DNA of 64,000 nt, taken from positions 576,001-640,000 of the forward strand of contig CAWEYG010000003.1 in NCBI GenBank assembly GCA_963813155.1, given 5' to 3'. Each line of letters begins with the position of its first letter. Within the stretch, counting starts at the first letter, position 1. The notes beneath the pieces are model-generated. The model made no database searches and was not told the origin of the DNA. It worked only from the letters and a program-made list of their open reading frames with translations. This DNA comes from an uncultured Acidobacteriota bacterium. GTDB lineage: Bacteria; Acidobacteriota; Thermoanaerobaculia; UBA5066; DATFVB01. The translations under genes were made by a program, and so were the position numbers. Below are positions 1-64,000 of the stretch, one piece after another.

Positions 1-1031
1 AGCGTCGCATAGTCGATCAGGACGTCGGGGTCGAGCTTTTCGGAATAGGACAGCGCGTCGGCGAGGATGAGACGTCCTTCCGCGTCGGTGTTGTCGACCT
101 CCACGGTCTTGCCGTTGCGCATCCGGAGGATGTCGCCCGGGCGGTACGAAGTGCCGGACGGAATGTTTTCCGCGAGGGGCGTGAGAGCCGTGATCGTCAC
201 CGGGAGCCTCATCCGGTGCGCGGCCCGGACGATCGCGAGCGCGGTCGCCGCGCCCATCATGTCGAACTTCATTTCGCCCATCGAAGCCGCGGGCTTGATC
301 GAGATGCCGCCGGAATCGAACGTGATGCCCTTGCCGACGAGCACGACCCGAGCCCGGGAGCTCTTCGGGCGGTGGGAGAGGACGAGGAAACCGGGCGGGC
401 GCGAGCTGCCGGAGGAGACCCCCAGCACGCCGCCCATCTTTTCGCGGACGATCTCCGCCTTGGACAGGGACCGAAAAGCCAGCCCTTCGCGCCGGGCGAC
501 CGCCCCCACGATCGCGGAGAGCTGGCGCGATCCGAGATCGTTGGCGGGCGTGTTCCCCAGGTCGCGCGCCCACGCCGCGACTTCCGCGACGACCGAGGCC
601 GTTCGGACCTCCTCGGCGGAAAGCCGAGCTCCCGGAAAGTCGATCGCCAGCGTCAGGCGCGGCGGACGTTCCTTGCGCCGGTACCTCTCGAACGCGTAGT
701 CGCAGAGCGCGAGGTGCGGAAGGAGAGCGCGCGCGACACCGGCCGCTTCTTTCGAAAAGACGAACCGGGCCCGCGTCACGCCCCGCTTCTTCATCGCCTC
801 CGCCGCCGACCGGGTGGAGGCCCGCAGAGCGGCGAGCAGTCTGGCTTTCGGCTTGTACAAATGAACGCAGCACGCGCCGCGCGACTCGACCCAGTAGGTC
901 TCGCCTTCCGACCGGGGGATCCTCTTCCGGAGAGATTCGGGCACCGGGAGCGTCCCCGCGGCATACCCGGCGGGGAAGAAGAAATGCGTCTCGGGCTGTC
1001 TCTCGCTGTTGTCGATCTTCAGAGTCGCCAT
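1..1031 (-). CDS. pepA: Leucyl aminopeptidase (M17), 3' end runs off the window
   Basis: Absent from the ORF track; manual minus-strand translation gives LVGKGITFDSGG, MKFDM and VEVDNTDAEGRLILAD; in-frame ATG at 1031 preceded by GAGGTG RBS. Confidence 0.95.
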   Translation of the reverse strand, partial: MATLKIDNSERQPETHFFFPAGYAAGTLPVPESLRKRIPRSEGETYWVESRGACCVHLYKPKARLLAALRASTRSAAEAMKKRGVTRARFVFSKEAAGVARALLPHLALCDYAFERYRRKERPPRLTLAIDFPGARLSAEEVRTASVVAEVAAWARDLGNTPANDLGSRQLSAIVGAVARREGLAFRSLSKAEIVREKMGGVLGVSSGSSRPPGFLVLSHRPKSSRARVVLVGKGITFDSGGISIKPAASMGEMKFDMMGAATALAIVRAAHRMRLPVTITALTPLAENIPSGTSYRPGDILRMRNGKTVEVDNTDAEGRLILADALSYSEKLDPDVLIDYAT

Positions 1032-1037
1032 TTCACC

Positions 1038-1739
1038 TCACAGAATTGCCGAGCTTCGAAAACGGTCGGCGAGCGTTTTTCCCCCGCGCGAAAAGTCGGG
1101 GATCGTCTTGTAGGCCTCGATGCGTCGCTGAAGATCGGCGACATCGCGGGCCGAAACCGCTCTTTCCCTCAGGCTCTCGAGGACGTGAAGGTAGCCCGAA
1201 ACGTCGTAGCCCGCCAGCGAGGCGAGCCGCGCGCCGCACGCGTCGAGAGTGGAGTCGACCGCCGGCTCCGTCTCTCCCGCGGCCTCCCGCAGGCCGCCCG
1301 GCTGCTGCTCGCGGCAGATCTCCCGCGACAGCGTCACCGCCAGATCCGCTTCCGAGGACATCACGAACAGCATTCCGCGCGACAGCACGACGAATCTCCC
1401 CGGCAACGACAGGGAATAAGGCACGTCGGACTGGGTGACCGCGAACCGGTACCGAACGGAGCCGGACACCCCGCCGGCCGCCGTCCGCCCCACGAGATTC
1501 ACGTAGCGCAGAAGGCGCCCGTCGGGCGTCAGGGGGTCGCGGGCGAACAGGCTCGCCGCCATCTCCCGGCCGGCTTTTTCGACGGCGGGGTCGCCGGCGG
1601 AAGGAGTCACGGCCGGGGCGGACGAAGCCGCCGGGGCCGGCGCGATCGCTCGGCGCACGGGCTGCGGGCTCGGAGAGGCGCAGGAACCCGCCGCCGCCAG
1701 AAGGATCGCCGCCGCGAGCAATGAGAGGAGACTCCTCAC
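1038..1739 (-). CDS. M48 peptidase-like lipoprotein lacking HExxH
   Basis: C-terminal part of ORF 1038..2405; lipobox-like [36 protein letters not shown]; GTG overlaps upstream TGA. Confidence 0.7.
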
Positions 1740-2368
1740 CGAGGACCCGGTTGAAATCGTCCGACCGCCCCCGCCCGCTCGAATTCGGACTGCTCGGCCG
1801 GCGCGATGACGACGGAAAAGAGCCGGTCGACGGCGGCGAAATCTGGAGTCCGGACCGGGCCAGCCTTCCGATTGCCGGGCGACTCCGGCTCGATTTGCTT
1901 CGGCGGCTCGAAGTCCGCCGGGCCGAACGTCGCCGGGGAGGCTTCCGAGCGGCGGAACTGATAGCCGGATCCGTCCGAAAGCACGAAATTCACGGCCGCC
2001 AGGCCGGTGGAATCGTAGCGATATTCGATGCGCGCCTTCCTCTTTCCCACGGGAACGTCCACCATCAGGACCGGCCGGCCGAGGTTGTCGGTCCGGACGT
2101 TTCCCTGCGGGCTGAGCGGCGCCATGAACGCGACGGCGCCGGCCGCCTCCTCGGGCAGATCGCCGTCGGAGTACCACTGCTTTCCGTCGAACACGAGGGT
2201 CTCGCGAAACGCCTCGAGACGCAGCTTGCCGCCGAGCGACTTCACGACCACGCTCTCCCGCGGCTTTCCCGCGAAATCGCGCGACCGAAACACGAGAACC
2301 GTCGGCGAGGCGGGGTAAATACCAAAGGTCGTAAGGAACAGTGCGCCGAGGAGAGAGAGGAACCCCAT
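1736..2368 (-). CDS. Hypothetical secreted protein
   Basis: 210 aa ORF with hydrophobic N-terminus, coupled to the downstream gene by GTGA overlap. Confidence 0.7.
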
Positions 2369-2404
2369 TCGCCACAGAATAGCAAAGGCCGTCTGCTAAA
2401 CTCA

Positions 2405-3302
2405 ATGCTCTTGAGAAAAGCTCTCGAATCGACCCTCCTGGCCGGGCTCGCTCCCGCGCGGCGCGGCAAAGTGCGCGACGTCTACGATCTCGGCGACACG
2501 CTGCTCATCGTGTCGACCGACCGCGTCTCGGCCTTCGACGTCGTGCTCTCGCCGGGAATTCCCGACAAGGGGAAAATCCTGAATCAACTTTCGAACTTCT
2601 GGTTCGACGCGTTTCCCGACGTCGAAAATCACCTCATCGAAACGGACGCGGGGGAATTCCCGTCCGCGCTCGCCGCTCACCGCGAGGTGCTCGCGGGCCG
2701 GGCGGTCGTCGTGAAAAAATGCGCGGTCGTCCCCTTCGAGTGCGTCGCGCGCGGCTATCTCGCGGGCTCGGGCTACAAGGACTACGTTCGCACGGGATCG
2801 GTGTGCGGAATCCCGCTTCCCCCGGGCCTTCGGCGAAGCCGATCGCCTCCCGGAGCCGATCTTCACGCCGGCCACGAAAGCGGAAACGGGACACGACGAG
2901 AACGTGTCGTTCGAAGTCCTGGCGAATGCGCTGGGCCGGGAGCGGGCCGCCGAGCTTCGGGACAGGACCCTCTCGCTGTATGCGAGAGTCCGCGCCGCCT
3001 GTGAGGCGAAGGGAATTCTCCTTGCCGATTCGAAGATCGAGTTCGGGGAGATCGACGGGCGGCTCGTCTGGATCGACGAGGCCTTCACGCCGGATTCCTC
3101 GCGGTTCTGGCCGGCGGAGTCGTACCGGCCGGGCAGCTCCCCCGCCTCTCTCGACAAGCAGTTCATCCGGGACTGGCTCGAGGCGAGCGGGTGGAACAAG
3201 ACGCCGCCGGCGCCGACCCTCCCGCGGACGTCGTCGAAGGAACGCGAGAGCAGGTATTTCGCGGCCTTTCGGAAGATTACGGGACGCGAGCCGGAGATCT
3301 GA
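2405..3302 (+). CDS. purC: SAICAR synthetase (one frameshift near 2835)
   Basis: [32 protein letters not shown] in one frame; [41 protein letters not shown] in the next. Confidence 0.95.
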
Positions 3303-3327
3303 AGCCTCGGCCGTCCGTCCCCCTCCG

Positions 3328-3894
3328 TTATCGCTTCACCTCGTAACGAAGCTCGACCATGCCGCTTCCGTAGGCCTTGACCTCCGCCAGATGGAGGGCG
3401 ACGTCTCGATCGAGTTTCTCGAAGAATCGGATCCCGTCGCCGATCAGAATCGGCAGGATCGAGTAACGCAGTTCGTCGGCCAGCCCGAGACGAAGGCATT
3501 CGGCGGAGAGCATTCCGCCCCCAACGAACCAGATGGAGCGAAACCGGGGCCGCAGGCGCTCGTTCACGAACTGCGCGAGGTCGCCCGAGGAGAGCTCGAC
3601 GCTCTCGCGGGTTCGCGGCAGCTCGCGATGGGTGAGGACGAAAGTCGGCTTGTCGCCGTACGACCACCCGAAACCTTTCGCCTCGAAATTCAATGCGGTC
3701 TCGTAGGTTCGCGATCCCATCACGTAACAGTCGATCGTCTTCAGGAACGCCTCGACGAAGCCGGGCTCCAGCTTCTCCCCGCCCTCGAACTTGTCCGAGG
3801 TCTCGAGCCAGTCGACGCTTCCGTCCTTTCGGGCGATGAAGCCGTCGAGGCTCGCCGCCATGTGGATGGTGACGCGAGAATCAGGGTTTGTCAT
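3328..3894 (-). CDS. Dihydrofolate reductase family / RibD C-terminal domain protein
   Basis: AASLDGFIA, VMGSRTYE, WFVGGG, PILIGDGIRFF motifs. Confidence 0.9.
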   Translation of the reverse strand: MTNPDSRVTIHMAASLDGFIARKDGSVDWLETSDKFEGGEKLEPGFVEAFLKTIDCYVMGSRTYETALNFEAKGFGWSYGDKPTFVLTHRELPRTRESVELSSGDLAQFVNERLRPRFRSIWFVGGGMLSAECLRLGLADELRYSILPILIGDGIRFFEKLDRDVALHLAEVKAYGSGMVELRYEVKR

Positions 3895-3906
3895 GCGGGA
3901 GCCTGC

Positions 3907-4293
3907 TCATTGGCCGGGAGGCGGCTGCCAGAGCTCGACCTTGTTACCCTCGGGATCCATGACCCAGCCAAACTTCCCAAAATCGGATTCGTCGATCTTG
4001 TCGAGCACGCTGCAGCCTTCTTCCTTCAAGGCCTTGAGCAAGGCGTGGAGGTCTTCCACCCGGTAGTTGACCATGAAGGAAGCCGAGCTCGGGGCGAAGT
4101 GATTGCTCTCCTGCGGATCGATCAACCAGGCGGTCGTGCCGCCAACCGGCTTGCCCTCGGCGTCGACCCAATCGAAGGCAGCGCCTCCCCAGCTCTGAAC
4201 GTCGATTCCCAGGTGCCGCTTGTACCAGGCCTGCAATGCCGGAGCCTCTTTGGCCTTGAAGAAGATGCCGCCGATGCCCGTGACTCGTCTCAT
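3907..4293 (-). CDS. VOC (glyoxalase/bleomycin resistance) family protein
   Basis: RVTGIGGIFFK, FMVNYRVEDL, FGWVMDPEGNKVELWQP. Confidence 0.9.
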   Translation of the reverse strand: MRRVTGIGGIFFKAKEAPALQAWYKRHLGIDVQSWGGAAFDWVDAEGKPVGGTTAWLIDPQESNHFAPSSASFMVNYRVEDLHALLKALKEEGCSVLDKIDESDFGKFGWVMDPEGNKVELWQPPPGQ

Positions 4294-4462
4294 GTCGCCT
4301 CCTGTTCGTCGCGTGGGTGGGAGAAATGCTACCTCGAATTACTCCCGCTACAGCAACCCCATCGAGATCGACATGAATCTCGCGACGAGACTTTGAGGCT
4401 GGGAATCGTGAGAGCTCGTCAACGTCAGCCTTCCCGGCCGCTAGGGAAACGAGCGCCGCGTG

Positions 4463-6530
4463 TCACATCGCCAGCCCCACGTCGCCTTCGAGCACCGATG
4501 TCTTCAGCCGCGGACGCTCTCCGCCCTTCCAGAGTGCAGCCGTGTGTAAAACCCGATACCGGAGGGGCCCCCCGTCCGGTCTTTCACTGCGCGCGATGGG
4601 CCGCGGGATGCAGACAAACTCGGTGCGCATCTCATCGGCCGACAATTGCACCTTCGCGTAACCGTGTCCTCCCAGATCGACGAACTCGAGGTGCGGAGCC
4701 AGATCCGGGTTGGACAGCGACCGTGCGCGCTTGAGATCGAAGCTCCTGGCATATTCCAGGCTCGAGCGGACGCCGTGCTTGAGCAGCATGTTGTACGTCC
4801 AGTCGGGCTTCGCGCCGTCCGGCCGATCGGCGAGAAACAGCGGGCGCAGCGGATCGGTCTTGGACAAATTGTGCTCGGTGGCTTCCATGGTTCCTGCGCT
4901 CGAGAGCGAGGCGCCGACGAAGCTCAAGCCGACGGGATCGAATTTGCCGGGCGGCAATTGAGAAGTCGCGTAACCGGCCCAGAAGCTGTGGCGGTCTCCC
5001 GAGACGATGGCGAAGCCGGTGATCTTCGCATCCCGGATGAGGTCGTAGATCTCGGCGCGCTCGGTATAGGCCATTGCGTAATCGGGAGGGCTCATGGATG
5101 CATAAGTGTCCTTAGGCCAGGTTTCCTTGGTCAATCCAGGGGGCAGGTTCTGCGGATCGCTTCGCCCATCGAGCGCGCCTTCCGAATTGCCCCAGATCTT
5201 CCACGTGGCGGTCGACTTGCGCAGCTGATCCTTGAACCACGCTTTTTGCGTTGCGCCGAGAATGGTCTGCGGAGGCCTATCCTTCTGCGGGTTTGGGACA
5301 TGCGCATCGCCAAAGCCGACTTCGGCCGGCGGATTGCCGCCGTTGAACGCGCGACCGCCGTCGAGCACCTGCATCAAGGTTTCCGGCGACATGTCGGTGA
5401 ACTCTTCGCCGCCGAGCCTGTTGAGCGAGGGATCGCTAAACGGGTCGGCGCTGCGGTAGCTGTGCTGGTCGGTAATGATCAGATCGAGATGCTTGCCGTA
5501 GCGGAATGTGCGGTAGCCGATCAGGCTGTTGATCGCTGCGAGATTGTTCGGCTCGTCGCCAAGGCCGTTCTCGTCCCACTTCTCGATTGCGACATTCGTC
5601 ACCTGCGGGCGGATCGAAGCTTTCGAACGAGGGTCCGCTGACTTTCTTGCAGCGCGAGGGGAGGTATTCCCACCATGCCTGGTTGGCGGCGACTTTGATG
5701 TTTTGACCCGGTCGAGAGATGCCGCCAGCTTGCTGGATGCTTTGCCAGCCCTGCCACGAGAATTCGTGGTTGTCCCACATGGCGACGAACGGCCAGCGCG
5801 CGCGGGCGTCCTGGAGGTCGGGATCGGCGAGATAGCCTTTGTAAACGGCCCGATAGCCGTCGACCGTCAGCGGGAAATGAAAATGGCCAACCTGGCCCCC
5901 GTCCGGGATGCGCGCGACCTCGTAGATCGTGCGGTCGTAGCGCGTCTTCGTCTCGTCGGGATACTCGACCACCTCGTAGATGAAATCACCCAGGTGCAGA
6001 ACGAAGCCGAGCTGTTGGGCGGCGGGAGCGCGTTCATCTTCGTAAATCATCCGGCGATAGGCGTTGAGCTTGCCCTCGTTGACATCCTGACAGCTCACGA
6101 ATGTGAAGTTCACCGTTCGTGGATCGCCTGGCAGCGGCGCGGTGATCGTGCGGCCGACCCGGCTGCCGTTTCCGTCGGCGTCGGTGAACCGATACCAGTA
6201 AGCGCGCGCCGGCTTGAGTCCGCCAATCAGAACGCGCGCGGTCCAGTCCGCGGCGCTGGAGACCGGCGCCTGCGCGTGCGCAACGACTCGGCGGAAGGCC
6301 TCATCCTCGGCTACCTCGACGGTCAGGAGCTGGCGTGTGTCCTGGGCGAACGGATGCCTCGTCCACAGGATGACGCTGTGCGCATCGGGATCGCCCGAGG
6401 CGACCCCCTGGGGATAGAGATCACGCCGCTCATTCCAGTGGGCACGCGAACCTCGAGCCGGCCCGGCCCATGCGAGCGAAGCACCCATTGCGGCTGCAGA
6501 TTTGAGAAAGGATCGGCGGCTAATCTTCAT
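4463..6530 (-). CDS. phoD: Tat-exported PhoD-family alkaline phosphatase (frameshift near 5605)
   Basis: SRRSFLK Tat motif, GVASGDP, LHLGDFIYE, WDNHEF in ORF 5436..6554; continues in ORF 4463..5602 with SGDRH. Confidence 0.9.
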
Positions 6531-6698
6531 CGTCTCACTCCGTCCGGGCGGCAAGTTGCGTCACTCAGGATTCGGACGCAAGCGCCCGCCAAGACAAGTA
6601 CGTACTCTACGCTCGTAAGTTGGGGCGTTGCTGTCAGAATCCTGCGATGATAGATGGTAAGAACGCTACTACCCTAACCCCGTTTCAGACACTCGTGC

Positions 6699-7040
6699 TC
6701 AGGACTGCGGGTCGAACCCGAAGACGCGCAGCTCTTGGTCGCAGCGACAGGCCTTCGCGATGCGCGCGGCCCACGCGACGGCCTCCTCGCGCGAGGGCAG
6801 TTCGAGCACGGTGAAGCCGCCGTCAAGCGGGGGCGCCCATGGGTAGCCGCCCTCGGCGACTGCTCCGTCTGCTGCGACGAGAACGGGCGGCACGCCTTCG
6901 TCGATGCCGCCGCCGAAGACGTAGACGCCGGCGGCTTTCGCCTCGTCGATCACGGCGTGCGCGTCGCGGCCCACCGCCTCCCACTCGCCTTCGGGCACGA
7001 CCATCGCCGCGCTTGGAAAGGAGATCAGGTACTTGGCCAT
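6699..7040 (-). CDS. YciI family protein (last cassette-position gene)
   Basis: AKAAGVYVFGGG, GGFTVLELPSREEAVAWA; AGGAGG RBS; directly follows the GTTAGGC core site. Confidence 0.88.
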   Translation of the reverse strand: MAKYLISFPSAAMVVPEGEWEAVGRDAHAVIDEAKAAGVYVFGGGIDEGVPPVLVAADGAVAEGGYPWAPPLDGGFTVLELPSREEAVAWAARIAKACRCDQELRVFGFDPQS

Positions 7041-7085
7041 GGTGCTCCTCCTGGGAATTGATGGCGGTCGTGAAGCCTGTGTGCG

Positions 7086-7145
7086 GCCTAACGACGCGCT
7101 TCAGCGGTGAGCGAACCGACATCACGCTGTATGCCGGTGTTGCCG
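7086..7145 (-). repeat. attC site
   Basis: Minus strand CGGCAAC...CAGCG...CGCTGAAGCGCGTC-GTTAGGC. Confidence 0.8.
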
Positions 7146-7149
7146 CGGG

Positions 7150-7603
7150 ATTTCTCGGTCCCGTGTGAGGCCCGACCAGTACGGACGATCTCGTCGCGCT
7201 GGTGCGCCGATCGCACGAAGCCACCCCGACGCGGGCGGAATCGTTGGGGCGTGGGACGAACTCCGAAGCGCCGGGGTGCGACGGATTCGCGAGGAAGGCC
7301 GAACCCTCACGGGCGAGATCCGAACCGGCTTCGCAACTCGCTGAAGAGGCGACGGATGCCCGCGTCTGGTGCGGGATTTCGAAGTTCTCGTGGGCGAGCC
7401 GACGTTGACATCGGCGCGGGCAGTTCGGCCGAGCACTGCCAGCAGCGTTCTGGCGGCGGCATGCATCAGACGATCGGCGAAGGTGTCGTCCCGCGGCGCT
7501 CCGATTCGAGGCCTCGGCCGCGAACAGCCAATCGGCGGCCGATCCTGCTCCTTTCGGGCAAACCTTCGAGCACTGAGATAGCCTTTTCGAGCTTCGTGGT
7601 CAT
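7150..7603 (-). pseudogene. Degraded type II toxin-antitoxin cassette (small antitoxin ~7603-7380, RelE/ParE-like toxin ~7383-7150)
   Basis: Fragments across frames: MTTKLEKAISVLEGLPE; then KSRT, FLANPSHPG, SARVG, RAIG, DEIV.YW.GPH; extended -10 TGGTAAAAT upstream. Confidence 0.6.
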
Positions 7604-7639
7604 CGGACCTTGATTTTACCACCAGGCCAACCCTTCCGC

Positions 7640-7701
7640 GGCCAACGCCTTGCGCCTCAGCGGCGGAACGAAGCGACGTCCGCTGCACGCCGGCGTTTTA
7701 T
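7640..7701 (-). repeat. attC site
   Basis: Minus strand ATAAAAC-GCCGGCGTGCAGCGGACG...CCGCTGAGGCG...GTTGGCC. Confidence 0.8.
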
Positions 7702-8097
7702 GCGTGCGCGTATCCCCTCCGAAGAAGCACGATCACCGCCTGGCACTTCGCGCCGTGTCGCCGAGGCCGCGGGCTAACGCATGTTCGCGCGCTTTCTCAA
7801 CGCCTGCAATCAGATTTGGAACCGGAAAATCGACGTCTCGCGCCGTCTTCGTGAGGTCATAGGCGCGGTCAATCGCGAAGGTGAGGTGTTGTTCGACAGC
7901 TGCTGAGAGAGAGCCGGGCGGCCGTTAAAGGCTGCAAGCGCGGCCTGGCAAGAACCAGCGGCGAGCGCATTCGCGATAAGCCTGCGCGAGTCCTGCAAGG
8001 CCGCCTCACGGCGCTTGCCAAAAGTCATTCCAGCCGCGAAGCCAACCGCGAGAATGGTTGCCGCGAGCACGAAACGGGTAGGTCCGGTTCAACGCAC
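7702..8097 (-). pseudogene. Cassette ORF, hypothetical membrane-anchored protein, frameshifted
   Basis: LAATILAVGFAAG hydrophobic start (ORF 7810..8070); coding-like sequence continues in another frame up to the attC. Confidence 0.5.
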
Positions 8098-8158
8098 TCC
8101 CCACGATTCGGCGTCAGCGGTGGGGCGCAGCGACATCCGCTGCACGCGCATGTTATGC
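8098..8158 (-). repeat. attC site (R' core degenerate)
   Basis: Minus strand GCATAAC-ATGCGCGTGCAGCGGATG...CCGCTGACGCCGAATC-GTGGGG. Confidence 0.8.
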
Positions 8159-8520
8159 CCCCGCACTCTCACCATTCTCGATTCCCTTCAGGAGTTCCTG
8201 AGCAACGGCTCGGTCGTCGGTTGTCACCTGAATCTCGACCGGGCCGACGAATAGGGTTATAACTCAAGCCCGATTCGCCCCCACGCGAAGAAATCCTGAA
8301 GACCCTCATATTTGGCGAGGAACTGAATTCCGGCGTCGCGAAACACGGACTCGATGACCGGGAGAAGCGCAGCGTTTCCGGTCGTGTACACCGTGACCAG
8401 GTCGGGATGATGACCTTGCTCCTCCTCGGCCTCCGGCGCCCCCGTCACGAGAGGAACATGACACTCCGCGCACTCGGTAAAGCCCGGCCGGTATTCGTCG
8501 CCGCAATTCGGACAAATCAT
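8153..8520 (-). CDS. Cassette ORF: zinc-ribbon plus DUF2007-like (putative signal transducing) protein, frameshifted near 8260
   Basis: MICPNCGDEYRPGFTECAECHVPLV, SVFRDAGI, then GPVEIQV...AQELL ending at the TAA inside GCATAAC. Confidence 0.7.
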
Positions 8521-8790
8521 CTAGCCACGCGTCTTCAGGGACGCCGCTCCGCCGCCGACGAACCGACAGGCTGAATCCCGCAGCGTAAATGAGGAGCTTC
8601 GCCAGCGCTATGAACCGCGCGCCGCCGGGCGCGGAATTCCAGATCCAGGACCTCGTGTCTCCGAGCGCCAGCCACAGTCCCACCGGCGACGACAACCAGA
8701 CGGTGGAACACTGAATATGATTCCGCTAGGGCGACGGTTAGGAAGATAGACAGACACCGAGGGCGTGCAGACGCGAGGACCAGAACACAT
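8521..8790 (-). pseudogene. Cassette ORF, small membrane protein, frameshifted
   Basis: Hydrophobic segments PVGLWLALG and FIALAKLLIYAAGFSL; no clean full-length frame. Confidence 0.4.
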
Positions 8791-8795
8791 CACCT

Positions 8796-8857
8796 GCCTA
8801 GCACCGGCTTCAGCGGCAAGGCCGCAGGGCGACGTCCGCTGCAAGCCGATGTTCGGG
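8796..8857 (-). repeat. attC site
   Basis: Minus strand CCCGAAC-ATCGGCTTGCAGCGGACG...GCCGCTGAAGCCGGT-GCTAGGC. Confidence 0.85.
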
Positions 8858-9568
8858 CCTGCGGATTCTACAGTATTCCTCGATGGGCCGGCTCTCATGC
8901 CAGCCCTTTGCCTCTCCGAGCGCTCTGACGATGGGTCGAACAGCATACGAACGCTGTCCATGGGCGAGATAGACGCGAACGTCGAACCGAAGCGTTCGCA
9001 GGCCAGCGACAAGATCGTGGTACGTCGTGTCGTCGGTCGCGAAGTCGGCGTAGGCAAGCAGATTGAGGTTCATGGACGCCTCGCCGATACGTTCGAGCCT
9101 TCGATTCCACTGCGCCGGCGATCCACCCAGGGCCTTCGATTTTGCCTCTGCGCGCATCCGCGAGCGGTTTCCAGGGCGGCTTCGATTCCGGGCGCTTGCA
9201 CTACGAGGCCCCTCCGTCGCCCAGGCTCCTGGACCTCGGTAAGCTGGAACTCGAACACCTGGTCCGCTGCCTTCAGCCGGAAATCGACGTCTGTGTCGAG
9301 CGCATCGTTGACCACCGGCAAGGCCGCTCGGCGCCGAAGCCCGTGGGCGAAGAAGCAGGCCGGCAGCTTGCCACGCCATAGCTCGCCGAGCGAGCGACGG
9401 CAGCCGGTGCGCCGATGTTCGACGGCCTCGATTCATTCTCGATCCGGGGCGCCAGCTGCGCCGGCGACGAAGACGGCTCCGACGACCTATGGCCCTGCTA
9501 GCCTGGGCGAAAAGAAACGCAGGTCCAACGGCTGCGAGGGCGATCAGCGCAGAATTCAGACGTGACAT
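8858..9568 (-). pseudogene. Cassette ORF, hypothetical protein with several frameshifts
   Basis: Protein-like pieces in different frames: MSRLNSALIAL, DVDFRLK..FEFQLTEVQEPGRRRG, NLNLLAYADF. Confidence 0.5.
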
Positions 9569-9569
9569 A

Positions 9570-9785
9570 TCGAGTACCGGTTGAGCATCGAGGGGAAGAG
9601 GCGACCTACGGCAGCCTTTGAAACCAGCGAGGTCGGGACCGCGAGAATCGATGCGACCCCGTAGGACTGCGCAACCTTTCCGCGAAGTATGCCCAAGCGA
9701 CGGGAGTCACGACTCTCTGTCGGACCACAGCATATGCCCCAACCACGATGAGAAAGATCATGCCGCACCCTGGAACGTGGACGGG
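9570..9785 (-). pseudogene. Small hydrophobic cassette ORF, probably frameshifted
   Basis: MIFLIVVGAYAVV...VAWAYF segment directly after an attC. Confidence 0.35.
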
Positions 9786-9789
9786 CCGC

Positions 9790-9848
9790 CAGCAACGATT
9801 CGGCGTCCGCGTTGGTGCGCACGACATCGCTGCAAGGCGATGTTATGC
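9790..9848 (-). repeat. attC site
   Basis: Minus strand GCATAAC-ATCGCCTTGCAGCGATG...GACGCCGAATC-GTTGCTG. Confidence 0.75.
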
Positions 9849-10193
9849 CCGCGCGGTCGATGCATGCGATAGCTCCTTGCGGATGCTTTCCGCCAGACCT
9901 GGGAGGTTCTCAGCCAGGTGTTCGCGGCTGAACATGTTCCCCGCGAAGCCGGGGTGATTTGTGGCGCCGAAAATTTCCCGGCCATCGTGGGTGACCACGA
10001 ATTCCATGTCGGAATATTGAATCTCAAGCGATGAACCGCCGGATCGAAATGAGAGAGCGAAGCCGCCCTTGAACGACTCAGGCGCCACTATCTTGCGACC
10101 CGCCATCTTGAACCCGGAAGGGGCCAAAAACGCAAAGGCGCTGACCGTCTGCTCAGCAAGCTGTTCAACAGCGTTCATGATTCTCGCGGTCAT
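9843..10193 (-). CDS. Hypothetical cassette protein (116 aa)
   Basis: Intact ORF filling the cassette; ATG lies in the GTTATGA core and TAA in GCATAAC. Confidence 0.8.
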   Translation of the reverse strand: MTARIMNAVEQLAEQTVSAFAFLAPSGFKMAGRKIVAPESFKGGFALSFRSGGSSLEIQYSDMEFVVTHDGREIFGATNHPGFAGNMFSREHLAENLPGLAESIRKELSHASTARA

Positions 10194-10244
10194 AACGATT
10201 CGGCGTTAGCGGTGGTCGACATCCACTGCCCGCGCTTGTTGGGC
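10190..10244 (-). repeat. attC site
   Basis: Minus strand GCCCAAC...GCAGTGG...CCGCTAACGCCGAATC-GTTATGA. Confidence 0.8.
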
Positions 10245-10260
10245 GATGGTTGACCAACGA

Positions 10261-10482
10261 TCACCATCGACGACCACCGTACCAAAACACTTTCATCTCC
10301 CTCCGGCAATTTGGGCACTCATGGGTTTCTACTAGCCTCGCGTATGGATCGAACGCGAGGCCGGGCTTGGTTGCCTTTGAGGATTCAGGTGGCGAGTCAA
10401 GGTCCGGAAATGGCAACTGGATATTCTCATTGCACCAAGGACACACCACCGACCGCGCATCTTGCGTCTGCGCGGCCATCAT
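10261..10482 (-). CDS. Small zinc-ribbon cassette protein
   Basis: 73 aa ORF with CPWC...CPNC pairs between two attC sites. Confidence 0.7.
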   Translation of the reverse strand: MMAAQTQDARSVVCPWCNENIQLPFPDLDSPPESSKATKPGLAFDPYARLVETHECPNCRREMKVFWYGGRRW

Positions 10483-10487
10483 CTGTC

Positions 10488-10549
10488 GCCCAACGATTCG
10501 GCGTCAGCGGTGGAGCAAAGCGACACCGCGCTGCACGCGCGTGTTGGGT
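10488..10549 (-). repeat. attC site
   Basis: Canonical cores on minus strand: ACCCAAC...TGCAGCG...CGCTGACGCCGAATC-GTTGGGC. Confidence 0.9.
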
Positions 10550-10577
10550 CGTAGGGCTCGGTCGGTCCTTTGCTTCG

Positions 10578-11078
10578 TCACTGCCACTTTGAGGATTTCG
10601 GTGCGCTCAACAGTTCGTCAAGTAGAGATGCGACCGCACCCTCGATCTGCCCTTCCAGGTTGTCGGCCGGCGCGATTTCAATGATCGTGTGAGCCCAGGA
10701 AACGTCGCCGTGATCAAACTTCGCGGGGTGATGAAAGCTAGCCGCGACTTCGACAACGTATTGCGGTTTGCATACTGGATCCGGAACCTGCCTCCCCCAG
10801 AACTCGAGGAGTAGGGCGTGCCCAGCCCCCTTCCTGGCAATTATGCCGGCCGATCTGAGGCGTTTCGATACTCGGTCCTCGAGTGCGACCTTGAATCGCG
10901 CGGCCCCGGCCAAGTCGAACAAACCCGCACCAGGTGTTGGCACCATCTCGCCCGACCCACCGATAAAGACCTCAACGCTGACTTCGTCGACGTGGTAGAT
11001 CGGGTTTGATGGCCTTGCCGAGGTCGCCACTGCGGGCGTCGTCGCCAAAAGGCCAAAGAGCAGTGAAAGAGTCGTCAC
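10578..11078 (-). CDS. Hypothetical secreted cassette protein
   Basis: Signal-like TTLSLLFGLLATTPAVA followed by a globular domain; bounded by attC sites. Confidence 0.7.
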   Translation of the reverse strand: MTTLSLLFGLLATTPAVATSARPSNPIYHVDEVSVEVFIGGSGEMVPTPGAGLFDLAGAARFKVALEDRVSKRLRSAGIIARKGAGHALLLEFWGRQVPDPVCKPQYVVEVAASFHHPAKFDHGDVSWAHTIIEIAPADNLEGQIEGAVASLLDELLSAPKSSKWQ

Positions 11079-11090
11079 GATGCAGGCACG

Positions 11091-11220
11091 GCCCAACGAC
11101 CCGGCTTCCCGCCTCCGCGTGAAGCTTCGGCGCGGGTGACCAGCGGCAAGGCCGCAGGCCGAAGCCCCGGCCGAGCCGTAGCCTTGGCGAAGGCTGGTCC
11201 GCTGCAAGCCGATGTTCGGT
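11091..11220 (-). repeat. attC site expanded by two palindromic insertions
   Basis: Collinear with the attC at 8796-8857 except for inserts at ~11108-11140 and ~11159-11196. Confidence 0.85.
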
Positions 11221-11233
11221 GGCGACGCTTTCC

Positions 11234-11473
11234 TCATCTCGCTCGACCTATGATCAAGCCACGTATTCGAAATGCCAGCAACATTGCGAGCATCGGGCCG
11301 ACGAGTAGCAGCCCGGTCATTCCCCAGATCGCAGTATCAGACCCGTAAGGTCCGCAGATTCCGAGCAAGCCAGAGTTTGTTCCTCGACCTACGGCGATCA
11401 CAGCCCACACGTCTGCAACCATCACCAAAAGGAAGACCACGACCGCGATGCTGAGGGCCGCTGCTCTACGCAT
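11234..11473 (-). CDS. Two-TM small cassette protein
   Basis: 79 aa ORF with two hydrophobic helices between attC sites. Confidence 0.75.
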   Translation of the reverse strand: MRRAAALSIAVVVFLLVMVADVWAVIAVGRGTNSGLLGICGPYGSDTAIWGMTGLLLVGPMLAMLLAFRIRGLIIGRAR

Positions 11474-11489
11474 AGACGCTGCTCACGCC

Positions 11490-11565
11490 CCGGAACGACC
11501 CGGCTTCAGCGGCGGCGTGAGCCGCGGAGCGGCGAATCGACGTCCGCTGGAAGCCGATGTTAGCC
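11490..11565 (-). repeat. attC site
   Basis: Minus strand GGCTAAC-ATCGGCTTCCAGCGGACG...GCCGCTGAAGCCGGGTC-GTTCCGG. Confidence 0.88.
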
Positions 11566-11835
11566 GGCATGTGCCGACACCTTCCGTCTAACCCATCCAG
11601 CCAATCGGAACATCGCCCACTCGACCCCGATCGCCGCCGCGAGGAGGAGCGTGAGTGGTGCGAGGTATTGGACTACGAAGTTGAGAGCCTGGAAGCCGGA
11701 ACCGCGGGTGTAGAGCTCCGGTGAATCAGCCGCAATCTTGACCAGATGCCGCCACAAGCCGAAACAGAGGAACGCCCAAGCGACCACGGTAACCGTGACG
11801 ACAGACGCTAAGGCGAGCCGCGTCCGACGCATCAT
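11560..11835 (-). CDS. Two-TM small cassette protein
   Basis: MMRRTRLALASVV... two hydrophobic helices; stop TAA inside GGCTAAC. Confidence 0.75.
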   Translation of the reverse strand: MMRRTRLALASVVTVTVVAWAFLCFGLWRHLVKIAADSPELYTRGSGFQALNFVVQYLAPLTLLLAAAIGVEWAMFRLAGWVRRKVSAHAG

Positions 11836-11842
11836 TTCAGCC

Positions 11843-11910
11843 GCCCAACGACCGGAGTTCAGCGGCGGCGAGCCAGCGGCTCGACATCCCACTGCAACGA
11901 GAAGTCAAGT
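11843..11910 (-). repeat. attC site (R'' degenerate)
   Basis: Minus strand ACTTGAC-TTCTCGTTGCAGTGG...GCCGCTGAACTCCGGTC-GTTGGGC. Confidence 0.7.
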
Positions 11911-11918
11911 GCGTGGCG

Positions 11919-12370
11919 CTAGGCGATCGTAGCCAACTCATCAAGACCCCTCTGCGCACACGAGCGAACGAATTCGTTCGGATGATCAACGAGTTCCTGC
12001 AGCCTGAGCTCGATTTCGCGAGCGCCTAAATGATCCGCCCGTCTCTTTACAGCCGCATTCCCTAAAGACGCCGCGATTAGAGCTAGACAAGGGTCGGCGG
12101 GGATCCCTTCCCTCCGGGAAATCTCGAGAAGAATCTGAGGCTGCAGCTCGCGCGGAGAGCTGGAGGACCAAGGCAAGAGCCTCAAGGACGTCGCGCGCAT
12201 CAGCTTCGGACTCGCCGCGGCGAAATATCATGGTGTCCAAAACGGCTTCCGCACCTGCCGAGCCGGCATCGGCAATGACCCGGCGCCGAGTCTTGATCGG
12301 CCAGTGCAGACGGTCGTGGGTACGCCGCAATTGCCCCTGGATCAGCAGGGCCACGTGGCGAGTTCATCAT
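11919..12370 (-). pseudogene. First cassette-position gene, alpha-helical (HEAT-like C-terminus), frameshift near 12150
   Basis: ORF 11986..12354 N-part joins ORF 11919..12200 C-part (LQELVDHPNEFVRSCAQRGL). Confidence 0.5.
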
Positions 12371-12572
12371 GCTTCTCGATTCTACGCCGTCCTTACGCCT
12401 GCGAATATTCCCCCCTTTGCCCCTTCCTATCGCGGGGACCGGGAAACGGGGACACCGGCAGTTTCTCGAATTGTGATTTTTCGAATGCTCGATTTCGGAC
12501 CCGACTACCCCTCCTTGCAACGCGGGCAGGGGTGGGGTCGGGCCCGGAGGCCCCTCGTCTTATACTCGCCCT

Positions 12573-13466
12573 GTGAGCAGTCTCCCCGTCCTCCCCGCGC
12601 GCCCGACGCGGCTCGAGCGCCCCGAGTGGCTGAAGGTCCGGCTCTCGGCGAGCGGAGAGTTCGACGAGGTCAACTCCATGATGCGGCGGCTGAATCTCGT
12701 CACGGTCTGCGAGGAAGCCCGCTGCCCGAACATCCACGAGTGCTGGGCGCGGGAGCGCACCGCCACGTTCATGCTGCTCGGCGACGTCTGCACGCGCCAC
12801 TGCGGCTTCTGCGCCGTCGGCAAGGGAACGCCCGGCTCCGTCGACCCCGACGAGCCGCGCCGCGTCGGCGAGGCGGTCGCGGAGCTCGGCCTGAAGCACG
12901 CGGTCGTGACCTCCGTGAACCGCGACGACCTGCCCGACGGCGGAGCCGAGCAGTTCGCCGCGACGATCCGCGAGATCCGGCGGCAGAGCCCCGGGTGCGC
13001 CGTCGAGGTGCTGATCCCCGATTTCTGCGGCAACTGGGACGCCCTTCAGGTCGTGCTCGACGAGCAGCCGGAAGTCCTGAATCACAACACGGAGACGGTC
13101 CCCCGCCTCTATCGCCGCGTTCGTCCCGATGCCATTTACGAGCGCTCGCTCGAGCTGATCGCGCGGGCGGACGAATTCCGGCGGTCGGGAGCGAAGCTCC
13201 GGACGAAGTCCGGGCTCATGGCGGGCCTTGGCGAGACTTCCGAGGAGATTCTCTCGACGCTCGCGGACCTGCGGTCGCACGGGTGCGACATCGCGACCGT
13301 CGGACAGTACCTGCAGCCTTACGAGAAGCGGCTGCCGGTCGAGAAGTACTACACGCCCGGGGAATTCGCGGAGATCAAGGCCCGCGCGCAATCGCTCGGC
13401 TTTTCTCATGTCGAGTCCGGGCCGCTCGTTCGGTCGTCCTATCATGCCCGACACGCCGCTCTCTGA
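12573..13466 (+). CDS. lipA: Lipoyl synthase
   Basis: [33 protein letters not shown]. Confidence 0.97.
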
Positions 13467-13485
13467 ATTTCGAAACGGAGGACGT

Positions 13486-14220
13486 TTGAAGCTCGCACAC
13501 CTTCTCTGGATTCCCCTCTCCCTCGCCCTTCCCGTCGCCGCCGCCGTGCGGACTCCGACGAAGCCGAAACCCTTGCCCGGTCTCCCCTATCCCCCGGAGG
13601 CGAGGAAGAAGAACGTCGAAGGCAACGTCGTCCTGACCGGCGAGATCACGCCGGAAGGCAAAGTCGCCGGCCTGAAAGTGCTCGCCTCCTCCTCGCCCCT
13701 CCTGGAAAAAGCCGCGCTGACCTACGTCTCGCGGTTTACCTACTCCGGAGGAGCGACCGAGAATGGAAAGCCGATCTCGATTTGCCTCAATACCGTCGTG
13801 CACTTCGTGAAAGACCGGACCCGGCCGAAGGATCCCGTTTCGTTCCCGTCGCCCATCGTGGGAAATCTCGCTCTCTATCCCGTGCCGAAAAAGGGCAATC
13901 CCAACCCGGAAGACGAAGGCTTTCCGGTCGAGCCTGAGGACAAGGGTCTCCAGGGCGTCCTCGACCTCGACGTCCCGGGTACCTTTACCCCGAGAATCTA
14001 CTCGGTGAACGTCGTCGACGTCGGGCCCGCGGGCAAGATAACCCTGCTGCTCCAGAAGGCCGTCAAGAGCGACAAGCAGAACAAGACGGCGTCGGCCCCG
14101 TTCTTCCGCGCCATCGCCGCCTCCGACAAATCGGAAAAGGGGCTGCACACCGTCCGGGTGACGGTCGACGAGGTCATTGCGGGCGGTGGCCAGTACCGGG
14201 TCGGGTCGACGAAGAGTTGA
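13486..14220 (+). CDS. TonB C-terminal domain-containing secreted protein
   Basis: Signal peptide after GGAGG RBS/TTG; YPPEARKKNVEGNVVL. Confidence 0.75.
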   Translation: MKLAHLLWIPLSLALPVAAAVRTPTKPKPLPGLPYPPEARKKNVEGNVVLTGEITPEGKVAGLKVLASSSPLLEKAALTYVSRFTYSGGATENGKPISICLNTVVHFVKDRTRPKDPVSFPSPIVGNLALYPVPKKGNPNPEDEGFPVEPEDKGLQGVLDLDVPGTFTPRIYSVNVVDVGPAGKITLLLQKAVKSDKQNKTASAPFFRAIAASDKSEKGLHTVRVTVDEVIAGGGQYRVGSTKS

Positions 14221-14831
14221 TCCCGTTTCGGCCCGCGCCCGGCCGGGCGGTTCTGTTCGACATGGACGGCGTGCTCGTTTTCTCGACCTCGGCCTGGTTC
14301 GGCGTGTACAACGACACGCTCGCGCATTTCGGCCATCCGCGGATCTCGCGCGAGGAATTCCTCGAGATCTTCGGAAACGGCACCGAGGCTGACCGCGCGA
14401 AGTACATGCCGGAGCGCTCCGTCGCGGAAATCGACGCGGCCTACCGCCGCTTCTTCGAGGGGCGCCTCGCCGACATCACGGTCAACCCCGCCGCCGATTC
14501 GACGCTGCGCGCGCTCTCGCGCGCCGGCGCAAAGACCGCGCTCGCCACGAACACGAACCGGAAGCTCGCCGAGGCGATCCTCGGGCGGCTCGGCCTCTCG
14601 AAGCTCCTCGACGAAATGGCGTGCGCCGACGAAGCGGGAGCGGGGAAACCCGACCCCGCCGTCGTGCGGCTCGCGGCGAAGCGTCTCGGGGTGACGCTCG
14701 ACCGTTGCGTTTTCGTGGGAGATTCGATCTACGACGCGGAAGCGGCCCGCGAGGCGCCCGTGGACTTCATCGGTTTCCGGTTCGGAGAGCGTCCCCGCCG
14801 GATCGAGGAGCTTTCCGAAATCTGCGGTTGA
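14217..14831 (+). CDS. HAD family hydrolase
   Basis: FDMDGVL, KPDP, FVGDSIYD. Confidence 0.92.
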   Translation: MIPFRPAPGRAVLFDMDGVLVFSTSAWFGVYNDTLAHFGHPRISREEFLEIFGNGTEADRAKYMPERSVAEIDAAYRRFFEGRLADITVNPAADSTLRALSRAGAKTALATNTNRKLAEAILGRLGLSKLLDEMACADEAGAGKPDPAVVRLAAKRLGVTLDRCVFVGDSIYDAEAAREAPVDFIGFRFGERPRRIEELSEICG

Positions 14832-15768
14832 ACTGGCGCTCGAGCCCGTATTCCTTGACCTTGTTGTAAATCGTCTTCAACGAGAGCTCCAGCATCTCGG
14901 CGGCCTTCTTCTTGTTTCCCTTGGCGAATTCGAGCGTGCGCTGAAGCACCCGCCGCTCGACGTCCGCCATCGAATCGCCCACGCGGACGGGAACGATCTC
15001 CTGGCCGGGCGCCGCCTCCGTCGCTCCGTCCGGCCGCGCCGACGACCCGCCGAGAACGGACTGGATCGCCGTCAACCCGATCCAGGATCCCGTCGTCAGG
15101 GAGTGGGCCCGGCGAACGACGTTGCGAAGCTCCCGAACGTTTCCGGGCCATTCGTGCGCGTACATCGCTTCGAGCGCCTTCGGATCGATCGCGACGACGC
15201 CCGACCGCTCCTGCGACTCGACTTCTTCGAGGAAGAAAGCCGAGAGGGGTTCGATGTCGTCCGCGCGGGTTCTCAGCGCGGGAACGATCAGCTCTCGGGA
15301 ATTCTCCCGAAGCTCGGAAAGCAGCTTCCCGTCCCGGACGGCGGCCTCCGCCTCGCGGGTCGACGTGCACACGAGCCGCGTCCCGGATTTCTTCGCGAAA
15401 CGGAAAGCCTGCTCCTGGGATTCGAGCGGAAACCGATGGACGGCTTCCAGGATCAGCGTCCCTCCCGAAATCCCCTCGAGATCGAGACGCTCGTCCGCGC
15501 GGCGAGAGGTCGCGGGAAGGCCGCGCCGCCGGGCGAGAACGTGCAGCGCGGACGCCGCAGCCCTCTTTCCGACGCCGGGCTCTCCGACGACCAGAACGGG
15601 AAAAGCGTCGTCGGCCCAATCGAGGAGAGTCGCGAAGAGGTCCTGCATGGCGGACGATTTTCCGACGAGCCCCGCGAGGGGGCCCCCGGCCCGCGCGAGC
15701 GCCAGCCGAAGCTCTCCGAGCTCCGCTTCGAGCGCTGCGAGCCGGCCCTCCGCCGGGGACTTCTCCAC
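14767..15768 (-). CDS. Degenerate sigma54-interaction (bEBP-like) protein with Fis-type HTH
   Basis: GEPGVGK, WPGNVRELRN, C-terminal GNKKKAAEMLELSLKTIYNK; no GAFTGA. Confidence 0.85.
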   Translation of the reverse strand: MEKSPAEGRLAALEAELGELRLALARAGGPLAGLVGKSSAMQDLFATLLDWADDAFPVLVVGEPGVGKRAAASALHVLARRRGLPATSRRADERLDLEGISGGTLILEAVHRFPLESQEQAFRFAKKSGTRLVCTSTREAEAAVRDGKLLSELRENSRELIVPALRTRADDIEPLSAFFLEEVESQERSGVVAIDPKALEAMYAHEWPGNVRELRNVVRRAHSLTTGSWIGLTAIQSVLGGSSARPDGATEAAPGQEIVPVRVGDSMADVERRVLQRTLEFAKGNKKKAAEMLELSLKTIYNKVKEYGLERQFNRRFRKAPRSGGDALRTGNR

Positions 15769-15817
15769 GTCGTTTATTGTAGCGCGATTCGGCGGGAACG
15801 AGCCCCCGCCGCGAAAT

Positions 15818-16678
15818 TCATTTCGTCGCCGGCGGAACGGCTTCTTCGGTGCTCACCGAGAACTGTCGGATGTTGGAGTAGTCGAATCGAACGCGTGTGG
15901 AAGGGTTGAAGCCCATCTTCGTGACGCGGTCGCTGTCGATCTCATAGGAACGCGGCAGGGAGACCTGCCCGGGGCCGGAGGGGGGAGAGAACTCCAGGCT
16001 CATTCGGACTCGATTCGAATCCGTGCGGAATTCCATGTCCAGTCGCTCCGGAGAGGCCCCGTCCGGATAAATCGTCAGCGCGCCGGACGGGTAGTGGCGC
16101 GGCGACTTGGGGTTGAAAAGGTCCTCCGGGATGCCGAGACCGCGCACCTGGCGGAAGAGAAACTGATTTCCCTTCCGGGTCCAGTCGAAATTCTCGACGG
16201 GACCGTCGCCGAAGGCGAGCAGGACCAGCGTGAGGTTGTGCCAGTAGCATCCCGGGAGCGACTGCCCCACCGCGAGATCCACGATGCTGCGGCGCTCCGC
16301 CGCGGCCGAGAGGTGTCGCAGCCGGAAGAAATCCTCGATCTTCCGGTCCACGTCGGGCAGATTCTGCCCGTCCACCGATCGGACGAAGCGAAACTCCCAG
16401 AGCGCGGCCGGATTCTCCCCCAGGTGCGCGATCTGGTAGTCGGAGACGAGAACCCGCCGCCGCTGCACCGTTGCGTTTCCGGTCGTGTCGTTCAGGAGGG
16501 TCTGCGTGATCGTCTCGGTCGCGATGACGTTCTCGAGTTTCGAGAAATATTCGGGGATGTGCCGCGAGAAGTTCCGGATCTCGTCCGGCACGGGCGGAGG
16601 GGCGCCGACCTGAGCCGCGAGCGAGGTCGCGGCGGCGACGGACAGCAGCACCGAAAACCACCGGGACGAGGATCGCAT
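15818..16678 (-). CDS. Hypothetical secreted protein
   Basis: MRSSSRWFSVLLSVAAATSLAAQ signal; C-terminal part of ORF 15818..17929. Confidence 0.75.
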   Translation of the reverse strand: MRSSSRWFSVLLSVAAATSLAAQVGAPPPVPDEIRNFSRHIPEYFSKLENVIATETITQTLLNDTTGNATVQRRRVLVSDYQIAHLGENPAALWEFRFVRSVDGQNLPDVDRKIEDFFRLRHLSAAAERRSIVDLAVGQSLPGCYWHNLTLVLLAFGDGPVENFDWTRKGNQFLFRQVRGLGIPEDLFNPKSPRHYPSGALTIYPDGASPERLDMEFRTDSNRVRMSLEFSPPSGPGQVSLPRSYEIDSDRVTKMGFNPSTRVRFDYSNIRQFSVSTEEAVPPATK

Positions 16679-16704
16679 GGGGAGATTGTACGCCTCCGGG
16701 CCTC

Positions 16705-18171
16705 TCATTCGCCTCCCCGCGGGCCGGGCCACCCCAGCTTCGGCCAGAGGAGGTCGATTTTCCTTCGGGTCTCGGGGTCCATGACGATCTCGTCGGGCCA
16801 CCGCCGGGCGAACCCTTCGCCGGGGAGCTTGCGCGTCGCGTCGATTCCCACGTGGGAGCCGTAGCACGGCTGCCTCGACGCATGATCGAGCTCGTCGATC
16901 GGGCCCATCGCGAATTCGAAGTCGCGCTCCGGATCGATGTGGTTCAGCACTTTCCACGCGACTTCGGCGACGTTGCGAACGTCGGTATCCGCGTCGACGA
17001 CGACGATCACCTTCGTGAACATCATCTGGCCCGTGCCCCAGACCGCGTGCATCACCTTTCGCGCGTGGCCCGGGTAGCGCTTGTCGATCGACACGATCAT
17101 GAGGTTGTGAAAGACGCCCTCCACGGGCAGGTACATGTCGACGATCTCGGGAATCGTCTTCTTCACGACCGGCAGAAAGAGCCTCTCGACCGCTTCGCCC
17201 ATGAAACCGTCTTCCATGGGCGGCTTTCCGACGATCGTCGTCAGATAGACCGGGTTCTTCCGGCGAGTGACCGCCGTCACGTGGAAGACCGGGAAATCGT
17301 CGTCGAGCGAGTAGAAGCCGGTGTGGTCCCCGAACGGCCCTTCGCGGCGCCGCTCCCCCGGATCGACGTAGCCTTCCAGGACGAATTCCGCCTCCGCGGG
17401 AACGAGCAGGTCGACGGTCTTCGCCTGCACGAGAGGGACGCCCTCCTCCCGCAGAAAGCCGGCAAGGAGAAATTCGGAAATCCCGGGAGGCAGCGGGGCG
17501 ATCCCCGAAAAAACGGTCGCCGGATCGGCTCCGATGGCCGCCGCCACTTCCATTCGCCGGCCGTCGCGCTCGTAGCCGCGCGCCTGGCCGGCGCCGTCCT
17601 TGTGCTTCTGCCAGTGCATGCCGGTCGAGTTGCGGTCGTAGATCTGCATGCGGTACATGCCGACGTTCGTGCGGCCGGAGGCCGGATCGCGAGTGATCAC
17701 GAGCGGCATCGTGATGAACCGCCCGCCGTCCTGCGGCCAGCACTGGAGCGCGGGGAGGCGGGCCAGGTCGACGGCATCCCCTTCCTCGACGACCTCCTGG
17801 CAGGGCGCGTTGCGCACGGTCTTCGGAAAAATCGACGCGAGGTCGGCGAGCTTCGGCAGGGCCTTGAGCTTTCCGAGCCATCCCTCCGGCGGAGCCGGAT
17901 CGAGGAGAGCCTCGACCCGTGCGTCCCACCCGGCGAAGGATTCGATTCCGAGAGCGCGCTGCATCCTCGCGCGCGACGCGAAGAGGTTGATCGCGACCGG
18001 AAAGGAAGAACCCTCCACGTTCTCGAAGAGCAGGGCTGGCCCTCCCGATTTCACCATGCGATCGGCGATCTCCGGGATCTCGAGGATCGGAGACACGCGC
18101 TCGCCGACGGTGAGGAGATCGCCGCTCTTCCGGAGGTCCTCCAGGAAATCGGTGAGGTTTCGGAAGCTCAT
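16705..18171 (-). CDS. ubiD: UbiD-family (menaquinone biosynthesis) decarboxylase
   Basis: NVGMYRMQ, EGPFGDHTGFYS, GKPPMED, GIDATRK. Confidence 0.93.
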   Translation of the reverse strand: MSFRNLTDFLEDLRKSGDLLTVGERVSPILEIPEIADRMVKSGGPALLFENVEGSSFPVAINLFASRARMQRALGIESFAGWDARVEALLDPAPPEGWLGKLKALPKLADLASIFPKTVRNAPCQEVVEEGDAVDLARLPALQCWPQDGGRFITMPLVITRDPASGRTNVGMYRMQIYDRNSTGMHWQKHKDGAGQARGYERDGRRMEVAAAIGADPATVFSGIAPLPPGISEFLLAGFLREEGVPLVQAKTVDLLVPAEAEFVLEGYVDPGERRREGPFGDHTGFYSLDDDFPVFHVTAVTRRKNPVYLTTIVGKPPMEDGFMGEAVERLFLPVVKKTIPEIVDMYLPVEGVFHNLMIVSIDKRYPGHARKVMHAVWGTGQMMFTKVIVVVDADTDVRNVAEVAWKVLNHIDPERDFEFAMGPIDELDHASRQPCYGSHVGIDATRKLPGEGFARRWPDEIVMDPETRRKIDLLWPKLGWPGPRGGE

Positions 18172-19190
18172 CGGACGGTCTCGACCGGGACCCCGGCGAC
18201 CACTTCCCCGACGGAAGTCCCGCGGGCGTTTTTAATGCGGGGCCGAACGTATTCGCCGAGCGCGGGCGGCGCTCCCCCGCCGAATTTCTCGACGAGGTGC
18301 ATCGCGACGGCGTAGCGAGCGCGACCGCCGCCGTCGTCGATCTTGAAAGCGATCCCGCGGGCGGGCGATTCCACGCCGATCGCGTAGACGCCCTCGGCGC
18401 CTTCCTTGCCGATCCACCGCCCCGCCCCCGCCTCGAGGAACCGGGTCGTGAACTGTCCGGTTCCCGAAATGAAGAACGGGCAACCGGTCATGGCGGCGAC
18501 CGCCGCGCGGCGGGCCGAGAAGGCCCCCGCGGACTCCAAGGAGAGCGGGTCCGGGCCGAGCAGCCGCGCGTACGCCGTCGCGAGGCGAGAGATCGGCAGC
18601 CGGAAAACGGGGAGCGAACAGCCGTCGACCCCGATTTCGATCTCCTCCTCGGGAAACATCGAGTAGAAGGCGATGCGCGCCCGAATCTCCCGCTGGAGCG
18701 GATGGTCCGGCGCGTCGTACGTCTTCGGGTCGAAACCGAACAACCGGCATGCCAGAAGCATCGCCGCGTGCTTGCCGGAACAGTTGTTGTGGAGCTGCGT
18801 GACGGGCTGGCCTGCCCGGACCAGCGCGGCGGCCGAAGCGTCGGAGTAGGGAGCGTGCACGCCGCATCGCAGGTCGGCTTCCGTGAAACCGCCCTTCTCC
18901 AGCATGGTTCGCGCGGTCTCCGCGTGGAGCGGCTCCCCGTCGTGCGACGCGCAGGCGAGCGCGATTTCGCTTTGCGACAGGGAGAAGGCCGCCGCCCCGC
19001 CGCCTTCGAGAAACGGCATCACCTGGAACGGCTTCGCCGCCGAGCGCCAGTAGACTGGAGTTTCGGCGTCTCCGAACTGCGCCACGACGTTTCCCTCGCG
19101 ATCCGCGACGGCGCCGAAACCTCGATGGATCGACTCGATGCGACCCGCCCGCGTCACGGTCGCGACGACCGGGTTCGCGGCGTCAGGCAC
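18168..19190 (-). CDS. L-asparaginase II family protein
   Basis: ESIHRG, RSAAKPFQ, CASH, HNNCSGKHA, DGCSLP, KEGAEG, KIDDG. Confidence 0.9.
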   Translation of the reverse strand: MPDAANPVVATVTRAGRIESIHRGFGAVADREGNVVAQFGDAETPVYWRSAAKPFQVMPFLEGGGAAAFSLSQSEIALACASHDGEPLHAETARTMLEKGGFTEADLRCGVHAPYSDASAAALVRAGQPVTQLHNNCSGKHAAMLLACRLFGFDPKTYDAPDHPLQREIRARIAFYSMFPEEEIEIGVDGCSLPVFRLPISRLATAYARLLGPDPLSLESAGAFSARRAAVAAMTGCPFFISGTGQFTTRFLEAGAGRWIGKEGAEGVYAIGVESPARGIAFKIDDGGGRARYAVAMHLVEKFGGGAPPALGEYVRPRIKNARGTSVGEVVAGVPVETVR

Positions 19191-20050
19191 CGGCGTCCCC
19201 GAGAAGACGGATCTCCCGCTGGGGAAACGGCATCGGAACGCCGGCCGCGTCGAGAGCGCCCTTGACTCTCTCCAGATACTCGGCGCGCAGGGCGGCGCGC
19301 GCGGAGGGATCCCGGGCCCAGAGGTGAAGCTCCAGGTTGACGGCGGAGTCCGCCAGCTCGGAGACGATGACCGTCGGAGCCGGGCGCTCGAGCAGGCGGT
19401 CGTCTCCCCTTCGTCGTCTGGAGCAGCGCGAACCGCGCCTTGCGCAGGTCCGACGCGTAGGCCACGCCGACGGGAACGCGGACCCGCATCTTCGGCGTCC
19501 GGCTGTAATTCGTGATCCTCTTGTTGACGACGTCGCTGTTCGGAAGGATCACGTCGTTGCCGTCGGGCGTCTCGAGTTTCGTCGAGCGAAGCTCGATGTG
19601 CCGCACGAACCCGGGGGTGTCTCCGATCTCGACGTCGTCGCCCAGCTCGAAGGGACGGTCCCAGAGGATGATCAACCCGGAGATGAAGTTCGCCATCGTC
19701 TCTTTGGCCGCGAGGCCGACCGCGAGACCGGCGACGCCGAGGCCCGCCAGCATCGACACCACGTTGAAGCCGAGCTGGGCCGCCGCCATGAGGAGTCCGA
19801 GACCGAGAACGACGTACTTGACGAGCTTGAAGAGGATGTCGGCCGCGAGGAGATTCGCCCGCGCCTTCAGCGACCGGCTCAGAATCCCCCGGGCCGCGCG
19901 GTGAAGGCCCCAGAAGACGAGGAGGATCAGGACGGCGGCGACGAGCCTCGGCAGAAAGTCGGCAAGCTTGACGGCGAACGCCCGGATGAAAGCGTCGACC
20001 TTGTCGTCCCACTGCGAGACGGGCGCGAGAATTCCCCGGTCAACCTTCAA
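19183..20050 (-). CDS. MscS family mechanosensitive channel (frameshift near 19400)
   Basis: GLAVGLAAKETMANFISG, PFELGD, LPNS, VGVAY; C-terminus FPQREI in a shifted frame. Confidence 0.88.
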
Positions 20051-20147
20051 GGGACGCGATTATACGGGAGCAATATCTTTCACGGATGGAAAGAAATAAA
20101 CTGAAATCCGGGCTTGTTGGAGAAACCGAGTTGAGGAGAGGTGTGAT

Positions 20148-20645
20148 GTGGGAAGGAAACTGAGGGTCGTTCTCGGCGCTCTCGCGCTGTCCCTTGCCGC
20201 CGGCGCTTTCGCCGCGGAGACCTTCCCCGACCTGGACCTCCAGGGCAAGGACGGCGAGGGCATCCGGCTCTCGCAGCTGCGCGGCAACGTCGTCTTCCTG
20301 AACTTCTGGGCGACCTGGTGCGGGCCGTGCCGCATGGAGCTTCCCCTCCTGCAGGACCTCTACAACAGGTACAGCGACCGCAATTTCACCGTTCTCGCGA
20401 TCGACGTGGACAGCGACCGAAGCCGGGTGGATCCCTTCCTCAAGAAGAACAACCTCTCTCTTCCAATCTACTTCGCGAGCCCCCTCGACGCGTCGACGAT
20501 GACGGCCAACGGGATTCCGACGAGCATCATCCTCAAGCCGTCGGGTGAAGTGGAGAAGGCGTTCATCGGGTTCGATCCCGAGATCGAAAAGCAATGGATC
20601 GAGCACATCGAAAAATATCTGAAGAAAAAGAGGACGGGAAAATGA
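20148..20645 (+). CDS. TlpA-family thiol-disulfide oxidoreductase
   Basis: NFWATWCGPCRMELP, GIPTS, signal peptide. Confidence 0.93.
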   Translation: MGRKLRVVLGALALSLAAGAFAAETFPDLDLQGKDGEGIRLSQLRGNVVFLNFWATWCGPCRMELPLLQDLYNRYSDRNFTVLAIDVDSDRSRVDPFLKKNNLSLPIYFASPLDASTMTANGIPTSIILKPSGEVEKAFIGFDPEIEKQWIEHIEKYLKKKRTGK

Positions 20646-21295
20646 GCATGAGAACGAAACTCCTGACACTCGCCCTCCTCGCCCTCGCGCCGATTTTCAC
20701 GGCGGGCCGGGCGGAGGCGCAAATCCGGACGAACACCGTGGAGATCAACCCCTTCTTCGGCCGATTCTTCGGCGGCGAATTCGCGCGGGGCTCGAACTCC
20801 CTGTTCAACGAGAAAGTCGACGTCGACGACGCGAACACCTGGGGCCTGCGGGTCGGGTACAACGCGACCGAGATGTTCGAGTTCGAAATCCAGGGTTCGC
20901 GCACCGATACCCACTTTATTTCGCACGAATCCGGCGACGTCTTCGGTTCCGGCGGCGAGCGCCTCGGCGACCTGAGGGTCGACTACCTGCTCGGGTACGG
21001 GACCTTCAACTTCGGGCACCGCCGCGTGCTGCCCTACGTCACGATCGGCGCGGGAGTCGGCAGGCTCCAACCGTCCGACACGGCGCTCCCGGCCCACGAC
21101 AGCACGCGTTTCACGGGCAGCCTCGGCGCCGGCCTCAAGTTCTTCGCGACCCCCCACTTCGGATTCCGGATCGACGGCCGCGGATACAGCACCTACCTCA
21201 ATCGCGACGACACGTGCCGGCACGACGACCGCTGCGACGACCGCCACTACCTGACCAATGGAGAGGTCTCCGGAGGCCTGATTCTTTCGTTCTGA
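20642..21295 (+). CDS. Outer membrane beta-barrel protein
   Basis: Signal peptide, PYVTIGAGVG, alternating strands, C-terminal Phe. Confidence 0.85.
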   Translation: MSMRTKLLTLALLALAPIFTAGRAEAQIRTNTVEINPFFGRFFGGEFARGSNSLFNEKVDVDDANTWGLRVGYNATEMFEFEIQGSRTDTHFISHESGDVFGSGGERLGDLRVDYLLGYGTFNFGHRRVLPYVTIGAGVGRLQPSDTALPAHDSTRFTGSLGAGLKFFATPHFGFRIDGRGYSTYLNRDDTCRHDDRCDDRHYLTNGEVSGGLILSF

Positions 21296-21330
21296 TCCGG
21301 CGGAACGGATAGAATGCCGGCGGAGAGCAA

Positions 21331-23018
21331 TTGAAAAACGCAAAGATTTTCTTCGGGCTTCTCCTCCTGTCGGCCTCCGCACGGGCCCAGAAAAACCCGC
21401 GACGAAGCCGGGAGAGCTCGCGCCCCTGTCGGAGAACGTGACGGTCGCGGTCACGAACCTCGAAGTCGTCGTCACCGATTCGAAGGGAAACCGCGCGCCC
21501 GGCCTGAAGAAAGAGGACTTCCAGCTGTTCGAGGACAGCGTCCCGCAGCCGCTCACGAACTTCTACGCGGTCTCCGGCGGCCGGACGATCCTGTCCGACG
21601 GCAGCGAGGTCTCCCTTTCCCAGGAGTCCACCAAACCGTCCGAGGAAATCCCCTCGAACCTGAAGACGAAATACATCATCTACGTCGACAACCTCAACAT
21701 CCACCCCCTCCACCGGACCCGGATCTTCAAGACCGTCCTGTCCTTCGTGGACAAGGCGATCGGGCCGAACGCCGAGGGAATGGTCGTGACCTTCAACCGA
21801 TCGCTCAAGGTGCGCCAGAAATTCACTTCCGACAAGGGAATCGTGACGGGCGCGCTCGAGTCGATCATGGGGGACTCCGGCGGAGGCACGACGCTCGTGT
21901 CGGATCGCATGGACGCGCTTCAGAAGATCCAGGACGCGAAGTCTCCGGGCGAGGCGATCGAGATGGCGAAGATGTCGGCCCGCTCCATGGACGACGACCT
22001 GCGCTACACGATCGACGGCCTCAAGAACACGCTGAGTTTGCTCGCGGGGGTCGAAGGACGAAAGGTCCTCATCTACATCTCCGACGGCCTGCCGCAGACC
22101 GTCGGAGAGGAGCTGTTCGACACGATTCAGACGAGGTTCCAGACGTCCGCCGCGGCGATGGAGAGCTTCACCTTCGACCGCACGGCCTCCTATGCCACGA
22201 TCGTGCGCGAAGCCAACGCCCAGGGGGTGACGCTCTACATGATCGACGCCTCGGGGCTGAAGATCGAGGAAGGCGTCAGCGCGGAATACGGCACGGCGCA
22301 GGCCCGTCCCTCGGGGTTCGTGCTCCAGCAGAACTACCAGGCCCCGCTCCAGATGCTCGCCCGGGAGACCGGCGGCATCGCGGCGGTCAACACGAACAAC
22401 GCGGAACACGAATTCGACGAGATCGCGCGCGATTTCTCCGACTTCTACTCGCTCGGCTACCGGTCGACCCGGGGCGCGGTCGACCGCCCCCATTCTCTCG
22501 AAGTGAAGATCCTGAATCACCCCGGCCTCAAGGCGCGCTACCGCTCGGGATACCTCGAGAAGACGGTCGAGACCCGGACCGCGGAATCCGTCACCGCCGC
22601 GCTTTACTACCCGCGAACCGACAACCCGCTGCAGTTCGCGGTTTCCGTGGGCGACCCGAAGCCGTACTCCACCGAGAACTACCTGGTTCCGGTGCGGATG
22701 TCGATTCCGCTGCAGAACGTCACCCTGATTCCCGAGGGCGAGTCCTACCGCGGCCGCCTGTACGTCTATTTCGTCGTGCTCGATTCCCAGGGCCAGCAGT
22801 CGGATCTTCAGATCCGGCCGCTCGAAATCAAGGTCGAAGGCAAGAAGTACGAATCGGCGCGAAAGAAAGACTACGGCTACGACGTGCAGCTGATCATGAT
22901 CCCGGGCGCGCAAAAGCTCTCCGTCGCCGTCCGCGACGGCGTTTCGAATTCCGTCTCTTACTCCCAGAAGGGAGTCTTCGTCTCCGTTCTCCCCGTCGAG
23001 AAGAAAAAGAGCTCGTGA
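21331..23018 (+). CDS. VWA domain-containing protein (Acidobacteria type); probable frameshift just after the signal peptide
   Basis: VVVTDSKG..PGLKKEDFQLFED, GRKVLIYISDG, LARETGG, YSLGY; signal peptide MKNAKIFFGLLLLSASARA from TTG 21331 in another frame. Confidence 0.85.
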
Positions 23019-23031
23019 GCCGGATCCCGAG

Positions 23032-23736
23032 TTGAAGCCGACCGCGCTCGTTCTTTTCGGCAAGGTCCCGTTGCCGGGGAGAGTCAAGACGCGGCTCGCC
23101 GGCTCGATCGGCCCCGAAAACGCGGCGCTCCTCTCCGAATCGTTCCTCCGCGACGCCTCCCGCGGCTGCGCTTCTCTCGCGGCGGGCCGCTCCCCGGGAG
23201 AGTTCGCGCCCGTCCTCGCCGCGGAACCCCCGCGTCACCCTTTCTGGGCCGGCGCGTTCCCCGCTCCCTGGCGCATCGAGCCGCAGGGAGAAGGCGATCT
23301 CGGGCGGCGTCTCGCGAGAGCGTTCGAACGCGAATTCGAGAGGTACGAGAGGGTCGCCGTTCTCGGCTCCGACCACCCGGCCCTGCCGCTGGCCGAGCTC
23401 GGCCGTTTTCTCGATTCCCCGAGCGCGATCTGGCCGACGCGCGACGGCGGGTACGCCGCCCTGATCCTGGAGAGAAGCCCGGGCGTCGCCGGCCTCTTCG
23501 AGAACGTGGAATGGTCGACACCGTCCGTGCTCGAGCAGACGCTCGAGCGGGCGCGGCGGAATTCGATCGAGCTGGAGATTTTTCCCGAGACCTACGACAT
23601 CGATCGCGAAGCCGACCTCGAAACGCTGGCCCGGGACCTCGAGGAGCGCGATCCGGCAGAGCCCGGATTCCCGCGGGCGACGTGGGAGGCGCTCGGCGCG
23701 CTTCGGCCGCGAAGAGCCGGCGCTCGCGCGACGTGA
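23032..23736 (+). CDS. DUF2064 / TIGR04282-like glycosyltransferase family protein
   Basis: KVPLPGRVKTRL, QGEGDLG, GSDHP, DGGY, WST, DID..DL. Confidence 0.88.
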   Translation: MKPTALVLFGKVPLPGRVKTRLAGSIGPENAALLSESFLRDASRGCASLAAGRSPGEFAPVLAAEPPRHPFWAGAFPAPWRIEPQGEGDLGRRLARAFEREFERYERVAVLGSDHPALPLAELGRFLDSPSAIWPTRDGGYAALILERSPGVAGLFENVEWSTPSVLEQTLERARRNSIELEIFPETYDIDREADLETLARDLEERDPAEPGFPRATWEALGALRPRRAGARAT

Positions 23737-25269
23737 GAATCCTCACTTCGGCCGAAATGTCCGCCGTCGACCGGGCGGCCCAGAAGAGGGAGAAGATTCC
23801 CTCGCTGCTCCTCATGGAGCGGGCCGCCGAGGGAGTGGCGGATCTGGTTCGGGCCCGCTTTCCCGGCTCGAAACGAATTGCCGTCGTGTGCGGGCCCGGG
23901 AACAACGGAGGGGACGGCCTTGCCGTCGCCCGCCTGCTCGCGGGGTCCCGGGTCTCCCCGAGAATCTTTCTCCTCGGGGCCGCCGGACGCCTTCGGGGCG
24001 ACCCGGCACGGAACCTCTCCCGGGCGGAAGCGGCGGGCCTCGTTCCGGTGGACCTGACGTCGAAGCCGGGCTGGAACGATTTTCGCTCTGCGGTGTCTTC
24101 CATGGACGTGATCGTGGACGCTCTCTTCGGAACCGGGCTCTCCCGCCCCCTGACCGGCGTCGCGCGGAGGACCGTCGAGGCGATCAACGCCTCCGCGCGG
24201 CCCGTCGTCGCGGTCGACGTCCCGTCGGGGCTCTCCGGGGATTCCGGGAATCCTCCCGGGCCGGCGGTCCGGGCCGACTGGACGGCGGCGATCGCGGCCC
24301 TGAAGCGCTGCCACGTGCTCTTCCCCGCGCGGAGCCGCTGCGGCGAAATCGCGATCGTCGACATCGGCATCCCGGACGAGCTGATCGAGACGAAAGGGCA
24401 CCGCTTTGCGGTCGTTTCGGAGGAGGCCATCGCCCCGCTCTTCGCGAAGCGAGCCGAAGACGCGAACAAGGGGAATTTCGGGCACGTCGCCGTCGTCGCG
24501 GGAAGCCGGGGAAAGTCCGGAGCGGCGCTCCTCTGCGCCCTCGGGGCGCTGCGCGCCGGAGCGGGCCTCGTGACGATCGCGTGCCCCGAGTCGGTCGAGC
24601 CGCGGTTCGCCTCCGCCCTGCCCGAGGCGATGACGCTGCCGCTTCCCGAGGAGTCGGGCGCCCTCTCGGCCCGCGCCGAGGCGCCGCTCCTCGCCTTCCT
24701 GGAGAAGTGCGACGCGGCGGCCGTCGGGCCGGGGCTCGGGACGGCGGCCGGGACGGTCCGCCTCCTCTCGTCCGTGGTGACTCGAGCCCGGATTCCGATT
24801 CTGTTCGACGCCGACGCCCTGAACGCCTTTTCGGGACGGCCCGAGGTCTTTCGCCGCCGAAAGGCCGCGACGATCCTGACTCCGCATCCCGGAGAGGCCG
24901 CCCGCCTCCTTTCGAAATCGACCTCGGAGATTCAGCGATCCCGTCCGGAGAGCGCCGCCGAGCTGGCCCGGCGGTCGGGCTCGGTCGCCGTTCTCAAGGG
25001 CGCGGGCTCTCTCACGGCCGACCGCGTCCGGGAGAGTCTGGTGGAACCCCACGGGCACGCCGGCGCTCGCCGCCGGGGGCTCGGGCGACGTCCTGTCCGG
25101 CATCGGGGCTTCGCTGCTCGCCCAGGGCTTCGAAGCCGACGATGCGGCCGTGGCCGCGGTCTTCGTGCACGGCCTCGCGGGCGAGCGCGCGGCGGCCGGC
25201 GCGGACCGGGGAATCCTTGCATCCGAAGTCGCGGCGGCAATTCCCCGCGTCCTGGAATCGTTCGGATAG
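23733..25269 (+). CDS. nnr: Bifunctional NAD(P)H-hydrate epimerase/dehydratase (frameshift near 25030)
   Basis: CGPGNNGGDG, DALFGTG, DVPSG, GPGLG, DADAL, TPHPGE, then GGSGDVLSG in a shifted frame. Confidence 0.93.
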
Positions 25270-25284
25270 ACTGCCGGAAAATCG

Positions 25285-25728
25285 ATGGAATTCCCGCTTG
25301 AAGTCGAATCGACCCGCGAGGATCAGACCCGGAGCATCGGAAGGCTCCTGGCGTCCGAGCTGCGCGAAAACGACGTCGTGGCCCTCTCGGGCGAGCTCGG
25401 AGCGGGCAAAACGGTCTTCGTTCGAGGGCTCGCCGAGGGGCTCGGGGCCGATCCCGTGGATGTCGCCTCGCCGACGTTCGCCCTGTTGCACGAATACGAG
25501 TGCCGCGCCGGAACTCCCTCGCTCGTCCACCTCGACCTCTACCGCCTTCCGGATCGCGAGGAAGAGCTTCGCGAGATCGGCCTGCCCGAGGTCGTTTCGG
25601 GAAAGATCACGGCAGTGGAGTGGCCGAATTCCTCGAGCGAAGCGATCCTCCGCGTCCGATACCGCGTTCGACTCGAATCGGGGCCGGGCGACTCGAGGCG
25701 GATCCGCCTCGAACGGGGACCGCAATAA
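25285..25728 (+). CDS. tsaE: tRNA threonylcarbamoyladenosine biosynthesis ATPase
   Basis: GELGAGKT, SPTF, HLDLYRL, VEW. Confidence 0.95.
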   Translation: MEFPLEVESTREDQTRSIGRLLASELRENDVVALSGELGAGKTVFVRGLAEGLGADPVDVASPTFALLHEYECRAGTPSLVHLDLYRLPDREEELREIGLPEVVSGKITAVEWPNSSSEAILRVRYRVRLESGPGDSRRIRLERGPQ

Positions 25729-25730
25729 TT

Positions 25731-26312
25731 ATGGCAGGCCTGCGGCGATCGTTTCTGGCCGGAATCCTGACTCTGGTCCCGCTGATCGTCACGTTCTGGG
25801 TGTTTCGCTTTCTGTTCAACTTCTTCGATGGATTGCTCGCCCCCCTGGCCGACCGGACTTTCGAGCGGCACGTGCCGGGGCTGGGGCTGGTCTTCTCCCT
25901 GTTGCTGGTCCTGTCGGTCGGAGCGATCGCTTCGAACATGGTTGGCAAAAAAATTCTTGCTTACGTCTCGAAAATTCTGGAGAATACGCCGCTGGTCAAG
26001 ACTGTTTATTCCGCGGCGAAGCAGATGGTTTCGGCGCTCTCCCCGGCCGGCGGGGGGTTGAAAAGGGTGGTCCTGATTGAGTATCCCCGAAAGGGGATCT
26101 ACTCAATAGGATTCTTGACTTCCCGGGCCGGGTGGCACATTCCTGCCGGCCAGGGACGAAAGTGGGTGTCGGTCCTCATTCCGGCCGCGCTCAACCCCAC
26201 CAGCGGAATGGTGGTGGTCGTACCGGAGGAGGAATTGCTGGACCCTGGCTTCTCGGTCGAAGAAGGCGTTAAACTAGTGGTTTCCGGGGGCTTCGTCGCC
26301 CCGGAGCCGTAG
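25731..26312 (+). CDS. DUF502 domain membrane protein
   Basis: FLAGILTLVP, VVLIEYPRKG, NPTSG, VKLVVSGG. Confidence 0.9.
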   Translation: MAGLRRSFLAGILTLVPLIVTFWVFRFLFNFFDGLLAPLADRTFERHVPGLGLVFSLLLVLSVGAIASNMVGKKILAYVSKILENTPLVKTVYSAAKQMVSALSPAGGGLKRVVLIEYPRKGIYSIGFLTSRAGWHIPAGQGRKWVSVLIPAALNPTSGMVVVVPEEELLDPGFSVEEGVKLVVSGGFVAPEP

Positions 26313-26331
26313 CAGCAGGAGCGAGTCGCGA

Positions 26332-27201
26332 ATGAAATTCAACTCAGCGAAGAGTCGGTGGGCCGGAAAGTCGCTTCTCTCGTCGGTTCTCCTCGCCTCC
26401 CTCCTGGCCTCGGCCGGATGCAACAAGTTCCAGTCGCGCGCGGAAATCCGCCAGGGCAACGAGTTCTTCCGGGTCGGCCGGTACGACACGGCTCTCGCGA
26501 AGTACAACACGGCCCTTCAGCTCGATCCGGGCGAAAAGAAGCTCTACAAGAACATCGGCCTCGCCTACATGGGTCTGTACCAGCCGGGCTCGAAGCACCC
26601 GAAGGACCTGGAATACTCGCAGCGGGCGATCGACTTCCTGAAGAAGTACGTCGACGCGTTCCCGAAGGACAAGAAGGCTCCGGAATTCCTCGTCACCATG
26701 TACCTCAATTCGGGCCGGCTCGACGACGCGCTCGGTTTCTTCCAGGACTACAGCCAGAAGCATCCCCAGGACACGAAGGCGATGGAGACGATGGCGAACC
26801 TGTACTTCCAGAAAGCCGATTTTCCCCACGGCGTCGAGATGATGGAAAACGCCATGAAGATCACCGGGCCGAAGAAGGAAACCTACGAGACGATCGGCGC
26901 GCAGGCGTGGGACAAGGCTCACAACTATCCGGATCTGACCGACGAGCAGCGGCAGGCGGTCGTGACGCAGGGGATCGAGGCGATGAACAAATCGCTCGCG
27001 ATGGACCCGAACTACACGGAAGCCCTCGCGTTCATCAACCTCCTGTACCGGGAACAGGCGAAGATCGACCAGAAGACCGATCCGAAGAAGGCCGAGGAAG
27101 ACCTTGCGAAGGCGGACGAGTACCGCAACAAGGCGATTGAGCTCCAGAAGCAGAAGCAATCTCAGGCCACAGCGGAAAAACAGGCGGGCGTGGGGAAATA
27201 G
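26332..27201 (+). CDS. TPR lipoprotein
   Basis: Lipobox-like ASAGC, tandem TPR-like helices. Confidence 0.85.
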   Translation: MKFNSAKSRWAGKSLLSSVLLASLLASAGCNKFQSRAEIRQGNEFFRVGRYDTALAKYNTALQLDPGEKKLYKNIGLAYMGLYQPGSKHPKDLEYSQRAIDFLKKYVDAFPKDKKAPEFLVTMYLNSGRLDDALGFFQDYSQKHPQDTKAMETMANLYFQKADFPHGVEMMENAMKITGPKKETYETIGAQAWDKAHNYPDLTDEQRQAVVTQGIEAMNKSLAMDPNYTEALAFINLLYREQAKIDQKTDPKKAEEDLAKADEYRNKAIELQKQKQSQATAEKQAGVGK

Positions 27202-27203
27202 CG

Positions 27204-27932
27204 ATGTTTGAAAAGCAGCTGATCGAATCCGTCCATCGAAAGGGCACCGGCAAGAAGCCCCTGACCTTCGTGATTTCCCTGATCGTGCACGGCCTCGTCA
27301 TCGGATCGCTGGTTGCCGCATCGCTCTGGTTCGTCGAGGAAGTCCCGGAACCGCCGATTCCGATTCAGTTCTATGCGGCGGCTCCCCCGCCTCCTCCTCC
27401 CCCGCCGCCGGCCGCGAAGGCCGCCCCTCAGAAGACTCCGCCGAAAGTGACCCCCGTGAAACCGACCCAGGTCACGGCGCCGACGGTCATCCCCGACATC
27501 ATTCCGCTGCCCCTGCCGAAACCCGAGCCGGAGGCTCCGCCGTCGGAAGGCGTGGAGGGCGGCGTGGAGGGCGGCGTGCCGGGCGGAGTCGTCGGCGGCG
27601 TCATTGGCGGCGTCAAAGGGGGAACGGGGAGCGATCTCGGCGCGCCGCTCCGGATCGGCGGCGACGTGAAAGCCCCCATCCTGAAGGAGCGCATCGAGCC
27701 GGTCTATCCGGAAGCCGCCCGGAAAGCTCGCATGCAGGGCGTCGTCATCCTGGAGGCGATCATCACGGCGGACGGAAACGTCGCGGACGTGAAGGTCCTG
27801 AAATCGATCAACCCGCTCCTGGATTCCGCCGCCGAACGGGCGGTTTCCCGATGGCTGTACAGGCCGGCGACCTTGAACGGCCGGGCGGTCTCGGTTTATC
27901 TCACCGTGACGGTCAACTTCCAACTGCATTGA
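27204..27932 (+). CDS. tonB: Energy transducer TonB
   Basis: TM helix with SLIVH, Pro-rich linker, GGVEGGVPGGV, PVYPEAARKARMQGVV. Confidence 0.93.
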   Translation: MFEKQLIESVHRKGTGKKPLTFVISLIVHGLVIGSLVAASLWFVEEVPEPPIPIQFYAAAPPPPPPPPPAAKAAPQKTPPKVTPVKPTQVTAPTVIPDIIPLPLPKPEPEAPPSEGVEGGVEGGVPGGVVGGVIGGVKGGTGSDLGAPLRIGGDVKAPILKERIEPVYPEAARKARMQGVVILEAIITADGNVADVKVLKSINPLLDSAAERAVSRWLYRPATLNGRAVSVYLTVTVNFQLH

Positions 27933-27978
27933 CCTTTGCGCGTTTGAACTTAATAAGGATGAGGAGGAATTAGCAATC

Positions 27979-28656
27979 ATGTTGGAAATTTGGAACTCAA
28001 TGAGCTGGATTGCCCGGTCCGTGGTCATCATTCTCGCCCTGCTTTCCGTCTACTCCATCACCGTCATGATCGAGCGGCTGGTCACCTTTGCGAAGGCGAA
28101 AAAACAGTCCCTCCTCTTCGCCCGCCAGGTCACGGCGTTCCTGAAGCAGGACAACATCGCCGGCGCGATCGCGGAATCCAAGAAATACAAGGACAGCCAC
28201 CTCGCGCGCGTCGTCTCGGCGGGACTCTACGAGTTCCAGTACGAGGTTCAGTCCGGAGCGCTGGACGCCCCCGGCCACGACATGGTCGAAGCGGCCAAGC
28301 GGGCCGTCGAGCGGGAAGCTCTCATGGTCACGGCGGACTTCAAGCGCGGAATCGGCGGCCTCGCGACGATCGCGACGACCGCGCCTTTCATCGGACTGTT
28401 CGGAACGGTCATCGGCATCATTCACTCCTTCGAGGGCATCTCGAAGGGCGGCGGCGGCAACCTCGCGAGCGTCTCCGGAGGTATCGCCGAAGCGCTCTGG
28501 ACGACCGCGGCGGGTCTGTTCGTGGCCATCCCGGCCGTCTGGATGTTCAACTTCTTCATGAACAAGATCGAGCGTTTCCAGGTGGAAATGTCGAACTCGG
28601 CTTCTGAATTGCTCGATTACTTCGTCAAGCGGAAGGGCGCCGCCCGGGCGTCCTGA
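27979..28656 (+). CDS. exbB: MotA/TolQ/ExbB proton channel protein
   Basis: APFIGLFGTVIGI, GIAEALWTTAAGL. Confidence 0.93.
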   Translation: MLEIWNSMSWIARSVVIILALLSVYSITVMIERLVTFAKAKKQSLLFARQVTAFLKQDNIAGAIAESKKYKDSHLARVVSAGLYEFQYEVQSGALDAPGHDMVEAAKRAVEREALMVTADFKRGIGGLATIATTAPFIGLFGTVIGIIHSFEGISKGGGGNLASVSGGIAEALWTTAAGLFVAIPAVWMFNFFMNKIERFQVEMSNSASELLDYFVKRKGAARAS

Positions 28657-28679
28657 TCGCGAGTCCAAGGGAGGTCGAA

Positions 28680-29102
28680 ATGGACTTAGGCGCAGACAAG
28701 GGGAACATCCGAAGCGAGATCAACGTCACGCCGCTCGTGGACGTCTGCCTCGTGCTCCTCATCATCTTCATGGTCGTTACCCCCATGCTCGGCACGGGCG
28801 ACATCAGCCTTCCCCGAACGAGCCAGCCGTCCAAGAAACCGGAAGACCAGAAGCAGCTGGTCCTGACCATCAAGTACGCCAATCCTCCGATGTACGGCGT
28901 CGCCGAGAATCAATATTCCCGCGCCGACTTCGAGAAGGCCGTCGACGAGGCCTACCAGCGAAACTCGACGCGACCCGTCGTGATCAAGGCCGACTCCCGG
29001 CTCACATGGAAAGACGTGCGAGACGCGATGCGGGTCGCGAAAGATGCCGGCTTCGACAACGTCGGCCTCATCACGGACAAAAAGCAAAAGGGCGCCTCGT
29101 AG
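28680..29102 (+). CDS. exbD: ExbD/TolR family protein
   Basis: EINVTPLVDVCLVLLIIFMV, IKAD. Confidence 0.93.
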   Translation: MDLGADKGNIRSEINVTPLVDVCLVLLIIFMVVTPMLGTGDISLPRTSQPSKKPEDQKQLVLTIKYANPPMYGVAENQYSRADFEKAVDEAYQRNSTRPVVIKADSRLTWKDVRDAMRVAKDAGFDNVGLITDKKQKGAS

Positions 29103-29132
29103 GCGCACGCTCACTCGGAGGGAGAACCGCAT

Positions 29133-29573
29133 ATGGAAATGGGAAAAGTCGGCGCCGTTCGCAGCGAGATCAACGTCACTCCGCTCGTGGACGTTTGTCT
29201 CGTGCTTCTCATCATCTTCATCGTCATCCAGCCGATGACGCAGATGGGCTACGACACCAACATTCCCCCGAAAGCCCCTCCGACGGAGACTCCCCAGCAG
29301 CCGCCCCCGGACCAGCTCGTGGTGTCTTACACGGCGGACAGAAAGATTTTCCTGAACAAGCAGGAAATGAGCCAGCAGGCGCTCGTCACCCAGCTGGGCC
29401 AGATCCTGGAGAACCGCCACGACAAGGTCGTGTTCTTCTCGGTCGACGACCACGCCAATTACGGCGAAACGATGAACGTCATGGACGCCGTCCGCAACGC
29501 CGGGGGCTACAAAGAAAGCGCGTCGGAGGGCGTCAAGATCGGGATCGTGATGGAGCCGGTGCCCGTTCGCTGA
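29133..29573 (+). CDS. exbD: ExbD/TolR family protein (second copy)
   Basis: EINVTPLVDVCLVLLIIFIV. Confidence 0.92.
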   Translation: MEMGKVGAVRSEINVTPLVDVCLVLLIIFIVIQPMTQMGYDTNIPPKAPPTETPQQPPPDQLVVSYTADRKIFLNKQEMSQQALVTQLGQILENRHDKVVFFSVDDHANYGETMNVMDAVRNAGGYKESASEGVKIGIVMEPVPVR

Positions 29574-29597
29574 GAACCGCGACGGAATCCCGCGAGG

Positions 29598-29628
29598 TAA
29601 GGGCCCGCTCCAGCGGGCCTTCATTTTG
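29598..29628 (+). terminator. Possible intrinsic terminator
   Basis: GGCCCGCT-CC-AGCGGGCC stem followed by TTCATTTT. Confidence 0.5.
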
Positions 29629-29645
29629 AGAAGGATGGAAACAGC

Positions 29646-31880
29646 ATGACCTGGGAACTACCGATCATCTTCATCTGCTCCGCCGGAGCTCTCGTCTTCG
29701 CCTGGGGCCTGGCCCGGTGGGTGCTCCGAAGGGACACGGGCACTCCCGCGATGAAAGCCATCTCCGACGCGATCAAGGAAGGCGCCGAGGCCTTCATGCG
29801 GCGGCAGAACCGGACGATCCTTTTTCTGGCGGCTCTGTTCGCCGCGATTCTCTTCATCGGCTACGGCTTCGTGCGGAGTCACCACGACTTCGACCCGGTC
29901 GCGAGCTCGATGACCCTCGCGAGCTGGATCACGCTGTCCTTCGTCTTCGGCGCGCTCTGCTCGGTCTTCGCCGGCTACATCGGAATGTGGGTCTCGATCC
30001 GCGCGAACATCCGGACCGCCTCGGCCGCGCGCACGTCCCTGAACGACGCTCTCCGAATCGCGCTTCGGGGCGGGGCGGTTTCCGGGCTCCTGGTCGTCGC
30101 GATGAGTCTGCTCGGCGTCGCCGGCCTCTACGCCCTCGTGAACGCCGTCAGCCACGTCGAGGTGACGAAGATTCCCCTGCTGATCGTCGGCTACGGGTTC
30201 GGGGCCTCCTTCGTCGCGCTTTTCGCGCAGGTCGGAGGGGGAATTTACACGAAAGCCGCGGACGTCGGAGCCGACCTCGTCGGAAAAGTCGAGGCGGGAA
30301 TTCCGGAGGACGATCCGCGGAATCCGGCTGTCATCGCCGACCTCGTCGGCGACAACGTCGGCGACTGCGCAGGCCGCGGCGCGGACCTGTTCGAGTCGAC
30401 GGCCGCGGAAAACATCGGCGCCATGATCCTCGGGGCCTCGCTCGCCTCTTATGCGGACAGGGCGGGAATGGGATTTTCGGCTGGCATCGTCGGCGTGATG
30501 CTGTTTCCGCTCGTCGCGCGCGCGTTCGGCATCATTGCTTCGATCATCGGCATCATGTCCGTGAGGATGGATCGCGAAGAGAAGATGGATCCGATGCAGG
30601 CCCTGAACCGCGGGTACTACATCGCCGTCGTGCTCGCGATGGCCGCGTTTGGCGGCACGAGCTACTGGCTGCTCAACAGCCCGGCGGCCCCGCAGGCCTG
30701 GTGGCACTTCTTTCTCTGCGGCGTCCTCGGCGTCCTGACTTCCGTCGCCTTCGTCTACATCACGCAGTACTACACCGAGTACAAGTACCGCCCGGTCCAG
30801 TCGATCGCGGAGGCCTCCAAGACGGGTCCGGCCACGAACATCATCGCCGGCATCGGCGTCGGTCTCGAGTGCACGTGGATGCCCGCGCTCGTGATGGGCG
30901 CGGCCCTGCTCGGTTCGTACTACCTCGGCCGCGCGAGCGGCCTGCCGCACGCCGGCCTCTTCGGCACGGCCGTCGCGACCATGGGGATGCTCGCGACGGC
31001 GGCCTACATCCTCGCGATGGACACCTTCGGCCCGATCACCGACAACGCGGGCGGAATCGTCGAAATGTCACAACAGCCCGAAGACATCCGACGCAAGACC
31101 GACCGGCTCGATTCTGTCGGCAATACGACGAAGGCGCTCACGAAAGGCTACGCGATCGGCTCGGCCGGCCTCGCGGCCTTCCTTCTCTTCCAGGCGTACA
31201 TGGACGAGGTCGTCCAGTACGCCGGCCTCGGCGAAGGGTTCACCTTCCGCGTGGACCTGAGCAAGCCCGTCGTCTTCGTCGGCGCGCTCCTCGGAGCGAT
31301 GCTGGTCTTCCTTTTCTCGGCGATGTGCATCCGGGCCGTCGGTTCCGCGGCGCAGGCGATCATTCAGGAAGTTCGCCGTCAATACGCGAAATTGACCCGC
31401 GTGAACGACATCATCCAGTTTCCCGCCGACTTCAAGCCGGACTACGGCTCCTGCGTCGACATCGTCACGAAGTCCGCTCTGCAGAAAATGGTCGCGCCCG
31501 GCCTGCTCGTGGTGCTGAGCCCGATCGCGGTCGGTCTGACGTTCAAGGTCTTCATCAACCCCGGCGACAAGCTCATTGCCGCCGAGGCCGTCGCCGGAAT
31601 GCTGATGGTCGGCACGATCGTCGGCATCCTGATGGCGCTGTTCCTCAACAACAGCGGCGGAGCCTGGGACAACGCCAAGAAGTACATCGAGACGGGCGCG
31701 CACGGCGGGAAGTATCTGACCGGACCGGATGGGAAGAAGACCAAGAACCCGACTCACGGCGCCGCCGTGGTGGGCGACACGGTCGGAGATCCCTTCAAAG
31801 ATACGGCGGGGCCGTCTCTCCACGTGCTCATCAAGCTGCTCTCGACAATCACGCTGGTGCTCGCCCCGCTCTTCCTCTGA
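29646..31880 (+). CDS. hppA: Membrane-bound pyrophosphatase, K+-independent H+-PPase signature
   Basis: GGGIYTKAADVGADLVGKVEAGIPEDD, DNVGD, GNTTKA, GDTVGDPFKDTAGP. Confidence 0.95.
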   Translation: MTWELPIIFICSAGALVFAWGLARWVLRRDTGTPAMKAISDAIKEGAEAFMRRQNRTILFLAALFAAILFIGYGFVRSHHDFDPVASSMTLASWITLSFVFGALCSVFAGYIGMWVSIRANIRTASAARTSLNDALRIALRGGAVSGLLVVAMSLLGVAGLYALVNAVSHVEVTKIPLLIVGYGFGASFVALFAQVGGGIYTKAADVGADLVGKVEAGIPEDDPRNPAVIADLVGDNVGDCAGRGADLFESTAAENIGAMILGASLASYADRAGMGFSAGIVGVMLFPLVARAFGIIASIIGIMSVRMDREEKMDPMQALNRGYYIAVVLAMAAFGGTSYWLLNSPAAPQAWWHFFLCGVLGVLTSVAFVYITQYYTEYKYRPVQSIAEASKTGPATNIIAGIGVGLECTWMPALVMGAALLGSYYLGRASGLPHAGLFGTAVATMGMLATAAYILAMDTFGPITDNAGGIVEMSQQPEDIRRKTDRLDSVGNTTKALTKGYAIGSAGLAAFLLFQAYMDEVVQYAGLGEGFTFRVDLSKPVVFVGALLGAMLVFLFSAMCIRAVGSAAQAIIQEVRRQYAKLTRVNDIIQFPADFKPDYGSCVDIVTKSALQKMVAPGLLVVLSPIAVGLTFKVFINPGDKLIAAEAVAGMLMVGTIVGILMALFLNNSGGAWDNAKKYIETGAHGGKYLTGPDGKKTKNPTHGAAVVGDTVGDPFKDTAGPSLHVLIKLLSTITLVLAPLFL

Positions 31881-31889
31881 GTCGGTACC

Positions 31890-32603
31890 CTAGCGTCGAT
31901 TTCCGGCCCCGCCGCGAGGCGGGGCTTTTTCTTGTTCGGAAGGTTTCCGGTGAATGTCGGCGCTGACGAAATGAACGTCGGAGGGCGGCCGGAAAATCCC
32001 CGGGTCGAGCTTCCCGTCGAAGACCATTCGAGTGTTCAGGATCTCGAAATGTCCCCCGAATCCGCGGTTCACGTACCTCACGGGAAAAGGACGGTCTTCG
32101 CGAAGCCAGACCGTTCCCTCCCATACCACCCGAAGCAACCCGTCCCGAAAACGAAACGCGTACTTCACGGTCCGGACCCCTTCGATCGTGTCATAGCCGG
32201 CGAACTGGAAATGTCCGGCCTTGAACATTTCCGGAAGAACCCGGAGCACCTCCAGAGCGTCCGGTTCTCCCGTGACGCGCGGGCTGCCGGCAAAGACCCC
32301 CTTCTTGCCCTCTTTCGACTCCGCGTCCCACTGATAGGCGCTGCCGCCGCCCACGAGCAGGAAGGAGACTTTTCCCTGGCTGGTCATTTCCTTCAGGATG
32401 CCGAGCGGGGAAATCCAGTACCGCGACGAGAGCGACGGGCCCGTCTCCCATCGAAGAAGGGAGCTGAACGTGGCGCTCTGGAACGGATAGGCACCCACGG
32501 CGGCCGGCTTTGGCACCGTCTTCGGCGGAGCCGGGTTGCACGCGGCGGACCCGAGAAGGGCGGCCGCGAAGAGAAGGCGTGAGGGAGTCAGACGAAACGG
32601 CAT
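31890..32603 (-). CDS. Hypothetical lipoprotein (LolA-like fold possible)
   Basis: LLGSAAC lipobox; G.DTIEG..T.KY and DPGIFRPP pattern. Confidence 0.7.
   Translation of the reverse strand: MPFRLTPSRLLFAAALLGSAACNPAPPKTVPKPAAVGAYPFQSATFSSLLRWETGPSLSSRYWISPLGILKEMTSQGKVSFLLVGGGSAYQWDAESKEGKKGVFAGSPRVTGEPDALEVLRVLPEMFKAGHFQFAGYDTIEGVRTVKYAFRFRDGLLRVVWEGTVWLREDRPFPVRYVNRGFGGHFEILNTRMVFDGKLDPGIFRPPSDVHFVSADIHRKPSEQEKAPPRGGAGNRR
31906..31935 (+). terminator. Rho-independent terminator
   Basis: GCCCCGCC-GCGA-GGCGGGGC followed by TTTTTCTT. Confidence 0.88.
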
Positions 32604-33730
32604 AACACCTCGCTGGAGACGAGAAAACCCGCTTCCGACAGAGCGTAATGTCCCTGCCGGCGGACGATGAGCCCGTCCTCGACCCATTGTTGCCAGTCGC
32701 TCCGCAGCCGGGAGTCCCCGTGCCGTGCGAGCCACGAATCCAGGTCCGCGGCGGGAACCCCTTCCGCCGTCCGGGCGCCGAGGAAAATCCGCTCCCGGGC
32801 CGCTTCGTCGCCGCCGACCTCGCGATCGGACGCGGACGGGCGAATCCCCGCCTCGAGCCGGTCGATGTAGAGCCGAAGCGAAGCCGTATTCGCGCGCCGC
32901 CGGCCGTTCCAGAATTCGTGCGCGGAAACCCCGAAGCCGAGCGTCGGCGATCGGCTCCAGTACTTCGAGTTGTGCCGGGCGCGCCGCCCCGGAAGAGCCC
33001 AGCTCGAGACTTCGTAGTGATCGAAACCGCGGCGCCGAAGCGACTCCGAGGCCTTCAGGTAGAGAGCTGCCTGCGCGTCGTCGGAAAGGTAATGCCCGGG
33101 ACGCGCTCGCCGGTCCTCCGCGAGACGGTGCGCCTGGTCGAGCTCGAGCAGATAGATCGAGACGTGGCCGGCGCCCGAGGAAACGACCTCATCGACGTCG
33201 GAGAGAAACGCCTCTCCGGACTGCCCGGGGAGGCCGAGAATGAGATCCGCCGAGACCTCCATTCCGGACCTGGCGGCGTCCGCGAGGGCGGCCCGGGCGC
33301 GGTGCGCGGTGTGGACCCTTCCGATCTCCCGGAGCGCTCCGTCGTCAAACGCCTGAATGCCCAGCGAGAGTCGAGTCACGCCGCCGGCCAGCCACCCGGC
33401 GAGGGACGAGGGCGAAACGTCCTCAGGGTTCGCCTCGAGCGTGATCTCGGCGCCCGGAAGCATCGAAAACCGCGCCCGAAGATCGGCCAGGAGCGTCGAG
33501 ACCTCGTCCGGGGAGAGGCGGGAGGGCGTTCCGCCGCCGAAAGAGATGGAATCGAACTCCGCGCCCCTCGCTTCCGCCGCGACGATCTCGATCTCCCGGC
33601 GGAGGGCCCGGAAGTACGACGACCGCGTCGACTCCTCCGTCGAAATCGTGAACGAACAGTAGGAGCAGTGGCGGGCGCAATAAGGCCAGTGTACGTAAAT
33701 CCCCGCGGGACCGCCGGCGGCCGCCGTCAC
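32588..33730 (-). CDS. hemW: Radical SAM heme chaperone
   Basis: IYVHWPYCARHCSYCSF, FGGGTPS, EANP, HYEVSS, HNSKYW. Confidence 0.92.
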   Translation of the reverse strand: MTAAAGGPAGIYVHWPYCARHCSYCSFTISTEESTRSSYFRALRREIEIVAAEARGAEFDSISFGGGTPSRLSPDEVSTLLADLRARFSMLPGAEITLEANPEDVSPSSLAGWLAGGVTRLSLGIQAFDDGALREIGRVHTAHRARAALADAARSGMEVSADLILGLPGQSGEAFLSDVDEVVSSGAGHVSIYLLELDQAHRLAEDRRARPGHYLSDDAQAALYLKASESLRRRGFDHYEVSSWALPGRRARHNSKYWSRSPTLGFGVSAHEFWNGRRRANTASLRLYIDRLEAGIRPSASDREVGGDEAARERIFLGARTAEGVPAADLDSWLARHGDSRLRSDWQQWVEDGLIVRRQGHYALSEAGFLVSSEVLCRFV

Positions 33731-34713
33731 CGGGGCACCGCCTTCGGCTCTCCGATCGTTTCGTCGACGACCCGCCATTCGCGGGTCCCGGGAGAGACGA
33801 GCAGGCGCATGTTCCCCTGCCTCGCCAGCTCCGCGAGATCGCGGCCGAAATCTTCGATCCGCCGCGCCGCGCTGCGCAGCACCGACGCCTCCGGCTCGCC
33901 GGACCGGTCGGCCTCCGCGTCCAGCGCCTCCCGGGCTCGCAGGTTCGCCTCGAAATCGCGCCTCCCCCTCGGAAGGGGAACCCGCGCGGCCAGGCCCGCG
34001 GCGCCGGCCTCTTCCGCGAAGGCTAGGCGGGCGCGCGGGAGCTCGTCCGCCCAGTCTCGGTGATGGAGCTCGTCGAAATAGGAGTCGGACCGCTCCGGAA
34101 ACCGGGCCGCGAAATCCGAGTGAATCGCGGAGCGCGAGTAGCCGTCGGGGACGATTTCGAACGGCGCCACGAAGTCGAGCCGGGCCTCCCGGACGCGCGC
34201 GAGAAACGCCCGCAGGAACTCCCGCTCCGCCGTCCATCCGGGGATCAGCGGCAGCGCGACGCCGGCTTTTCCCTCTCTTCGCGAATCGAGGCGACCCCAG
34301 AGGCTCTCATCCTCGCTCGCTCGCCACGTCGCGATTCGGACGACATCCGGTCCGTCCGGGAGGTCCCGAAAGCCGCAAAGAGAATCGACGACGACCGAGC
34401 CCCTTCCCGAATCTCGGGCCGCTTCGATCGCCGCGGCGCCGGCGCCGTACACCTTCTCGCAAGCGGCGATCGGCCCGATCAGAACGGACCCGGGAGGGGC
34501 GGCGAAGAGCGTCTCTTCCCACCGCTCGGCGGAGTCGGGGCCAGCGGCGACTTCGATCTCTTCCGCCGCCTTCCGGTATCCGCCCTTCCAGGGATCCGCC
34601 CCGGGAAGATCGAGCCCGACGTACGGAATCATGCGGGTCCGGCTGCGGACGCCCGGAAACGGTGCGAATTCGCCCCGCCGGACGGCGGCGGGTCCCGTGG
34701 AGTAGAGGATCAT
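33727..34713 (-). CDS. Hypothetical protein, possibly a degenerate radical-SAM-fold protein
   Basis: Start overlaps ribE stop and stop overlaps hemW start; IPYVG and LPLIPGWT echo Rv2578c/SplB-like motifs. Confidence 0.65.
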   Translation of the reverse strand: MILYSTGPAAVRRGEFAPFPGVRSRTRMIPYVGLDLPGADPWKGGYRKAAEEIEVAAGPDSAERWEETLFAAPPGSVLIGPIAACEKVYGAGAAAIEAARDSGRGSVVVDSLCGFRDLPDGPDVVRIATWRASEDESLWGRLDSRREGKAGVALPLIPGWTAEREFLRAFLARVREARLDFVAPFEIVPDGYSRSAIHSDFAARFPERSDSYFDELHHRDWADELPRARLAFAEEAGAAGLAARVPLPRGRRDFEANLRAREALDAEADRSGEPEASVLRSAARRIEDFGRDLAELARQGNMRLLVSPGTREWRVVDETIGEPKAVPR

Positions 34714-35297
34714 CGGCGCTTCAGCAGCGATTCCGCGAATTTCGCCATCATGTCCGCTTCGAAGTTCAGGACATCCCCCGCCGAACGGTGCCGAAGCGTC
34801 GTCTCGCGCAGCGTGAACGGGATGACGGCGACGGAGAAACGATTCCCCCGAACGGCGATCGCCGTGAGCGAGATTCCGTCGAGCGCGACGGATCCCTTCT
34901 CGACGACGTAACGGGAAAGCCGCGCGGGAATCGAGAACGTCAGGACCCGGCCCTCGCCTTCCGGCCGGATGGATCGCACGAGCGCCAGGCCGTCGACATG
35001 CCCGGCGACGAGATGGCCGGAGAGCCGGTCGGACAACCGCACCGCCCTCTCGAGGTTCACCGGATCCCCTCGCCGAAGGATTCCGAGAGAGCTCTTCGCG
35101 AGCGTCTCGGGAGAGAGATCGGCGCGGAACAGCGGGCCGGCCGAGATCGCCGTGAGGCAGACGCCCGACACCGCAACGCTCTCGCCCTTTCGAAATTTCC
35201 CGAACCGGACCGGAGGCCGGATCTCGAGGCGGGCCCCGCCTTCCCGTTCGCTCCACTCGGCGACCTTGCCGACCGATTCGACGATGCCCGAAAACAT
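34710..35297 (-). CDS. ribE: Riboflavin synthase
   Basis: MFSGIVE, GESVAVSGVCLT, GHLVAGHVDG, KGSVALDGISLT. Confidence 0.95.
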   Translation of the reverse strand: MFSGIVESVGKVAEWSEREGGARLEIRPPVRFGKFRKGESVAVSGVCLTAISAGPLFRADLSPETLAKSSLGILRRGDPVNLERAVRLSDRLSGHLVAGHVDGLALVRSIRPEGEGRVLTFSIPARLSRYVVEKGSVALDGISLTAIAVRGNRFSVAVIPFTLRETTLRHRSAGDVLNFEADMMAKFAESLLKRR

Positions 35298-36376
35298 CAG
35301 GTCCGCCCCGTCACGAGGATGTCTCCCCCGATCTCTTCGACGCGGACCGCGCCGAGCGTCGACGCGCGCGACAGTCGGACGTCTCCCCCGCCGAGCAGCG
35401 GGTAGGAATCGCGCCCACCGAGGAGGCGGGGCGAATAGAAAATCGCCCACCGGTCGATCAGTTTCTTCCGATGAAATTCCGTCAACGTCGCCGTCCCCCC
35501 CTCGACGATCAATCCCGTCACCGACTCCCGGCCGAGACGGGCGAGGGCCTTTTTCAGATCGACCCGGCCGTCCCGGCCCGCGGCCACGACGACTTCGACG
35601 CCGAGGGACCGAAGCCGGCGTTCCTTGGCCGCGTTCGCACGCGACGTCCAGACTTCGACGCCCTCCGGTTCGCGGAAGATCTCGGCCGATTCCGGCACCG
35701 AAAAGCTCCCGTCCAGGACGATTCTCCTCTGGGGTGTCGTCCTGTTCCAGCCGAGCCGGCGGGTCAGCCGCGCCCGGTCCAGAACGGCGGTGCGGGCCCC
35801 GATCAGAACCGCGTCGAACTCCTCCCGCCATTCGAGCGATCGCCGGCGCGACTCCCGGCCCGAAATCCAGCGGGAGAACCCGCGAGAATCGGCGATGCGC
35901 CCGTCGAGCGTGGCGGCGACTTTCGCGAGGACGAAGGGGCGCCGCTCGGTCACCCACAGGTCGAACCGCTCGTTCTGAAGGGCCGATTCTTCGCGGAGAA
36001 GCCCGGCCTCGACCGCGAGGCCGGCGCGGCGGAGGAACCGAAGTCCCCGCCCGGCGACGACCGGATTCGGATCGCGCCTCGCGGCGACGACCCGCGCGAC
36101 TCCCGCTTCGACGATCGCCTTCGCGCACGGGCCCGTTCTCCCGCGGTGGGAGCACGGCTCGAGCGTCGTGTAGAGCGTCGAGCCTCGCGCGTCGTGCGCC
36201 GCCGCCCGGAGCGCCGCGATCTCCGCGTGGGGACCGCCGGCCCGGCGATGGAATCCTTCGCCGACGACCCGGCCCCGCCGGACGACCACGGACCCGACCA
36301 TCGGGTTCGGGGACGTCGAGTATCTTCCCCGCTCGGCGAGACGAAGGGCCCGGCGCATCCACTCCTCGTCGTTCAC
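35297..36376 (-). CDS. ribD: Riboflavin biosynthesis deaminase/reductase
   Basis: PNPMVG, HAE, TLEPCSH, LDGRIA, VEGG. Confidence 0.95.
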   Translation of the reverse strand: MNDEEWMRRALRLAERGRYSTSPNPMVGSVVVRRGRVVGEGFHRRAGGPHAEIAALRAAAHDARGSTLYTTLEPCSHRGRTGPCAKAIVEAGVARVVAARRDPNPVVAGRGLRFLRRAGLAVEAGLLREESALQNERFDLWVTERRPFVLAKVAATLDGRIADSRGFSRWISGRESRRRSLEWREEFDAVLIGARTAVLDRARLTRRLGWNRTTPQRRIVLDGSFSVPESAEIFREPEGVEVWTSRANAAKERRLRSLGVEVVVAAGRDGRVDLKKALARLGRESVTGLIVEGGTATLTEFHRKKLIDRWAIFYSPRLLGGRDSYPLLGGGDVRLSRASTLGAVRVEEIGGDILVTGRT

Positions 36377-36380
36377 GGCT

Positions 36381-37304
36381 TCAGTCCAGAAGGGCCGCGG
36401 CGAATTCCCGCGGGTCGAACGGGATCAGGTCGTCCTGCCCCTCGCCGACGCCAACGGCCACGACGGGGATCCCGAGCTCGCGCAGTATCGCGAGAACGAT
36501 TCCTCCCTTGGCCGTTCCGTCGAGCTTCGTCAGGACGACGCCGGTCACGCCGGCCGCCTCGACGAACTTCTTGGCCTGCGCGAGCCCGTTTCCGCCGGTC
36601 GTCGCGTCGATGACCAGGAGACAGCGGTGGGGAGCGCCGGGGATCTCCCGGCCGGCGACGCGCCGCATTTTCGCGAGCTCCTCCATCAGATTGAACTTCG
36701 TGTGCAGCCTGCCGGCGGTGTCGACATACAGGACGTCCGCCCTGCGCGCCCGCGCCGCCGCGATCGCGTCGAACAGCACCGCGGCCGGATCCGATCCCTC
36801 GCGGTGTTTCACGACTTCGACTCCGATCCGGTCGCCCCAGGTCTGCAGCTGCTCGACCGCCGCGGCGCGAAACGTGTCGGCCGCCGCCAGGATCGCCTTT
36901 CGGCCGGCAGCCGCGTCCCGGGCGGCGAGTTTCGCGGCCGTCGTGGTCTTCCCCGTGCCGTTCACGCCGACGATGAACACCACTTCGGGAGATCCCGACG
37001 GCGGCGCTTCGCGGGGAGCCGCGGCGAGCAACGCGTCGATCTCCTCGCGGAGCAGGACCCTCAGCTGGGGAAGGTCCTCGGGACGATAGCGCTTCGCCCG
37101 GCCGGCGACGCCCGCGACCAGAACGGCGGCGGTCGGGGCCCCGACGTCGGCGGCGAGCAGCGCCTCCTCGAGGGTTTCGAGCACGCTCTCGTCGTAACCG
37201 AGGGTCTCCCGGACGGCCCCCTCGAGCTTCTCGAGGAGCTCCGTGTGGGTCATGAACAGACCGCGCTTGATCTTCGAAAAGAATCCGGAGGCCGGCTCGG
37301 CCAT
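36381..37304 (-). CDS. ftsY: SRP receptor
   Basis: GVNGTGKTTT, DTFRAAAVEQL, DTAGRL, TKLDGTAKGG. Confidence 0.97.
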   Translation of the reverse strand: MAEPASGFFSKIKRGLFMTHTELLEKLEGAVRETLGYDESVLETLEEALLAADVGAPTAAVLVAGVAGRAKRYRPEDLPQLRVLLREEIDALLAAAPREAPPSGSPEVVFIVGVNGTGKTTTAAKLAARDAAAGRKAILAAADTFRAAAVEQLQTWGDRIGVEVVKHREGSDPAAVLFDAIAAARARRADVLYVDTAGRLHTKFNLMEELAKMRRVAGREIPGAPHRCLLVIDATTGGNGLAQAKKFVEAAGVTGVVLTKLDGTAKGGIVLAILRELGIPVVAVGVGEGQDDLIPFDPREFAAALLD

Positions 37305-37312
37305 AGTGCTCC

Positions 37313-37672
37313 TCAGAGATTGGCGCGAAGCTGTTCGGCGGCGCGGCCGAGCTCTCGCCGGGCAAGGGACTGCGGGACGGCATCGCTCGCGAGGAGAACG
37401 ACGTAATAGCCGTCCTGGAGCGATTCCGTGAACACGCAGGAGTCGCCGAACTGGATCGTGAAGCTTCGGATCTCCCCCAGGCCGCAGCGCGCGAAAGCCC
37501 GGCCGAGGTCCCGAAGATAAATCCCCTGGTACGCCCCGATGACGCGGTGCGCGTGGTCGTCTCCGTCGCGGCGAGCGGCGACGACCGCCTCTCCCTCGTT
37601 GTCGAGCAGCACGGCCGCGTAAAGGCCCTCCAGCGCGGCGACGAGCGCCTCGAGGATCTTCTGAAGGATCAA
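37313..37672 (-). CDS. Roadblock/LC7-like protein
   Basis: 119 aa; AAVLLDNEGEAV...YYVVLLA...ARRELGRAAEQL pattern. Confidence 0.7.
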   Translation of the reverse strand: MILQKILEALVAALEGLYAAVLLDNEGEAVVAARRDGDDHAHRVIGAYQGIYLRDLGRAFARCGLGEIRSFTIQFGDSCVFTESLQDGYYVVLLASDAVPQSLARRELGRAAEQLRANL

Positions 37673-37679
37673 GTCCGCC

Positions 37680-38438
37680 TCAGTGGGGTTTCTCCATGAG
37701 TTCCTGCCCGAGCAGCACGCGCGCCCGAACGGCCTCGGGAGCGTCGGGAGAGAGCTCGGAGATCCGCTGGAGGTAACGGCGCCCGAGCTCGTCCTGTTTC
37801 AGGGCGAGCAAGCCGGCGCCCACGCGGAACATTGCCTCGAGGTTGTCTTTCTTGATCCGGAGCGCGGCCAGGTAGTCCGTCACGGCTCCCCGCTCGTCGC
37901 GAAGGAGCTCCCGGCATTCTCCCCTCGCGATCAGGGCGTCGAACGACTCCGGGTCCAGCGCGATCGCGCGCGTCAGGGCGTCCTCCGATTCGGTGTACAG
38001 GCCGCGGCGCATCCTCGCCCGGCCGAGATTGATGAGAGCAGATTCCCTGTCGGCTGGAAGCGTTGACTCGAAAGCCTTCAGAAAGTCGGCCTCGGCGCCC
38101 GAAAGGTCGCCGAGCGCCATTCGCGCCGCCCCCCGGTTATTCAGATACGCGCCGCGAGAGGAGATCTGAAGGGCCTTGTCGAATTCCACGAGCGCCTCCT
38201 TGGCGCGGCCCAGCATCAGCAGCGAAAGGCCGTGCCCGTCGCGCATCTCGGGATTCTCGGGATCCTGGGGAATCGCCTTCTTGAAGGACGCCTCCGCGTC
38301 GACCGCGTTGCCCTGCTGAAGCAAGACCGTCGCCATCCGCTCGGTCAGGTACAGCTCCGACGGGGGCATTTTTTTCGCGCCGGTCTGGCAGGCGGCTGTG
38401 CAGAGCAGCGCGCCGAAAAGCGAGAGCGCCCGCCTCAT
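37680..38438 (-). CDS. TPR lipoprotein (PilF/Tgl-like)
   Basis: TAAC lipobox, multiple TPRs (YLNNRG, ALINLG). Confidence 0.85.
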   Translation of the reverse strand: MRRALSLFGALLCTAACQTGAKKMPPSELYLTERMATVLLQQGNAVDAEASFKKAIPQDPENPEMRDGHGLSLLMLGRAKEALVEFDKALQISSRGAYLNNRGAARMALGDLSGAEADFLKAFESTLPADRESALINLGRARMRRGLYTESEDALTRAIALDPESFDALIARGECRELLRDERGAVTDYLAALRIKKDNLEAMFRVGAGLLALKQDELGRRYLQRISELSPDAPEAVRARVLLGQELMEKPH

Positions 38439-40141
38439 GCGACGGTCCGCGCGGCCTGGGGATGAGCGTCGAGAGGAATCAGATCGCCGTTCTCGTAGGC
38501 TTTCAGGAGAACGTCCGTCACGCGGGAGTCGAAGCGGCTGCCGGCCAGGCTCTGAATCCGCTGAATCACGTACGACACTTCCATCGCCTTCTGGTACGGC
38601 CGCGTCGTCGTCATCGCGTCAAAGGTGTCCGCCACGCTGACGATCCGCGCCTGGAAGGGGATCTCCTCGCCCTTCAGGCCGTCGGGATATCCTCCGCCTT
38701 CCCATTTCTCGTGGTGGTGCTTCATTCCGGGAATGATGTCCGCCAGCTGGGGAATCGCGGACATGATCGCGGCGCCCTTGGACGGGTGCTGCTTCATGAT
38801 CTCGAACTCTTCGTCCGTCAGGGCGGTGGGCTTGCGCAAAATGCGGTCGTCGATGCCGATCTTTCCGACATCGTGAAGGAGAGCCGACAGACGAATTCGC
38901 CGCACTTCTTCGGGCGGCAGCTCCATCGCACGCGCGATCGAAACGGCATAGCGGGCGACGCGCTCCGAGTGGCCCCGCGTGTAGGGGTCCTTCGCGTCGA
39001 TCGCCGCCGCGAGGGCGCGCACGGACGAAAGGAACAGCTCGTGGTTCTCGCGGGCGGCGCTCTTGAGCTCTCCCATCGCGGTCTCGATGGATTCGCTCAT
39101 CCGGTTGAACGAAAGCGACAGGTCGGCGATCTCGGCCGCGCCGCGCACCTCGACCCGATTTCCGTAGCGGCCCTCGGCGATCTCCCGCGCCTGTTGCGCG
39201 AGAGCGCGGATCGGCGAAGCGAGGCGCACGGCGATGAGAACGCCGACGCCGATCGCGAGCGCGAGCGCGAGAAGGCTCCAGAAGACGGTCTCGTTCGTCA
39301 TTTCCGCGACCGAGGCGAACGCGAGGCGCTGATCGCGTTCCACGAGCACCGCCCAATCGGGATTTTCCACCGGGACGATCGACCCGAGGAGCGACTGCCC
39401 TCCGGCGTCGTACGCCCGCGTGAGACGAGCGGGCGACTGACGATAGTCCGCGACGAGACCTCCGGCCGGGCGCGCTTTCGGGCGGTTCTTGGAAGTCAAA
39501 AGGATGTTTCCGTCCCGATCCAGAAGCGTGACCGTGATCTCCTGCCGGGCTTCGTCCTCGATCTGTCGCTCGACGGGGGCCCAGGAAACGAGGCCCTCCA
39601 CGACGCCGAGAACCTCGTCTTCCTGGCTGACGACCGGCTCCGCGAGGACCACGACGGCCCCCGGGAAACCGTCGGCGCGCACGGGCTTGCCCGAGAAACG
39701 GCGCCCGTCGCGAGCTTCGAGGTAGCCCTTGCGCAGCTCGTCGTCGATCGACGGCGGGAGATTCCGGGGACCGATCGCGCCGCCGCGCCCCTGCCGGTCG
39801 ATCGCCCGGAGCGCGAGAAACGTCGACCGCCCCTTGACGAAATCGGGAAGGATGCCGGCCTCCGAGGCGAACGGATTCTTTCCCGAGAGCGCCTCGGAAT
39901 ATTTCATGGTGTCGGCGAGCGTCGCCAGCTGTTCCTCGCTCGCCCGGTAGAAATTCGAGATGGATTGCGCGAGTCCGGCGGCCGACCGGGCGGTGTACTT
40001 CTTCTCCATCGTCTCGAGGCTGTCCCGGTTCCGGCCGATGAGAATCAGGTCCGAAATGACGAGAGGCGTCAGCGAGACGATCGCCAGGGCGCCCACGAAG
40101 AGCGCGAACAAGCGGATCCGGGGGGACTGGGCCTGACTCAC
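38435..40141 (-). CDS. Membrane Cache/HAMP HD-GYP phosphodiesterase
   Basis: Two TM helices, HAMP, DAKDPYTRGHSERV, LHDVGKIG, HHEKWEGGGYPDGL. Confidence 0.92.
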   Translation of the reverse strand: MSQAQSPRIRLFALFVGALAIVSLTPLVISDLILIGRNRDSLETMEKKYTARSAAGLAQSISNFYRASEEQLATLADTMKYSEALSGKNPFASEAGILPDFVKGRSTFLALRAIDRQGRGGAIGPRNLPPSIDDELRKGYLEARDGRRFSGKPVRADGFPGAVVVLAEPVVSQEDEVLGVVEGLVSWAPVERQIEDEARQEITVTLLDRDGNILLTSKNRPKARPAGGLVADYRQSPARLTRAYDAGGQSLLGSIVPVENPDWAVLVERDQRLAFASVAEMTNETVFWSLLALALAIGVGVLIAVRLASPIRALAQQAREIAEGRYGNRVEVRGAAEIADLSLSFNRMSESIETAMGELKSAARENHELFLSSVRALAAAIDAKDPYTRGHSERVARYAVSIARAMELPPEEVRRIRLSALLHDVGKIGIDDRILRKPTALTDEEFEIMKQHPSKGAAIMSAIPQLADIIPGMKHHHEKWEGGGYPDGLKGEEIPFQARIVSVADTFDAMTTTRPYQKAMEVSYVIQRIQSLAGSRFDSRVTDVLLKAYENGDLIPLDAHPQAARTVA

Positions 40142-40149
40142 CCGAGTGA

Positions 40150-41199
40150 TTATAAGGCGATCGAGGACAAAACGCGGCGCAGCGCGTCCTTCCATTCGTC
40201 CGTCGAAACCTCCCGGAGGCAGGGCGCGCCGGGCCGCTCCAGCAGGACCGCCGTGGTGGCCGCGGGAAGTGAACTTCTTGTCGTGCGACAGGGCGTTCCA
40301 GAGGTTGCGGTCCTCCGGGTCGATCCCCGCGGCGGCGGCCGGTTTCCCAACGAAGTTCGCGAGCTCTTCCGAGAGCCGCTCGGCCTCGCGCTCGGGAAAG
40401 CCCGCCCGGCTTGCCGAGAGAATCAGGGCCGCCGACATTCCGAGGGCAACGGCTTCCCCGTGGGTCAGGCGGCGGAAGCCCCCCTGGGCCTCGAGCGCGT
40501 GCCCGAGGGTATGCCCGAAGTTCAAATGGCGGCGTTCCCCCGCGTCCCTCGGATCGCGCGCGACGATCTCCTCCTTGATCCGGACGGCCGCGCGAAGAGC
40601 CTCGTCGACCTCCCGCCCTTCCGAGATCGCCTCGAGGCGCCCCGACATCATCCGCGTCATCCCGGCGTCGCCGACGAGGACGGTCTTGTAGACCTCGGCG
40701 AGCCCGCTTCGAAACTGGCGGGCGGGCAGTGTCGCAAGAAAATCCGGATCAATCACCACTCCCGCAGGCAGGTGAAAGCTTCCGATCAGGTTCTTTCCCG
40801 CGGGATGATCGATCGCCGTCTTGCCCCCGATCGCCGCATCGGCCATTCCGAGCAAGGTCGTGGGAATTGCGTACCACTCGACTCCGCGCAGCAGAACCGA
40901 GGCCGCAAATCCTGCGACGTCGGTCACGACGCCTCCGCCGGCCGCGACCACAAAATCGTCCCTCCGCGCTCCAGCCGCGAGGGCGGCGTCGAGAACGAAG
41001 CGGAGAGTGTCGAAGTTCTTCGCCTCCTCCCGGTCGTCGATCGCGATCTCGAAGGCTTCGCGGAACGAAAGGGCCTCGCGAAGGGCGGCTCCGTGGAGGC
41101 GCAGCACTTCGCCCGACGAGACGAGAAACGCGCGGCCGGAAGGAAACCCGAACGCCCCGCCGAAGCCCCGGATCTCTCCCCTGCCGAATCGGATGGACG

Positions 41200-41203
<4 letters not shown>
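40150..41203 (-). CDS. aroB: 3-dehydroquinate synthase (frameshift near 40260)
   Basis: GGGVVTDVAGF, PTTLLGMADAAIGGKT, LNFGHTLGHALE, HDKK; true C-terminus in ORF 40150..40350. Confidence 0.92.
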
Positions 41204-42962
<1,759 letters not shown>

Positions 42963-42966
<4 letters not shown>

Positions 42967-44189
42967 ACGACCTCCGAGATGGGGACCGTGCGCTGTTCCC
43001 GGGTCCGAAGGTTCTTCATCGTCACCGTCTGGCCGCGGACCTCGTCGGGACCGACGATCGCCGCCTCCCCGAAGTCCAACTCGGACGCGGCCGCGAGCCC
43101 CTTTTTCATGCCCTTGCCCGAAAGGTCGAGCTCGACGCGCGGCCGGGTGCGCCGCAGCCGCGACGCCACGGCGAGGGCATAGCCCGCCTCCCCGTCGCTC
43201 ATGGGAATCACCCGAACCCCTTCGCCCTCCCGCGGCGGGACGGCGGGAAGCAGATCCACGAGCCGGTCTTCGCCGATCGCAAAACCGACGCCCGGAAGGC
43301 TCGGGCCCCCGAGATCCGCGACGAGACCGTCGTATCGCCCGCCGCCGAGAATCGCGTCCTGCGCGCCGAGATCCGAGGATGTCACCTCGAAGACCGTCTT
43401 CGTGTAGTAATCGAGACCGCGCACGAGCTTCGGGTTCTCGAAGAACGCCACGCCCCCCTCCGAGAGAAGCGATTTCAACTCCTCGTGGTGGGCGCGAGAC
43501 TCCGCGTCGAGATAGTCGATCGCCCGCGGCGCGTTCTCGAGGAGATTCGCGGCGGCCGGGTCTTTCGAGTCGAACAGGCGCAGGGGATTTTCCTCGAGAC
43601 GGCGCCGGTCGTCCTCGCCAAGCCGATCGAGGTGCCCCTCCGCGAAAGCCCGGATCGCGGCGGAAAACTTCTCCCGCCCCTCTCGCCCCGGAACGGCGTT
43701 CAAGGCGACCGACAACCGCTGGAAGCCGAGCGCGCCGAGAAAATCGAACAGCAGGAAGAGAATTTCGGCGTCGCCGGCGGGACCCGGTGCGCCGAAAAGC
43801 TCCGCCCCGATCTGCCGGAACTCGCGGTATCGCCCCTTTTGCGGGCGCTCGTAGCGAAACTGGGGGCCGATGTAGAAGAGACGAAGCGGCATCGTTCCCT
43901 GGTCGAGGCGGTTCTCGATGACCGCGCGCACGACGCCCGCCGTGTTCTCGGGACGGAGAGTGAGCGAGCGATCGCCGCGATCCTGGAACGTGTACATCTC
44001 CTTGTGGACGATGTCGGTGGATTCGCCGACCGAGCGAACGAAGAGGTCGGTCGATTCGAGGACGGGCGTGCGGATCTCTCCGTACCCGTACGACGCGAAG
44101 ACCCGGCGCACCGCGTTCTCGACGTGAATCCACCGATCCGTCTCGGGTGGAAGGAGATCCCGCGTGCCCTTGACGCGCGAAACTTTCAT
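42963..44189 (-). CDS. hisS: Histidine--tRNA ligase
   Basis: LRPENTA, RYERPQKGRYREF, LVRGLDYY, GGGRYDGL. Confidence 0.97.
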
Positions 44190-44719
44190 CCTGCCCACTT
44201 TCCGTCGACACGGTAGTACTCCGCCTTGTACCCGAGATAGTGGAGGTGGTAGTTCTTCAGGTCGTCCACTTCCGCGTCCGAGAGCACCTTCGCCTGCCGG
44301 GCGGGCGCTCCGAGCCACAGCGTGCGGGGCGGAACTTTCGTCCTTGGCACGACGAGCGCGCCGGCCCCGATGAATGCGGATTCGCCGACGTCGGCGCCGT
44401 CCATCACCGTCGCGCGGATTCCGACGAGCGCTCCGCGCCGAACGGTGGCCCCGTGCACGATCGCTCCGTGGCCGAGAGTCACTTCCTCTTCGAGGACCGT
44501 CGGGTGCGTCTTCTGGGTGACGTGGATCGCGCAGTTGTCCTGGATGTTCGTCCGGTCCCCGATGCGGATGAAATGACAGTCGCCGCGGACGACCGAGTTG
44601 TACCAGACCGAGACGTCGTCCCCGAGCACGACGTCGCCGATGACGGCCGCCGTCTCGGCGAGATAGACCCTTTCTCCCAGCACCGGCGTCTTCCCGCCGT
44701 ACGATTTCACGATTCCCAC
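44186..44719 (-). CDS. Gamma carbonic anhydrase family protein
   Basis: VIGDVVLG, VVRGD, NIQDN, GHGAIVHG. Confidence 0.93.
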   Translation of the reverse strand: MGIVKSYGGKTPVLGERVYLAETAAVIGDVVLGDDVSVWYNSVVRGDCHFIRIGDRTNIQDNCAIHVTQKTHPTVLEEEVTLGHGAIVHGATVRRGALVGIRATVMDGADVGESAFIGAGALVVPRTKVPPRTLWLGAPARQAKVLSDAEVDDLKNYHLHYLGYKAEYYRVDGKWAG

Positions 44720-44742
44720 GCGGCCTCCGAAAGACCGGCAGT

Positions 44743-45351
44743 TTAACCCGATTCCGGCCAGGGGTACGCGCCGCGCCGAAGCAGCCGGGGCGGGTCGAAA
44801 CGGGCGTCGACGAGCGTCGACGAGCGCCGTCCCGGCGTCGCTCCCCCGTCGATCAGGAGATCGAGAACGCCGCCGAACGCGATCTCGACCTCGTTCGGAT
44901 CGGAGAGGGGCGGGCTGCCCGAGATGTTCGCGGAGGTTCCCGTCAACGGGCCCGTCCGGCGCAGGAGCTCGCGAAGGTCCTCCCGGTCCGGGATGCGGAC
45001 CGCGAGGGAAGCGTCGCCCCCCGCGCATGGGATCTCGCGAAACGTCGGAAAGATCACCGTCAACGGCGCCGGCCAGAGCGGCCGGAATCGTTCCCATTCC
45101 GCGGATTCCTCGATCCCGAGCTCTTTCAGGTGTTCCGCCCCGGCGAAGAGAACCGGCAGAGCCTTTTCCGCGCTCCTCCCCTTGAGCTCGAAAACGCGGC
45201 CCACCGCCTTCGCGCTGCCCGGGTTCGCCGCGAGCGCGTAATACGTCTCGGTCGGAATCGCCGCGACGCCGTCGGACGCGAGGAACTCGCGAAAGGCGCG
45301 AAGCTCTTCCTCTGAGGCGAGGAGCGCCTCCAGGGAGAGGCGGCGCGTCAT
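44743..45351 (-). CDS. tsaC: L-threonylcarbamoyladenylate synthase (Sua5/YrdC)
   Basis: PTETYYAL, LKGR, AVRIP, TSANISG. Confidence 0.93.
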   Translation of the reverse strand: MTRRLSLEALLASEEELRAFREFLASDGVAAIPTETYYALAANPGSAKAVGRVFELKGRSAEKALPVLFAGAEHLKELGIEESAEWERFRPLWPAPLTVIFPTFREIPCAGGDASLAVRIPDREDLRELLRRTGPLTGTSANISGSPPLSDPNEVEIAFGGVLDLLIDGGATPGRRSSTLVDARFDPPRLLRRGAYPWPESG

Positions 45352-45375
45352 CGGGGGGTCCGCCGGGCTCCGCCT

Positions 45376-46413
45376 TCAGCCCGCGACATATTTCGAATAG
45401 AGGTCCCGGGCGCGGACGAGGTCCTCCGTCCCGCGAACGACGCAGCGGCCGTCGGAAAAGAGCGTGAGCAGCACGTCCTCGACCGGAACGGAGACAACGT
45501 GGGGCGACCTCTGGACGGTTCCGTAGCGCGACCACGCCCGGGCGAGGCTTTCCAGGTCCGGACGCGAGCCGCCCCGCGATACCACCTGCACGCTGTTCCG
45601 GCCGCACAGCTTGACCGCCTCCGATGCGCCTTCCCCGTCGAGCGCGGGATAACGCCGGCCCGCGCACACATCGCAGAGAACGGTCGGCCCGGCCGATGCG
45701 AATGCGCGGACCGGCGAGACGTCGCCCTCCCAGACGGAAAGGGTGAGCACGCCCCGCGAAGGAGCCTTCCCGACGGCGATCCGGAGGGCTTCGCTCATCG
45801 CGAGCGACGCCACGAGCGGAGGGAGCGCGGGCACGACGCCGGCCGTCTCGCAGGTCGGTCCTGTTCCCCCAGCGGGAAGCGCGCCGAGATAGCAGCGCAA
45901 GCAAGGGCAGCCCGGGTCCGGCGTCGAGACGGCGACGAGCCCGTCCGAACCCACGCAGGCCGCATAAATCGTCGGAATTCCGAACCGCTTGCCCGCGTCG
46001 GACACGAGGAAACGAGTTTCGAAGTTGTCGCTGCCGTCGACGATCACGTCGTGGCCCGAAAGCAGGTCCTCGACGTTTCGAAAGTCGAGGTCCGCGACGA
46101 CGGGGCAAAGCTCGACGGCGGAGCTCATCCGTGCCAGCCGCGAGGCCGCGGCCTCGGCCTTCGGGGAGACGGCCCGCGCGTCGGCTTCGTCGAACAGGAA
46201 CTGGCGCTGGAGATTCGATTCCTCCACGACGTCTCGGTCGATCAGCGAGACCCGGCCGAACCCCGACCGAACCGCGATCTCCGCGGCGACGGTCCCGACG
46301 GCCCCGACGCCGACGAGAGCGATGCCCGCCCGCCCGATCGTCTCCTGGCCTGCCGCGCCAATGCCCGGAAACGATTCCGAGCGCGAATAACGCGAACCTT
46401 CCGACCTGCTCAT
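45376..46413 (-). CDS. ThiF/MoeB family adenylyltransferase
   Basis: RYSR, GVGAVG, DRDVVEESNLQRQ, CLRC, LCGRNSVQ. Confidence 0.92.
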   Translation of the reverse strand: MSRSEGSRYSRSESFPGIGAAGQETIGRAGIALVGVGAVGTVAAEIAVRSGFGRVSLIDRDVVEESNLQRQFLFDEADARAVSPKAEAAASRLARMSSAVELCPVVADLDFRNVEDLLSGHDVIVDGSDNFETRFLVSDAGKRFGIPTIYAACVGSDGLVAVSTPDPGCPCLRCYLGALPAGGTGPTCETAGVVPALPPLVASLAMSEALRIAVGKAPSRGVLTLSVWEGDVSPVRAFASAGPTVLCDVCAGRRYPALDGEGASEAVKLCGRNSVQVVSRGGSRPDLESLARAWSRYGTVQRSPHVVSVPVEDVLLTLFSDGRCVVRGTEDLVRARDLYSKYVAG

Positions 46414-48095
46414 CGGGCCCTCACCGCGCCCTTCGCGGTGGACTTCAAGAGCTCGCGGGCGTGGTCTCGCGCGGTCGCCGTCACCATTTCCCCGGCCAGC
46501 ATTCGGGCGATTTCCTCGTTTCTGTCCTCACCGGCCAGTTCTTCGATCGACGCCCTCGTCCGGCCCCGCGCGACCGTTTTCACGGCCCGCAGGTGCCTGT
46601 CGGCGAGCGCCGCGATCTGAGGCACGTGCGTCACGCAGAGCACCTGGTCCCGCGCCGAGAGCGCTTTCAACTTCCGGCCGACGACTTCCGCGACCCGTCC
46701 CCCGATCCCCGCGTCCACTTCGTCGAAGATGAGCGTGCGAGGAGCAGCCTTGCTGCGGCGAAGGCACGCCGACTCGATCGCGAGCTGGACCCGCGACAGC
46801 TCGCCGCCCGAGGCGACCTTCGAGAGGGGGCGTTCCGGCTCGCCGGGGTTCGCGGTGAACAGGATCTCCGCCCGGTCCAGACCGCGCGGGGCCACCGGCT
46901 CGGCCCGTTCCGCGAGCTCAATGCGGAATTTCGCCTTGTCCATCGCAAGGTCCGACAGCTCGCGCCGGACGTCGGCCGAAAGCTGCCCCGCGGCGTCCCG
47001 GCGCCCCGCGGACAGATCCCGCGCCGCGGCGAAATACTCCTCTCGCGTCCGCTCGCACTCTTTCGCGAGCCGCTCGAGCGAGTCGTCGAGATTCGAGAGC
47101 GCCTCTTCCTCGCCCGCGGCCCGGTCCCGATATGCGAGGATTTCCGCGACGTCCGCGCCGTACTTCTGTTTCAAACGGGCGAGCTTCGCGAGCCGGTCTT
47201 CGAGCTCCGCGAGGCGTTCCGGATCGGATTCGATCGAGGCGGCGGCGTCCCTCGCCACCGCGGCCAGATCGGCGATGCGCGACTTGAGCTCCCCGCACTC
47301 CCGCTCGGCCTCGGAAAAACCGCCGTCGATCCGCGCGAGGTCCGACAGCGCCCGATAGGCCGCGCCGAGTCGATCCGCCGCCGACCCCTCGTCCTCGGAG
47401 AGCTCCAAGACGGCGGACTCCCCGAGCTGCCGGATGCGGTCGGCGTGCAGCAGGCGATTTCGCTCCGACGCAAGCGCGGCCTCGTCGGTTCCCTCGAGCC
47501 GCGCCTCCTCGATCTCCCGGATCTCGTAACGATGCCGGTCGAGAAGGCGATCGCGGTCCCGGCGGGACGCTTCGAGCTCGTTTTTCCTCGCCTCGGCCGC
47601 GCTCACCTGCGCCGCCAGCCGCTTCACGCCGGCGGCGAGGGCGCCGAGATCGGGCGAATCATCGAGAAGATCGAGCGCCGCGTCCGGATCGAGCAGCCGG
47701 CGCTCGCCCCCCTGCCCGTGGATTGCGAGCAGCGCTTCGCCGATTCGAGACACCGTCCGCGCCGTCGCCGGCTCGTCGTTGACGAACGCGCGGCCCCTCC
47801 CGTCGGCGCCCATTTCGCGCCGGACCAGAAGGTCCCCTTCCATCGGAACGCCCGCCTCCTCGAGAATCCCGCGCACCGTGGCCGCGGCGTCGAAGCGGGC
47901 GGCGACCGACATCTTCTCGGAGTCGTGCCGCAGCATCTCGGCTGAAGCCCGGCCGCCCGAAAGCAGCGTCAGGGCGTCGACGAGAATCGACTTGCCGGCG
48001 CCCGTCTCGCCGGTGATCGCGGTGAAGCCCTCGCCGAGCGCGAGCGTGAGGTTCTCGACGATCGCGAAATTCCGAATCGAGAGGTCGCGCAGCAC
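46410..48095 (-). CDS. recN: DNA repair protein RecN
   Basis: TGETGAGKSILVDAL, ASGGELSR, FDEVDAGIGG, VTHVPQIAA. Confidence 0.97.
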   Translation of the reverse strand: MLRDLSIRNFAIVENLTLALGEGFTAITGETGAGKSILVDALTLLSGGRASAEMLRHDSEKMSVAARFDAAATVRGILEEAGVPMEGDLLVRREMGADGRGRAFVNDEPATARTVSRIGEALLAIHGQGGERRLLDPDAALDLLDDSPDLGALAAGVKRLAAQVSAAEARKNELEASRRDRDRLLDRHRYEIREIEEARLEGTDEAALASERNRLLHADRIRQLGESAVLELSEDEGSAADRLGAAYRALSDLARIDGGFSEAERECGELKSRIADLAAVARDAAASIESDPERLAELEDRLAKLARLKQKYGADVAEILAYRDRAAGEEEALSNLDDSLERLAKECERTREEYFAAARDLSAGRRDAAGQLSADVRRELSDLAMDKAKFRIELAERAEPVAPRGLDRAEILFTANPGEPERPLSKVASGGELSRVQLAIESACLRRSKAAPRTLIFDEVDAGIGGRVAEVVGRKLKALSARDQVLCVTHVPQIAALADRHLRAVKTVARGRTRASIEELAGEDRNEEIARMLAGEMVTATARDHARELLKSTAKGAVRAR

Positions 48096-48112
48096 GCGGG
48101 GATTTTATCCCC

Positions 48113-48886
48113 TTACGGGTGGGCCTTCTTCTGCGCCACCTTCTTCGCGGGCACTCCGCCGAAGATCTCGTAATCCCCGATCTCCCTGTTCGCGACCGAA
48201 TGGGACGCGAGGATCGAGTCGTGGCCGATCTGCACGCCGGAGAAGACCGTCGAGTGGTAGGTGATCCGGGCGTTGTCGCCGATCACGGTTCGGCCGAGGG
48301 ACACGTCGTTGATGTCTTCGACGGCGTGCGAGTGCGAATAGATGTTCGCGTAGTCCGAAATCGACACGTTGTTGCCGATCACGACTTCGCCCCGGTCGTC
48401 GATCAGGACGTTCCGGTGGATCGTCACGTTGTCGCCGACGCTCAGGTTGTAGCCGAAAGAAAACTCGCAATCGTGGAAGATGCGGACGTTCTCCCCGCAG
48501 CGCCGGAAGACGCGGCGGGCGAGCATCCCGCGGACCTGGGTGCCGAGCAGAATGTTCCTCCCGACGGGCGAATGATCGAACATCTGCCAGAACCAGAGGA
48601 GGGGCTTCGTCTTCGCCCATTTCTCCAGGTCGATCTCGTTGTAGTACTCCGCCTCCAGGGTCGCGTTTCTCGGATCGAACGAGGCCGCGGCCACGCTCGA
48701 GGCCAGGGCACCCGGGTGCGAGGCAACGGAGCCTCCCGCGGCCCCGGCGTACAGCCCGGCGAGCGTCTCGCGAACGACGTCGTTGCGGTCGGAAGCCGGG
48801 TCGTCGAGCCTTGCCGCCAGGTCGGCGACGAAGCGTGGATAGAGGCTCTCCGCGAGCTCTCCGGAGCGGAAGCTTCTCAGCGTCAT
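48113..48886 (-). CDS. Left-handed beta-helix acyltransferase
   Basis: Hexapeptide repeats, GGVPAK. Confidence 0.88.
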   Translation of the reverse strand: MTLRSFRSGELAESLYPRFVADLAARLDDPASDRNDVVRETLAGLYAGAAGGSVASHPGALASSVAAASFDPRNATLEAEYYNEIDLEKWAKTKPLLWFWQMFDHSPVGRNILLGTQVRGMLARRVFRRCGENVRIFHDCEFSFGYNLSVGDNVTIHRNVLIDDRGEVVIGNNVSISDYANIYSHSHAVEDINDVSLGRTVIGDNARITYHSTVFSGVQIGHDSILASHSVANREIGDYEIFGGVPAKKVAQKKAHP

Positions 48887-48971
48887 AGGCGGCAGATTCT
48901 AGTATCCCGCCGCGGGAATAGCGAGAGTCGCGCCGGAGGACTAGAATCGACCTGCCGACCGGAGGTTCGCC

Positions 48972-49781
48972 ATGAACTTCGCGAAATACCACGCGCTCGG
49001 AAACGACTACCTCGTGTTCCATTCGAAAGACTTCGACCGGGAATTGACGCCCGCCCAGATTCGCCGGATCTGTCACCGGCAGTACGGCGTGGGCGCCGAC
49101 GGCATCCTCTGGACTTCCATCCATCCCGAGAGCCGCGAGTTCTCCCTGCGGATCTTCAACCCCGACGGCTCGGAGGCGGAAAAGAGCGGCAACGGAGTCC
49201 GAATTTTCTCGCGTTTCCTCTGGGATCTCGGCTACATCAACGACGAGGAGGTCGAGATCCGGACGCCCGGCGGACCCGTCTCGACCGTCGTCCACCGGCG
49301 AGGCGACCAGGTCACCGTGCGCCTCGGAAAGGCGAGCTTCCTCGTGCTCGAGGAGCCGATCGAGGCCGCCGGCCGCCACTACAAATTTTCCGGCGTCACT
49401 TTGGGAAACCCGCACTGCGTGATCCTGCTGCCGGAGATCTCGCGAGCCGAGGCGATCGCGGCGGGACCGGTCATCGAGACGGACCCGCGTTTTCCGAATC
49501 GGACGAACGTTCAGTTCGTCCGCGTCGCCAGCCCTTCCCGCATCGAGATCGAAATCTGGGAAAGGGGCGCCGGTTACACGCTCTCCTCGGGAACGAGCAG
49601 TGGCGCGGCCGCGGCCGTCGCCCGGAAGCTGGGCTTCTGCGGTCCGGAAATCCGGGTCGCGATGCCCGGCGGCGAGGTGGCCGTGGAAATCGGCCCGGAA
49701 TTCGAGGTGACGCTCACGGGACCGGTCACGAGCGTGTGCCACGGAACTCTCTCGGCCGAGCTGTTGCAATCCGCGAAGTGA
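48972..49781 (+). CDS. dapF: Diaminopimelate epimerase-like protein (Ser in both catalytic positions)
   Basis: KYHALGNDY, GVGADG, AEKSGNG, GNPHCV, FPNRTNVQF, WERGAGYTLSSGTS. Confidence 0.88.
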   Translation: MNFAKYHALGNDYLVFHSKDFDRELTPAQIRRICHRQYGVGADGILWTSIHPESREFSLRIFNPDGSEAEKSGNGVRIFSRFLWDLGYINDEEVEIRTPGGPVSTVVHRRGDQVTVRLGKASFLVLEEPIEAAGRHYKFSGVTLGNPHCVILLPEISRAEAIAAGPVIETDPRFPNRTNVQFVRVASPSRIEIEIWERGAGYTLSSGTSSGAAAAVARKLGFCGPEIRVAMPGGEVAVEIGPEFEVTLTGPVTSVCHGTLSAELLQSAK

Positions 49782-49984
49782 CCCGGCCGGAAGAAACCGC
49801 GCCTCCGCCCGACCCCGGGCTGTGCGGCGACTGCCGGCATTCCCGAATCGTCCGTTCGGATCGGGGCGCGTCGTTCTATCGCTGCGGGCTCTCCGACGCC
49901 GACCCGTCGTACGCCCGGTTCCCCGCGCTTCCGGTTCGCTCATGCGCGGGATACCATCCGCGCTGGAGCAAGGAGAATTCATGA
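49778..49984 (+). CDS. Small Cys-rich hypothetical protein
   Basis: GLCGDCRHSR...FYRC...FPALPVRSCAGY; overlaps dapF stop and M28 start by 4 nt each. Confidence 0.7.
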   Translation: MTRPEETAPPPDPGLCGDCRHSRIVRSDRGASFYRCGLSDADPSYARFPALPVRSCAGYHPRWSKENS

Positions 49985-51219
49985 ACGCACGCTGGCTTTC
50001 CGGTCTCGTCTTCGCAACGGCCTCGATCGCGGGCGCCGAGTCGCTCGCCGTTCCCGTCCCCCCTGCCGCGGACGTGCGGCAGATCGATTCGGAGCTCGTC
50101 GCGTGCGGCACCCGGCATTCCCTTTCCTCGTGGACCGATCCGAAGCGCGGGATCGGGTGCGCGCGCGACAAGATCGCCGGCTTCGATCAGCGGGTAGCCG
50201 CCGGCCGGGCGGGATCCTCGATCGTCATCGACCGGTTCGAAGCGTCCTCCGAGCGAACCCACGGCGCCGCTCCGCTGCAGAACGTGTATCTCGTTTCGGA
50301 AGGCTCCGATCCGCTCCTTCGAAAGATCGCGTTCCTGGTCTCGGGCCATTTCGACTCGATGTGCTCCGATTTCATGAGCGCCGAGTGCGACGCTCCGGGC
50401 GCCGACGACGACGCATCCGGCACGACCGTTTCGCTGGAGTCGGCGCTCCTCCTCGCGGGAATGCCGCACCGCGCCACGATCGTGTTCGCGGCGGTCTCGG
50501 GGGAAGAACAGGGGCTCCTCGGCGGCAAGAGACTCCTGGAATGGACGAAGGCGCAGGGCTACACCGTCGGGGGAATGCTCAACAACGACATCGTCGGCGC
50601 GACGAACGGCGCCCCGGACCGCCGGCCGCGGCTGTTCAGCGACACGGACGGTTTTTCGCCGTCGAGGGAGCTCGGCCTCTGGATCGACGAATTCGTGGGC
50701 GGCGTGCGCCTCGTGTTTCGAAAGGATCGCTTCGGGCGCGGCGGGGACCACCTGCCGTTCGTGGAGGCGGGCCTCCCGGCCGTGCGATTCTGCGAGCCGC
50801 AGGAAGACTACCGGCACCAGCACCAGACCCCCCGCACCGAGAAGGGCGTGGAATACGGCGATCTCCAGAAGTTCATGGACTTCGACTCGCTCGCCTCGGT
50901 CGCGCAAAAGAACGCGGAATCCCTGTGGAAGCTCGCGAACGCGCCGCTTCCCCCGTCGGGCGTCGAGGTGGAAGGGGCCGTCCGGCCCGTCGCGACGGTG
51001 ACGTTCGCTGCCCCCGACGACCCGGGGCGCGACGGCTTCGAGATTCTCTATCGGGAGACGACCGAGGCGCGATGGAAGGTGCTGCAACCGGCCGCGGCGC
51101 CGGGATCGGTCGAAACCAAAATCCCGATCGACAACGTCTTCTTCGCGGTGCGATCGGTCGGCAAGAACGGGATTCGGTCGATCGCGGTCGACGCGCAGCC
51201 GATAGTCAAGAGAAAATAG
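49981..51219 (+). CDS. M28 family metallopeptidase
   Basis: SGHFDS, PGADDDASG, GEEQGLLG, NNDIVG, RGGDH. Confidence 0.92.
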   Translation: MNARWLSGLVFATASIAGAESLAVPVPPAADVRQIDSELVACGTRHSLSSWTDPKRGIGCARDKIAGFDQRVAAGRAGSSIVIDRFEASSERTHGAAPLQNVYLVSEGSDPLLRKIAFLVSGHFDSMCSDFMSAECDAPGADDDASGTTVSLESALLLAGMPHRATIVFAAVSGEEQGLLGGKRLLEWTKAQGYTVGGMLNNDIVGATNGAPDRRPRLFSDTDGFSPSRELGLWIDEFVGGVRLVFRKDRFGRGGDHLPFVEAGLPAVRFCEPQEDYRHQHQTPRTEKGVEYGDLQKFMDFDSLASVAQKNAESLWKLANAPLPPSGVEVEGAVRPVATVTFAAPDDPGRDGFEILYRETTEARWKVLQPAAAPGSVETKIPIDNVFFAVRSVGKNGIRSIAVDAQPIVKRK

Positions 51220-51225
51220 AGCGGC

Positions 51226-51342
51226 GCTCGGGTCGGGGCCAACGCGCCGGCGCAGGCTGGTCTCTGAGATCCCGAGGGAAAGCGAACTGCGGCCGAGGGT
51301 CGAAGAGACTTGCCGAGACCGGCGCTGGGGCTTGACCCGAGC
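51226..51342. other. 117-nt imperfect long hairpin filling a convergent intergenic space
   Basis: GCTCGGGTC/GACCCGAGC, GCGCCGG/CCGGCGC and GTCTCT/AGAGAC nested complementary blocks. Confidence 0.7.
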
Positions 51343-51605
51343 TACTCCCCCGCCTTCGAGTACGGCAGCTCTTCGTGCCGTTTCGTCGAGTTGTCGAGGT
51401 GTTTCGGCACTTCGACGATCGTTCGCGTCACGTTGGGGTCGCAGTTCGGCGACGTGTCCCAATCGCACTCGTACGTGTAGACGTTCTTGTCGCCCGCTTT
51501 CTTGAATTCGATCACGGTCTGGTAGCGGTCGCAATTTCCGCATTTGACCGACATCATGAAGATGTCGATCACGTGCAACTCGGGGTTTTCCTGAATTTCG
51601 TCCAT
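51342..51605 (-). CDS. Small putative zinc-binding protein
   Basis: 87 aa, CGNC...C-X7-C, host-like codon usage. Confidence 0.7.
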   Translation of the reverse strand: MDEIQENPELHVIDIFMMSVKCGNCDRYQTVIEFKKAGDKNVYTYECDWDTSPNCDPNVTRTIVEVPKHLDNSTKRHEELPYSKAGE

Positions 51606-51682
51606 AGCCCGATTATCGTCTTTTTTCTTCTCGGCCGACCCGATAGCTCGATAGACTGAGCGCTCAAGAAAGGAGTCGTGAG

Positions 51683-52126
51683 ATGAAAAAGCTGATTGCC
51701 CTGCTAGTTGGCGCCGCGGTGACGACCTCCGCGTTCGCCGCATCGACGGAAAAGACGATCCCGGTGCCCAAGCGCGATCAGGACGTGACGATTAACTTCA
51801 GCTCCGAGGGCGCGAAGATCGAGAGCGTCCGAATTCAGAACTACCCCGACTCGGACGATGTTGAAAAGGCCAGAACCAAGGATCCCAAAGACACGAAGTT
51901 GACGTTTTGGAATTTTTCCGTTTCCAATCGATCCGAAAAAAAGGTCAAAATGAAGATCGAGTTCGAGATCATTGGAAAAGACGGCGAATCGGTCGGCCAC
52001 TTCGACAAGAAGGACACCGTCGACGCGGGCAAGACCGACGACAACATCCGGGTGTGGGTCCACATGAAGACTCTCGACATCATCTCCGCGAAGAGCGCGA
52101 AGCTTCACCTCTCGATCGAGCCCTAG
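51683..52126 (+). CDS. Hypothetical secreted protein
   Basis: AAGGAG RBS, MKKLIALLVGAAVTTSAFA signal peptide. Confidence 0.85.
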   Translation: MKKLIALLVGAAVTTSAFAASTEKTIPVPKRDQDVTINFSSEGAKIESVRIQNYPDSDDVEKARTKDPKDTKLTFWNFSVSNRSEKKVKMKIEFEIIGKDGESVGHFDKKDTVDAGKTDDNIRVWVHMKTLDIISAKSAKLHLSIEP

Positions 52127-52141
52127 CCCGCGACCCGGCCC

Positions 52142-54272
52142 TCAGGGAGCCGAAGGAGGAGGAGGCTCCTCCTTCGGTTTTTTCTCCTTCTTGTCCTTGT
52201 TCTTATCCTTGTTGTCCTTGTTGTCCTTGTCTTTCGGATTGTCCTTCCCCTTGTTCGGGCCCTGGCCCTTGTCCGGCTGCGCGCGTTTCGCGTCGCCCCT
52301 GTCCGGCGGCCCGGGATGCGCTTGCGGGGGCGCCGGCGGAGGACGGAGCCTGCGCATCCGGCGCGGCAGCCGGCGGGGGCGGGTTCCGGCGGAACTCCGG
52401 CCGCGGGGGCGGCGGAGTCTGCTCGGGCGGAGGAGGAGGCGGAGGGCTCTGGCGCGTTCTCCAACCCTCGTCGCGGCGGTCCGTGGGCTCCGCCGGCGGA
52501 GCGGGAGGCGGAGGCGAGACCCGGCGCTCGAGCGTCCTCGGCGCCGCCCCCTCGGGCGGCGGCAGTGGCGCGTCCCTCGGGGTCACGACCGCGCCCGGCG
52601 CGATCCGCGCCGGTCCCGGACCTCCCGGCGACGCGGCGGGCGCGGACACGATCGGATTCTGCAGGGTCGAGAGAGGCCGCCCCCGATGTTCCATCACCGG
52701 AGCGGCTTTCGGCGCCGCGCTCTGGGCGTTTTTGGGTTGGAACGTCGTGCGTCCCGCGTCGACGACGACCGGCCGAACGGGGGACACGGCGCGGGCCCCC
52801 CCGCGCGCCGCGATCGAAAGCTGCGCTGCCGCGGAGGCCGACACCGGCGCCCCCCGACTTTCCCGGATCGCGGCCAGCTTTTCCTGAAACCGGGCGGGCG
52901 CCGGAGGCGGAGCCACGCGCGTCACGACCGGCCTCACGGCGATCGAGACGGGCGGTCGAACGGCGGCGCCCGCGATGCGCGCCGAAACACGGAGCGACCC
53001 CGCCGTCGGAAGGACGGGAATCGGTCCCCGAATCACGGGGGCGGCGGCGACCTGCCGGATGATCTGCGGATCGCGCACGGCTCCCGCCGCGACAACGCCG
53101 CCCGAGACGAACGTGTTCTCGTTGACGACCGTCACGTAAGACCGGTTCGCAAATCGGAAGTTCCCCACGTCGGCGCGGGCGCGGGCGCGCGATCCCCACC
53201 AGGGATCGAACGGATCGCGGGGACCGAGCGGAAACCACCCCACGTACCCGTTGCCGCCCGCAGCAAGCGAAAGCGACCATCCCGGCCCCCCGCCGACGAA
53301 CGCCACGAGGGCCGGCGAGTATTGCACCGCGACGGAAGGCCCCACGGGCACCCAGTACCAGCGTGACGAGGAGACCACCCATCTTCCGTAGTGGTACGGC
53401 GCCCAACCCCAGGGCTCGTCGCCGATCCAGGTCCAGCCCCAGGGGTCTTCCCAGATCCAGCGGCCCGCTTGATAGGGCTGCCAGCCGACGTCGACGCGGG
53501 ACGGGGTCCAGCAACGGCCGTAGGCGGGGACGTCCACCCAGCGGCCGTACTCTTCGAGGTCGTCGATTCCCCCGATGTTGAAATTCACGTTTCGATAGGA
53601 CGTCACCCGGCTGAACCGGCTCTCCCGGCTCACCACCCAGCTGTCCCAGGAATCTCTCGCGTCCAGCCGCCCGACGTCGTACTGCGGGTTGTCGATCCCG
53701 TCGATCCACATCTGCTCGCCCGCCCGAAGCGGCACCTCTCCGCCCGAGGCGGCCACGGTCGCCTCGCCCTGCAAGCACGACACGCGGGTGTTGCCGTTCG
53801 CGTCCACGTCGATTCGATAGTCGCCCGGGCGTTCGAACGTGACGGCGACGTTCGGCGTGTCGACTTCGAAGGTTTCGTTCTCGTCCAGGCGGCGCAGCTG
53901 AACCGACGCCGTGCCCGCGGTCAGGGAGAATTGCCTCGTGTCCTCGGTCAGGTTCAGGGCCGCGAGGTCGGTCCGCGCCGCGAGGCGGACGAACTCGCCT
54001 CCCTGGATCTGGAGCTCGACGCGACCGTTCTCGGGAGAGTAGATGCGGTCGCCGAGCGTGAACGGAACGTTGACCGTGGGAGATTGCCAGTCGTCGGGAT
54101 CGTCTCCCCGACTGTACGAAACGTCGCCGGAAAGGAACGAGATCCTCGCGGCGACCTGCCGGATGTCCGAATCCTGCGCCCGGGCGCCTCCGAAAGACGC
54201 GAGCAGGCAGGCAAGCCCGAGACCTGCCGTCCGCAGGCCATCTCGGAGATTTCGCGACAAGAACTGACTCAT
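52142..54272 (-). CDS. FecR-like plus DUF6600-type secreted protein with Pro/Lys-rich tail (probable frameshift near 52350)
   Basis: ARISFLSGDVS, FEVDTPN, DLEEYGRW, WQPYQAGRW, EPWGWAPYHYGRW. Confidence 0.85.
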
Positions 54273-54371
54273 GGGACTCCTCCTTTGGACTCTTCTAACC
54301 GGGAACAGAGCGAAGCCCGTGCCAATTCTACGGCTCTCCGAAACCCCGCGCCCTTGGCGTATGCTTCGGCC

Positions 54372-54989
54372 GTGCGAAGCCTCCTCCGCCTCTGGCCGAT
54401 CGCGCCGGCGATTCTCGTGGCCGCGGCCGCGGGATGCAGGCGAACGCCCCGGCGGGAAATCGAGGAGGCGAAATCCAACCTCGCGGCCGCCCTCCAGGCG
54501 CAGGCGCAGGTCTACGCCCCCGCCTCCTTTCAGGAAGCCCGACGGGCGCTCGAAGGAGCGCAAAAGCTTGCCCACGAAGGACGTTACGCGGATGCGAAGA
54601 CGCTCGCGCTCGAGTCCTCGAGCCGCGCGAAAGGCGCCGCCGGGATCTCGGCGGACAATCGCCGGAAGATGTTGGCCGCCCTTCAGGCGAAGGTGGCGGC
54701 GACCGATCGGGAGCTCCAGGACGCCTCCGATGAGGAAAAGATCGCGGAAGCGCGCGGGGTCGAAGCCGACTCCCGCCAGCTCTTCGCGGCGGAGACGCTC
54801 GAAGCGACCGCGAAACAGCAGGAGGCGCACCGCCGGCTCGCCGCGCAGGACCTCGCCGAGGGGAAGAAATGGGCCGACGACGCGGACGTCGCCGCCGCCG
54901 CCCTGCTCCGCGACATTCGATTCGCCGTCGCGCGAAAGCAGAGCGAGCCGGCGCCGCGAAAGAAGACGGCCCGCAAAAAATCGCCTTGA
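54372..54989 (+). CDS. Alpha-helical lipoprotein (DUF4398-like)
   Basis: AAAGC lipobox; AQVYAPASFQEARRAL. Confidence 0.7.
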   Translation: MRSLLRLWPIAPAILVAAAAGCRRTPRREIEEAKSNLAAALQAQAQVYAPASFQEARRALEGAQKLAHEGRYADAKTLALESSSRAKGAAGISADNRRKMLAALQAKVAATDRELQDASDEEKIAEARGVEADSRQLFAAETLEATAKQQEAHRRLAAQDLAEGKKWADDADVAAAALLRDIRFAVARKQSEPAPRKKTARKKSP

Positions 54990-55891
54990 ACGGCAAGCCC
55001 CGCTACCGGGTGACATCGCCGGCGCTGCTCGAAATCGCCGGAAAGGACCGCGAGGGATTTCTCCAGGGACAGTGCACGAACGACGTCCTCCGTCTCGCGC
55101 CCGGGGCAGTCGCCCGCGCCGCCGCGCTCACACCGAAGGGAAAGCTCCTCGCGGAGTTCCGGATCGCCCGTCTCGACCCGCTGCGGATCCTGACCTCGCC
55201 GTCGCGGGACGAGGCGCTGGCCACGCACTTCCGAAAATACGCGGTCTTCCAGGACGTGAGGATCGAAAACGTCGCGAGCTCGTACGCTCTCGTGGAGTTC
55301 TTCGGCGGGGGCGAGCCGCGGCCGGAATCTCCTCCCGGCGAAGTCCTTTCGTGGAGGTTCGCGGATCGCTCCGTCCAGATATGGCCGGCGTTCTTCGAAA
55401 CGACGTCTTCCTGGCTGGTTTCCCGCGAGGACGTCGAGGCCGTCGAGGCGGCGCTCTCGGAGTCCGGGCAGCGGATCTCCGCCGAGGCGGCGGAAGCTCT
55501 TCGGATCGAAGCCGGAAGGCCGGAGTACGGAAAGGACATGGACGATTCCAACCTCCCGGACGAAGTCGGGATGGACGACGCGATCTCGACGGCGAAGGGC
55601 TGCTACGTCGGCCAGGAGATCGTCGCGAGGCTTCGAACGTACGGCCGCGTGAACAAGAGGCTCGTCGGATGGTCGTTCTCGGAAGGGTGGCTTCCTCCTC
55701 CCGGGACCGCGCTGTTCCGTCCCGGCCAGCCCGAAAAGGAGCTCGGAAGGGTGACGTCGTCGGCCGACTCCGTCCGGCTCGGAGGCATCGGCCTCGGCTA
55801 CGCGCTGCGCGACGTCGCCGAAGGTGAAATCCTCTGTCTCCCGGACGACGAGTCGAAGACCGCCCGCGTCGAGCCCAAGACCCGCTCGTGA
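54986..55891 (+). CDS. ygfZ: Folate-binding protein YgfZ (GcvT-like)
   Basis: FLQGQCTND, LTPKGK, KGCYVGQEIVAR. Confidence 0.93.
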   Translation: MNGKPRYRVTSPALLEIAGKDREGFLQGQCTNDVLRLAPGAVARAAALTPKGKLLAEFRIARLDPLRILTSPSRDEALATHFRKYAVFQDVRIENVASSYALVEFFGGGEPRPESPPGEVLSWRFADRSVQIWPAFFETTSSWLVSREDVEAVEAALSESGQRISAEAAEALRIEAGRPEYGKDMDDSNLPDEVGMDDAISTAKGCYVGQEIVARLRTYGRVNKRLVGWSFSEGWLPPPGTALFRPGQPEKELGRVTSSADSVRLGGIGLGYALRDVAEGEILCLPDDESKTARVEPKTRS

Positions 55892-56784
55892 AGAGCCGCG
55901 ACTCCGAGCTCGCGATCTTCGGCGCGCTCTTCTGCGCCCAGCTCTTCCTCGGAGCGTTTCCCGTCGTCGGCAAGGTCGCACTCGCCTCGATCCCTCCCCT
56001 GCCGTTCGCGTTCTTCCGGATCGCCGGAGCCTCGATCCTCCTCGCGGCCGTCGCCCGGTTCCGGCCGCGCGAAGAGATCGATCCCGAAGACCGCCCGCGT
56101 CTCTGGCTGCTCTCGTTTCTCGGCGTCTCGGTCAACCAGATCCTCTACATCACGGGCCTCTCGCTCTCGACGGCGATCAACGCCGCGATCCTCATGACGA
56201 TGATCCCGGTGCTCACCCTCGCGTTCGCGATCCTGGCCCGCCGCGAAGCCGCGAGCACCCGAAAGCTCGCGGGCTGCGCGCTCGCGCTCGCCGGCGCCTA
56301 CGTGCTGGTCGGAATCGGCCGCTTCGACTGGAGAAGCGACCTGTTCCTCGGCGATGTTCTGCTTCTCACCAACGCGGGGTGCTATTCCGCGTACCTCGTC
56401 CTCTCGCGCGACATTCTCCGGAAATACACGGCCACGACGTTCATTCGGACGACGTTCGTCATGGGAACGCTTCCGGTCCTGCTGTTCGCCGCCCTGCCGA
56501 TCGCGAAAATGAATTTCGCCCGGGTCCCCCTCGTCGCCTGGCTCTGCCTCGCCGCCGTGATCGTCTTTGCCTCCGTCCTCGCCTACATCCTCAACGGCTG
56601 GGCGCTCGCCCGCACCCACGCCTCCCACGTCGCGATGTTCGTGGCCCTCCAGCCGGCGGTCGCGGCGTCTCTCGCGATCGCGTGGCTCGGCGAGATCCCG
56701 GGGCTCAAGACGGTCCTTTCCGCGGCGCTCATCCTCGCGGGGCTCTTCGTCTCGCGCGCGCCGCTGCCGCGCAGAAGCGTGTAA
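55888..56784 (+). CDS. DMT/EamA family transporter
   Basis: About 10 hydrophobic helices, two EamA-like repeats. Confidence 0.9.
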   Translation: MKSRDSELAIFGALFCAQLFLGAFPVVGKVALASIPPLPFAFFRIAGASILLAAVARFRPREEIDPEDRPRLWLLSFLGVSVNQILYITGLSLSTAINAAILMTMIPVLTLAFAILARREAASTRKLAGCALALAGAYVLVGIGRFDWRSDLFLGDVLLLTNAGCYSAYLVLSRDILRKYTATTFIRTTFVMGTLPVLLFAALPIAKMNFARVPLVAWLCLAAVIVFASVLAYILNGWALARTHASHVAMFVALQPAVAASLAIAWLGEIPGLKTVLSAALILAGLFVSRAPLPRRSV

Positions 56785-56862
56785 GGGACGAACCACTTCC
56801 CCAGTCCACTTTCCTCGAAATGGCTCTGGCGGGGAATCGGCCGTTCCGTCTATCCTCCGCCC

Positions 56863-58874
56863 ATGCAGAAAGTCGCCAGCGCGTGCCCGCTCGATTGCCC
56901 GGACGCCTGCAGCCTCGAGGTCGGGGTCGAGAACGGCCGCGTCGTCTCGATCGGCGGAAGCCACGTGAATCCGGTGACGAACGGCTACATCTGCGCGAAG
57001 GTCCGCCGCTTCCCGGAGCACCTGTACGGCCCGGATCGGCTGCTTTCCCCGGGGATCCGAATCGGCCGAAAGGGAGAGGGCCGGTTCCGGGACGTCACCT
57101 GGGACGAAGCGCTCGCATCGGTCTCGTCGCGAATGCTCGAAATCCGGGACGAGTTCGGCGGCGAGGCGATTCTTCCCTACTCCTACGGCGGATCGAACGG
57201 CCTGCTGACCCAGGACACCACGGACGCCCGGCTCTTCCGGCGGCTCGGGGCGTCCCGCCTCGCCCGCACGGTCTGCGCTGCCCCCTCGGGTGCCGCCGCG
57301 ATGGGCCTCTACGGCAAGATGGCGGGCGTCGCGATCGCCGACTACGCGCACGCGAACCTGATCGTCCTGTGGGGGGTGAATCCCTCGACGTCGGGCATCC
57401 ACCTCGTCCCGTACATCTACGAAGCGCAGAAGAAGGGGGCGAAGCTCGTCGTGATCGACCCCCGATCGACTTCGCTTTCGGCGCGCGCGGACCTTCATCT
57501 CCCGCTCCGCCCGGGGACCGACCTTCCGGTCGCGCTCGCGATCGCGAAATGGCTCTTTGCGTCGGGGAAGGCCGACGAGAAGTTCCTTCGCGAGCACACG
57601 ACCGGCTCGGATCGGCTGCGCGCCGCGGCCGAACCGTGGACCCTCGAGCGGGCCGCGGAAGTCGCCGGGATCCCGGCGCGCGACCTCGAGGAATTCGCGC
57701 GGTTGTACGCGGACAGCTCCCCCGCGGCGATCCGCTGCGGGTGGGGGCTCGAGCGGAACCGCAACGGGGGCTCCGCGATCGCGGCCGTGCTCGCGCTGCC
57801 GGCCGTCGCGGGAAAATTCGGGGTCCGGGGCGGGGGCTACACGATGAGCAACTCCGGCGCCTGGAAGCTCGACTCGCTCGCCGCCGCGCGCGAGCCCGAG
57901 GCCCCGACGCGGCTCGTCAACATGAACCTGCTGGGATCGGCCCTCCTCGACTTCGATTCGCCGCCGGTGAAATGCCTGTTCGTCTACAACTCCAACGCGC
58001 TCGCGACGACCCCGCGTCAGCAGAAAGTGCGCGAGGGCCTCGAGCGGGAGGATCTTTTCACCGTCGTGTTCGATTCCGTGATGACCGATACGGCGCGGTA
58101 TGCCGACGTCGTGCTTCCCGCGACGGCGTTTCTGGAGCACCACGAGTTGTCGCGCGGCTACGGGGCCTACAGCCTGTTCGAGTCGGCGCCGGTCGCCGCT
58201 CCCGCCGGGGAATCCCGGCCAAATCCGGAAGTCTTCGCCGAGCTCTGCCGCCGAACGGGCGTCGCCCGCCCGGACGAGCCGGAAAGGGCCGCCGACCTCG
58301 CCACGGCGATCCTCGGAGCGCATCCCAACGGGCGGGCATTCCGCGAGGCGATCGCCCGGGACGGCTGCGCGGCCCCCGCGTTCGGCCCCTCGCCGATCCA
58401 GTTCGTCGACGTGTTCCCGAACACGCCCGACCGGAAAGGCCCACCTCTTCCCGGAAGAGCTCGACCGCGAAGCCCGGTCCGGCCTCTACGCGTACGGAGA
58501 GGACCCCGGCACCCGCGAATTCCCGCTCGCGCTCATCTCCCCCGCCTCCGACAAGACGATCAGCTCGACGCTCGGAGAGCTGGACGATTCTCCGGCGGCG
58601 ATCGAGATCCACCCCGACGACGCTCGCGCCCGCGGACTGAGCGAGGAAAAGCCCGTCCGCGTGTACAACGAGCCTCGGCGAGGTGCGCTGCTTCGTTCGG
58701 ATCACGCCGGACGTCCGCCCCGGAGTCGTCCACCTGCCGAAGGGTCTCTGGGCCCGGCACACGCTCAACGGCGCGACCGCGTCCGCGCTCGCGCCCGACA
58801 GCCTCGCCGACCTCGGCGGCGGAGCGTGCTTCAACGACGCGCGGGTCGAGGTGGAACCCCTGGTCTCGTCATAG
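56863..58874 (+). CDS. Molybdopterin-dependent oxidoreductase (frameshifts near 58440 and 58670)
   Basis: CPLDCPDAC, ICAK, ADVVLPAT, IHPDDA, LADLGGGACFND. Confidence 0.9.
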
Positions 58875-58896
58875 AATCGCGGCGGAGGAACGCCGA

Positions 58897-60610
58897 ATGT
58901 ACAAGCTCTTCCCCGCCGTTCTCCTGCTCGCCGCCGCCGGCTCCGCCGCGGAGGCTCCGAAAGCTCCCGACGCCGCCGCGCTCACACGGATGGCGGCTCG
59001 ACTCACGCCGACCGAACTGAAGGTCCCGATCGCGGGCCTGTCCGCCGGAGATCGCAAGGCCCTCGGCGATCTCGTCCGCGCCGCGCGAATCGTCAACGAC
59101 ATCTTCCTCGACCAGATGTGGAAGGGAAACCGCGCGCTCGCCGCGAAACTCCGCGCCGACCGCTCTCCCCTCGGGCGCGCGCGGTTCCACTACTTCTGGA
59201 TCAACAAGTCTCCCTGGAGCGAGATCGACGGCTACACCGCGTTTCTTCCGGGCGTCCCCGCGAAGAAGCCGGCCGGCGCGAATTTCTATCCGGAGGACCT
59301 GACGAAAGAACAGTTCGAAACCTGGTATCGCTCCCTCTCGCCCGCCGAAAAGGAGCAGGCTTCGGGGTTCTACTCCGTCATCCGCCGCGAATCCGGCGGA
59401 AAGCTTCGCTCCGTGCCGTTCAGCGAGGCCTACAAGGGCCGACCTCGAGCGGGCGGCCCGGCTGCTCCGAAGCGCGGCGGCGGCGACCGACAACGCGACG
59501 CTGAAGAAATTTCTCGAGCTTCGCGCGGCCGCCTTTCTCTCGAACGATTACTTCGACAGCGACATCGCCTGGATGGACCTCGACGCGCCGATCGACGTCA
59601 CGATCGGCCCGTACGAGACGTACAACGACGGCCTCTTCGGCTACAAGGCCGCGTTCGAGGCCTACGTCAGCGTCCGGGACGACGCCGAAACGAAGAAGCT
59701 CGAATTCTTCTCTCACCACCTCCAGGACGTCGAAGACAATCTCCCCGAGGACCCAAAGTACCGGGTGAAGAAGCTCGGCGCGGCTTCTCCGATTCGCGTC
59801 GTCAACGAAGTTTTCGGCGCCGGAGACGGAAGCCACGGAATCCAGACGGTCGCCTACAACCTGCCCAACGACGATCGGGTCGTCCAGCAGAAGGGCGCCA
59901 AGCGGATCATGATGAAGAACATCAACGAGGCGAAGTTCCAGAAGATCCTTCTTCCGATCTCGAAGGCCGTGCTTTCCCCCGAGGATCAGAAGGACGTCGA
60001 GTTCGAGTCGTTCTTCTCCTGGATCCTCTCCCACGAGCTGTCCCACGGCATCGGCCCGCACCAGATCGAGATCGCGGGAAAAGAGACGAACCCGCGGCTC
60101 GAGCTCAAGGATCTCTACGGGGCGATCGAAGAAGCGAAAGCGGATGTCACCGGAATGTTCCTGCTGCAGTTTCTGATGGACCAGAAGGCGATCCCGGGCG
60201 GTCCCGACGCGGAGCGGAAGCTCTACACGACCGTCCTCGCGTCGGCGTTCCGGACTCTCCATTTCGGACTCCAGGACGCGCACGCCCGCGGTCAGGCCGT
60301 CCAGGTGAACTACCTTCTCGACAAGGGGGGCTACGTCGCCCATCCGGACGGCACGTTCTCCGTGGACTTCACGAAGATCAAGTCGGCCGTCGCGGACCTC
60401 GATCGGGAGTTCCTGACGCTCGAGGCGACAGGCGATTACGCCGGCACGCAGAAGATGATGACGGATCTCGCCGTCCTTCGGCCCGAGGTCCAGAAGGCGC
60501 TCGACAGGCTCGGGAACGTCGCGACCGACATCGAGCCGGTTTTCGTCACCGCGGACTCCGTCGCGCCGGCGCCGGGCGCTTCCCCGAAGAAGGCTTCGAA
60601 ACCTCATTGA
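58897..60610 (+). CDS. Secreted M49/DPP III-like zinc peptidase (frameshift near 59440)
   Basis: Signal peptide, GANFYPED, IGPYETYND, AYNLPND, HELSHGIGP, EEAKAD. Confidence 0.88.
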
Positions 60611-61804
60611 TGGCGACACCGGCCCGGGAGGTCCCCGCCGTCGCCGCGACAAGGTCCCGGATCGACTCGGTCGACGTCCTGCGCGGTCTCGTCATGGTCG
60701 TCATGGCTCTCGACCACACGCGCGACTACTTTTCCAACGCCCGCTTCGACCCGCTGGATCTCACGCAGACGAACGCCGCGCTCTACTTCACGCGCTGGAT
60801 CACGCACTTCTGCGCGCCGGTCTTCGTCTTTCTCGCCGGCACGGGCGCCTTCCTCTCGCTCTCGCGCGGCCGGTCGAAGAAGGATCTCTCGAGGTTTCTC
60901 TGGACGCGGGGACTCTGGCTCGTGATCGTCGAGGTGACTCTCGTCACCTTCGGATGGTCTTTCGACTTCGGCTTCCACGACATCGTTCTCCAGGTGATCT
61001 GGGCGATCGGGTGGTCGATGGTCGCCCTCGCGTTCCTGATCCGGCTTCCGACGGCCGCCGTCGGAGCCTTCGGCGTCGTCATGATCGCGTCCCACAACCT
61101 CCTCGACACGATCCCACCGGAGCGGTTCGGCGCGTACGCCTGGTTGTGGGACATCCTGCACGTCTCCCGCTGGGCCCCGATCGCGCAGGACGGCACGCAT
61201 TCGTTCACGCTCGTCTATCCCCTCATCCCCTGGGTCGGAGTCATGGCGGCCGGCTATGCCCTCGGCCCGGTCTTCTCGCTCCCGGCCGGCCGGCGGCGGC
61301 GCACGCTGCTGCTGCTCGGGATCGCCCTTACGGCCGTGTTCGTCCTGCTCCGCTGGACGAATCTCTACGGCGACCCCCGGCCCTGGACCGTCGCAGAAGA
61401 ACGGCCTGTTCACGGTGCTGTCGTTCCTGAACTGCGAGAAGTATCCGCCGTCGCTCCTCTACCTCCTGATGACGCTGGGACCGGCGCTCGCGCTCCTGGC
61501 TCTCCTCGACCGCCCGGCCGGGCCGATCGCCTCGAAGATCCGCGTCTTCGGGCGCGTTCCCTTTTTCTACTACGTCCTGCACATCCCGCTGGTCCACGCG
61601 ATGGCGATCGTGTTTGGCCTGATTCGCTACGGCCCGGCGATCTTCACCTGGAGCCGGACGAATCCTCCTCCGGTGGACGCCGGATTGGGGCTCCCCGGCG
61701 TGTATGCGATGTGGCTGCTCGCCGTGCTGATCCTGTATTTCCCGTGCCGGTGGTTCGCCGGCCTGAAGTCCCGGCGGCGGGACGTCTGGCTGAGCTACCT
61801 GTAA
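60610..61804 (+). CDS. DUF1624 / HGSNAT-like membrane acyltransferase (frameshift near 61392)
   Basis: RIDSVDVLRGLVMVVMALDHTRD, RWITHFCAP, KYPPSL, FGRVPFFYY. Confidence 0.9.
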
Positions 61805-62732
61805 GGGATTACTCGCACCTTCTCCCCGATCTCGATCGTCATCCCGTCCTCCCCGACTGCGAGCGGGCCGGCGTACGTCCTGCGGGTCGGGGCCACGAGA
61901 TCCACGGCGGTCGCCATGGACGGGACGATGTGGGAGTACACGGCGAGCTTCGGATGGACGGCCGCGAAGATCTTCCCGGCGTCCTCGGGCGTCGTGTGGT
62001 GCTCGATGATCCGCCGAACCTGCTCCGGAGTCAGGTTGCCCGCGGCGCCCCGCTTTTCCGCTTCGACGGCGATCACTTCGTGGACCAACACGTCGGCTCC
62101 TTTCGCGAACTTCACGAGGTTCGGCGAGGGGCGCGTGTCGCCCGACAGCACGACGGACCGCGATCCGAAATCCACGCGGTAACCGAGCGCCGGGCGAACA
62201 GGCCCGTGGTCGACAAGAAACGCCGTGACCCGAAGCGGCCCTTTCTCGAACGCGATGCCTTCGCCGGTGTCGCGGGCCTCGATCACGGCTCCCCGAGCGG
62301 GAAGTTTCTCGTCCACGTCGCGGCGCATGTGGACGTCGAACGCGTAGGCCTTTTCGAGGTTCGAGACGAAATCGGCCGTTCCCGCCGGTCCCCGGATGCG
62401 AAGGGACTCGGACCGCCCGAAGATCCATCCCGTCAGCCACAGGTCGGCGAGACCCGACCGTGTGGTCGGAATGAAGATGTGTGAAGAAGAGGGAGCGAAC
62501 GGCCGCCGAGCGGGATGCCGTGCTGAAACAGCCGCTGGGTCGCGCCGCGGCCGCAATCGAAGAGCAGGCGCTCCCCTCCCGCCGACACGAGGATGCTCGG
62601 GCCGAACCGCTCGAGCGACGGCCTCGGGTTGCCGGTCCCGAGGAGCAGGACGGTGATCCGATCCTCCGCCCGGACGCGCGCGGCGGCGACCAGGATCAAA
62701 AGGAGCGTCGCGGCGGCGGTTCTTCGCGTCAA
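61795..62732 (-). CDS. Secreted MBL-fold hydrolase, RNase Z/AtsA-like (frameshifts near 62455-62500)
   Basis: LLGTGNP, LFDCG, THLHSDH (manual translation), SGDT, LVHE, HHT. Confidence 0.85.
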
Positions 62733-63526
62733 ACCGGGGCGTCCCGAACCGATTCCAGGTAGAGCGCCCGGAGCCTCGCGAACCCATCGCCCGGGAAAGC
62801 GCACTTCTTTCCGTCGAGCGTCTGGAGCGCGGCGATTCCGGTGAGGCTCGACGTCAGGAAGGCGCCGCCAAGCAGCTGCGGAGCCGAGAACGTCGCCTCC
62901 TCGACGCTCAGGCCGACGCGTCGGGCGTTCGCGATCACCCAGGCGCGCACGACACCGGGAAGGATTCCGGACGACACGGGAGGCGTCCGCAAGCGGTTTC
63001 CCGAAATCCGGAACACGTTCGTCGCCGTGCCCTCCCGCACGCGGCCCTTCGAGTCCAGAAAAATCCCCTCCTCGGCGGCCAGTCGCTTCGCCAGGCGGCC
63101 GCCGGCGATCGATGTCCGGTAGTCGATCGTCTTCCAGCGCGGCGTCGTTCGCTCCCAGTCCCGGGGAAGCAGGATCGCGCGGACGCCCCGCCGCTTGCGG
63201 AGAATCTCCGGAGGAATCGGAAAGAGCATCGCGAAGAATCGCCAGGATCGCGGATCGTCGAGATCCCGGCCCGCGGCAATGTAAGACCAGCGCATTCCCC
63301 ACTCCCTGCGCTTTCCCGCCGATCGGAGCTCCGCGCGCGCGGCCGCGCGGACGCGAGCGAGCGACGGCGGAGGCACGCGAAGGAGATCGCACGACGTCTT
63401 CAATCGGCCGAAGTGCTCGTCGAACAGAACCGCCCGGCCGCCGGTCACCCAGAGCGTCTCGAAGAACCCGACGCCGCGCGCGAGCGCGGGGGAGTCGATC
63501 GAGAGAGTGATCTTCGGCGCCGGCAC
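62729..63526 (-). CDS. Class IV aminotransferase / aminodeoxychorismate lyase-like
   Basis: GFFETL, EHFGRL, KT, EGTATNVF, GILPGVVR. Confidence 0.9.
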   Translation of the reverse strand: MPAPKITLSIDSPALARGVGFFETLWVTGGRAVLFDEHFGRLKTSCDLLRVPPPSLARVRAAARAELRSAGKRREWGMRWSYIAAGRDLDDPRSWRFFAMLFPIPPEILRKRRGVRAILLPRDWERTTPRWKTIDYRTSIAGGRLAKRLAAEEGIFLDSKGRVREGTATNVFRISGNRLRTPPVSSGILPGVVRAWVIANARRVGLSVEEATFSAPQLLGGAFLTSSLTGIAALQTLDGKKCAFPGDGFARLRALYLESVRDAPV

Positions 63527-63530
63527 GGGC

Positions 63531-64000
63531 CTATTCTCCCCGGAGAGAGGCGAGGAGCGAAAAGAATTCGTTCGCCTTCCACTCCGATTCGCGACTTTCC
63601 CGTTCCGCCCTCGAGTCCCAGGTGATCCCGCCTCCCGCGTGGTACCGCACCTCGCGGTCGGAGGAAATCGCGGTGCGGATCGCGACGTTGAACGCGAGGC
63701 GCCCCCGGCCGTCGAGATAACCGACGATGCCGGTATACACGCCCCTCGCGACCGGCTCGAGCCGCGAGATCGCGCCGACCGCCGCGCGCTTCGGCGCGCC
63801 CGTCACGGAACCGGGGGGAAACGTGGCGCGGATCAGCTCCGACGCGCCGATCCCGGGAAGCAATCTCCCCTCGACGGTCGATTCGAGATGGTGAAGGCGG
63901 TGCGACCGCAGGCCGCACAGCTCCGAGACGCGGATGCTCCCGGGCTCGCAGACGCGCCCGAGGTCGTTGCGGCACAGATCGGCGATCATGACGTTTTCGG
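63531..64000 (-). CDS. pabB: Aminodeoxychorismate synthase component I / anthranilate synthase family (C-terminal part)
   Basis: ENVMIADLCRNDLGRV, FPPGSVTGAPK, RGVYTG, NVAIRT, AGGGI. Confidence 0.85.
   Translation of the reverse strand, partial: ENVMIADLCRNDLGRVCEPGSIRVSELCGLRSHRLHHLESTVEGRLLPGIGASELIRATFPPGSVTGAPKRAAVGAISRLEPVARGVYTGIVGYLDGRGRLAFNVAIRTAISSDREVRYHAGGGITWDSRAERESRESEWKANEFFSLLASLRGE

Follow-up and report, generated by a model that had tools for sequence, protein, structure and literature searches.

Organisation of the locus

The stretch of DNA analysed (the window) comprises 64 kb of a contig of ~1.05 Mb. In its 7086..11910 interval (minus-strand reading, trimmed to R''..R'), 11 candidate attC-like sites were found, all on the minus strand, which together with short co-oriented ORFs make up an array of 4.8 kb (Table 1). 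The sites are 55–130 nt long, and their starts lie 300–703 bp apart. Nine were graded as robust, one (C) as probable and one (G) as doubtful. A preceding sequence-only reading had described ten attC sites here, imperfect palindromes of 55–130 nt on the minus strand; the palindromes, their lengths and their strand are confirmed, and the count is corrected to 11 candidates. The array is bordered by lipA on one side and by a yciI-family gene on the other.

Table 1. Features of the array and its borders. R1 and R2 are covariance models built from the array's own sites; the last column gives the gap-free score with the emissions of the Acidobacteria attC model of Ghaly et al. 2021.
Feature	Position	Strand	Description	R1/R2 result	Published emissions (bits)
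lipA (lipoyl synthase)	12573..13466	+	Radical_SAM and LIAS_N domains; GC3 0.89; boundary gene
Leader region	11911..12572	-	Between lipA start and site A
attC-like site A	11843..11910	-	R'' GAC, not AAC; R' GTT intact	Held out of R2: found, 18.2 bits, E 0.009	26.9
Cassette 1 ORF	11560..11892	-	Small hydrophobic protein; no family match
attC-like site B	11490..11565	-	R'' GGCTAAC contains TAA stop of upstream ORF	Held out of R2: 50.3 bits, E 1e-12	29.7
Cassette 2 ORF	11234..11473	-	79 aa, hydrophobic; no family match
attC-like site C (probable)	11091..11220	-	130 nt; arms as in B and H; extra internal sequence	Untrained in R1: 20.8 bits, E 0.0013; R2: partial match only, 12.3 bits, E 0.58	16.4
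Cassette 3 ORF	10578..11078	-	~166 aa; signal-peptide-like N-terminus
attC-like site D	10488..10549	-		Training site of R1 and R2	16.7
Cassette 4 ORF	10261..10482	-	73 aa; two CxxC pairs, zinc-ribbon-like
attC-like site E	10190..10244	-	Shortest, 55 nt; R' GTTATGA contains ATG of next ORF	Training site of R1 and R2	8.3
Cassette 5 ORF	9843..10193	-	116 aa; in-frame stop inside TAAC core
attC-like site F	9790..9848	-	R'' GCATAAC with TAA stop	Held out of R2: 30.7 bits, E 1.4e-6
Degenerate site G (doubtful)	9296..9423	-	Left arm attC-like; right end GCG, not GTT	R1: partial match 9389-9423, 13.7 bits, E 0.22; not found by R2
attC-like site H	8796..8857	-	R' GCT, not GTT	Held out of R2: 37.7 bits, E 1e-8	25.7
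Cassette 8 gene, zinc ribbon + DUF2007	8153..8520	-	Two frame changes near 8248-8266
attC-like site I	8098..8158	-	R' GTG, not GTT; R'' GCATAAC contains TAA	Training site	15.0
attC-like site J	7640..7701	-	Hairpin closed by R''/R'	Training site	18.9
attC-like site K	7086..7145	-	Last of array; R' GTTAGGC	Training site	10.4
yciI-family gene	6699..7040	-	Just after site K

Structure of the attC-like sites

The sites have the R''-L''-loop-L'-R' order of attC sites. As read directly, 10 of the 11 keep the outer AAC, which A has lost, and eight keep the outer GTT, which is lost in G, H and I; seven sites have both triplets. The AAC...GTT form originally ascribed to all sites thus stands for nearly all left ends and fails at three right ends. 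The inner arms CAGCGG and CCGCTG pair with each other. In the left (L'') arm, the base at alignment column 16 is unpaired in nine of nine aligned sites, in agreement with the extra base claimed by the sequence-only reading, and a second unpaired base follows 8 nt further on at column 24. Extrahelical bases in this arm mark the recombined strand of attC sites.

The L helix is 85% paired, compared with 31–52% in slid controls, and three of its pairs show changes on both sides. The R helix is 59% paired, and the mean column identity between sites is 64%. Covariation did not exceed the column-shuffle control. The folding energies are unexceptional (z -3.1 to +0.2), and only the hairpin of site B (z -3.1) is more stable than all of its 200 shuffles. 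The minimum-energy fold of site D is a single hairpin closed by R''/R', a closure seen also in the hairpin of K, and that of site G is a long hairpin with a z of -0.85. Site F combines a left arm of the B/H type with a right arm of the D/I type, hence its arms pair poorly, and its model alignment contains many non-standard pairs.

Model R1 scored its nine training sites at 51–75 bits. The hold-out model R2, trained on sites D, I, J, K and E, recovered four of the six held-out sites (B, H, F and A) at E values from 1e-12 to 0.009. Site C is probably an attC-like site, and it is doubtful whether G is an attC site. When the 64-kb window was searched with R1, nothing beyond the training sites and C fell below E 0.1, and with R2 nothing outside the array passed E 0.05, the best outside match scoring 15.3 bits. 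The site family therefore exists and, within the 64-kb window, is confined to the array. No sites of this family were found adjoining lipA in 80 other genomes.

Several other approaches to the sites were set aside. An ungapped inverted-repeat finder gave 19 pairs; owing to the bulges in the arms, none of these represents a complete pair of attC arms. A loose regular expression matched 104 times on the minus strand and 83 times on the plus strand and was dropped as too unspecific, and no model was built from a MAFFT alignment of sites B, H, J, K and A, in which the right arms came out misaligned. A gathering search of Rfam gave 0 matches and a tRNA scan 0 genes.

Comparison with the published Acidobacteria attC model

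Ghaly et al. 2021 built their Acidobacteria attC model from 120 sites; it has 106 positions. As given there, its layout starts with AAC, 8 nt and an unpaired base; next come a 5-bp helix, in which one A is invariant, and an unpaired GA, followed by a further helix and a mirrored right arm ending in C-GTT. The array sites share the order and spacing of these boxes, and the unpaired positions of the model fall at the same places as array columns 16 and 24. In the array, however, the first inner-helix pair is C-G, whereas A-U is the commonest in the model, in which C and G each account for ~16% at the two positions of this pair. The array loops are also mostly short (55–76 nt in total), as compared with the 106 model positions.

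Scoring with the published model was crude, being gap-free and limited to the two arms (46 of the 106 emission columns), without pair scores or the published cut-off. With these emissions, 10 sites were among the top 13 minus-strand matches, nine of them with both ends at the site coordinates. Seven peaks of at least 15 bits were observed in the window, all exactly at site starts, as compared with a single such peak in 21 loci of related acidobacterial DNA totalling 696,024 bases. Only three sites exceeded the best of 20 shuffles (23.6 bits), and sites E, F and K scored only 8–11 bits.

Content of the cassettes

Cassettes 1–5 are compact, promoterless, co-oriented ORFs that end at or in an attC-like site. 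Stop codons had been placed by the sequence-only reading inside the TAAC core at 11560, 9843 and 8153. Those at 11560 (cassette 1, in site B) and 9843 (cassette 5) are in frame, and the stop at 8153 is reached only after two frameshifts. The further claim of novel small proteins is borne out: no cassette frame reached a curated cut-off in Pfam or NCBIfam, searches of PADLOC and PHROGs gave no match or one weak match only, and homologues of two of the proteins are few in two large protein collections. For cassette 5, seven relatives at E<=1e-3 were found among 13 candidates, all unnamed or 'hypothetical'. For cassette 3, there were 21 representatives at E<=1e-3 among 1.84 billion, three of them at <=1e-10; one of these, with 219 aa and 99% identity, probably represents the protein encoded in the window itself. 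Cassette 4 gave zinc-ribbon matches at sub-threshold level only.

The DUF2007 gene of cassette 8 was recognised through homologues only and not by a curated family match. Its protein has 15 relatives, 11 of which (111–143 aa) carry PF09413, and the tblastn alignments of three of these relatives to the window are broken up between two or three frames. Cassettes 6, 7, 9 and 10 (F-G, G-H, I-J and J-K) include no spanning ORF. Assignments of cassette G-H as a nuclease and of cassette J-K as a broken toxin-antitoxin pair were withdrawn, as neither was supported in Pfam, NCBIfam, PADLOC or PHROGs.

The cassette ORFs have GC3 values of 0.46–0.74, as compared with 0.76–0.89 for nine core-type genes of the window; hence the cassettes are foreign in composition. 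One promoter-like site was found in 6.3 kb, with 1.0 expected. Terminator-like sites in the region number only five, with 5.1 expected; at the 3' end of a site, the cassette strand carries none. When the whole array was compared with 72,556 plasmids by blastn, no match was obtained.

Flanks of the array and search for an integrase

A Phage_integrase domain was found in none of 209 frames of at least 140 aa in the whole window, nor in the 101 frames of 40 aa or more at 6400-12600 or in 96 frames of 50–139 aa in the flanks, which bears out the earlier statement that the 64 kb include no tyrosine recombinase. Since the window represents 64 kb of a ~1.05-Mb contig, 'integrase-less' is valid for the neighbourhood only. 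At the head of the array, where a complete integron has intI, an adjacent attI and Pc, the lipA gene stands. The array abuts lipA as had been reported, but this gene lies on the plus strand and is therefore divergent from the cassettes. In the leader, no recognisable gene or integrase remnant and no family match was found among frames of at least 40 aa. No attI was recognised there either, the attI of this clade not being recognisable by sequence. A weak attC-like match at 12270-12336 scored 12.1–12.3 bits (E 0.6–0.7) with R1 and R2.

The interval given by the sequence-only reading (6678..12451) takes in the yciI-like gene, for which cassette status is not supported. The gene looks like native flanking DNA: its GC3 is 0.87, as compared with 0.46–0.74 for the cassette ORFs, it has 7251 relatives, and R1 and R2 gave no attC-like match downstream of it. 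No attC-like sites were found with R1 within 6 kb of a yciI homologue on a Gemmatirosa plasmid.

LipA is 72–77% identical to its best relatives, which come from Thermoanaerobaculia/Acidobacteriota metagenome-assembled genomes. By this protein, the host would be placed near Thermoanaerobaculia, in line with the probable acidobacterium first proposed. Among the 28 relative loci listed, lipA was matched in all 28 and a TonB-like neighbour in 17, and none of 13 other flanking proteins was matched at E<=1e-8. Nothing upstream of lipA is syntenic in these relatives, which are therefore too distant to show an empty site. The plus strand of the window is slightly C-rich in seven of eight bins; a replication-strand argument from this GC skew was too weak to use.

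Nature of the array

Under the definition of Cury et al. 2016, a CALIN has two or more attC sites on the same strand and lacks an intI within 4 kb. The array, with its clustered sites on one strand, neighbours no more than 4 kb apart and no tyrosine recombinase domain in the frames scanned, corresponds to this definition as worded there, and its geometry and best-conserved positions match the published Acidobacteria attC model. Thus, the 7086-11910 interval, together with the leader up to lipA, is very probably (about 0.85) an integron-type cassette array without a local integrase, i.e. a CALIN, as the sequence-only reading had concluded. As in the CALINs described by Cury et al. 2016, intI is absent, here from 64 kb, and the cassettes mostly lack database homologues; a recognisable intI pseudogene is also lacking, as in 95% of those CALINs. 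The array is larger than most, since arrays of more than 10 sites account for only 6.6% of CALINs (Cury et al. 2016), and its host, a Thermoanaerobaculia-like acidobacterium, is known only as an assembled contig. With sedentary chromosomal integrons, such as the Vibrio cholerae superintegron and the integrons of Xanthomonas, the array shares a chromosomal location, many small co-oriented promoterless ORFs of mostly unknown function, and mutually similar attC sites. It differs from them in that its head carries lipA in place of intI, attI and Pc, and in the 64% mean column identity between its sites, several of which are damaged.

Short imperfect palindromes downstream of genes are also typical of REP/BIME elements. 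REPs occur scattered over the whole genome and function together with RAYT transposases. It is highly improbable that the palindromes of the array are such intergenic repeats, or transcription terminators, that stand by chance between small genes. Their position at the 3' ends of co-oriented ORFs, the unexceptional folding energy and the weak covariation would suit repeats of this kind, but all copies lie in one 4.8-kb array, with none in the many intergenic regions of the window's other ~59 kb or in 80 loci of other genomes. Terminator-like sites are about as numerous as expected, no attC-like site has one at its 3' end on the cassette strand, the flanked DNA is compositionally foreign, and the layout and conserved positions agree with the attC model as published by Ghaly et al. 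2021.

The array looks partly decayed. Besides the four triplet losses and the mismatched arms of site F, the DUF2007 gene is frameshifted and four cassettes have no spanning ORF. However, purC and the PhoD and MscS genes outside the array are also split by frameshifts, so that the cassette indels may reflect errors of assembly and not decay. An integrase acting in trans could still move those cassettes that lie between intact sites (B to F, and J-K).

Proposed mechanism and origin

attC sites are the substrates of integron integrases, which recombine attC with attC at G|TT and thereby release cassettes in circular form. Each unit of the array would consist of a short ORF without a promoter and, after it, an attC site, whose bottom strand (here the plus strand), when single-stranded, is predicted to fold into an imperfect hairpin. 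In this hairpin, AAC/GTT would form the base (R box); beyond an unpaired spacer come the inner CAGCGG/CCGCTG helix (L box), which carries extrahelical bases, and a variable loop. An IntI most likely assembled the array, which is now separated from it. Given the 11 sites, the likeliest history would be that of a sedentary chromosomal integron that lost, or was split from, its intI/attI end on the lipA side.

The array may be the live part of a split integron, with intI and attI elsewhere in the genome acting in trans and the apparent decay being mostly assembly error. This proposal is tentative, and the odds are somewhat against it. It is consistent with the seven sites that keep both AAC and GTT, with the frameshifts in purC, PhoD and MscS, which fit sequence error, with the report that about half of CALINs lie in replicons encoding IntI (Cury et al. 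2016), and with the examination of only 64 kb of the ~1.05-Mb contig. However, the substitutions in three GTT and one AAC triplets are unlike the indel-type errors seen elsewhere, the arms of site F are of two types and poorly paired, and no integrase is found anywhere in the window. It is rather unlikely that the array never belonged to a resident integron and grew at a secondary site beside lipA, by attC x attG recombination followed by attC x attC insertions under an integrase that was either transient or distant. Insertion of cassettes at places other than att sites has been shown experimentally, and in the account of the preprint by Loot et al. it is a proposed source of SALINs and small CALINs. 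No integrase remnant, IS or transposase was found near the array, and its right end, a complete attC (K) followed by native-like DNA, is as such a route predicts. Eleven sites are nevertheless many for an origin of this type, and the array has no definable left junction.

Assembly or movement by another mechanism had also been suggested in the sequence-only reading, and nothing points to one. That the genome lacks any integron integrase, and that this 11-site array was generated or is maintained without IntI, has very little probability; an origin without IntI is the unexplained route listed first for CALINs by Cury et al. 2016, and, if true, the array would offer a natural example in which to study the emergence of cassettes and attC sites.

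CALINs and acidobacterial attC sites have already been described, and the element therefore adds an example rather than a concept. It is a fairly large array on a long contig, in a poorly studied Thermoanaerobaculia-like class, and its roughly ten cassette genes belong to families that are rare or unknown. Its intact sites, standing beside damaged ones, could illustrate the fixation of cassettes in a chromosome, and the variants present (GTT, GCT, GTG and mismatched arms) form a ready natural attC set for recombination assays.

Organisation of the attC-like array

Recombination of attC hairpins takes place on the bottom strand, with cleavage between G and TT and with extrahelical bases. When the minus strand was read from position 13200 down to 6000, one imperfect palindrome was found behind each short open reading frame (ORF), with the layout AAC, 8 nt, G, CAGCGG, loop, CCGCTG, 9–11 nt and GTT. 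The resulting 11 attC-like candidate sites (A to K, numbered from the lipA side), with their ends trimmed to four bases beyond AAC and GTT, are 55–130 nt long and are spaced 300–703 bp from start to start. The outer AAC triplet is kept in 10 of the 11 sites and GTT in eight. Site C was rated as probable, site G as doubtful and the other nine as robust. The array is read here as a CALIN, i.e. a cluster of attC sites without an integron integrase nearby (Cury et al. 2016).

Candidate attC-like sites of the array and the two genes next to it
Feature	Coordinates	Strand	Remarks
lipA	12573–13466	plus	Radical_SAM and LIAS_N domains; GC3 0.89
Site A	11910–11843	minus	robust; GAC replaces AAC
Site B	11565–11490	minus	robust; R'' holds TAA stop of ORF 11560–11892
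Site C	11220–11091	minus	probable
Site D	10549–10488	minus	robust
Site E	10244–10190	minus	robust; R' holds ATG of ORF 9843–10193
Site F	9848–9790	minus	robust; R'' holds TAA stop of ORF 9843–10193
Site G	9423–9296	minus	doubtful; GCG replaces GTT
Site H	8857–8796	minus	robust; GCT replaces GTT
Site I	8158–8098	minus	robust; GTG replaces GTT
Site J	7701–7640	minus	robust
Site K	7145–7086	minus	robust
yciI-family gene	6699–7040	minus	directly after K; GC3 0.87

Tests of the sites against chance

Alignment of the nine short sites with MAFFT gave a mean column identity of 64%. The proposed structure was paired in 76% of the cells overall and in 85% of those of the inner helix, as compared with 31–52% when the structure was slid by 1–3 columns as a control. 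Both-sided base changes were observed at three pairs. Covariation in this alignment did not exceed the column-shuffle control, owing to the high similarity of the site sequences.

A covariance model built from the nine short sites (R1) was searched against the window without filters. The training sites scored 51–75 bits, which is high by construction, and the untrained site C scored 20.8 bits (E 0.0013). Site G gave only a partial match of 13.7 bits (E 0.22), and nothing further was found below E 0.1 in the rest of the window. A fairer test was provided by the hold-out model R2 (training set limited to D, I, J, K and E), which recovered the held-out sites B, H, F and A at 50.3, 37.7, 30.7 and 18.2 bits, respectively (E 0.009 for A), and missed C (partial match, 12.3 bits) and G. 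The best R2 match in the window outside the array reached 15.3 bits (E 0.07).

In the leader between lipA and A, a weak attC-like match was observed with R1 and R2 at 12270–12336 on the minus strand (12.1–12.3 bits, E 0.6–0.7 in the whole window). Its right arm is like those of B and C but has a terminal ATT, which makes it a candidate for a twelfth site in an advanced state of decay.

Upon folding of the sites as single-stranded DNA, B alone beat all 200 shuffles (z −3.1), and the z values of the remaining sites ranged from −2.1 to +0.2. Folding energies by themselves are therefore not persuasive as support for the sites. In five of them (D, G, H, J and K), the AAC and GTT ends close the fold of lowest energy.

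Comparison with the published Acidobacteria attC model

Taxon-specific attC covariance models, including one for Acidobacteria, were reported by Ghaly et al. 2021 (PMC8352920). According to the supplementary model file of that paper, the Acidobacteria model comprises 120 sequences and 106 positions. R'' consists of 7 bases with an invariant AAC at the end, followed by 8 bases and one unpaired position; further inward there are a 5-bp helix with an invariant A as the second base, two unpaired bases (consensus GA) and a 3-bp helix. In mirrored order, these elements also make up the right arm, which ends with a well-conserved C, an invariant GTT and AGGC (PMC8352920). The spacing and the strongly conserved letters of the window sites are identical to those of this model file. 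The window sites depart regularly from the model at one place only: their 5-bp helix begins with a C-G pair, as compared with mostly A-U in the model, in which the shares of C and G at the two positions are ~16% each (PMC8352920).

For a surrogate scoring, which is not the full model, the model emission costs of the two arms were used (46 of the 106 positions, with no gaps inside blocks). Ten sites fell within the top 13 minus-strand matches of the window, and both ends agreed for nine, namely B (29.7 bits), A (26.9), H (25.7), J (18.9), D (16.7), C (16.4), I (15.0), K (10.4) and E (8.3). For F (10.8 bits) the start agreed, and the best right arm chosen differs from that of F. The maxima of 20 window shuffles had a mean of 12.6 bits, the top one being 23.6 bits. 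At a threshold of 15 bits, the window showed seven peaks, each of which coincides with the minus-strand start of A, B, C, D, H, I or J; control DNA from related acidobacteria (21 loci with 696,024 bases, searched on both strands) reached 15 bits at one peak and 18 bits at no peak.

Integrase search and flanking genes

No Phage_integrase domain (Pfam) was found in any of three sets of frames, namely all 209 stop-to-stop frames from the whole window with a length of 140 aa or more, 101 frames from 6400–12600 (40 aa or more) and 96 frames from 1–6650 and 12400–22725 (50–139 aa). The region 6400–12600 has 108 frames of at least 40 aa, and the other seven were covered by the whole-window scan (six) and the flank scan (one). 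No transposase was seen in these scans either. The lipA gene, which is divergent from the cassettes, occupies the place of the integrase in a complete integron, and the 660-bp leader between lipA and A gave no family match.

No attC-like site was found behind the yciI-family gene, which was taken as flanking DNA. The encoded protein has 7251 relatives at E ≤ 1e-3; identity is 82–99% among the 120 matches listed, and the named sources among these range over Pseudomonas, Noviherbaspirillum, Geothrix and Thermoanaerobaculia. On the 1.1-Mb plasmid of Gemmatirosa kalamazoonensis (locus L081, 6001–6342) there is a copy with 94.7% protein and 91% DNA identity, and the DNA similarity between the window and the plasmid stops at the ORF ends. 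This conservation across phyla suggests that the gene by itself was transferred horizontally not long ago. The plasmid holds a large integron, as stated in the IntegronFinder 2.0 paper; no attC-like site was found near its yciI copy.

Between the yciI-like gene and the start of PhoD, at 6566–6644, there is another imperfect palindrome of ~80 nt, with 22-nt arms that are 77% complementary and 35 nt apart. It was rejected as an attC site because its AAC is placed near the loop instead of at the base.

Cassette genes

None of the cassette frames had a match at the curated cut-off in Pfam or NCBIfam or any match in PADLOC, and PHROGs gave one weak match only. With the cassettes numbered from the lipA side, 7 of 13 candidates proved to be relatives of the cassette 5 protein (116 aa, ORF 9843–10193), and each of them is either unnamed or annotated as 'hypothetical'. 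The 166-aa cassette 3 protein has 21 representative relatives (E ≤ 1e-3) among 1.84 billion, one of which is probably the window's own protein. A spanning ORF is absent from the cassettes between F and G, G and H, I and J, and J and K.

The cassette 8 gene has 15 relatives, 11 of which, 111–143 aa long, carry DUF2007 (PF09413). Three relatives aligned back to the window were split over two or three frames within 8248–8266; hence the cassette 8 gene is broken. The stop codon expected for the intact gene would be the TAA in R'' of site I. An unnamed 63-aa protein, which shares 98% identity with a segment of the cassette 8 ORF (8260–8520, minus strand) and is listed on a contig of 1,046,371 bp, is probably the window's own gene call; in that case, the window would be part of a contig of ~1.05 Mb.

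Origin of the array

Cury et al. 2016 described 279 CALINs, of which 95% had no intI pseudogene nearby, 83% had fewer than six sites and 6.6% more than 10; database homologues were missing for most of the CALIN cassettes. The IntegronFinder 2.0 paper gives 2961 CALINs. Chromosomal attC sites of Acidobacteria have also been published, and a full-text literature search revealed, in titles and abstract openings, no integron arrays in Thermoanaerobaculia. The array is thus a further example of an already described kind, not a new concept.

The origins proposed for CALINs by Cury et al. 2016 are IntI-independent genesis, secondary-site insertion, loss of intI and rearrangement. Given 11 sites and no junction evidence, we favour the reading that the array would stem from an integron whose platform was lost or from which the array was separated. 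Alternatively, the array may have been assembled at a secondary genomic site, and cassette insertion at genomic attG sites has been achieved experimentally (Loot et al., preprint), or it may be serviced in trans.

In a genome scan with LipA, the best matches were to Thermoanaerobaculia/Acidobacteriota MAGs with 72–77% identity, and none was identical. In the first 28 loci (L001–L028), lipA was matched in all 28 and a TonB-like downstream neighbour in 17; the 13 further flanking proteins that were compared had no match in these 28 loci. A search with R1 through the 80 lipA loci of other genomes (1.41 Mb in all) gave no site at E ≤ 1. Therefore, the array is absent beside lipA in every genome sampled, these genomes being too distant to show an empty site.

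Composition and split reading frames

The G+C content of the window is 66%, with 62.3% in the array as compared with 66.5% in the rest. GC3 is 0.46–0.74 in the cassette ORFs as compared with 0.76–0.89 in nine core-type genes of the window; that of the flanking PhoD is 0.70.

The Pfam domains of three genes outside the array are split between two frames (purC at 2797–2826, PhoD at 5518–5645 and MscS at 19398–19498), owing to either assembly indels or pseudogene formation, and lipA is split likewise in two related MAG loci (L024 and L028). Hence, assembly indel errors are a live alternative to decay of the array. The changes in the AAC/GTT triplets are substitutions, not of the indel error type.

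Elsewhere in the window, a single 1064-codon ORF at 38435–41629 on the minus strand encodes 3-dehydroquinate synthase domains and, behind these, Cache, HAMP and HD domains. Either this is an unusual gene fusion, or a stop codon between two genes was lost.

Follow-up and report, generated by a model that had tools for sequence, protein, structure and literature searches.

attC sites are the moving joints of integrons, and natural attCs vary greatly in length in their variable terminal structure. The attC at 11091..11220 (- strand) of the window, by which the whole stretch of 64,000 nucleotides is meant, is 130 nt long and raises the question of whether it is a long attC by nature or a shorter one that has been interrupted. 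It is probably an ordinary type-B attC that has taken in two copies of a tiny non-coding hairpin repeat.

The long site belongs to an attC cluster without a nearby integrase (7084..11914, - strand), which otherwise consists of matches to the attC model R1 at 7084-7149, 7638-7705, 8096-8162, 8792-8861, 9788-9852, 10188-10248, 10486-10553, 11488-11569 and 11841-11914. In the genome as a whole, which is that of a soil bacterium, R1 yields 34 matches with E <0.001, a number that rises to 41 when E is allowed up to 1; these sites group into arrays. An attC consensus fold from seven sister sites shows covariation at 2 pairs. The cassette-filling ORFs all lie on the - strand and occupy the spaces between attCs, as does the ORF at 10261-10482, which is flanked by the attCs 10188-10248 and 10486-10553. 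The long site is the attC of the cassette with the ORF at 11234..11473 (- strand), which encodes a hydrophobic protein of 79 aa, and it begins 14 nt past the stop of that ORF. Neither this protein nor that of the next downstream cassette (10578..11057, - strand) matches Pfam. The sole integron-integrase match in the genome, here called G000, lies about 290 kb from the site (G000:C3:295169-296117) and is frameshifted, split over two frames.

The top strand of the long site is the - strand and the bottom, recombining strand is the + strand. Along the + strand, GCCCAAC (11091..11097), the complement of the top-strand R' box GTTGGGC, marks the cassette boundary, and is followed by CGGCTT (11102..11107), the 5' arm of the spacer stem, which pairs with AAGCCG at 11206-11211. 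The first added block, ins1 (11108..11140, - strand), is a diverged copy of the repeat unit. On the bottom strand it occupies the 5' arm, with the spacer stem on one side and, on the other, CAGCGG (11141..11146), the 5' L-box arm, which pairs with CCGCTG at 11199-11204. The native variable loop of a type-B attC follows (CAAGGCCGCAGGCCGAAG, 11147..11164, + strand), the same as in uninterrupted type-B sites and ending in GGCCGAAG (11157-11164). The second block, ins2 (11165..11197, + strand, core GCCGTAGCCTTGGCGAAGGC), falls within the variable loop, where it adjoins the 5' side of the L-box arm TCCGCTG. The 3' arm of the bottom strand (11198..11220, + strand) is made up of TCCGCTG (11198-11204), an extra C, AAGCCG (11206-11211), AT and GTTCGGT (11214-11220). 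All of the boxes that identify an attC are present, namely GCCCAAC...GTTCGGT, CGGCTT/AAGCCG and CAGCGG/CCGCTG. Type-B sites carry an extrahelical base, since CCGCTG-C-AAGCCG stands opposite contiguous CGGCTT-CAGCGG, and in the long site ins1 is placed opposite this extra C.

A preliminary description had noted two extra blocks of about 35 nt relative to the attC that it gave as 8796-8857 (here 8792..8861, - strand), an uninterrupted type-B site and a fair comparator. A better fit is given by the genome's own 70-nt type-B attCs, such as G000:C3:299359-299428 and 183927-183996; alignment to these is gap-free in the two flanks and in the central 24 nt, leaving two clean additions of 33 nt with boundaries that are each ambiguous by 1 nt. 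The two blocks are thereby upheld. The coordinates of the first, 11108-11140, stand; those of the second, given as about 11159-11196, become 11165-11197, because GGCCGAAG belongs to the attC. The description of one block as splitting the L-box arm was roughly right, given that ins1 falls between the spacer stem and that arm. In this genome, about 10 type-B attCs without inserts match the flanks and centre of the site collinearly, and no target duplication is visible at any junction compared with empty type-B sites. As in long natural attCs with branched loops, ins2 lies in the variable terminal structure, and R1 finds sites of 82 nt in this genome; ins1 differs in that its place, between spacer stem and L box, is not part of the variable loop. 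Because of the inserts, R1 matches only the right part of the long site (11164-11224, 20 bits).

No clear homologue of the 79-aa cassette protein was found in 120 relatives of the order (one weak match, E 3e-4), and no filled and empty pair of the same cassette was found. Two soil runs, X3 and X4, agree with the next cassette as far as 11099, beyond which they run into a type-A attC; this different upstream attC is an indirect sign that an integron integrase may have acted here. No excised form of the locus was found in the contigs of four soil runs. Joints in soil contigs that skip 33 nt (11163 to 11197) were assigned to other type-B attCs, because their flanks differ.

The repeat unit spans about 30-34 nt and consists of a variable leader, often CTTGTCC or GCCTGCCGC, followed by GCCGWAGC, a short variable stem-loop and GCGAAGGCGGA. 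It folds into the stems GCC/GGC and GC/GC, separated by a symmetric 3x3 purine loop with GWA opposite GAA. The two stems and the loop are strictly conserved, and the inner and outer stems covary (column 17-30, for example, holds CG 30 times, UA 21 times and GC 3 times), with a covariation score that was reached by 0 of 500 shuffles. A covariance model, R2, was trained on 59 units, none of them from this genome, such that neither ins1 nor ins2 was included; an attC-borne unit of the relative G004, in locus L183, was also left out of the training set. In a search of 15 kb, R2 recovers ins2 on the + strand (36.3 bits, E 1.3e-6) and ins1 on the - strand (21.2 bits, E 0.004). On a whole-genome scale the E-values are 3e-4 for ins2, the 10th best match in the genome, and about 1 for ins1, which is a weak member of the family by that measure. 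A sequence-only profile, built from the set with the exact 22-mer core of the unit, finds ins2 (E 3.4e-4) and misses ins1.

The two blocks could also resemble each other, and the other units, by chance in a genome of 66% G+C, as parts of one long idiosyncratic attC loop. The likeness of ins1 to the reverse complement of ins2 is indeed weak when taken alone, with a local alignment score of 11 that is reached by 1.4% of 20,000 random 33-mers from the genome. The controlled model and pattern searches contradict a chance resemblance, as do homologous blocks at identical junctions in four genomes and two metagenome contigs, and this reading is hardly credible. R2 bears out the earlier claim of a shared core in opposite orientations, modest as the direct likeness is. 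No Rfam family reaches its gathering score within the window, and relaxed thresholds give nothing meaningful on the long site or on seven unit-bearing loci. In the literature text searched for the unit core, the one match was an unrelated primer.

The results support the membership of ins1 and ins2 in a real, dispersed, REP-like family of small palindromic elements, as the preliminary description had proposed. The strict pattern GCCGWAGC-N2-22-GCGAAGGCGG occurs 12 times in G000 and, in the relatives G001 to G006, 3, 6, 116, 47, 4 and 30 times, respectively; most other genomes of the order hold 0-3 copies. The same pattern written backwards, used as a control, occurs 0-2 times in G000 to G006 and at most 4 times in any genome of the order. 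The exact 22-mer core is present in at least 121 stretches of genome records with unrelated flanks, and the records listed come from Acidobacteriota, Verrucomicrobia, Planctomycetota, Bradyrhizobium, Bacteroidetes, Patescibacteria and others. Units nest within other palindromes and within one another, and form tandems and inverted doublets; their extragenic location is putative, judged only by eye from the flanks. In G004, some "nested" units are components of a single composite repeat, which may have been amplified whole.

Rather than being mobile, the hairpin could be a functional motif, such as a terminator, an RNA stabiliser, a protein-binding hairpin with a GWA/GAA loop or a DNA-binding site, spread by recombination or gene conversion or by repeated selection, and placed in attCs to modulate cassette expression. 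The strict conservation of the stems and purine loop, the covarying stems, the identity of the 22-mer across phyla and the presence of units in cassette arrays, a transcribed type of region, would all suit such a role. Copy number, however, ranges from 3 to 116 among relatives of one family, the two strands are used about equally (66/50, 23/24 and 15/15), no Rfam family matches, and selfish repeats typically nest and form tandems and inverted doublets, as these units do. Furthermore, ins1 and ins2 are oppositely oriented, so that, for any one sense, no more than one of them could function in the cassette transcript. A functional motif of this kind is unlikely. The family behaves like REP, REPIN or other miniature mobile DNA, from which we infer mobility.

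Units recur in other attC sites of this genome and its relatives, always at the same two positions, one in the interval between spacer stem and L box, the other at the junction of loop and L stem. Blocks homologous to ins1 and at its position are found at G000:C9:13439-13461 and C2:498075-498097, and in loci L036, L041, L042, L311 and L312; those at the position of ins2 are found in L034, L035, L037-L041 and at G000:C3:320592-320649. Both inserts are present in three G000 sites, in L036 (G006) and in L041 (G002), the last with a unit nested in a unit. Sites with the ins2 type only are L034 (G002), L035 and L038 (G001) and G000:C3:320592, and L037 carries ins2 in tandem; L042 (G004) has the ins1 type only. 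Six attCs from four genomes have an ins1-type unit flanked precisely by GGCTT, or GAGTT in the case of the C2 site, and by CAGCGG. Three further ins1-type sites come from the metagenome contigs L311 and L312, which, judged by eye, held the only invaded attCs among 99 stretches in a metagenome scan for the ins1/attC junction. The remaining stretches of that scan were chance matches. The attCs of G000 make up about 0.07% of the genome, yet hold 5-7 of its roughly 22 recognisable units.

The long form might alternatively be an inherited attC subtype, in which a branched architecture of 130 nt arose once and was passed to new cassettes, being kept for a function in recombination or cassette expression that is either intact or altered. 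There would then have been no insertion at this locus, and recurrence in relatives would reflect the shared descent of attCs. The three long sites of G000 share one unit variant, with a TTCAC or TTCGT loop, behind different ORFs; a 135-nt contig from a soil run of another study holds both inserts with 8 differences; and contig L312 has two double-insert attCs. Divergence points the same way, given scores of 19-36 bits for the attC-borne units of G000, whose nine best dispersed counterparts reach 39-46 bits, as does the 5-nt loop found in most ins1-type units. That common loop may mean common descent rather than repeated insertion, and the shared variant of the three G000 sites fits a single origin.

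Inheritance of one architecture accounts poorly for the single-insert forms, which exist in both kinds, and for ins1-type units in three different central loops (type B, a type-A-like loop in L041, and a third in L042 and L036). The attC-borne G004 copy is a near-perfect member of the family (R2, 40.3 bits), with a 25-nt core that is the same as in two dispersed G004 copies. The leaders and loops of ins1-type units differ (TTCAC, TTCGT, TTTAT, TTTAC, CTTGC, CTTGT, TCGGAGA), and those of attC-borne units match different dispersed subfamilies instead of drifting at random. At least one original insertion of a dispersed repeat would be needed in any case. A subtype of this kind is therefore rather doubtful as a full account. 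On the preferred reading, of an ordinary type-B attC with two copies of the repeat, the copies in the long site would be old and inherited with the attC lineage rather than recently inserted at the locus, because they are diverged and common to three attCs. Comparison of these three sequences, with their one variant, thus suggests that the insertion here was probably inherited.

The units would have been placed by a trans-acting enzyme, absent from the genes of this genome today, at two preferred helix-junction positions of attC hairpins. The positions of the units point to single-stranded hairpins as the likely target. Many junctions fit insertion at GA^AG, such as CGCTGA^AGCCGG in attC top strands, GCGA^AGC in other palindromes and GCCGA^AGCC in nested units; ins2-type units instead always adjoin TCCGCTG, and no single target rule was obtained from the junctions compared. 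The linked nuclease or transposase that had been anticipated did not turn up. G000, which is 90.8% complete, has no match to the Y1 transposase (PF01797). A Y1 gene occurs in 86 of 121 genomes of the order, most of which have hardly any units, and units lie beside the gene at one of four Y1 loci examined in the bacterial family f1, that of G003, where the gene has its own, unrelated 28-nt terminal repeats. Y1 transposase as such was rejected as the mover, given no consistent link by presence/absence or adjacency. Within family f1, a Y1 transposase fused to a DnaA-type helix-turn-helix was found only in three unit-rich genomes. It is possible, and proposed here tentatively, that self-nesting, cross-phylum hairpin elements of about 30 nt integrate at helix junctions of folded single-stranded DNA, including the two attC positions, and that this fusion protein may be the mover.

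In the available portions of the REP and REPIN literature (PMC3733652, PMC3116915, PMC8266576), those elements are likewise short (20-40 nt) dispersed palindromic hairpins whose abundance differs among related strains, and which occur as singlets, inverted doublets and clusters. The available text of PMC3733652 also describes REPs inserted in other small palindromes, as for GTAG-23 of T. roseum, which resembles the nesting seen here. GTAG itself is present in about half of the units (58/124 cross-phylum units, with GAAG in 66/124). In REPs, however, the conserved GTAG (GTRG) stands at the 5' end of the hairpin, whereas GTAG/GAAG stands here in the internal loop between two stems. REPs are mobilised by a RAYT (TnpA-REP) tyrosine transposase and are usually lineage-specific, whereas no cognate RAYT flanked by the repeat was found for these units, which share an exact core across phyla. 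Unlike REPs, the units are hosted in integron attC sites, and none of the papers listed by a literature search dealt with REP-like or other miniature elements located within an attC. The units also differ from MITEs, which have terminal inverted repeats, target-site duplications and a parent IS, in that the whole unit is one hairpin, and no parent IS was seen. Small dispersed repeats of cyanobacteria (Elhai et al. 2008, Genome Res 18:1484) are reportedly about 20-30 nt long, insert into each other and into hairpins, and have no known transposase; they differ from the present units in sequence and phylum and have no link to integrons.

Larger elements that choose attCs are known. As far as the available text of PMC11187229 describes them, the IS1111-attC elements (ISKpn4, ISPst6; Tetu & Holmes 2008 and Post & Hall 2009 are cited there) also choose a specific position in a potentially folded attC, but are kilobase elements with a DEDD transposase and a guide RNA, whereas the present units are 33 nt long, non-coding and at two other attC positions. 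Group IIC-attC introns, according to the portions available of PMC3001079, are retroelements that insert in cassette attCs and seek hairpins; they have a ribozyme and a reverse transcriptase, measure about 2 kb and take one orientation, in contrast to units that lack coding capacity. Assignment of ins1 and ins2 to either class was rejected, as each is 33 nt and has no transposase or reverse transcriptase of its own.

The proposal that the inserts could lock the cassette was examined by predicted folding of the bottom strand with and without them. Both canonical stems are predicted to form with a probability of 0.0057 in the long site (about 0.006, against about 0.8 in ordinary sites), and of 0.80, 0.17 and 0.88 after in silico removal of ins1, ins2 and both, respectively; five natural type-B sites give 0.79-0.84. 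The model thus predicts ins1 as the cause of the fold loss. By contrast with this strong loss, the effect is weak in two other ins1-bearing sites (0.20 versus 0.51 without the insert in L036, and 0.27 versus 0.83 in L042), a drop of only 2.5-3 fold, so that it is not general. In minimum-energy folds, ins1 and ins2 did not join to form a single long hairpin of the REPIN kind. Presumptively, ins2 would merely enlarge the variable loop, which attCs tolerate, and ins1 would make the stem a three-way junction, in which GAAGC of ins1 may pair with GCTTC of the CGGCTT arm, such that the bottom strand would rarely form the stems that the integrase needs. In the region where ins1 stands, the spacing and identity of extrahelical bases matter for excision, according to the available text of PMC3053210. 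Loss of recombination, and with it a locked cassette, is only a prediction of these folds. At least three different cassettes are followed by related long attCs, a poor fit to a dead site.

Until now, to our knowledge, only kilobase elements, the IS1111-attC elements and group IIC-attC introns, were known to seek attCs. A hairpin of 33 nt that settles at fixed attC positions would mean that selfish DNA of even the smallest size is drawn to the folded site and, if so, would add to these two a third class of attC-seeking mobile DNA, far smaller than either. The repeat merits a description of its own, given a 22-mer that spans Acidobacteriota to Bradyrhizobium and Patescibacteria and belongs to no Rfam family. 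For annotation, attC detectors miss or truncate such sites, as R1 did in seeing only the right third of the long site. If the proposal is true, such units could, by disrupting how the attC folds, turn mobile cassettes into fixed ones, and would offer a natural route to cassette fixation in chromosomal arrays and in clusters that lack an integrase.

Between about 7080 and 11915 of the window, short ORFs lie in a row, all on the minus strand, each followed by an imperfect palindrome of 61-82 nt of the form ...AAC-GA-(C)CGGCK-TCAGCGG-loop-CCGCTG-CA-MGCCG-AT-GTT.... Seven of these palindromes yield a consensus hairpin with compensatory changes and were used to train a covariance model (R1). The source genome (G000; 3.8 Mb, 66% G+C, present in soil metagenome runs), in which the window corresponds to C3:576001-640000, contains 41 R1 matches with E up to 1, 34 of them at E <0.001. 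They form one array adjoining an integron-integrase gene (C3:295169-304000) and four further groups with no integrase gene alongside, at C3:144.7-145.3 kb, C3:183.9-187.4 kb, C2:497.4-498.2 kb and in the window. Therefore, given the model matches and their clustering in arrays, the palindromes of the window are attC sites in a cluster without an integrase, and since the cassette ORFs are on the minus strand, the bottom (recombining) strand corresponds to the plus strand. The genome has two predominant attC types, type A (67 nt, loop TGGAGCGAAGCGACA) and type B (70 nt, loop CAAGGCCGCAGGCCGAAG).

The preliminary description noted two extra blocks in the attC at 11091-11220, and this 130-nt site is indeed a type-B attC with two clean additions of 33 nt, although their boundaries needed correction. 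The first, ins1, lies at 11108-11140 between CGGCTT and CAGCGG, and the second, ins2, at 11165-11197 between GGCCGAAG and TCCGCTG. Outside the blocks, the long site aligns collinearly with type-B sites that lack interruptions, such as C3:299359-299428 and window 8792-8861, and R1 detects only its right third (20 bits). Homologous blocks occupy both positions at C9:13422-13521 and C2:498057-498188 (83% and 73% identical, respectively), and at C3:320592-320649 a decayed site carries only the ins2 block.

The core of ins2 also occurs outside attC sites in G000, at C2:115538, 355945, 737730 and 737869 and at C3:141451 and 563586. An alignment of 59 such units from other genomes, from which the attC-borne unit of the related genome G004 (in L183) was excluded, supports a hairpin in which an outer stem is followed by GCC/GGC, a 3x3 loop (GWA/GAA), GC/GC and a variable stem-loop at the inner end. 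Pairs covary at columns 17-30 (CG 30, UA 21, GC 3) and 6-41 (CG 22, UA 12, GC 2), with a covariation score reached by none of 500 shuffles; the invariance of other pairs follows from the way the sequences were selected. A second covariance model (R2), trained on this alignment, places ins2 on the plus strand with 36.3 bits (E 3e-4 in the whole genome, where it is the tenth best match, and 1.3e-6 in a 15-kb set of attC loci) and ins1 on the minus strand with 21.2 bits (E about 1 and 0.004, respectively). The ins1 homologues at C9 and C2 are likewise found on the minus strand, with 23.8 and 19.2 bits. So the proposal that the blocks share a core in opposite orientations is correct, even though their direct similarity is weak when taken alone (score 11, equalled by 1.4% of random 33-mers). 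Rfam holds no family matching the blocks or the units.

Dispersal of the unit was assessed with the strict pattern GCCGWAGC-N2-22-GCGAAGGCGG. There are 12 copies in G000 and, among related genomes of the same family, 3 in G001, 6 in the unpublished G002, 116 in G003, 47 in G004, 4 in G005 and 30 in G006 (51% complete), against 0-2 in each when the pattern is reversed. Across the remainder of the order, where 121 genomes were searched, counts are mostly 0-3; G034 (15), G104 (7) and G092 (5) are exceptions, and the reversed control reaches at most 4. The exact 22-mer GCCGWAGCCTYGGCGAAGGCGG is found in at least 121 stretches of a species-representative genome collection; among the matches listed, the flanks are unrelated and the record titles include Acidobacteriota, Verrucomicrobia, Planctomycetota, Bradyrhizobium (with one complete genome), Bacteroidetes, Patescibacteria, Elusimicrobia, Myxococcaceae and others. 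The blocks are two oppositely oriented representatives of a micro-repeat family that is real and widely distributed.

Units occur singly, as inverted doublets, in tandem (L177, L037), nested within one another (L106, L041, L218, L221) and within other palindromic repeats. At least eight loci of G004 (L182, L184-L187, L190, L193, L197) carry a composite repeat, GTCATCC[T/C]GAGGAGCGA + unit + AGCGACGA[A/G]GGATC, where the unit occupies the loop of another palindromic repeat family. Records titled Bradyrhizobium have the same unit within GTCATTGCGAGCG[A/T]AGCGA...AGCAATCC (L100, L121, L143, L165, L168, L173). In G000, two units lie 139 nt apart at C2:737722-737893 inside a longer direct repeat, GCGGAGACGCGCGACC-unit-AGCGC(C)AGCGGAACG.AGTGGAGCGAAAT, a dispersed unit at C1:385556-385591 (44.3 bits) directly adjoins a look-alike of a tRNA-gene 5' end (GGGGCCGTAGCTCAGTTGGG), and a unit-like sequence (C3:294971-295039, 31.8 bits) stands just upstream of the integrase gene. 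A 13-mer census of G000 also reveals more abundant repeat families, with 13-mers around CGCGAGCGGCAAAAGGG occurring some 46-48 times and others that apparently tile GATCCCGAGGGAAAGCGAACTGCGGCCGAGGGTCGA about 28-42 times each; they may represent CRISPR repeats or a further REP family. Separately, the window contains a 66-nt direct repeat (28710-28775 and 29160-29225, 91% identical, 450 nt apart), the copies of which may belong to tandem paralogous genes.

Matches to the 130-nt long site were inspected in 60 relatives. Only ins2-type units are present in the attC sites of L034 (G002) and of L035 and L038 (G001), and only an ins1-type unit in L042 (G004). Both types occur in L036 (G006) and L041 (G002), the latter with a type-A-like loop and a second unit nested within the ins2-type unit, and two tandem ins2-type units occur in L037 (G006). 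Further ins2-type junctions are found in L039 (G002), L040 (G004), G002:C364 and G005:C164; L034, L039, L041 and the C364 junction rest on the unpublished genome. All ins2-type units abut TCCGCTG. In six of six cases the ins1-type unit is flanked by GGCTT (GAGTT in the C2 site) on one side and CAGCGG on the other, each time on the strand opposite to ins2-type units. A metagenome scan for the ins1 junction gave 99 stretches, among which only L311 and L312 (three sites) are real invaded attCs; the remainder are chance matches.

The ins1-type units vary in leader and loop (TTCAC and TTCGT in G000, TTTAT in G002, TTCAC and TTTAC in L312, CTTGC in L311, CTTGT in G006, TCGGAGA in G004), and the attC-borne G004 unit (40.3 bits) has a 25-nt core identical to two dispersed G004 copies. 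This favors several independent arrivals at the same attC position. The 5-nt loop common to most copies and the variant common to the three G000 sites call for caution, in that part of the recurrence may be inheritance of an attC that was already invaded.

The effect on the bottom strand was predicted with DNA energy parameters, as the probability that both 6-bp stems form (CGGCTT/AAGCCG and CAGCGG/CCGCTG). It is 0.79-0.84 for five natural type-B sites, 0.43 and 0.51 for two natural 82-nt sites and 0.0057 for the long site, which in silico rises to 0.80 without ins1, 0.17 without ins2 and 0.88 without both. The minimum-energy fold pairs GCTTC, from the CGGCTT arm, with GAAGC within ins1. The predicted loss is smaller in L036 (0.20 with the ins1-type block versus 0.51 without) and L042 (0.27 versus 0.83), and sites with ins2-type units only give 0.59 and 0.66; the modeled effect of ins1 is thus strong in the long site but not general. 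The position of ins1 is opposite the bottom strand's extra base, and what the extrahelical bases are and how they are spaced is described as deciding excision efficiency (PMC3053210).

The suggested locking of the cassette would follow from such folding. Against a dead site count the related long attCs behind different cassettes and the occurrence of an almost identical long site in a soil run from a different study. The sole integron integrase of G000 (C3:295169-296117, outside the window, about 290 kb upstream) is split between two reading frames in the assembly (model positions 1-192 and 186-315), which may reflect a frameshift or an assembly error; therefore, unless the assembly is at fault, all attCs of the genome may be idle at present. 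This gene has the same orientation as its own cassettes, whose R1 matches (296.7-304 kb) and those in the window are on opposite strands. Downstream of the long attC, the cassette at window 10702-11099 is about 98% identical in contigs of two soil runs from another study (X3, X4), where identity runs to AACGA of the R box and a type-A attC then replaces the long type-B site. In nature, therefore, this cassette stands behind different neighbors, as expected for junctions made by an integrase.

The linked nuclease or transposase anticipated at the outset did not materialize. The Y1 transposase family of REP-associated transposases (PF01797) has no match in G000, G001, G005 or the unpublished G002, and has one each in G003 and G004 and two in G006, the three genomes of the family that are rich in units. 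This is suggestive, but the genomes are few and kin; across the order, Y1 genes occur in 86 of 121 genomes (one count resting on the unpublished G008), mostly without units. The G003 and G004 proteins have 314-315 aa, and a domain scan of the former gives Y1_Tnp followed by a DnaA-type helix-turn-helix. Only in G003 do units adjoin the gene (two, at most 250 nt upstream); none lies beside it in G004 or G006. The G003 gene has its own 28-nt inverted repeats at both ends, unrelated to the unit (L055:1433-1460 and 2410-2438, starting GGGGTCAGATCTG), with three GACCCCGAGGCGCGG repeats on its downstream side, and resembles the "TIRYT" arrangement described in PMC3733652.

Elhai is said to have described, in 2008, very small nested repeats in cyanobacteria without a known transposase. 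Among attC-seeking elements, IS1111-attC insertion sequences are described as acting via a guide RNA (PMC11187229), and group IIC-attC introns are the other case (PMC3001079). Small hairpin repeats of the REP and REPIN kinds, which are linked to RAYT transposases, can sit within other palindromes (PMC3733652, PMC3116915, PMC8266576). The unit works like these but has the defining features of none, with no coding capacity, terminal GTAG, cognate RAYT or target duplication. In a literature search outside subscription journals and supplements, neither the unit core nor any account of REP-like or miniature elements in attC sites turned up. The initial interpretation of the blocks is partly supported, namely for opposite orientations within a dispersed REP-like family.

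No target duplication is visible at unit junctions. Insertion at GA^AG fits many of them (attC top strand CGCTGA^AGCCGG, other palindromes GCGA^AGC, nested units GCCGA^AGCC) but not the ins2-type junctions. In our reading the positions share a structure, each unit lying where a helix is interrupted, just 5' of a stem's descending strand. The unit is probably mobile and may target hairpins. attC sites make up about 0.07% of G000, yet contain 5-7 of its approximately 22 recognizable units. In short, the copies in the window look old and inherited, and the family to which they belong recurrently occupies two fixed positions in attC sites.
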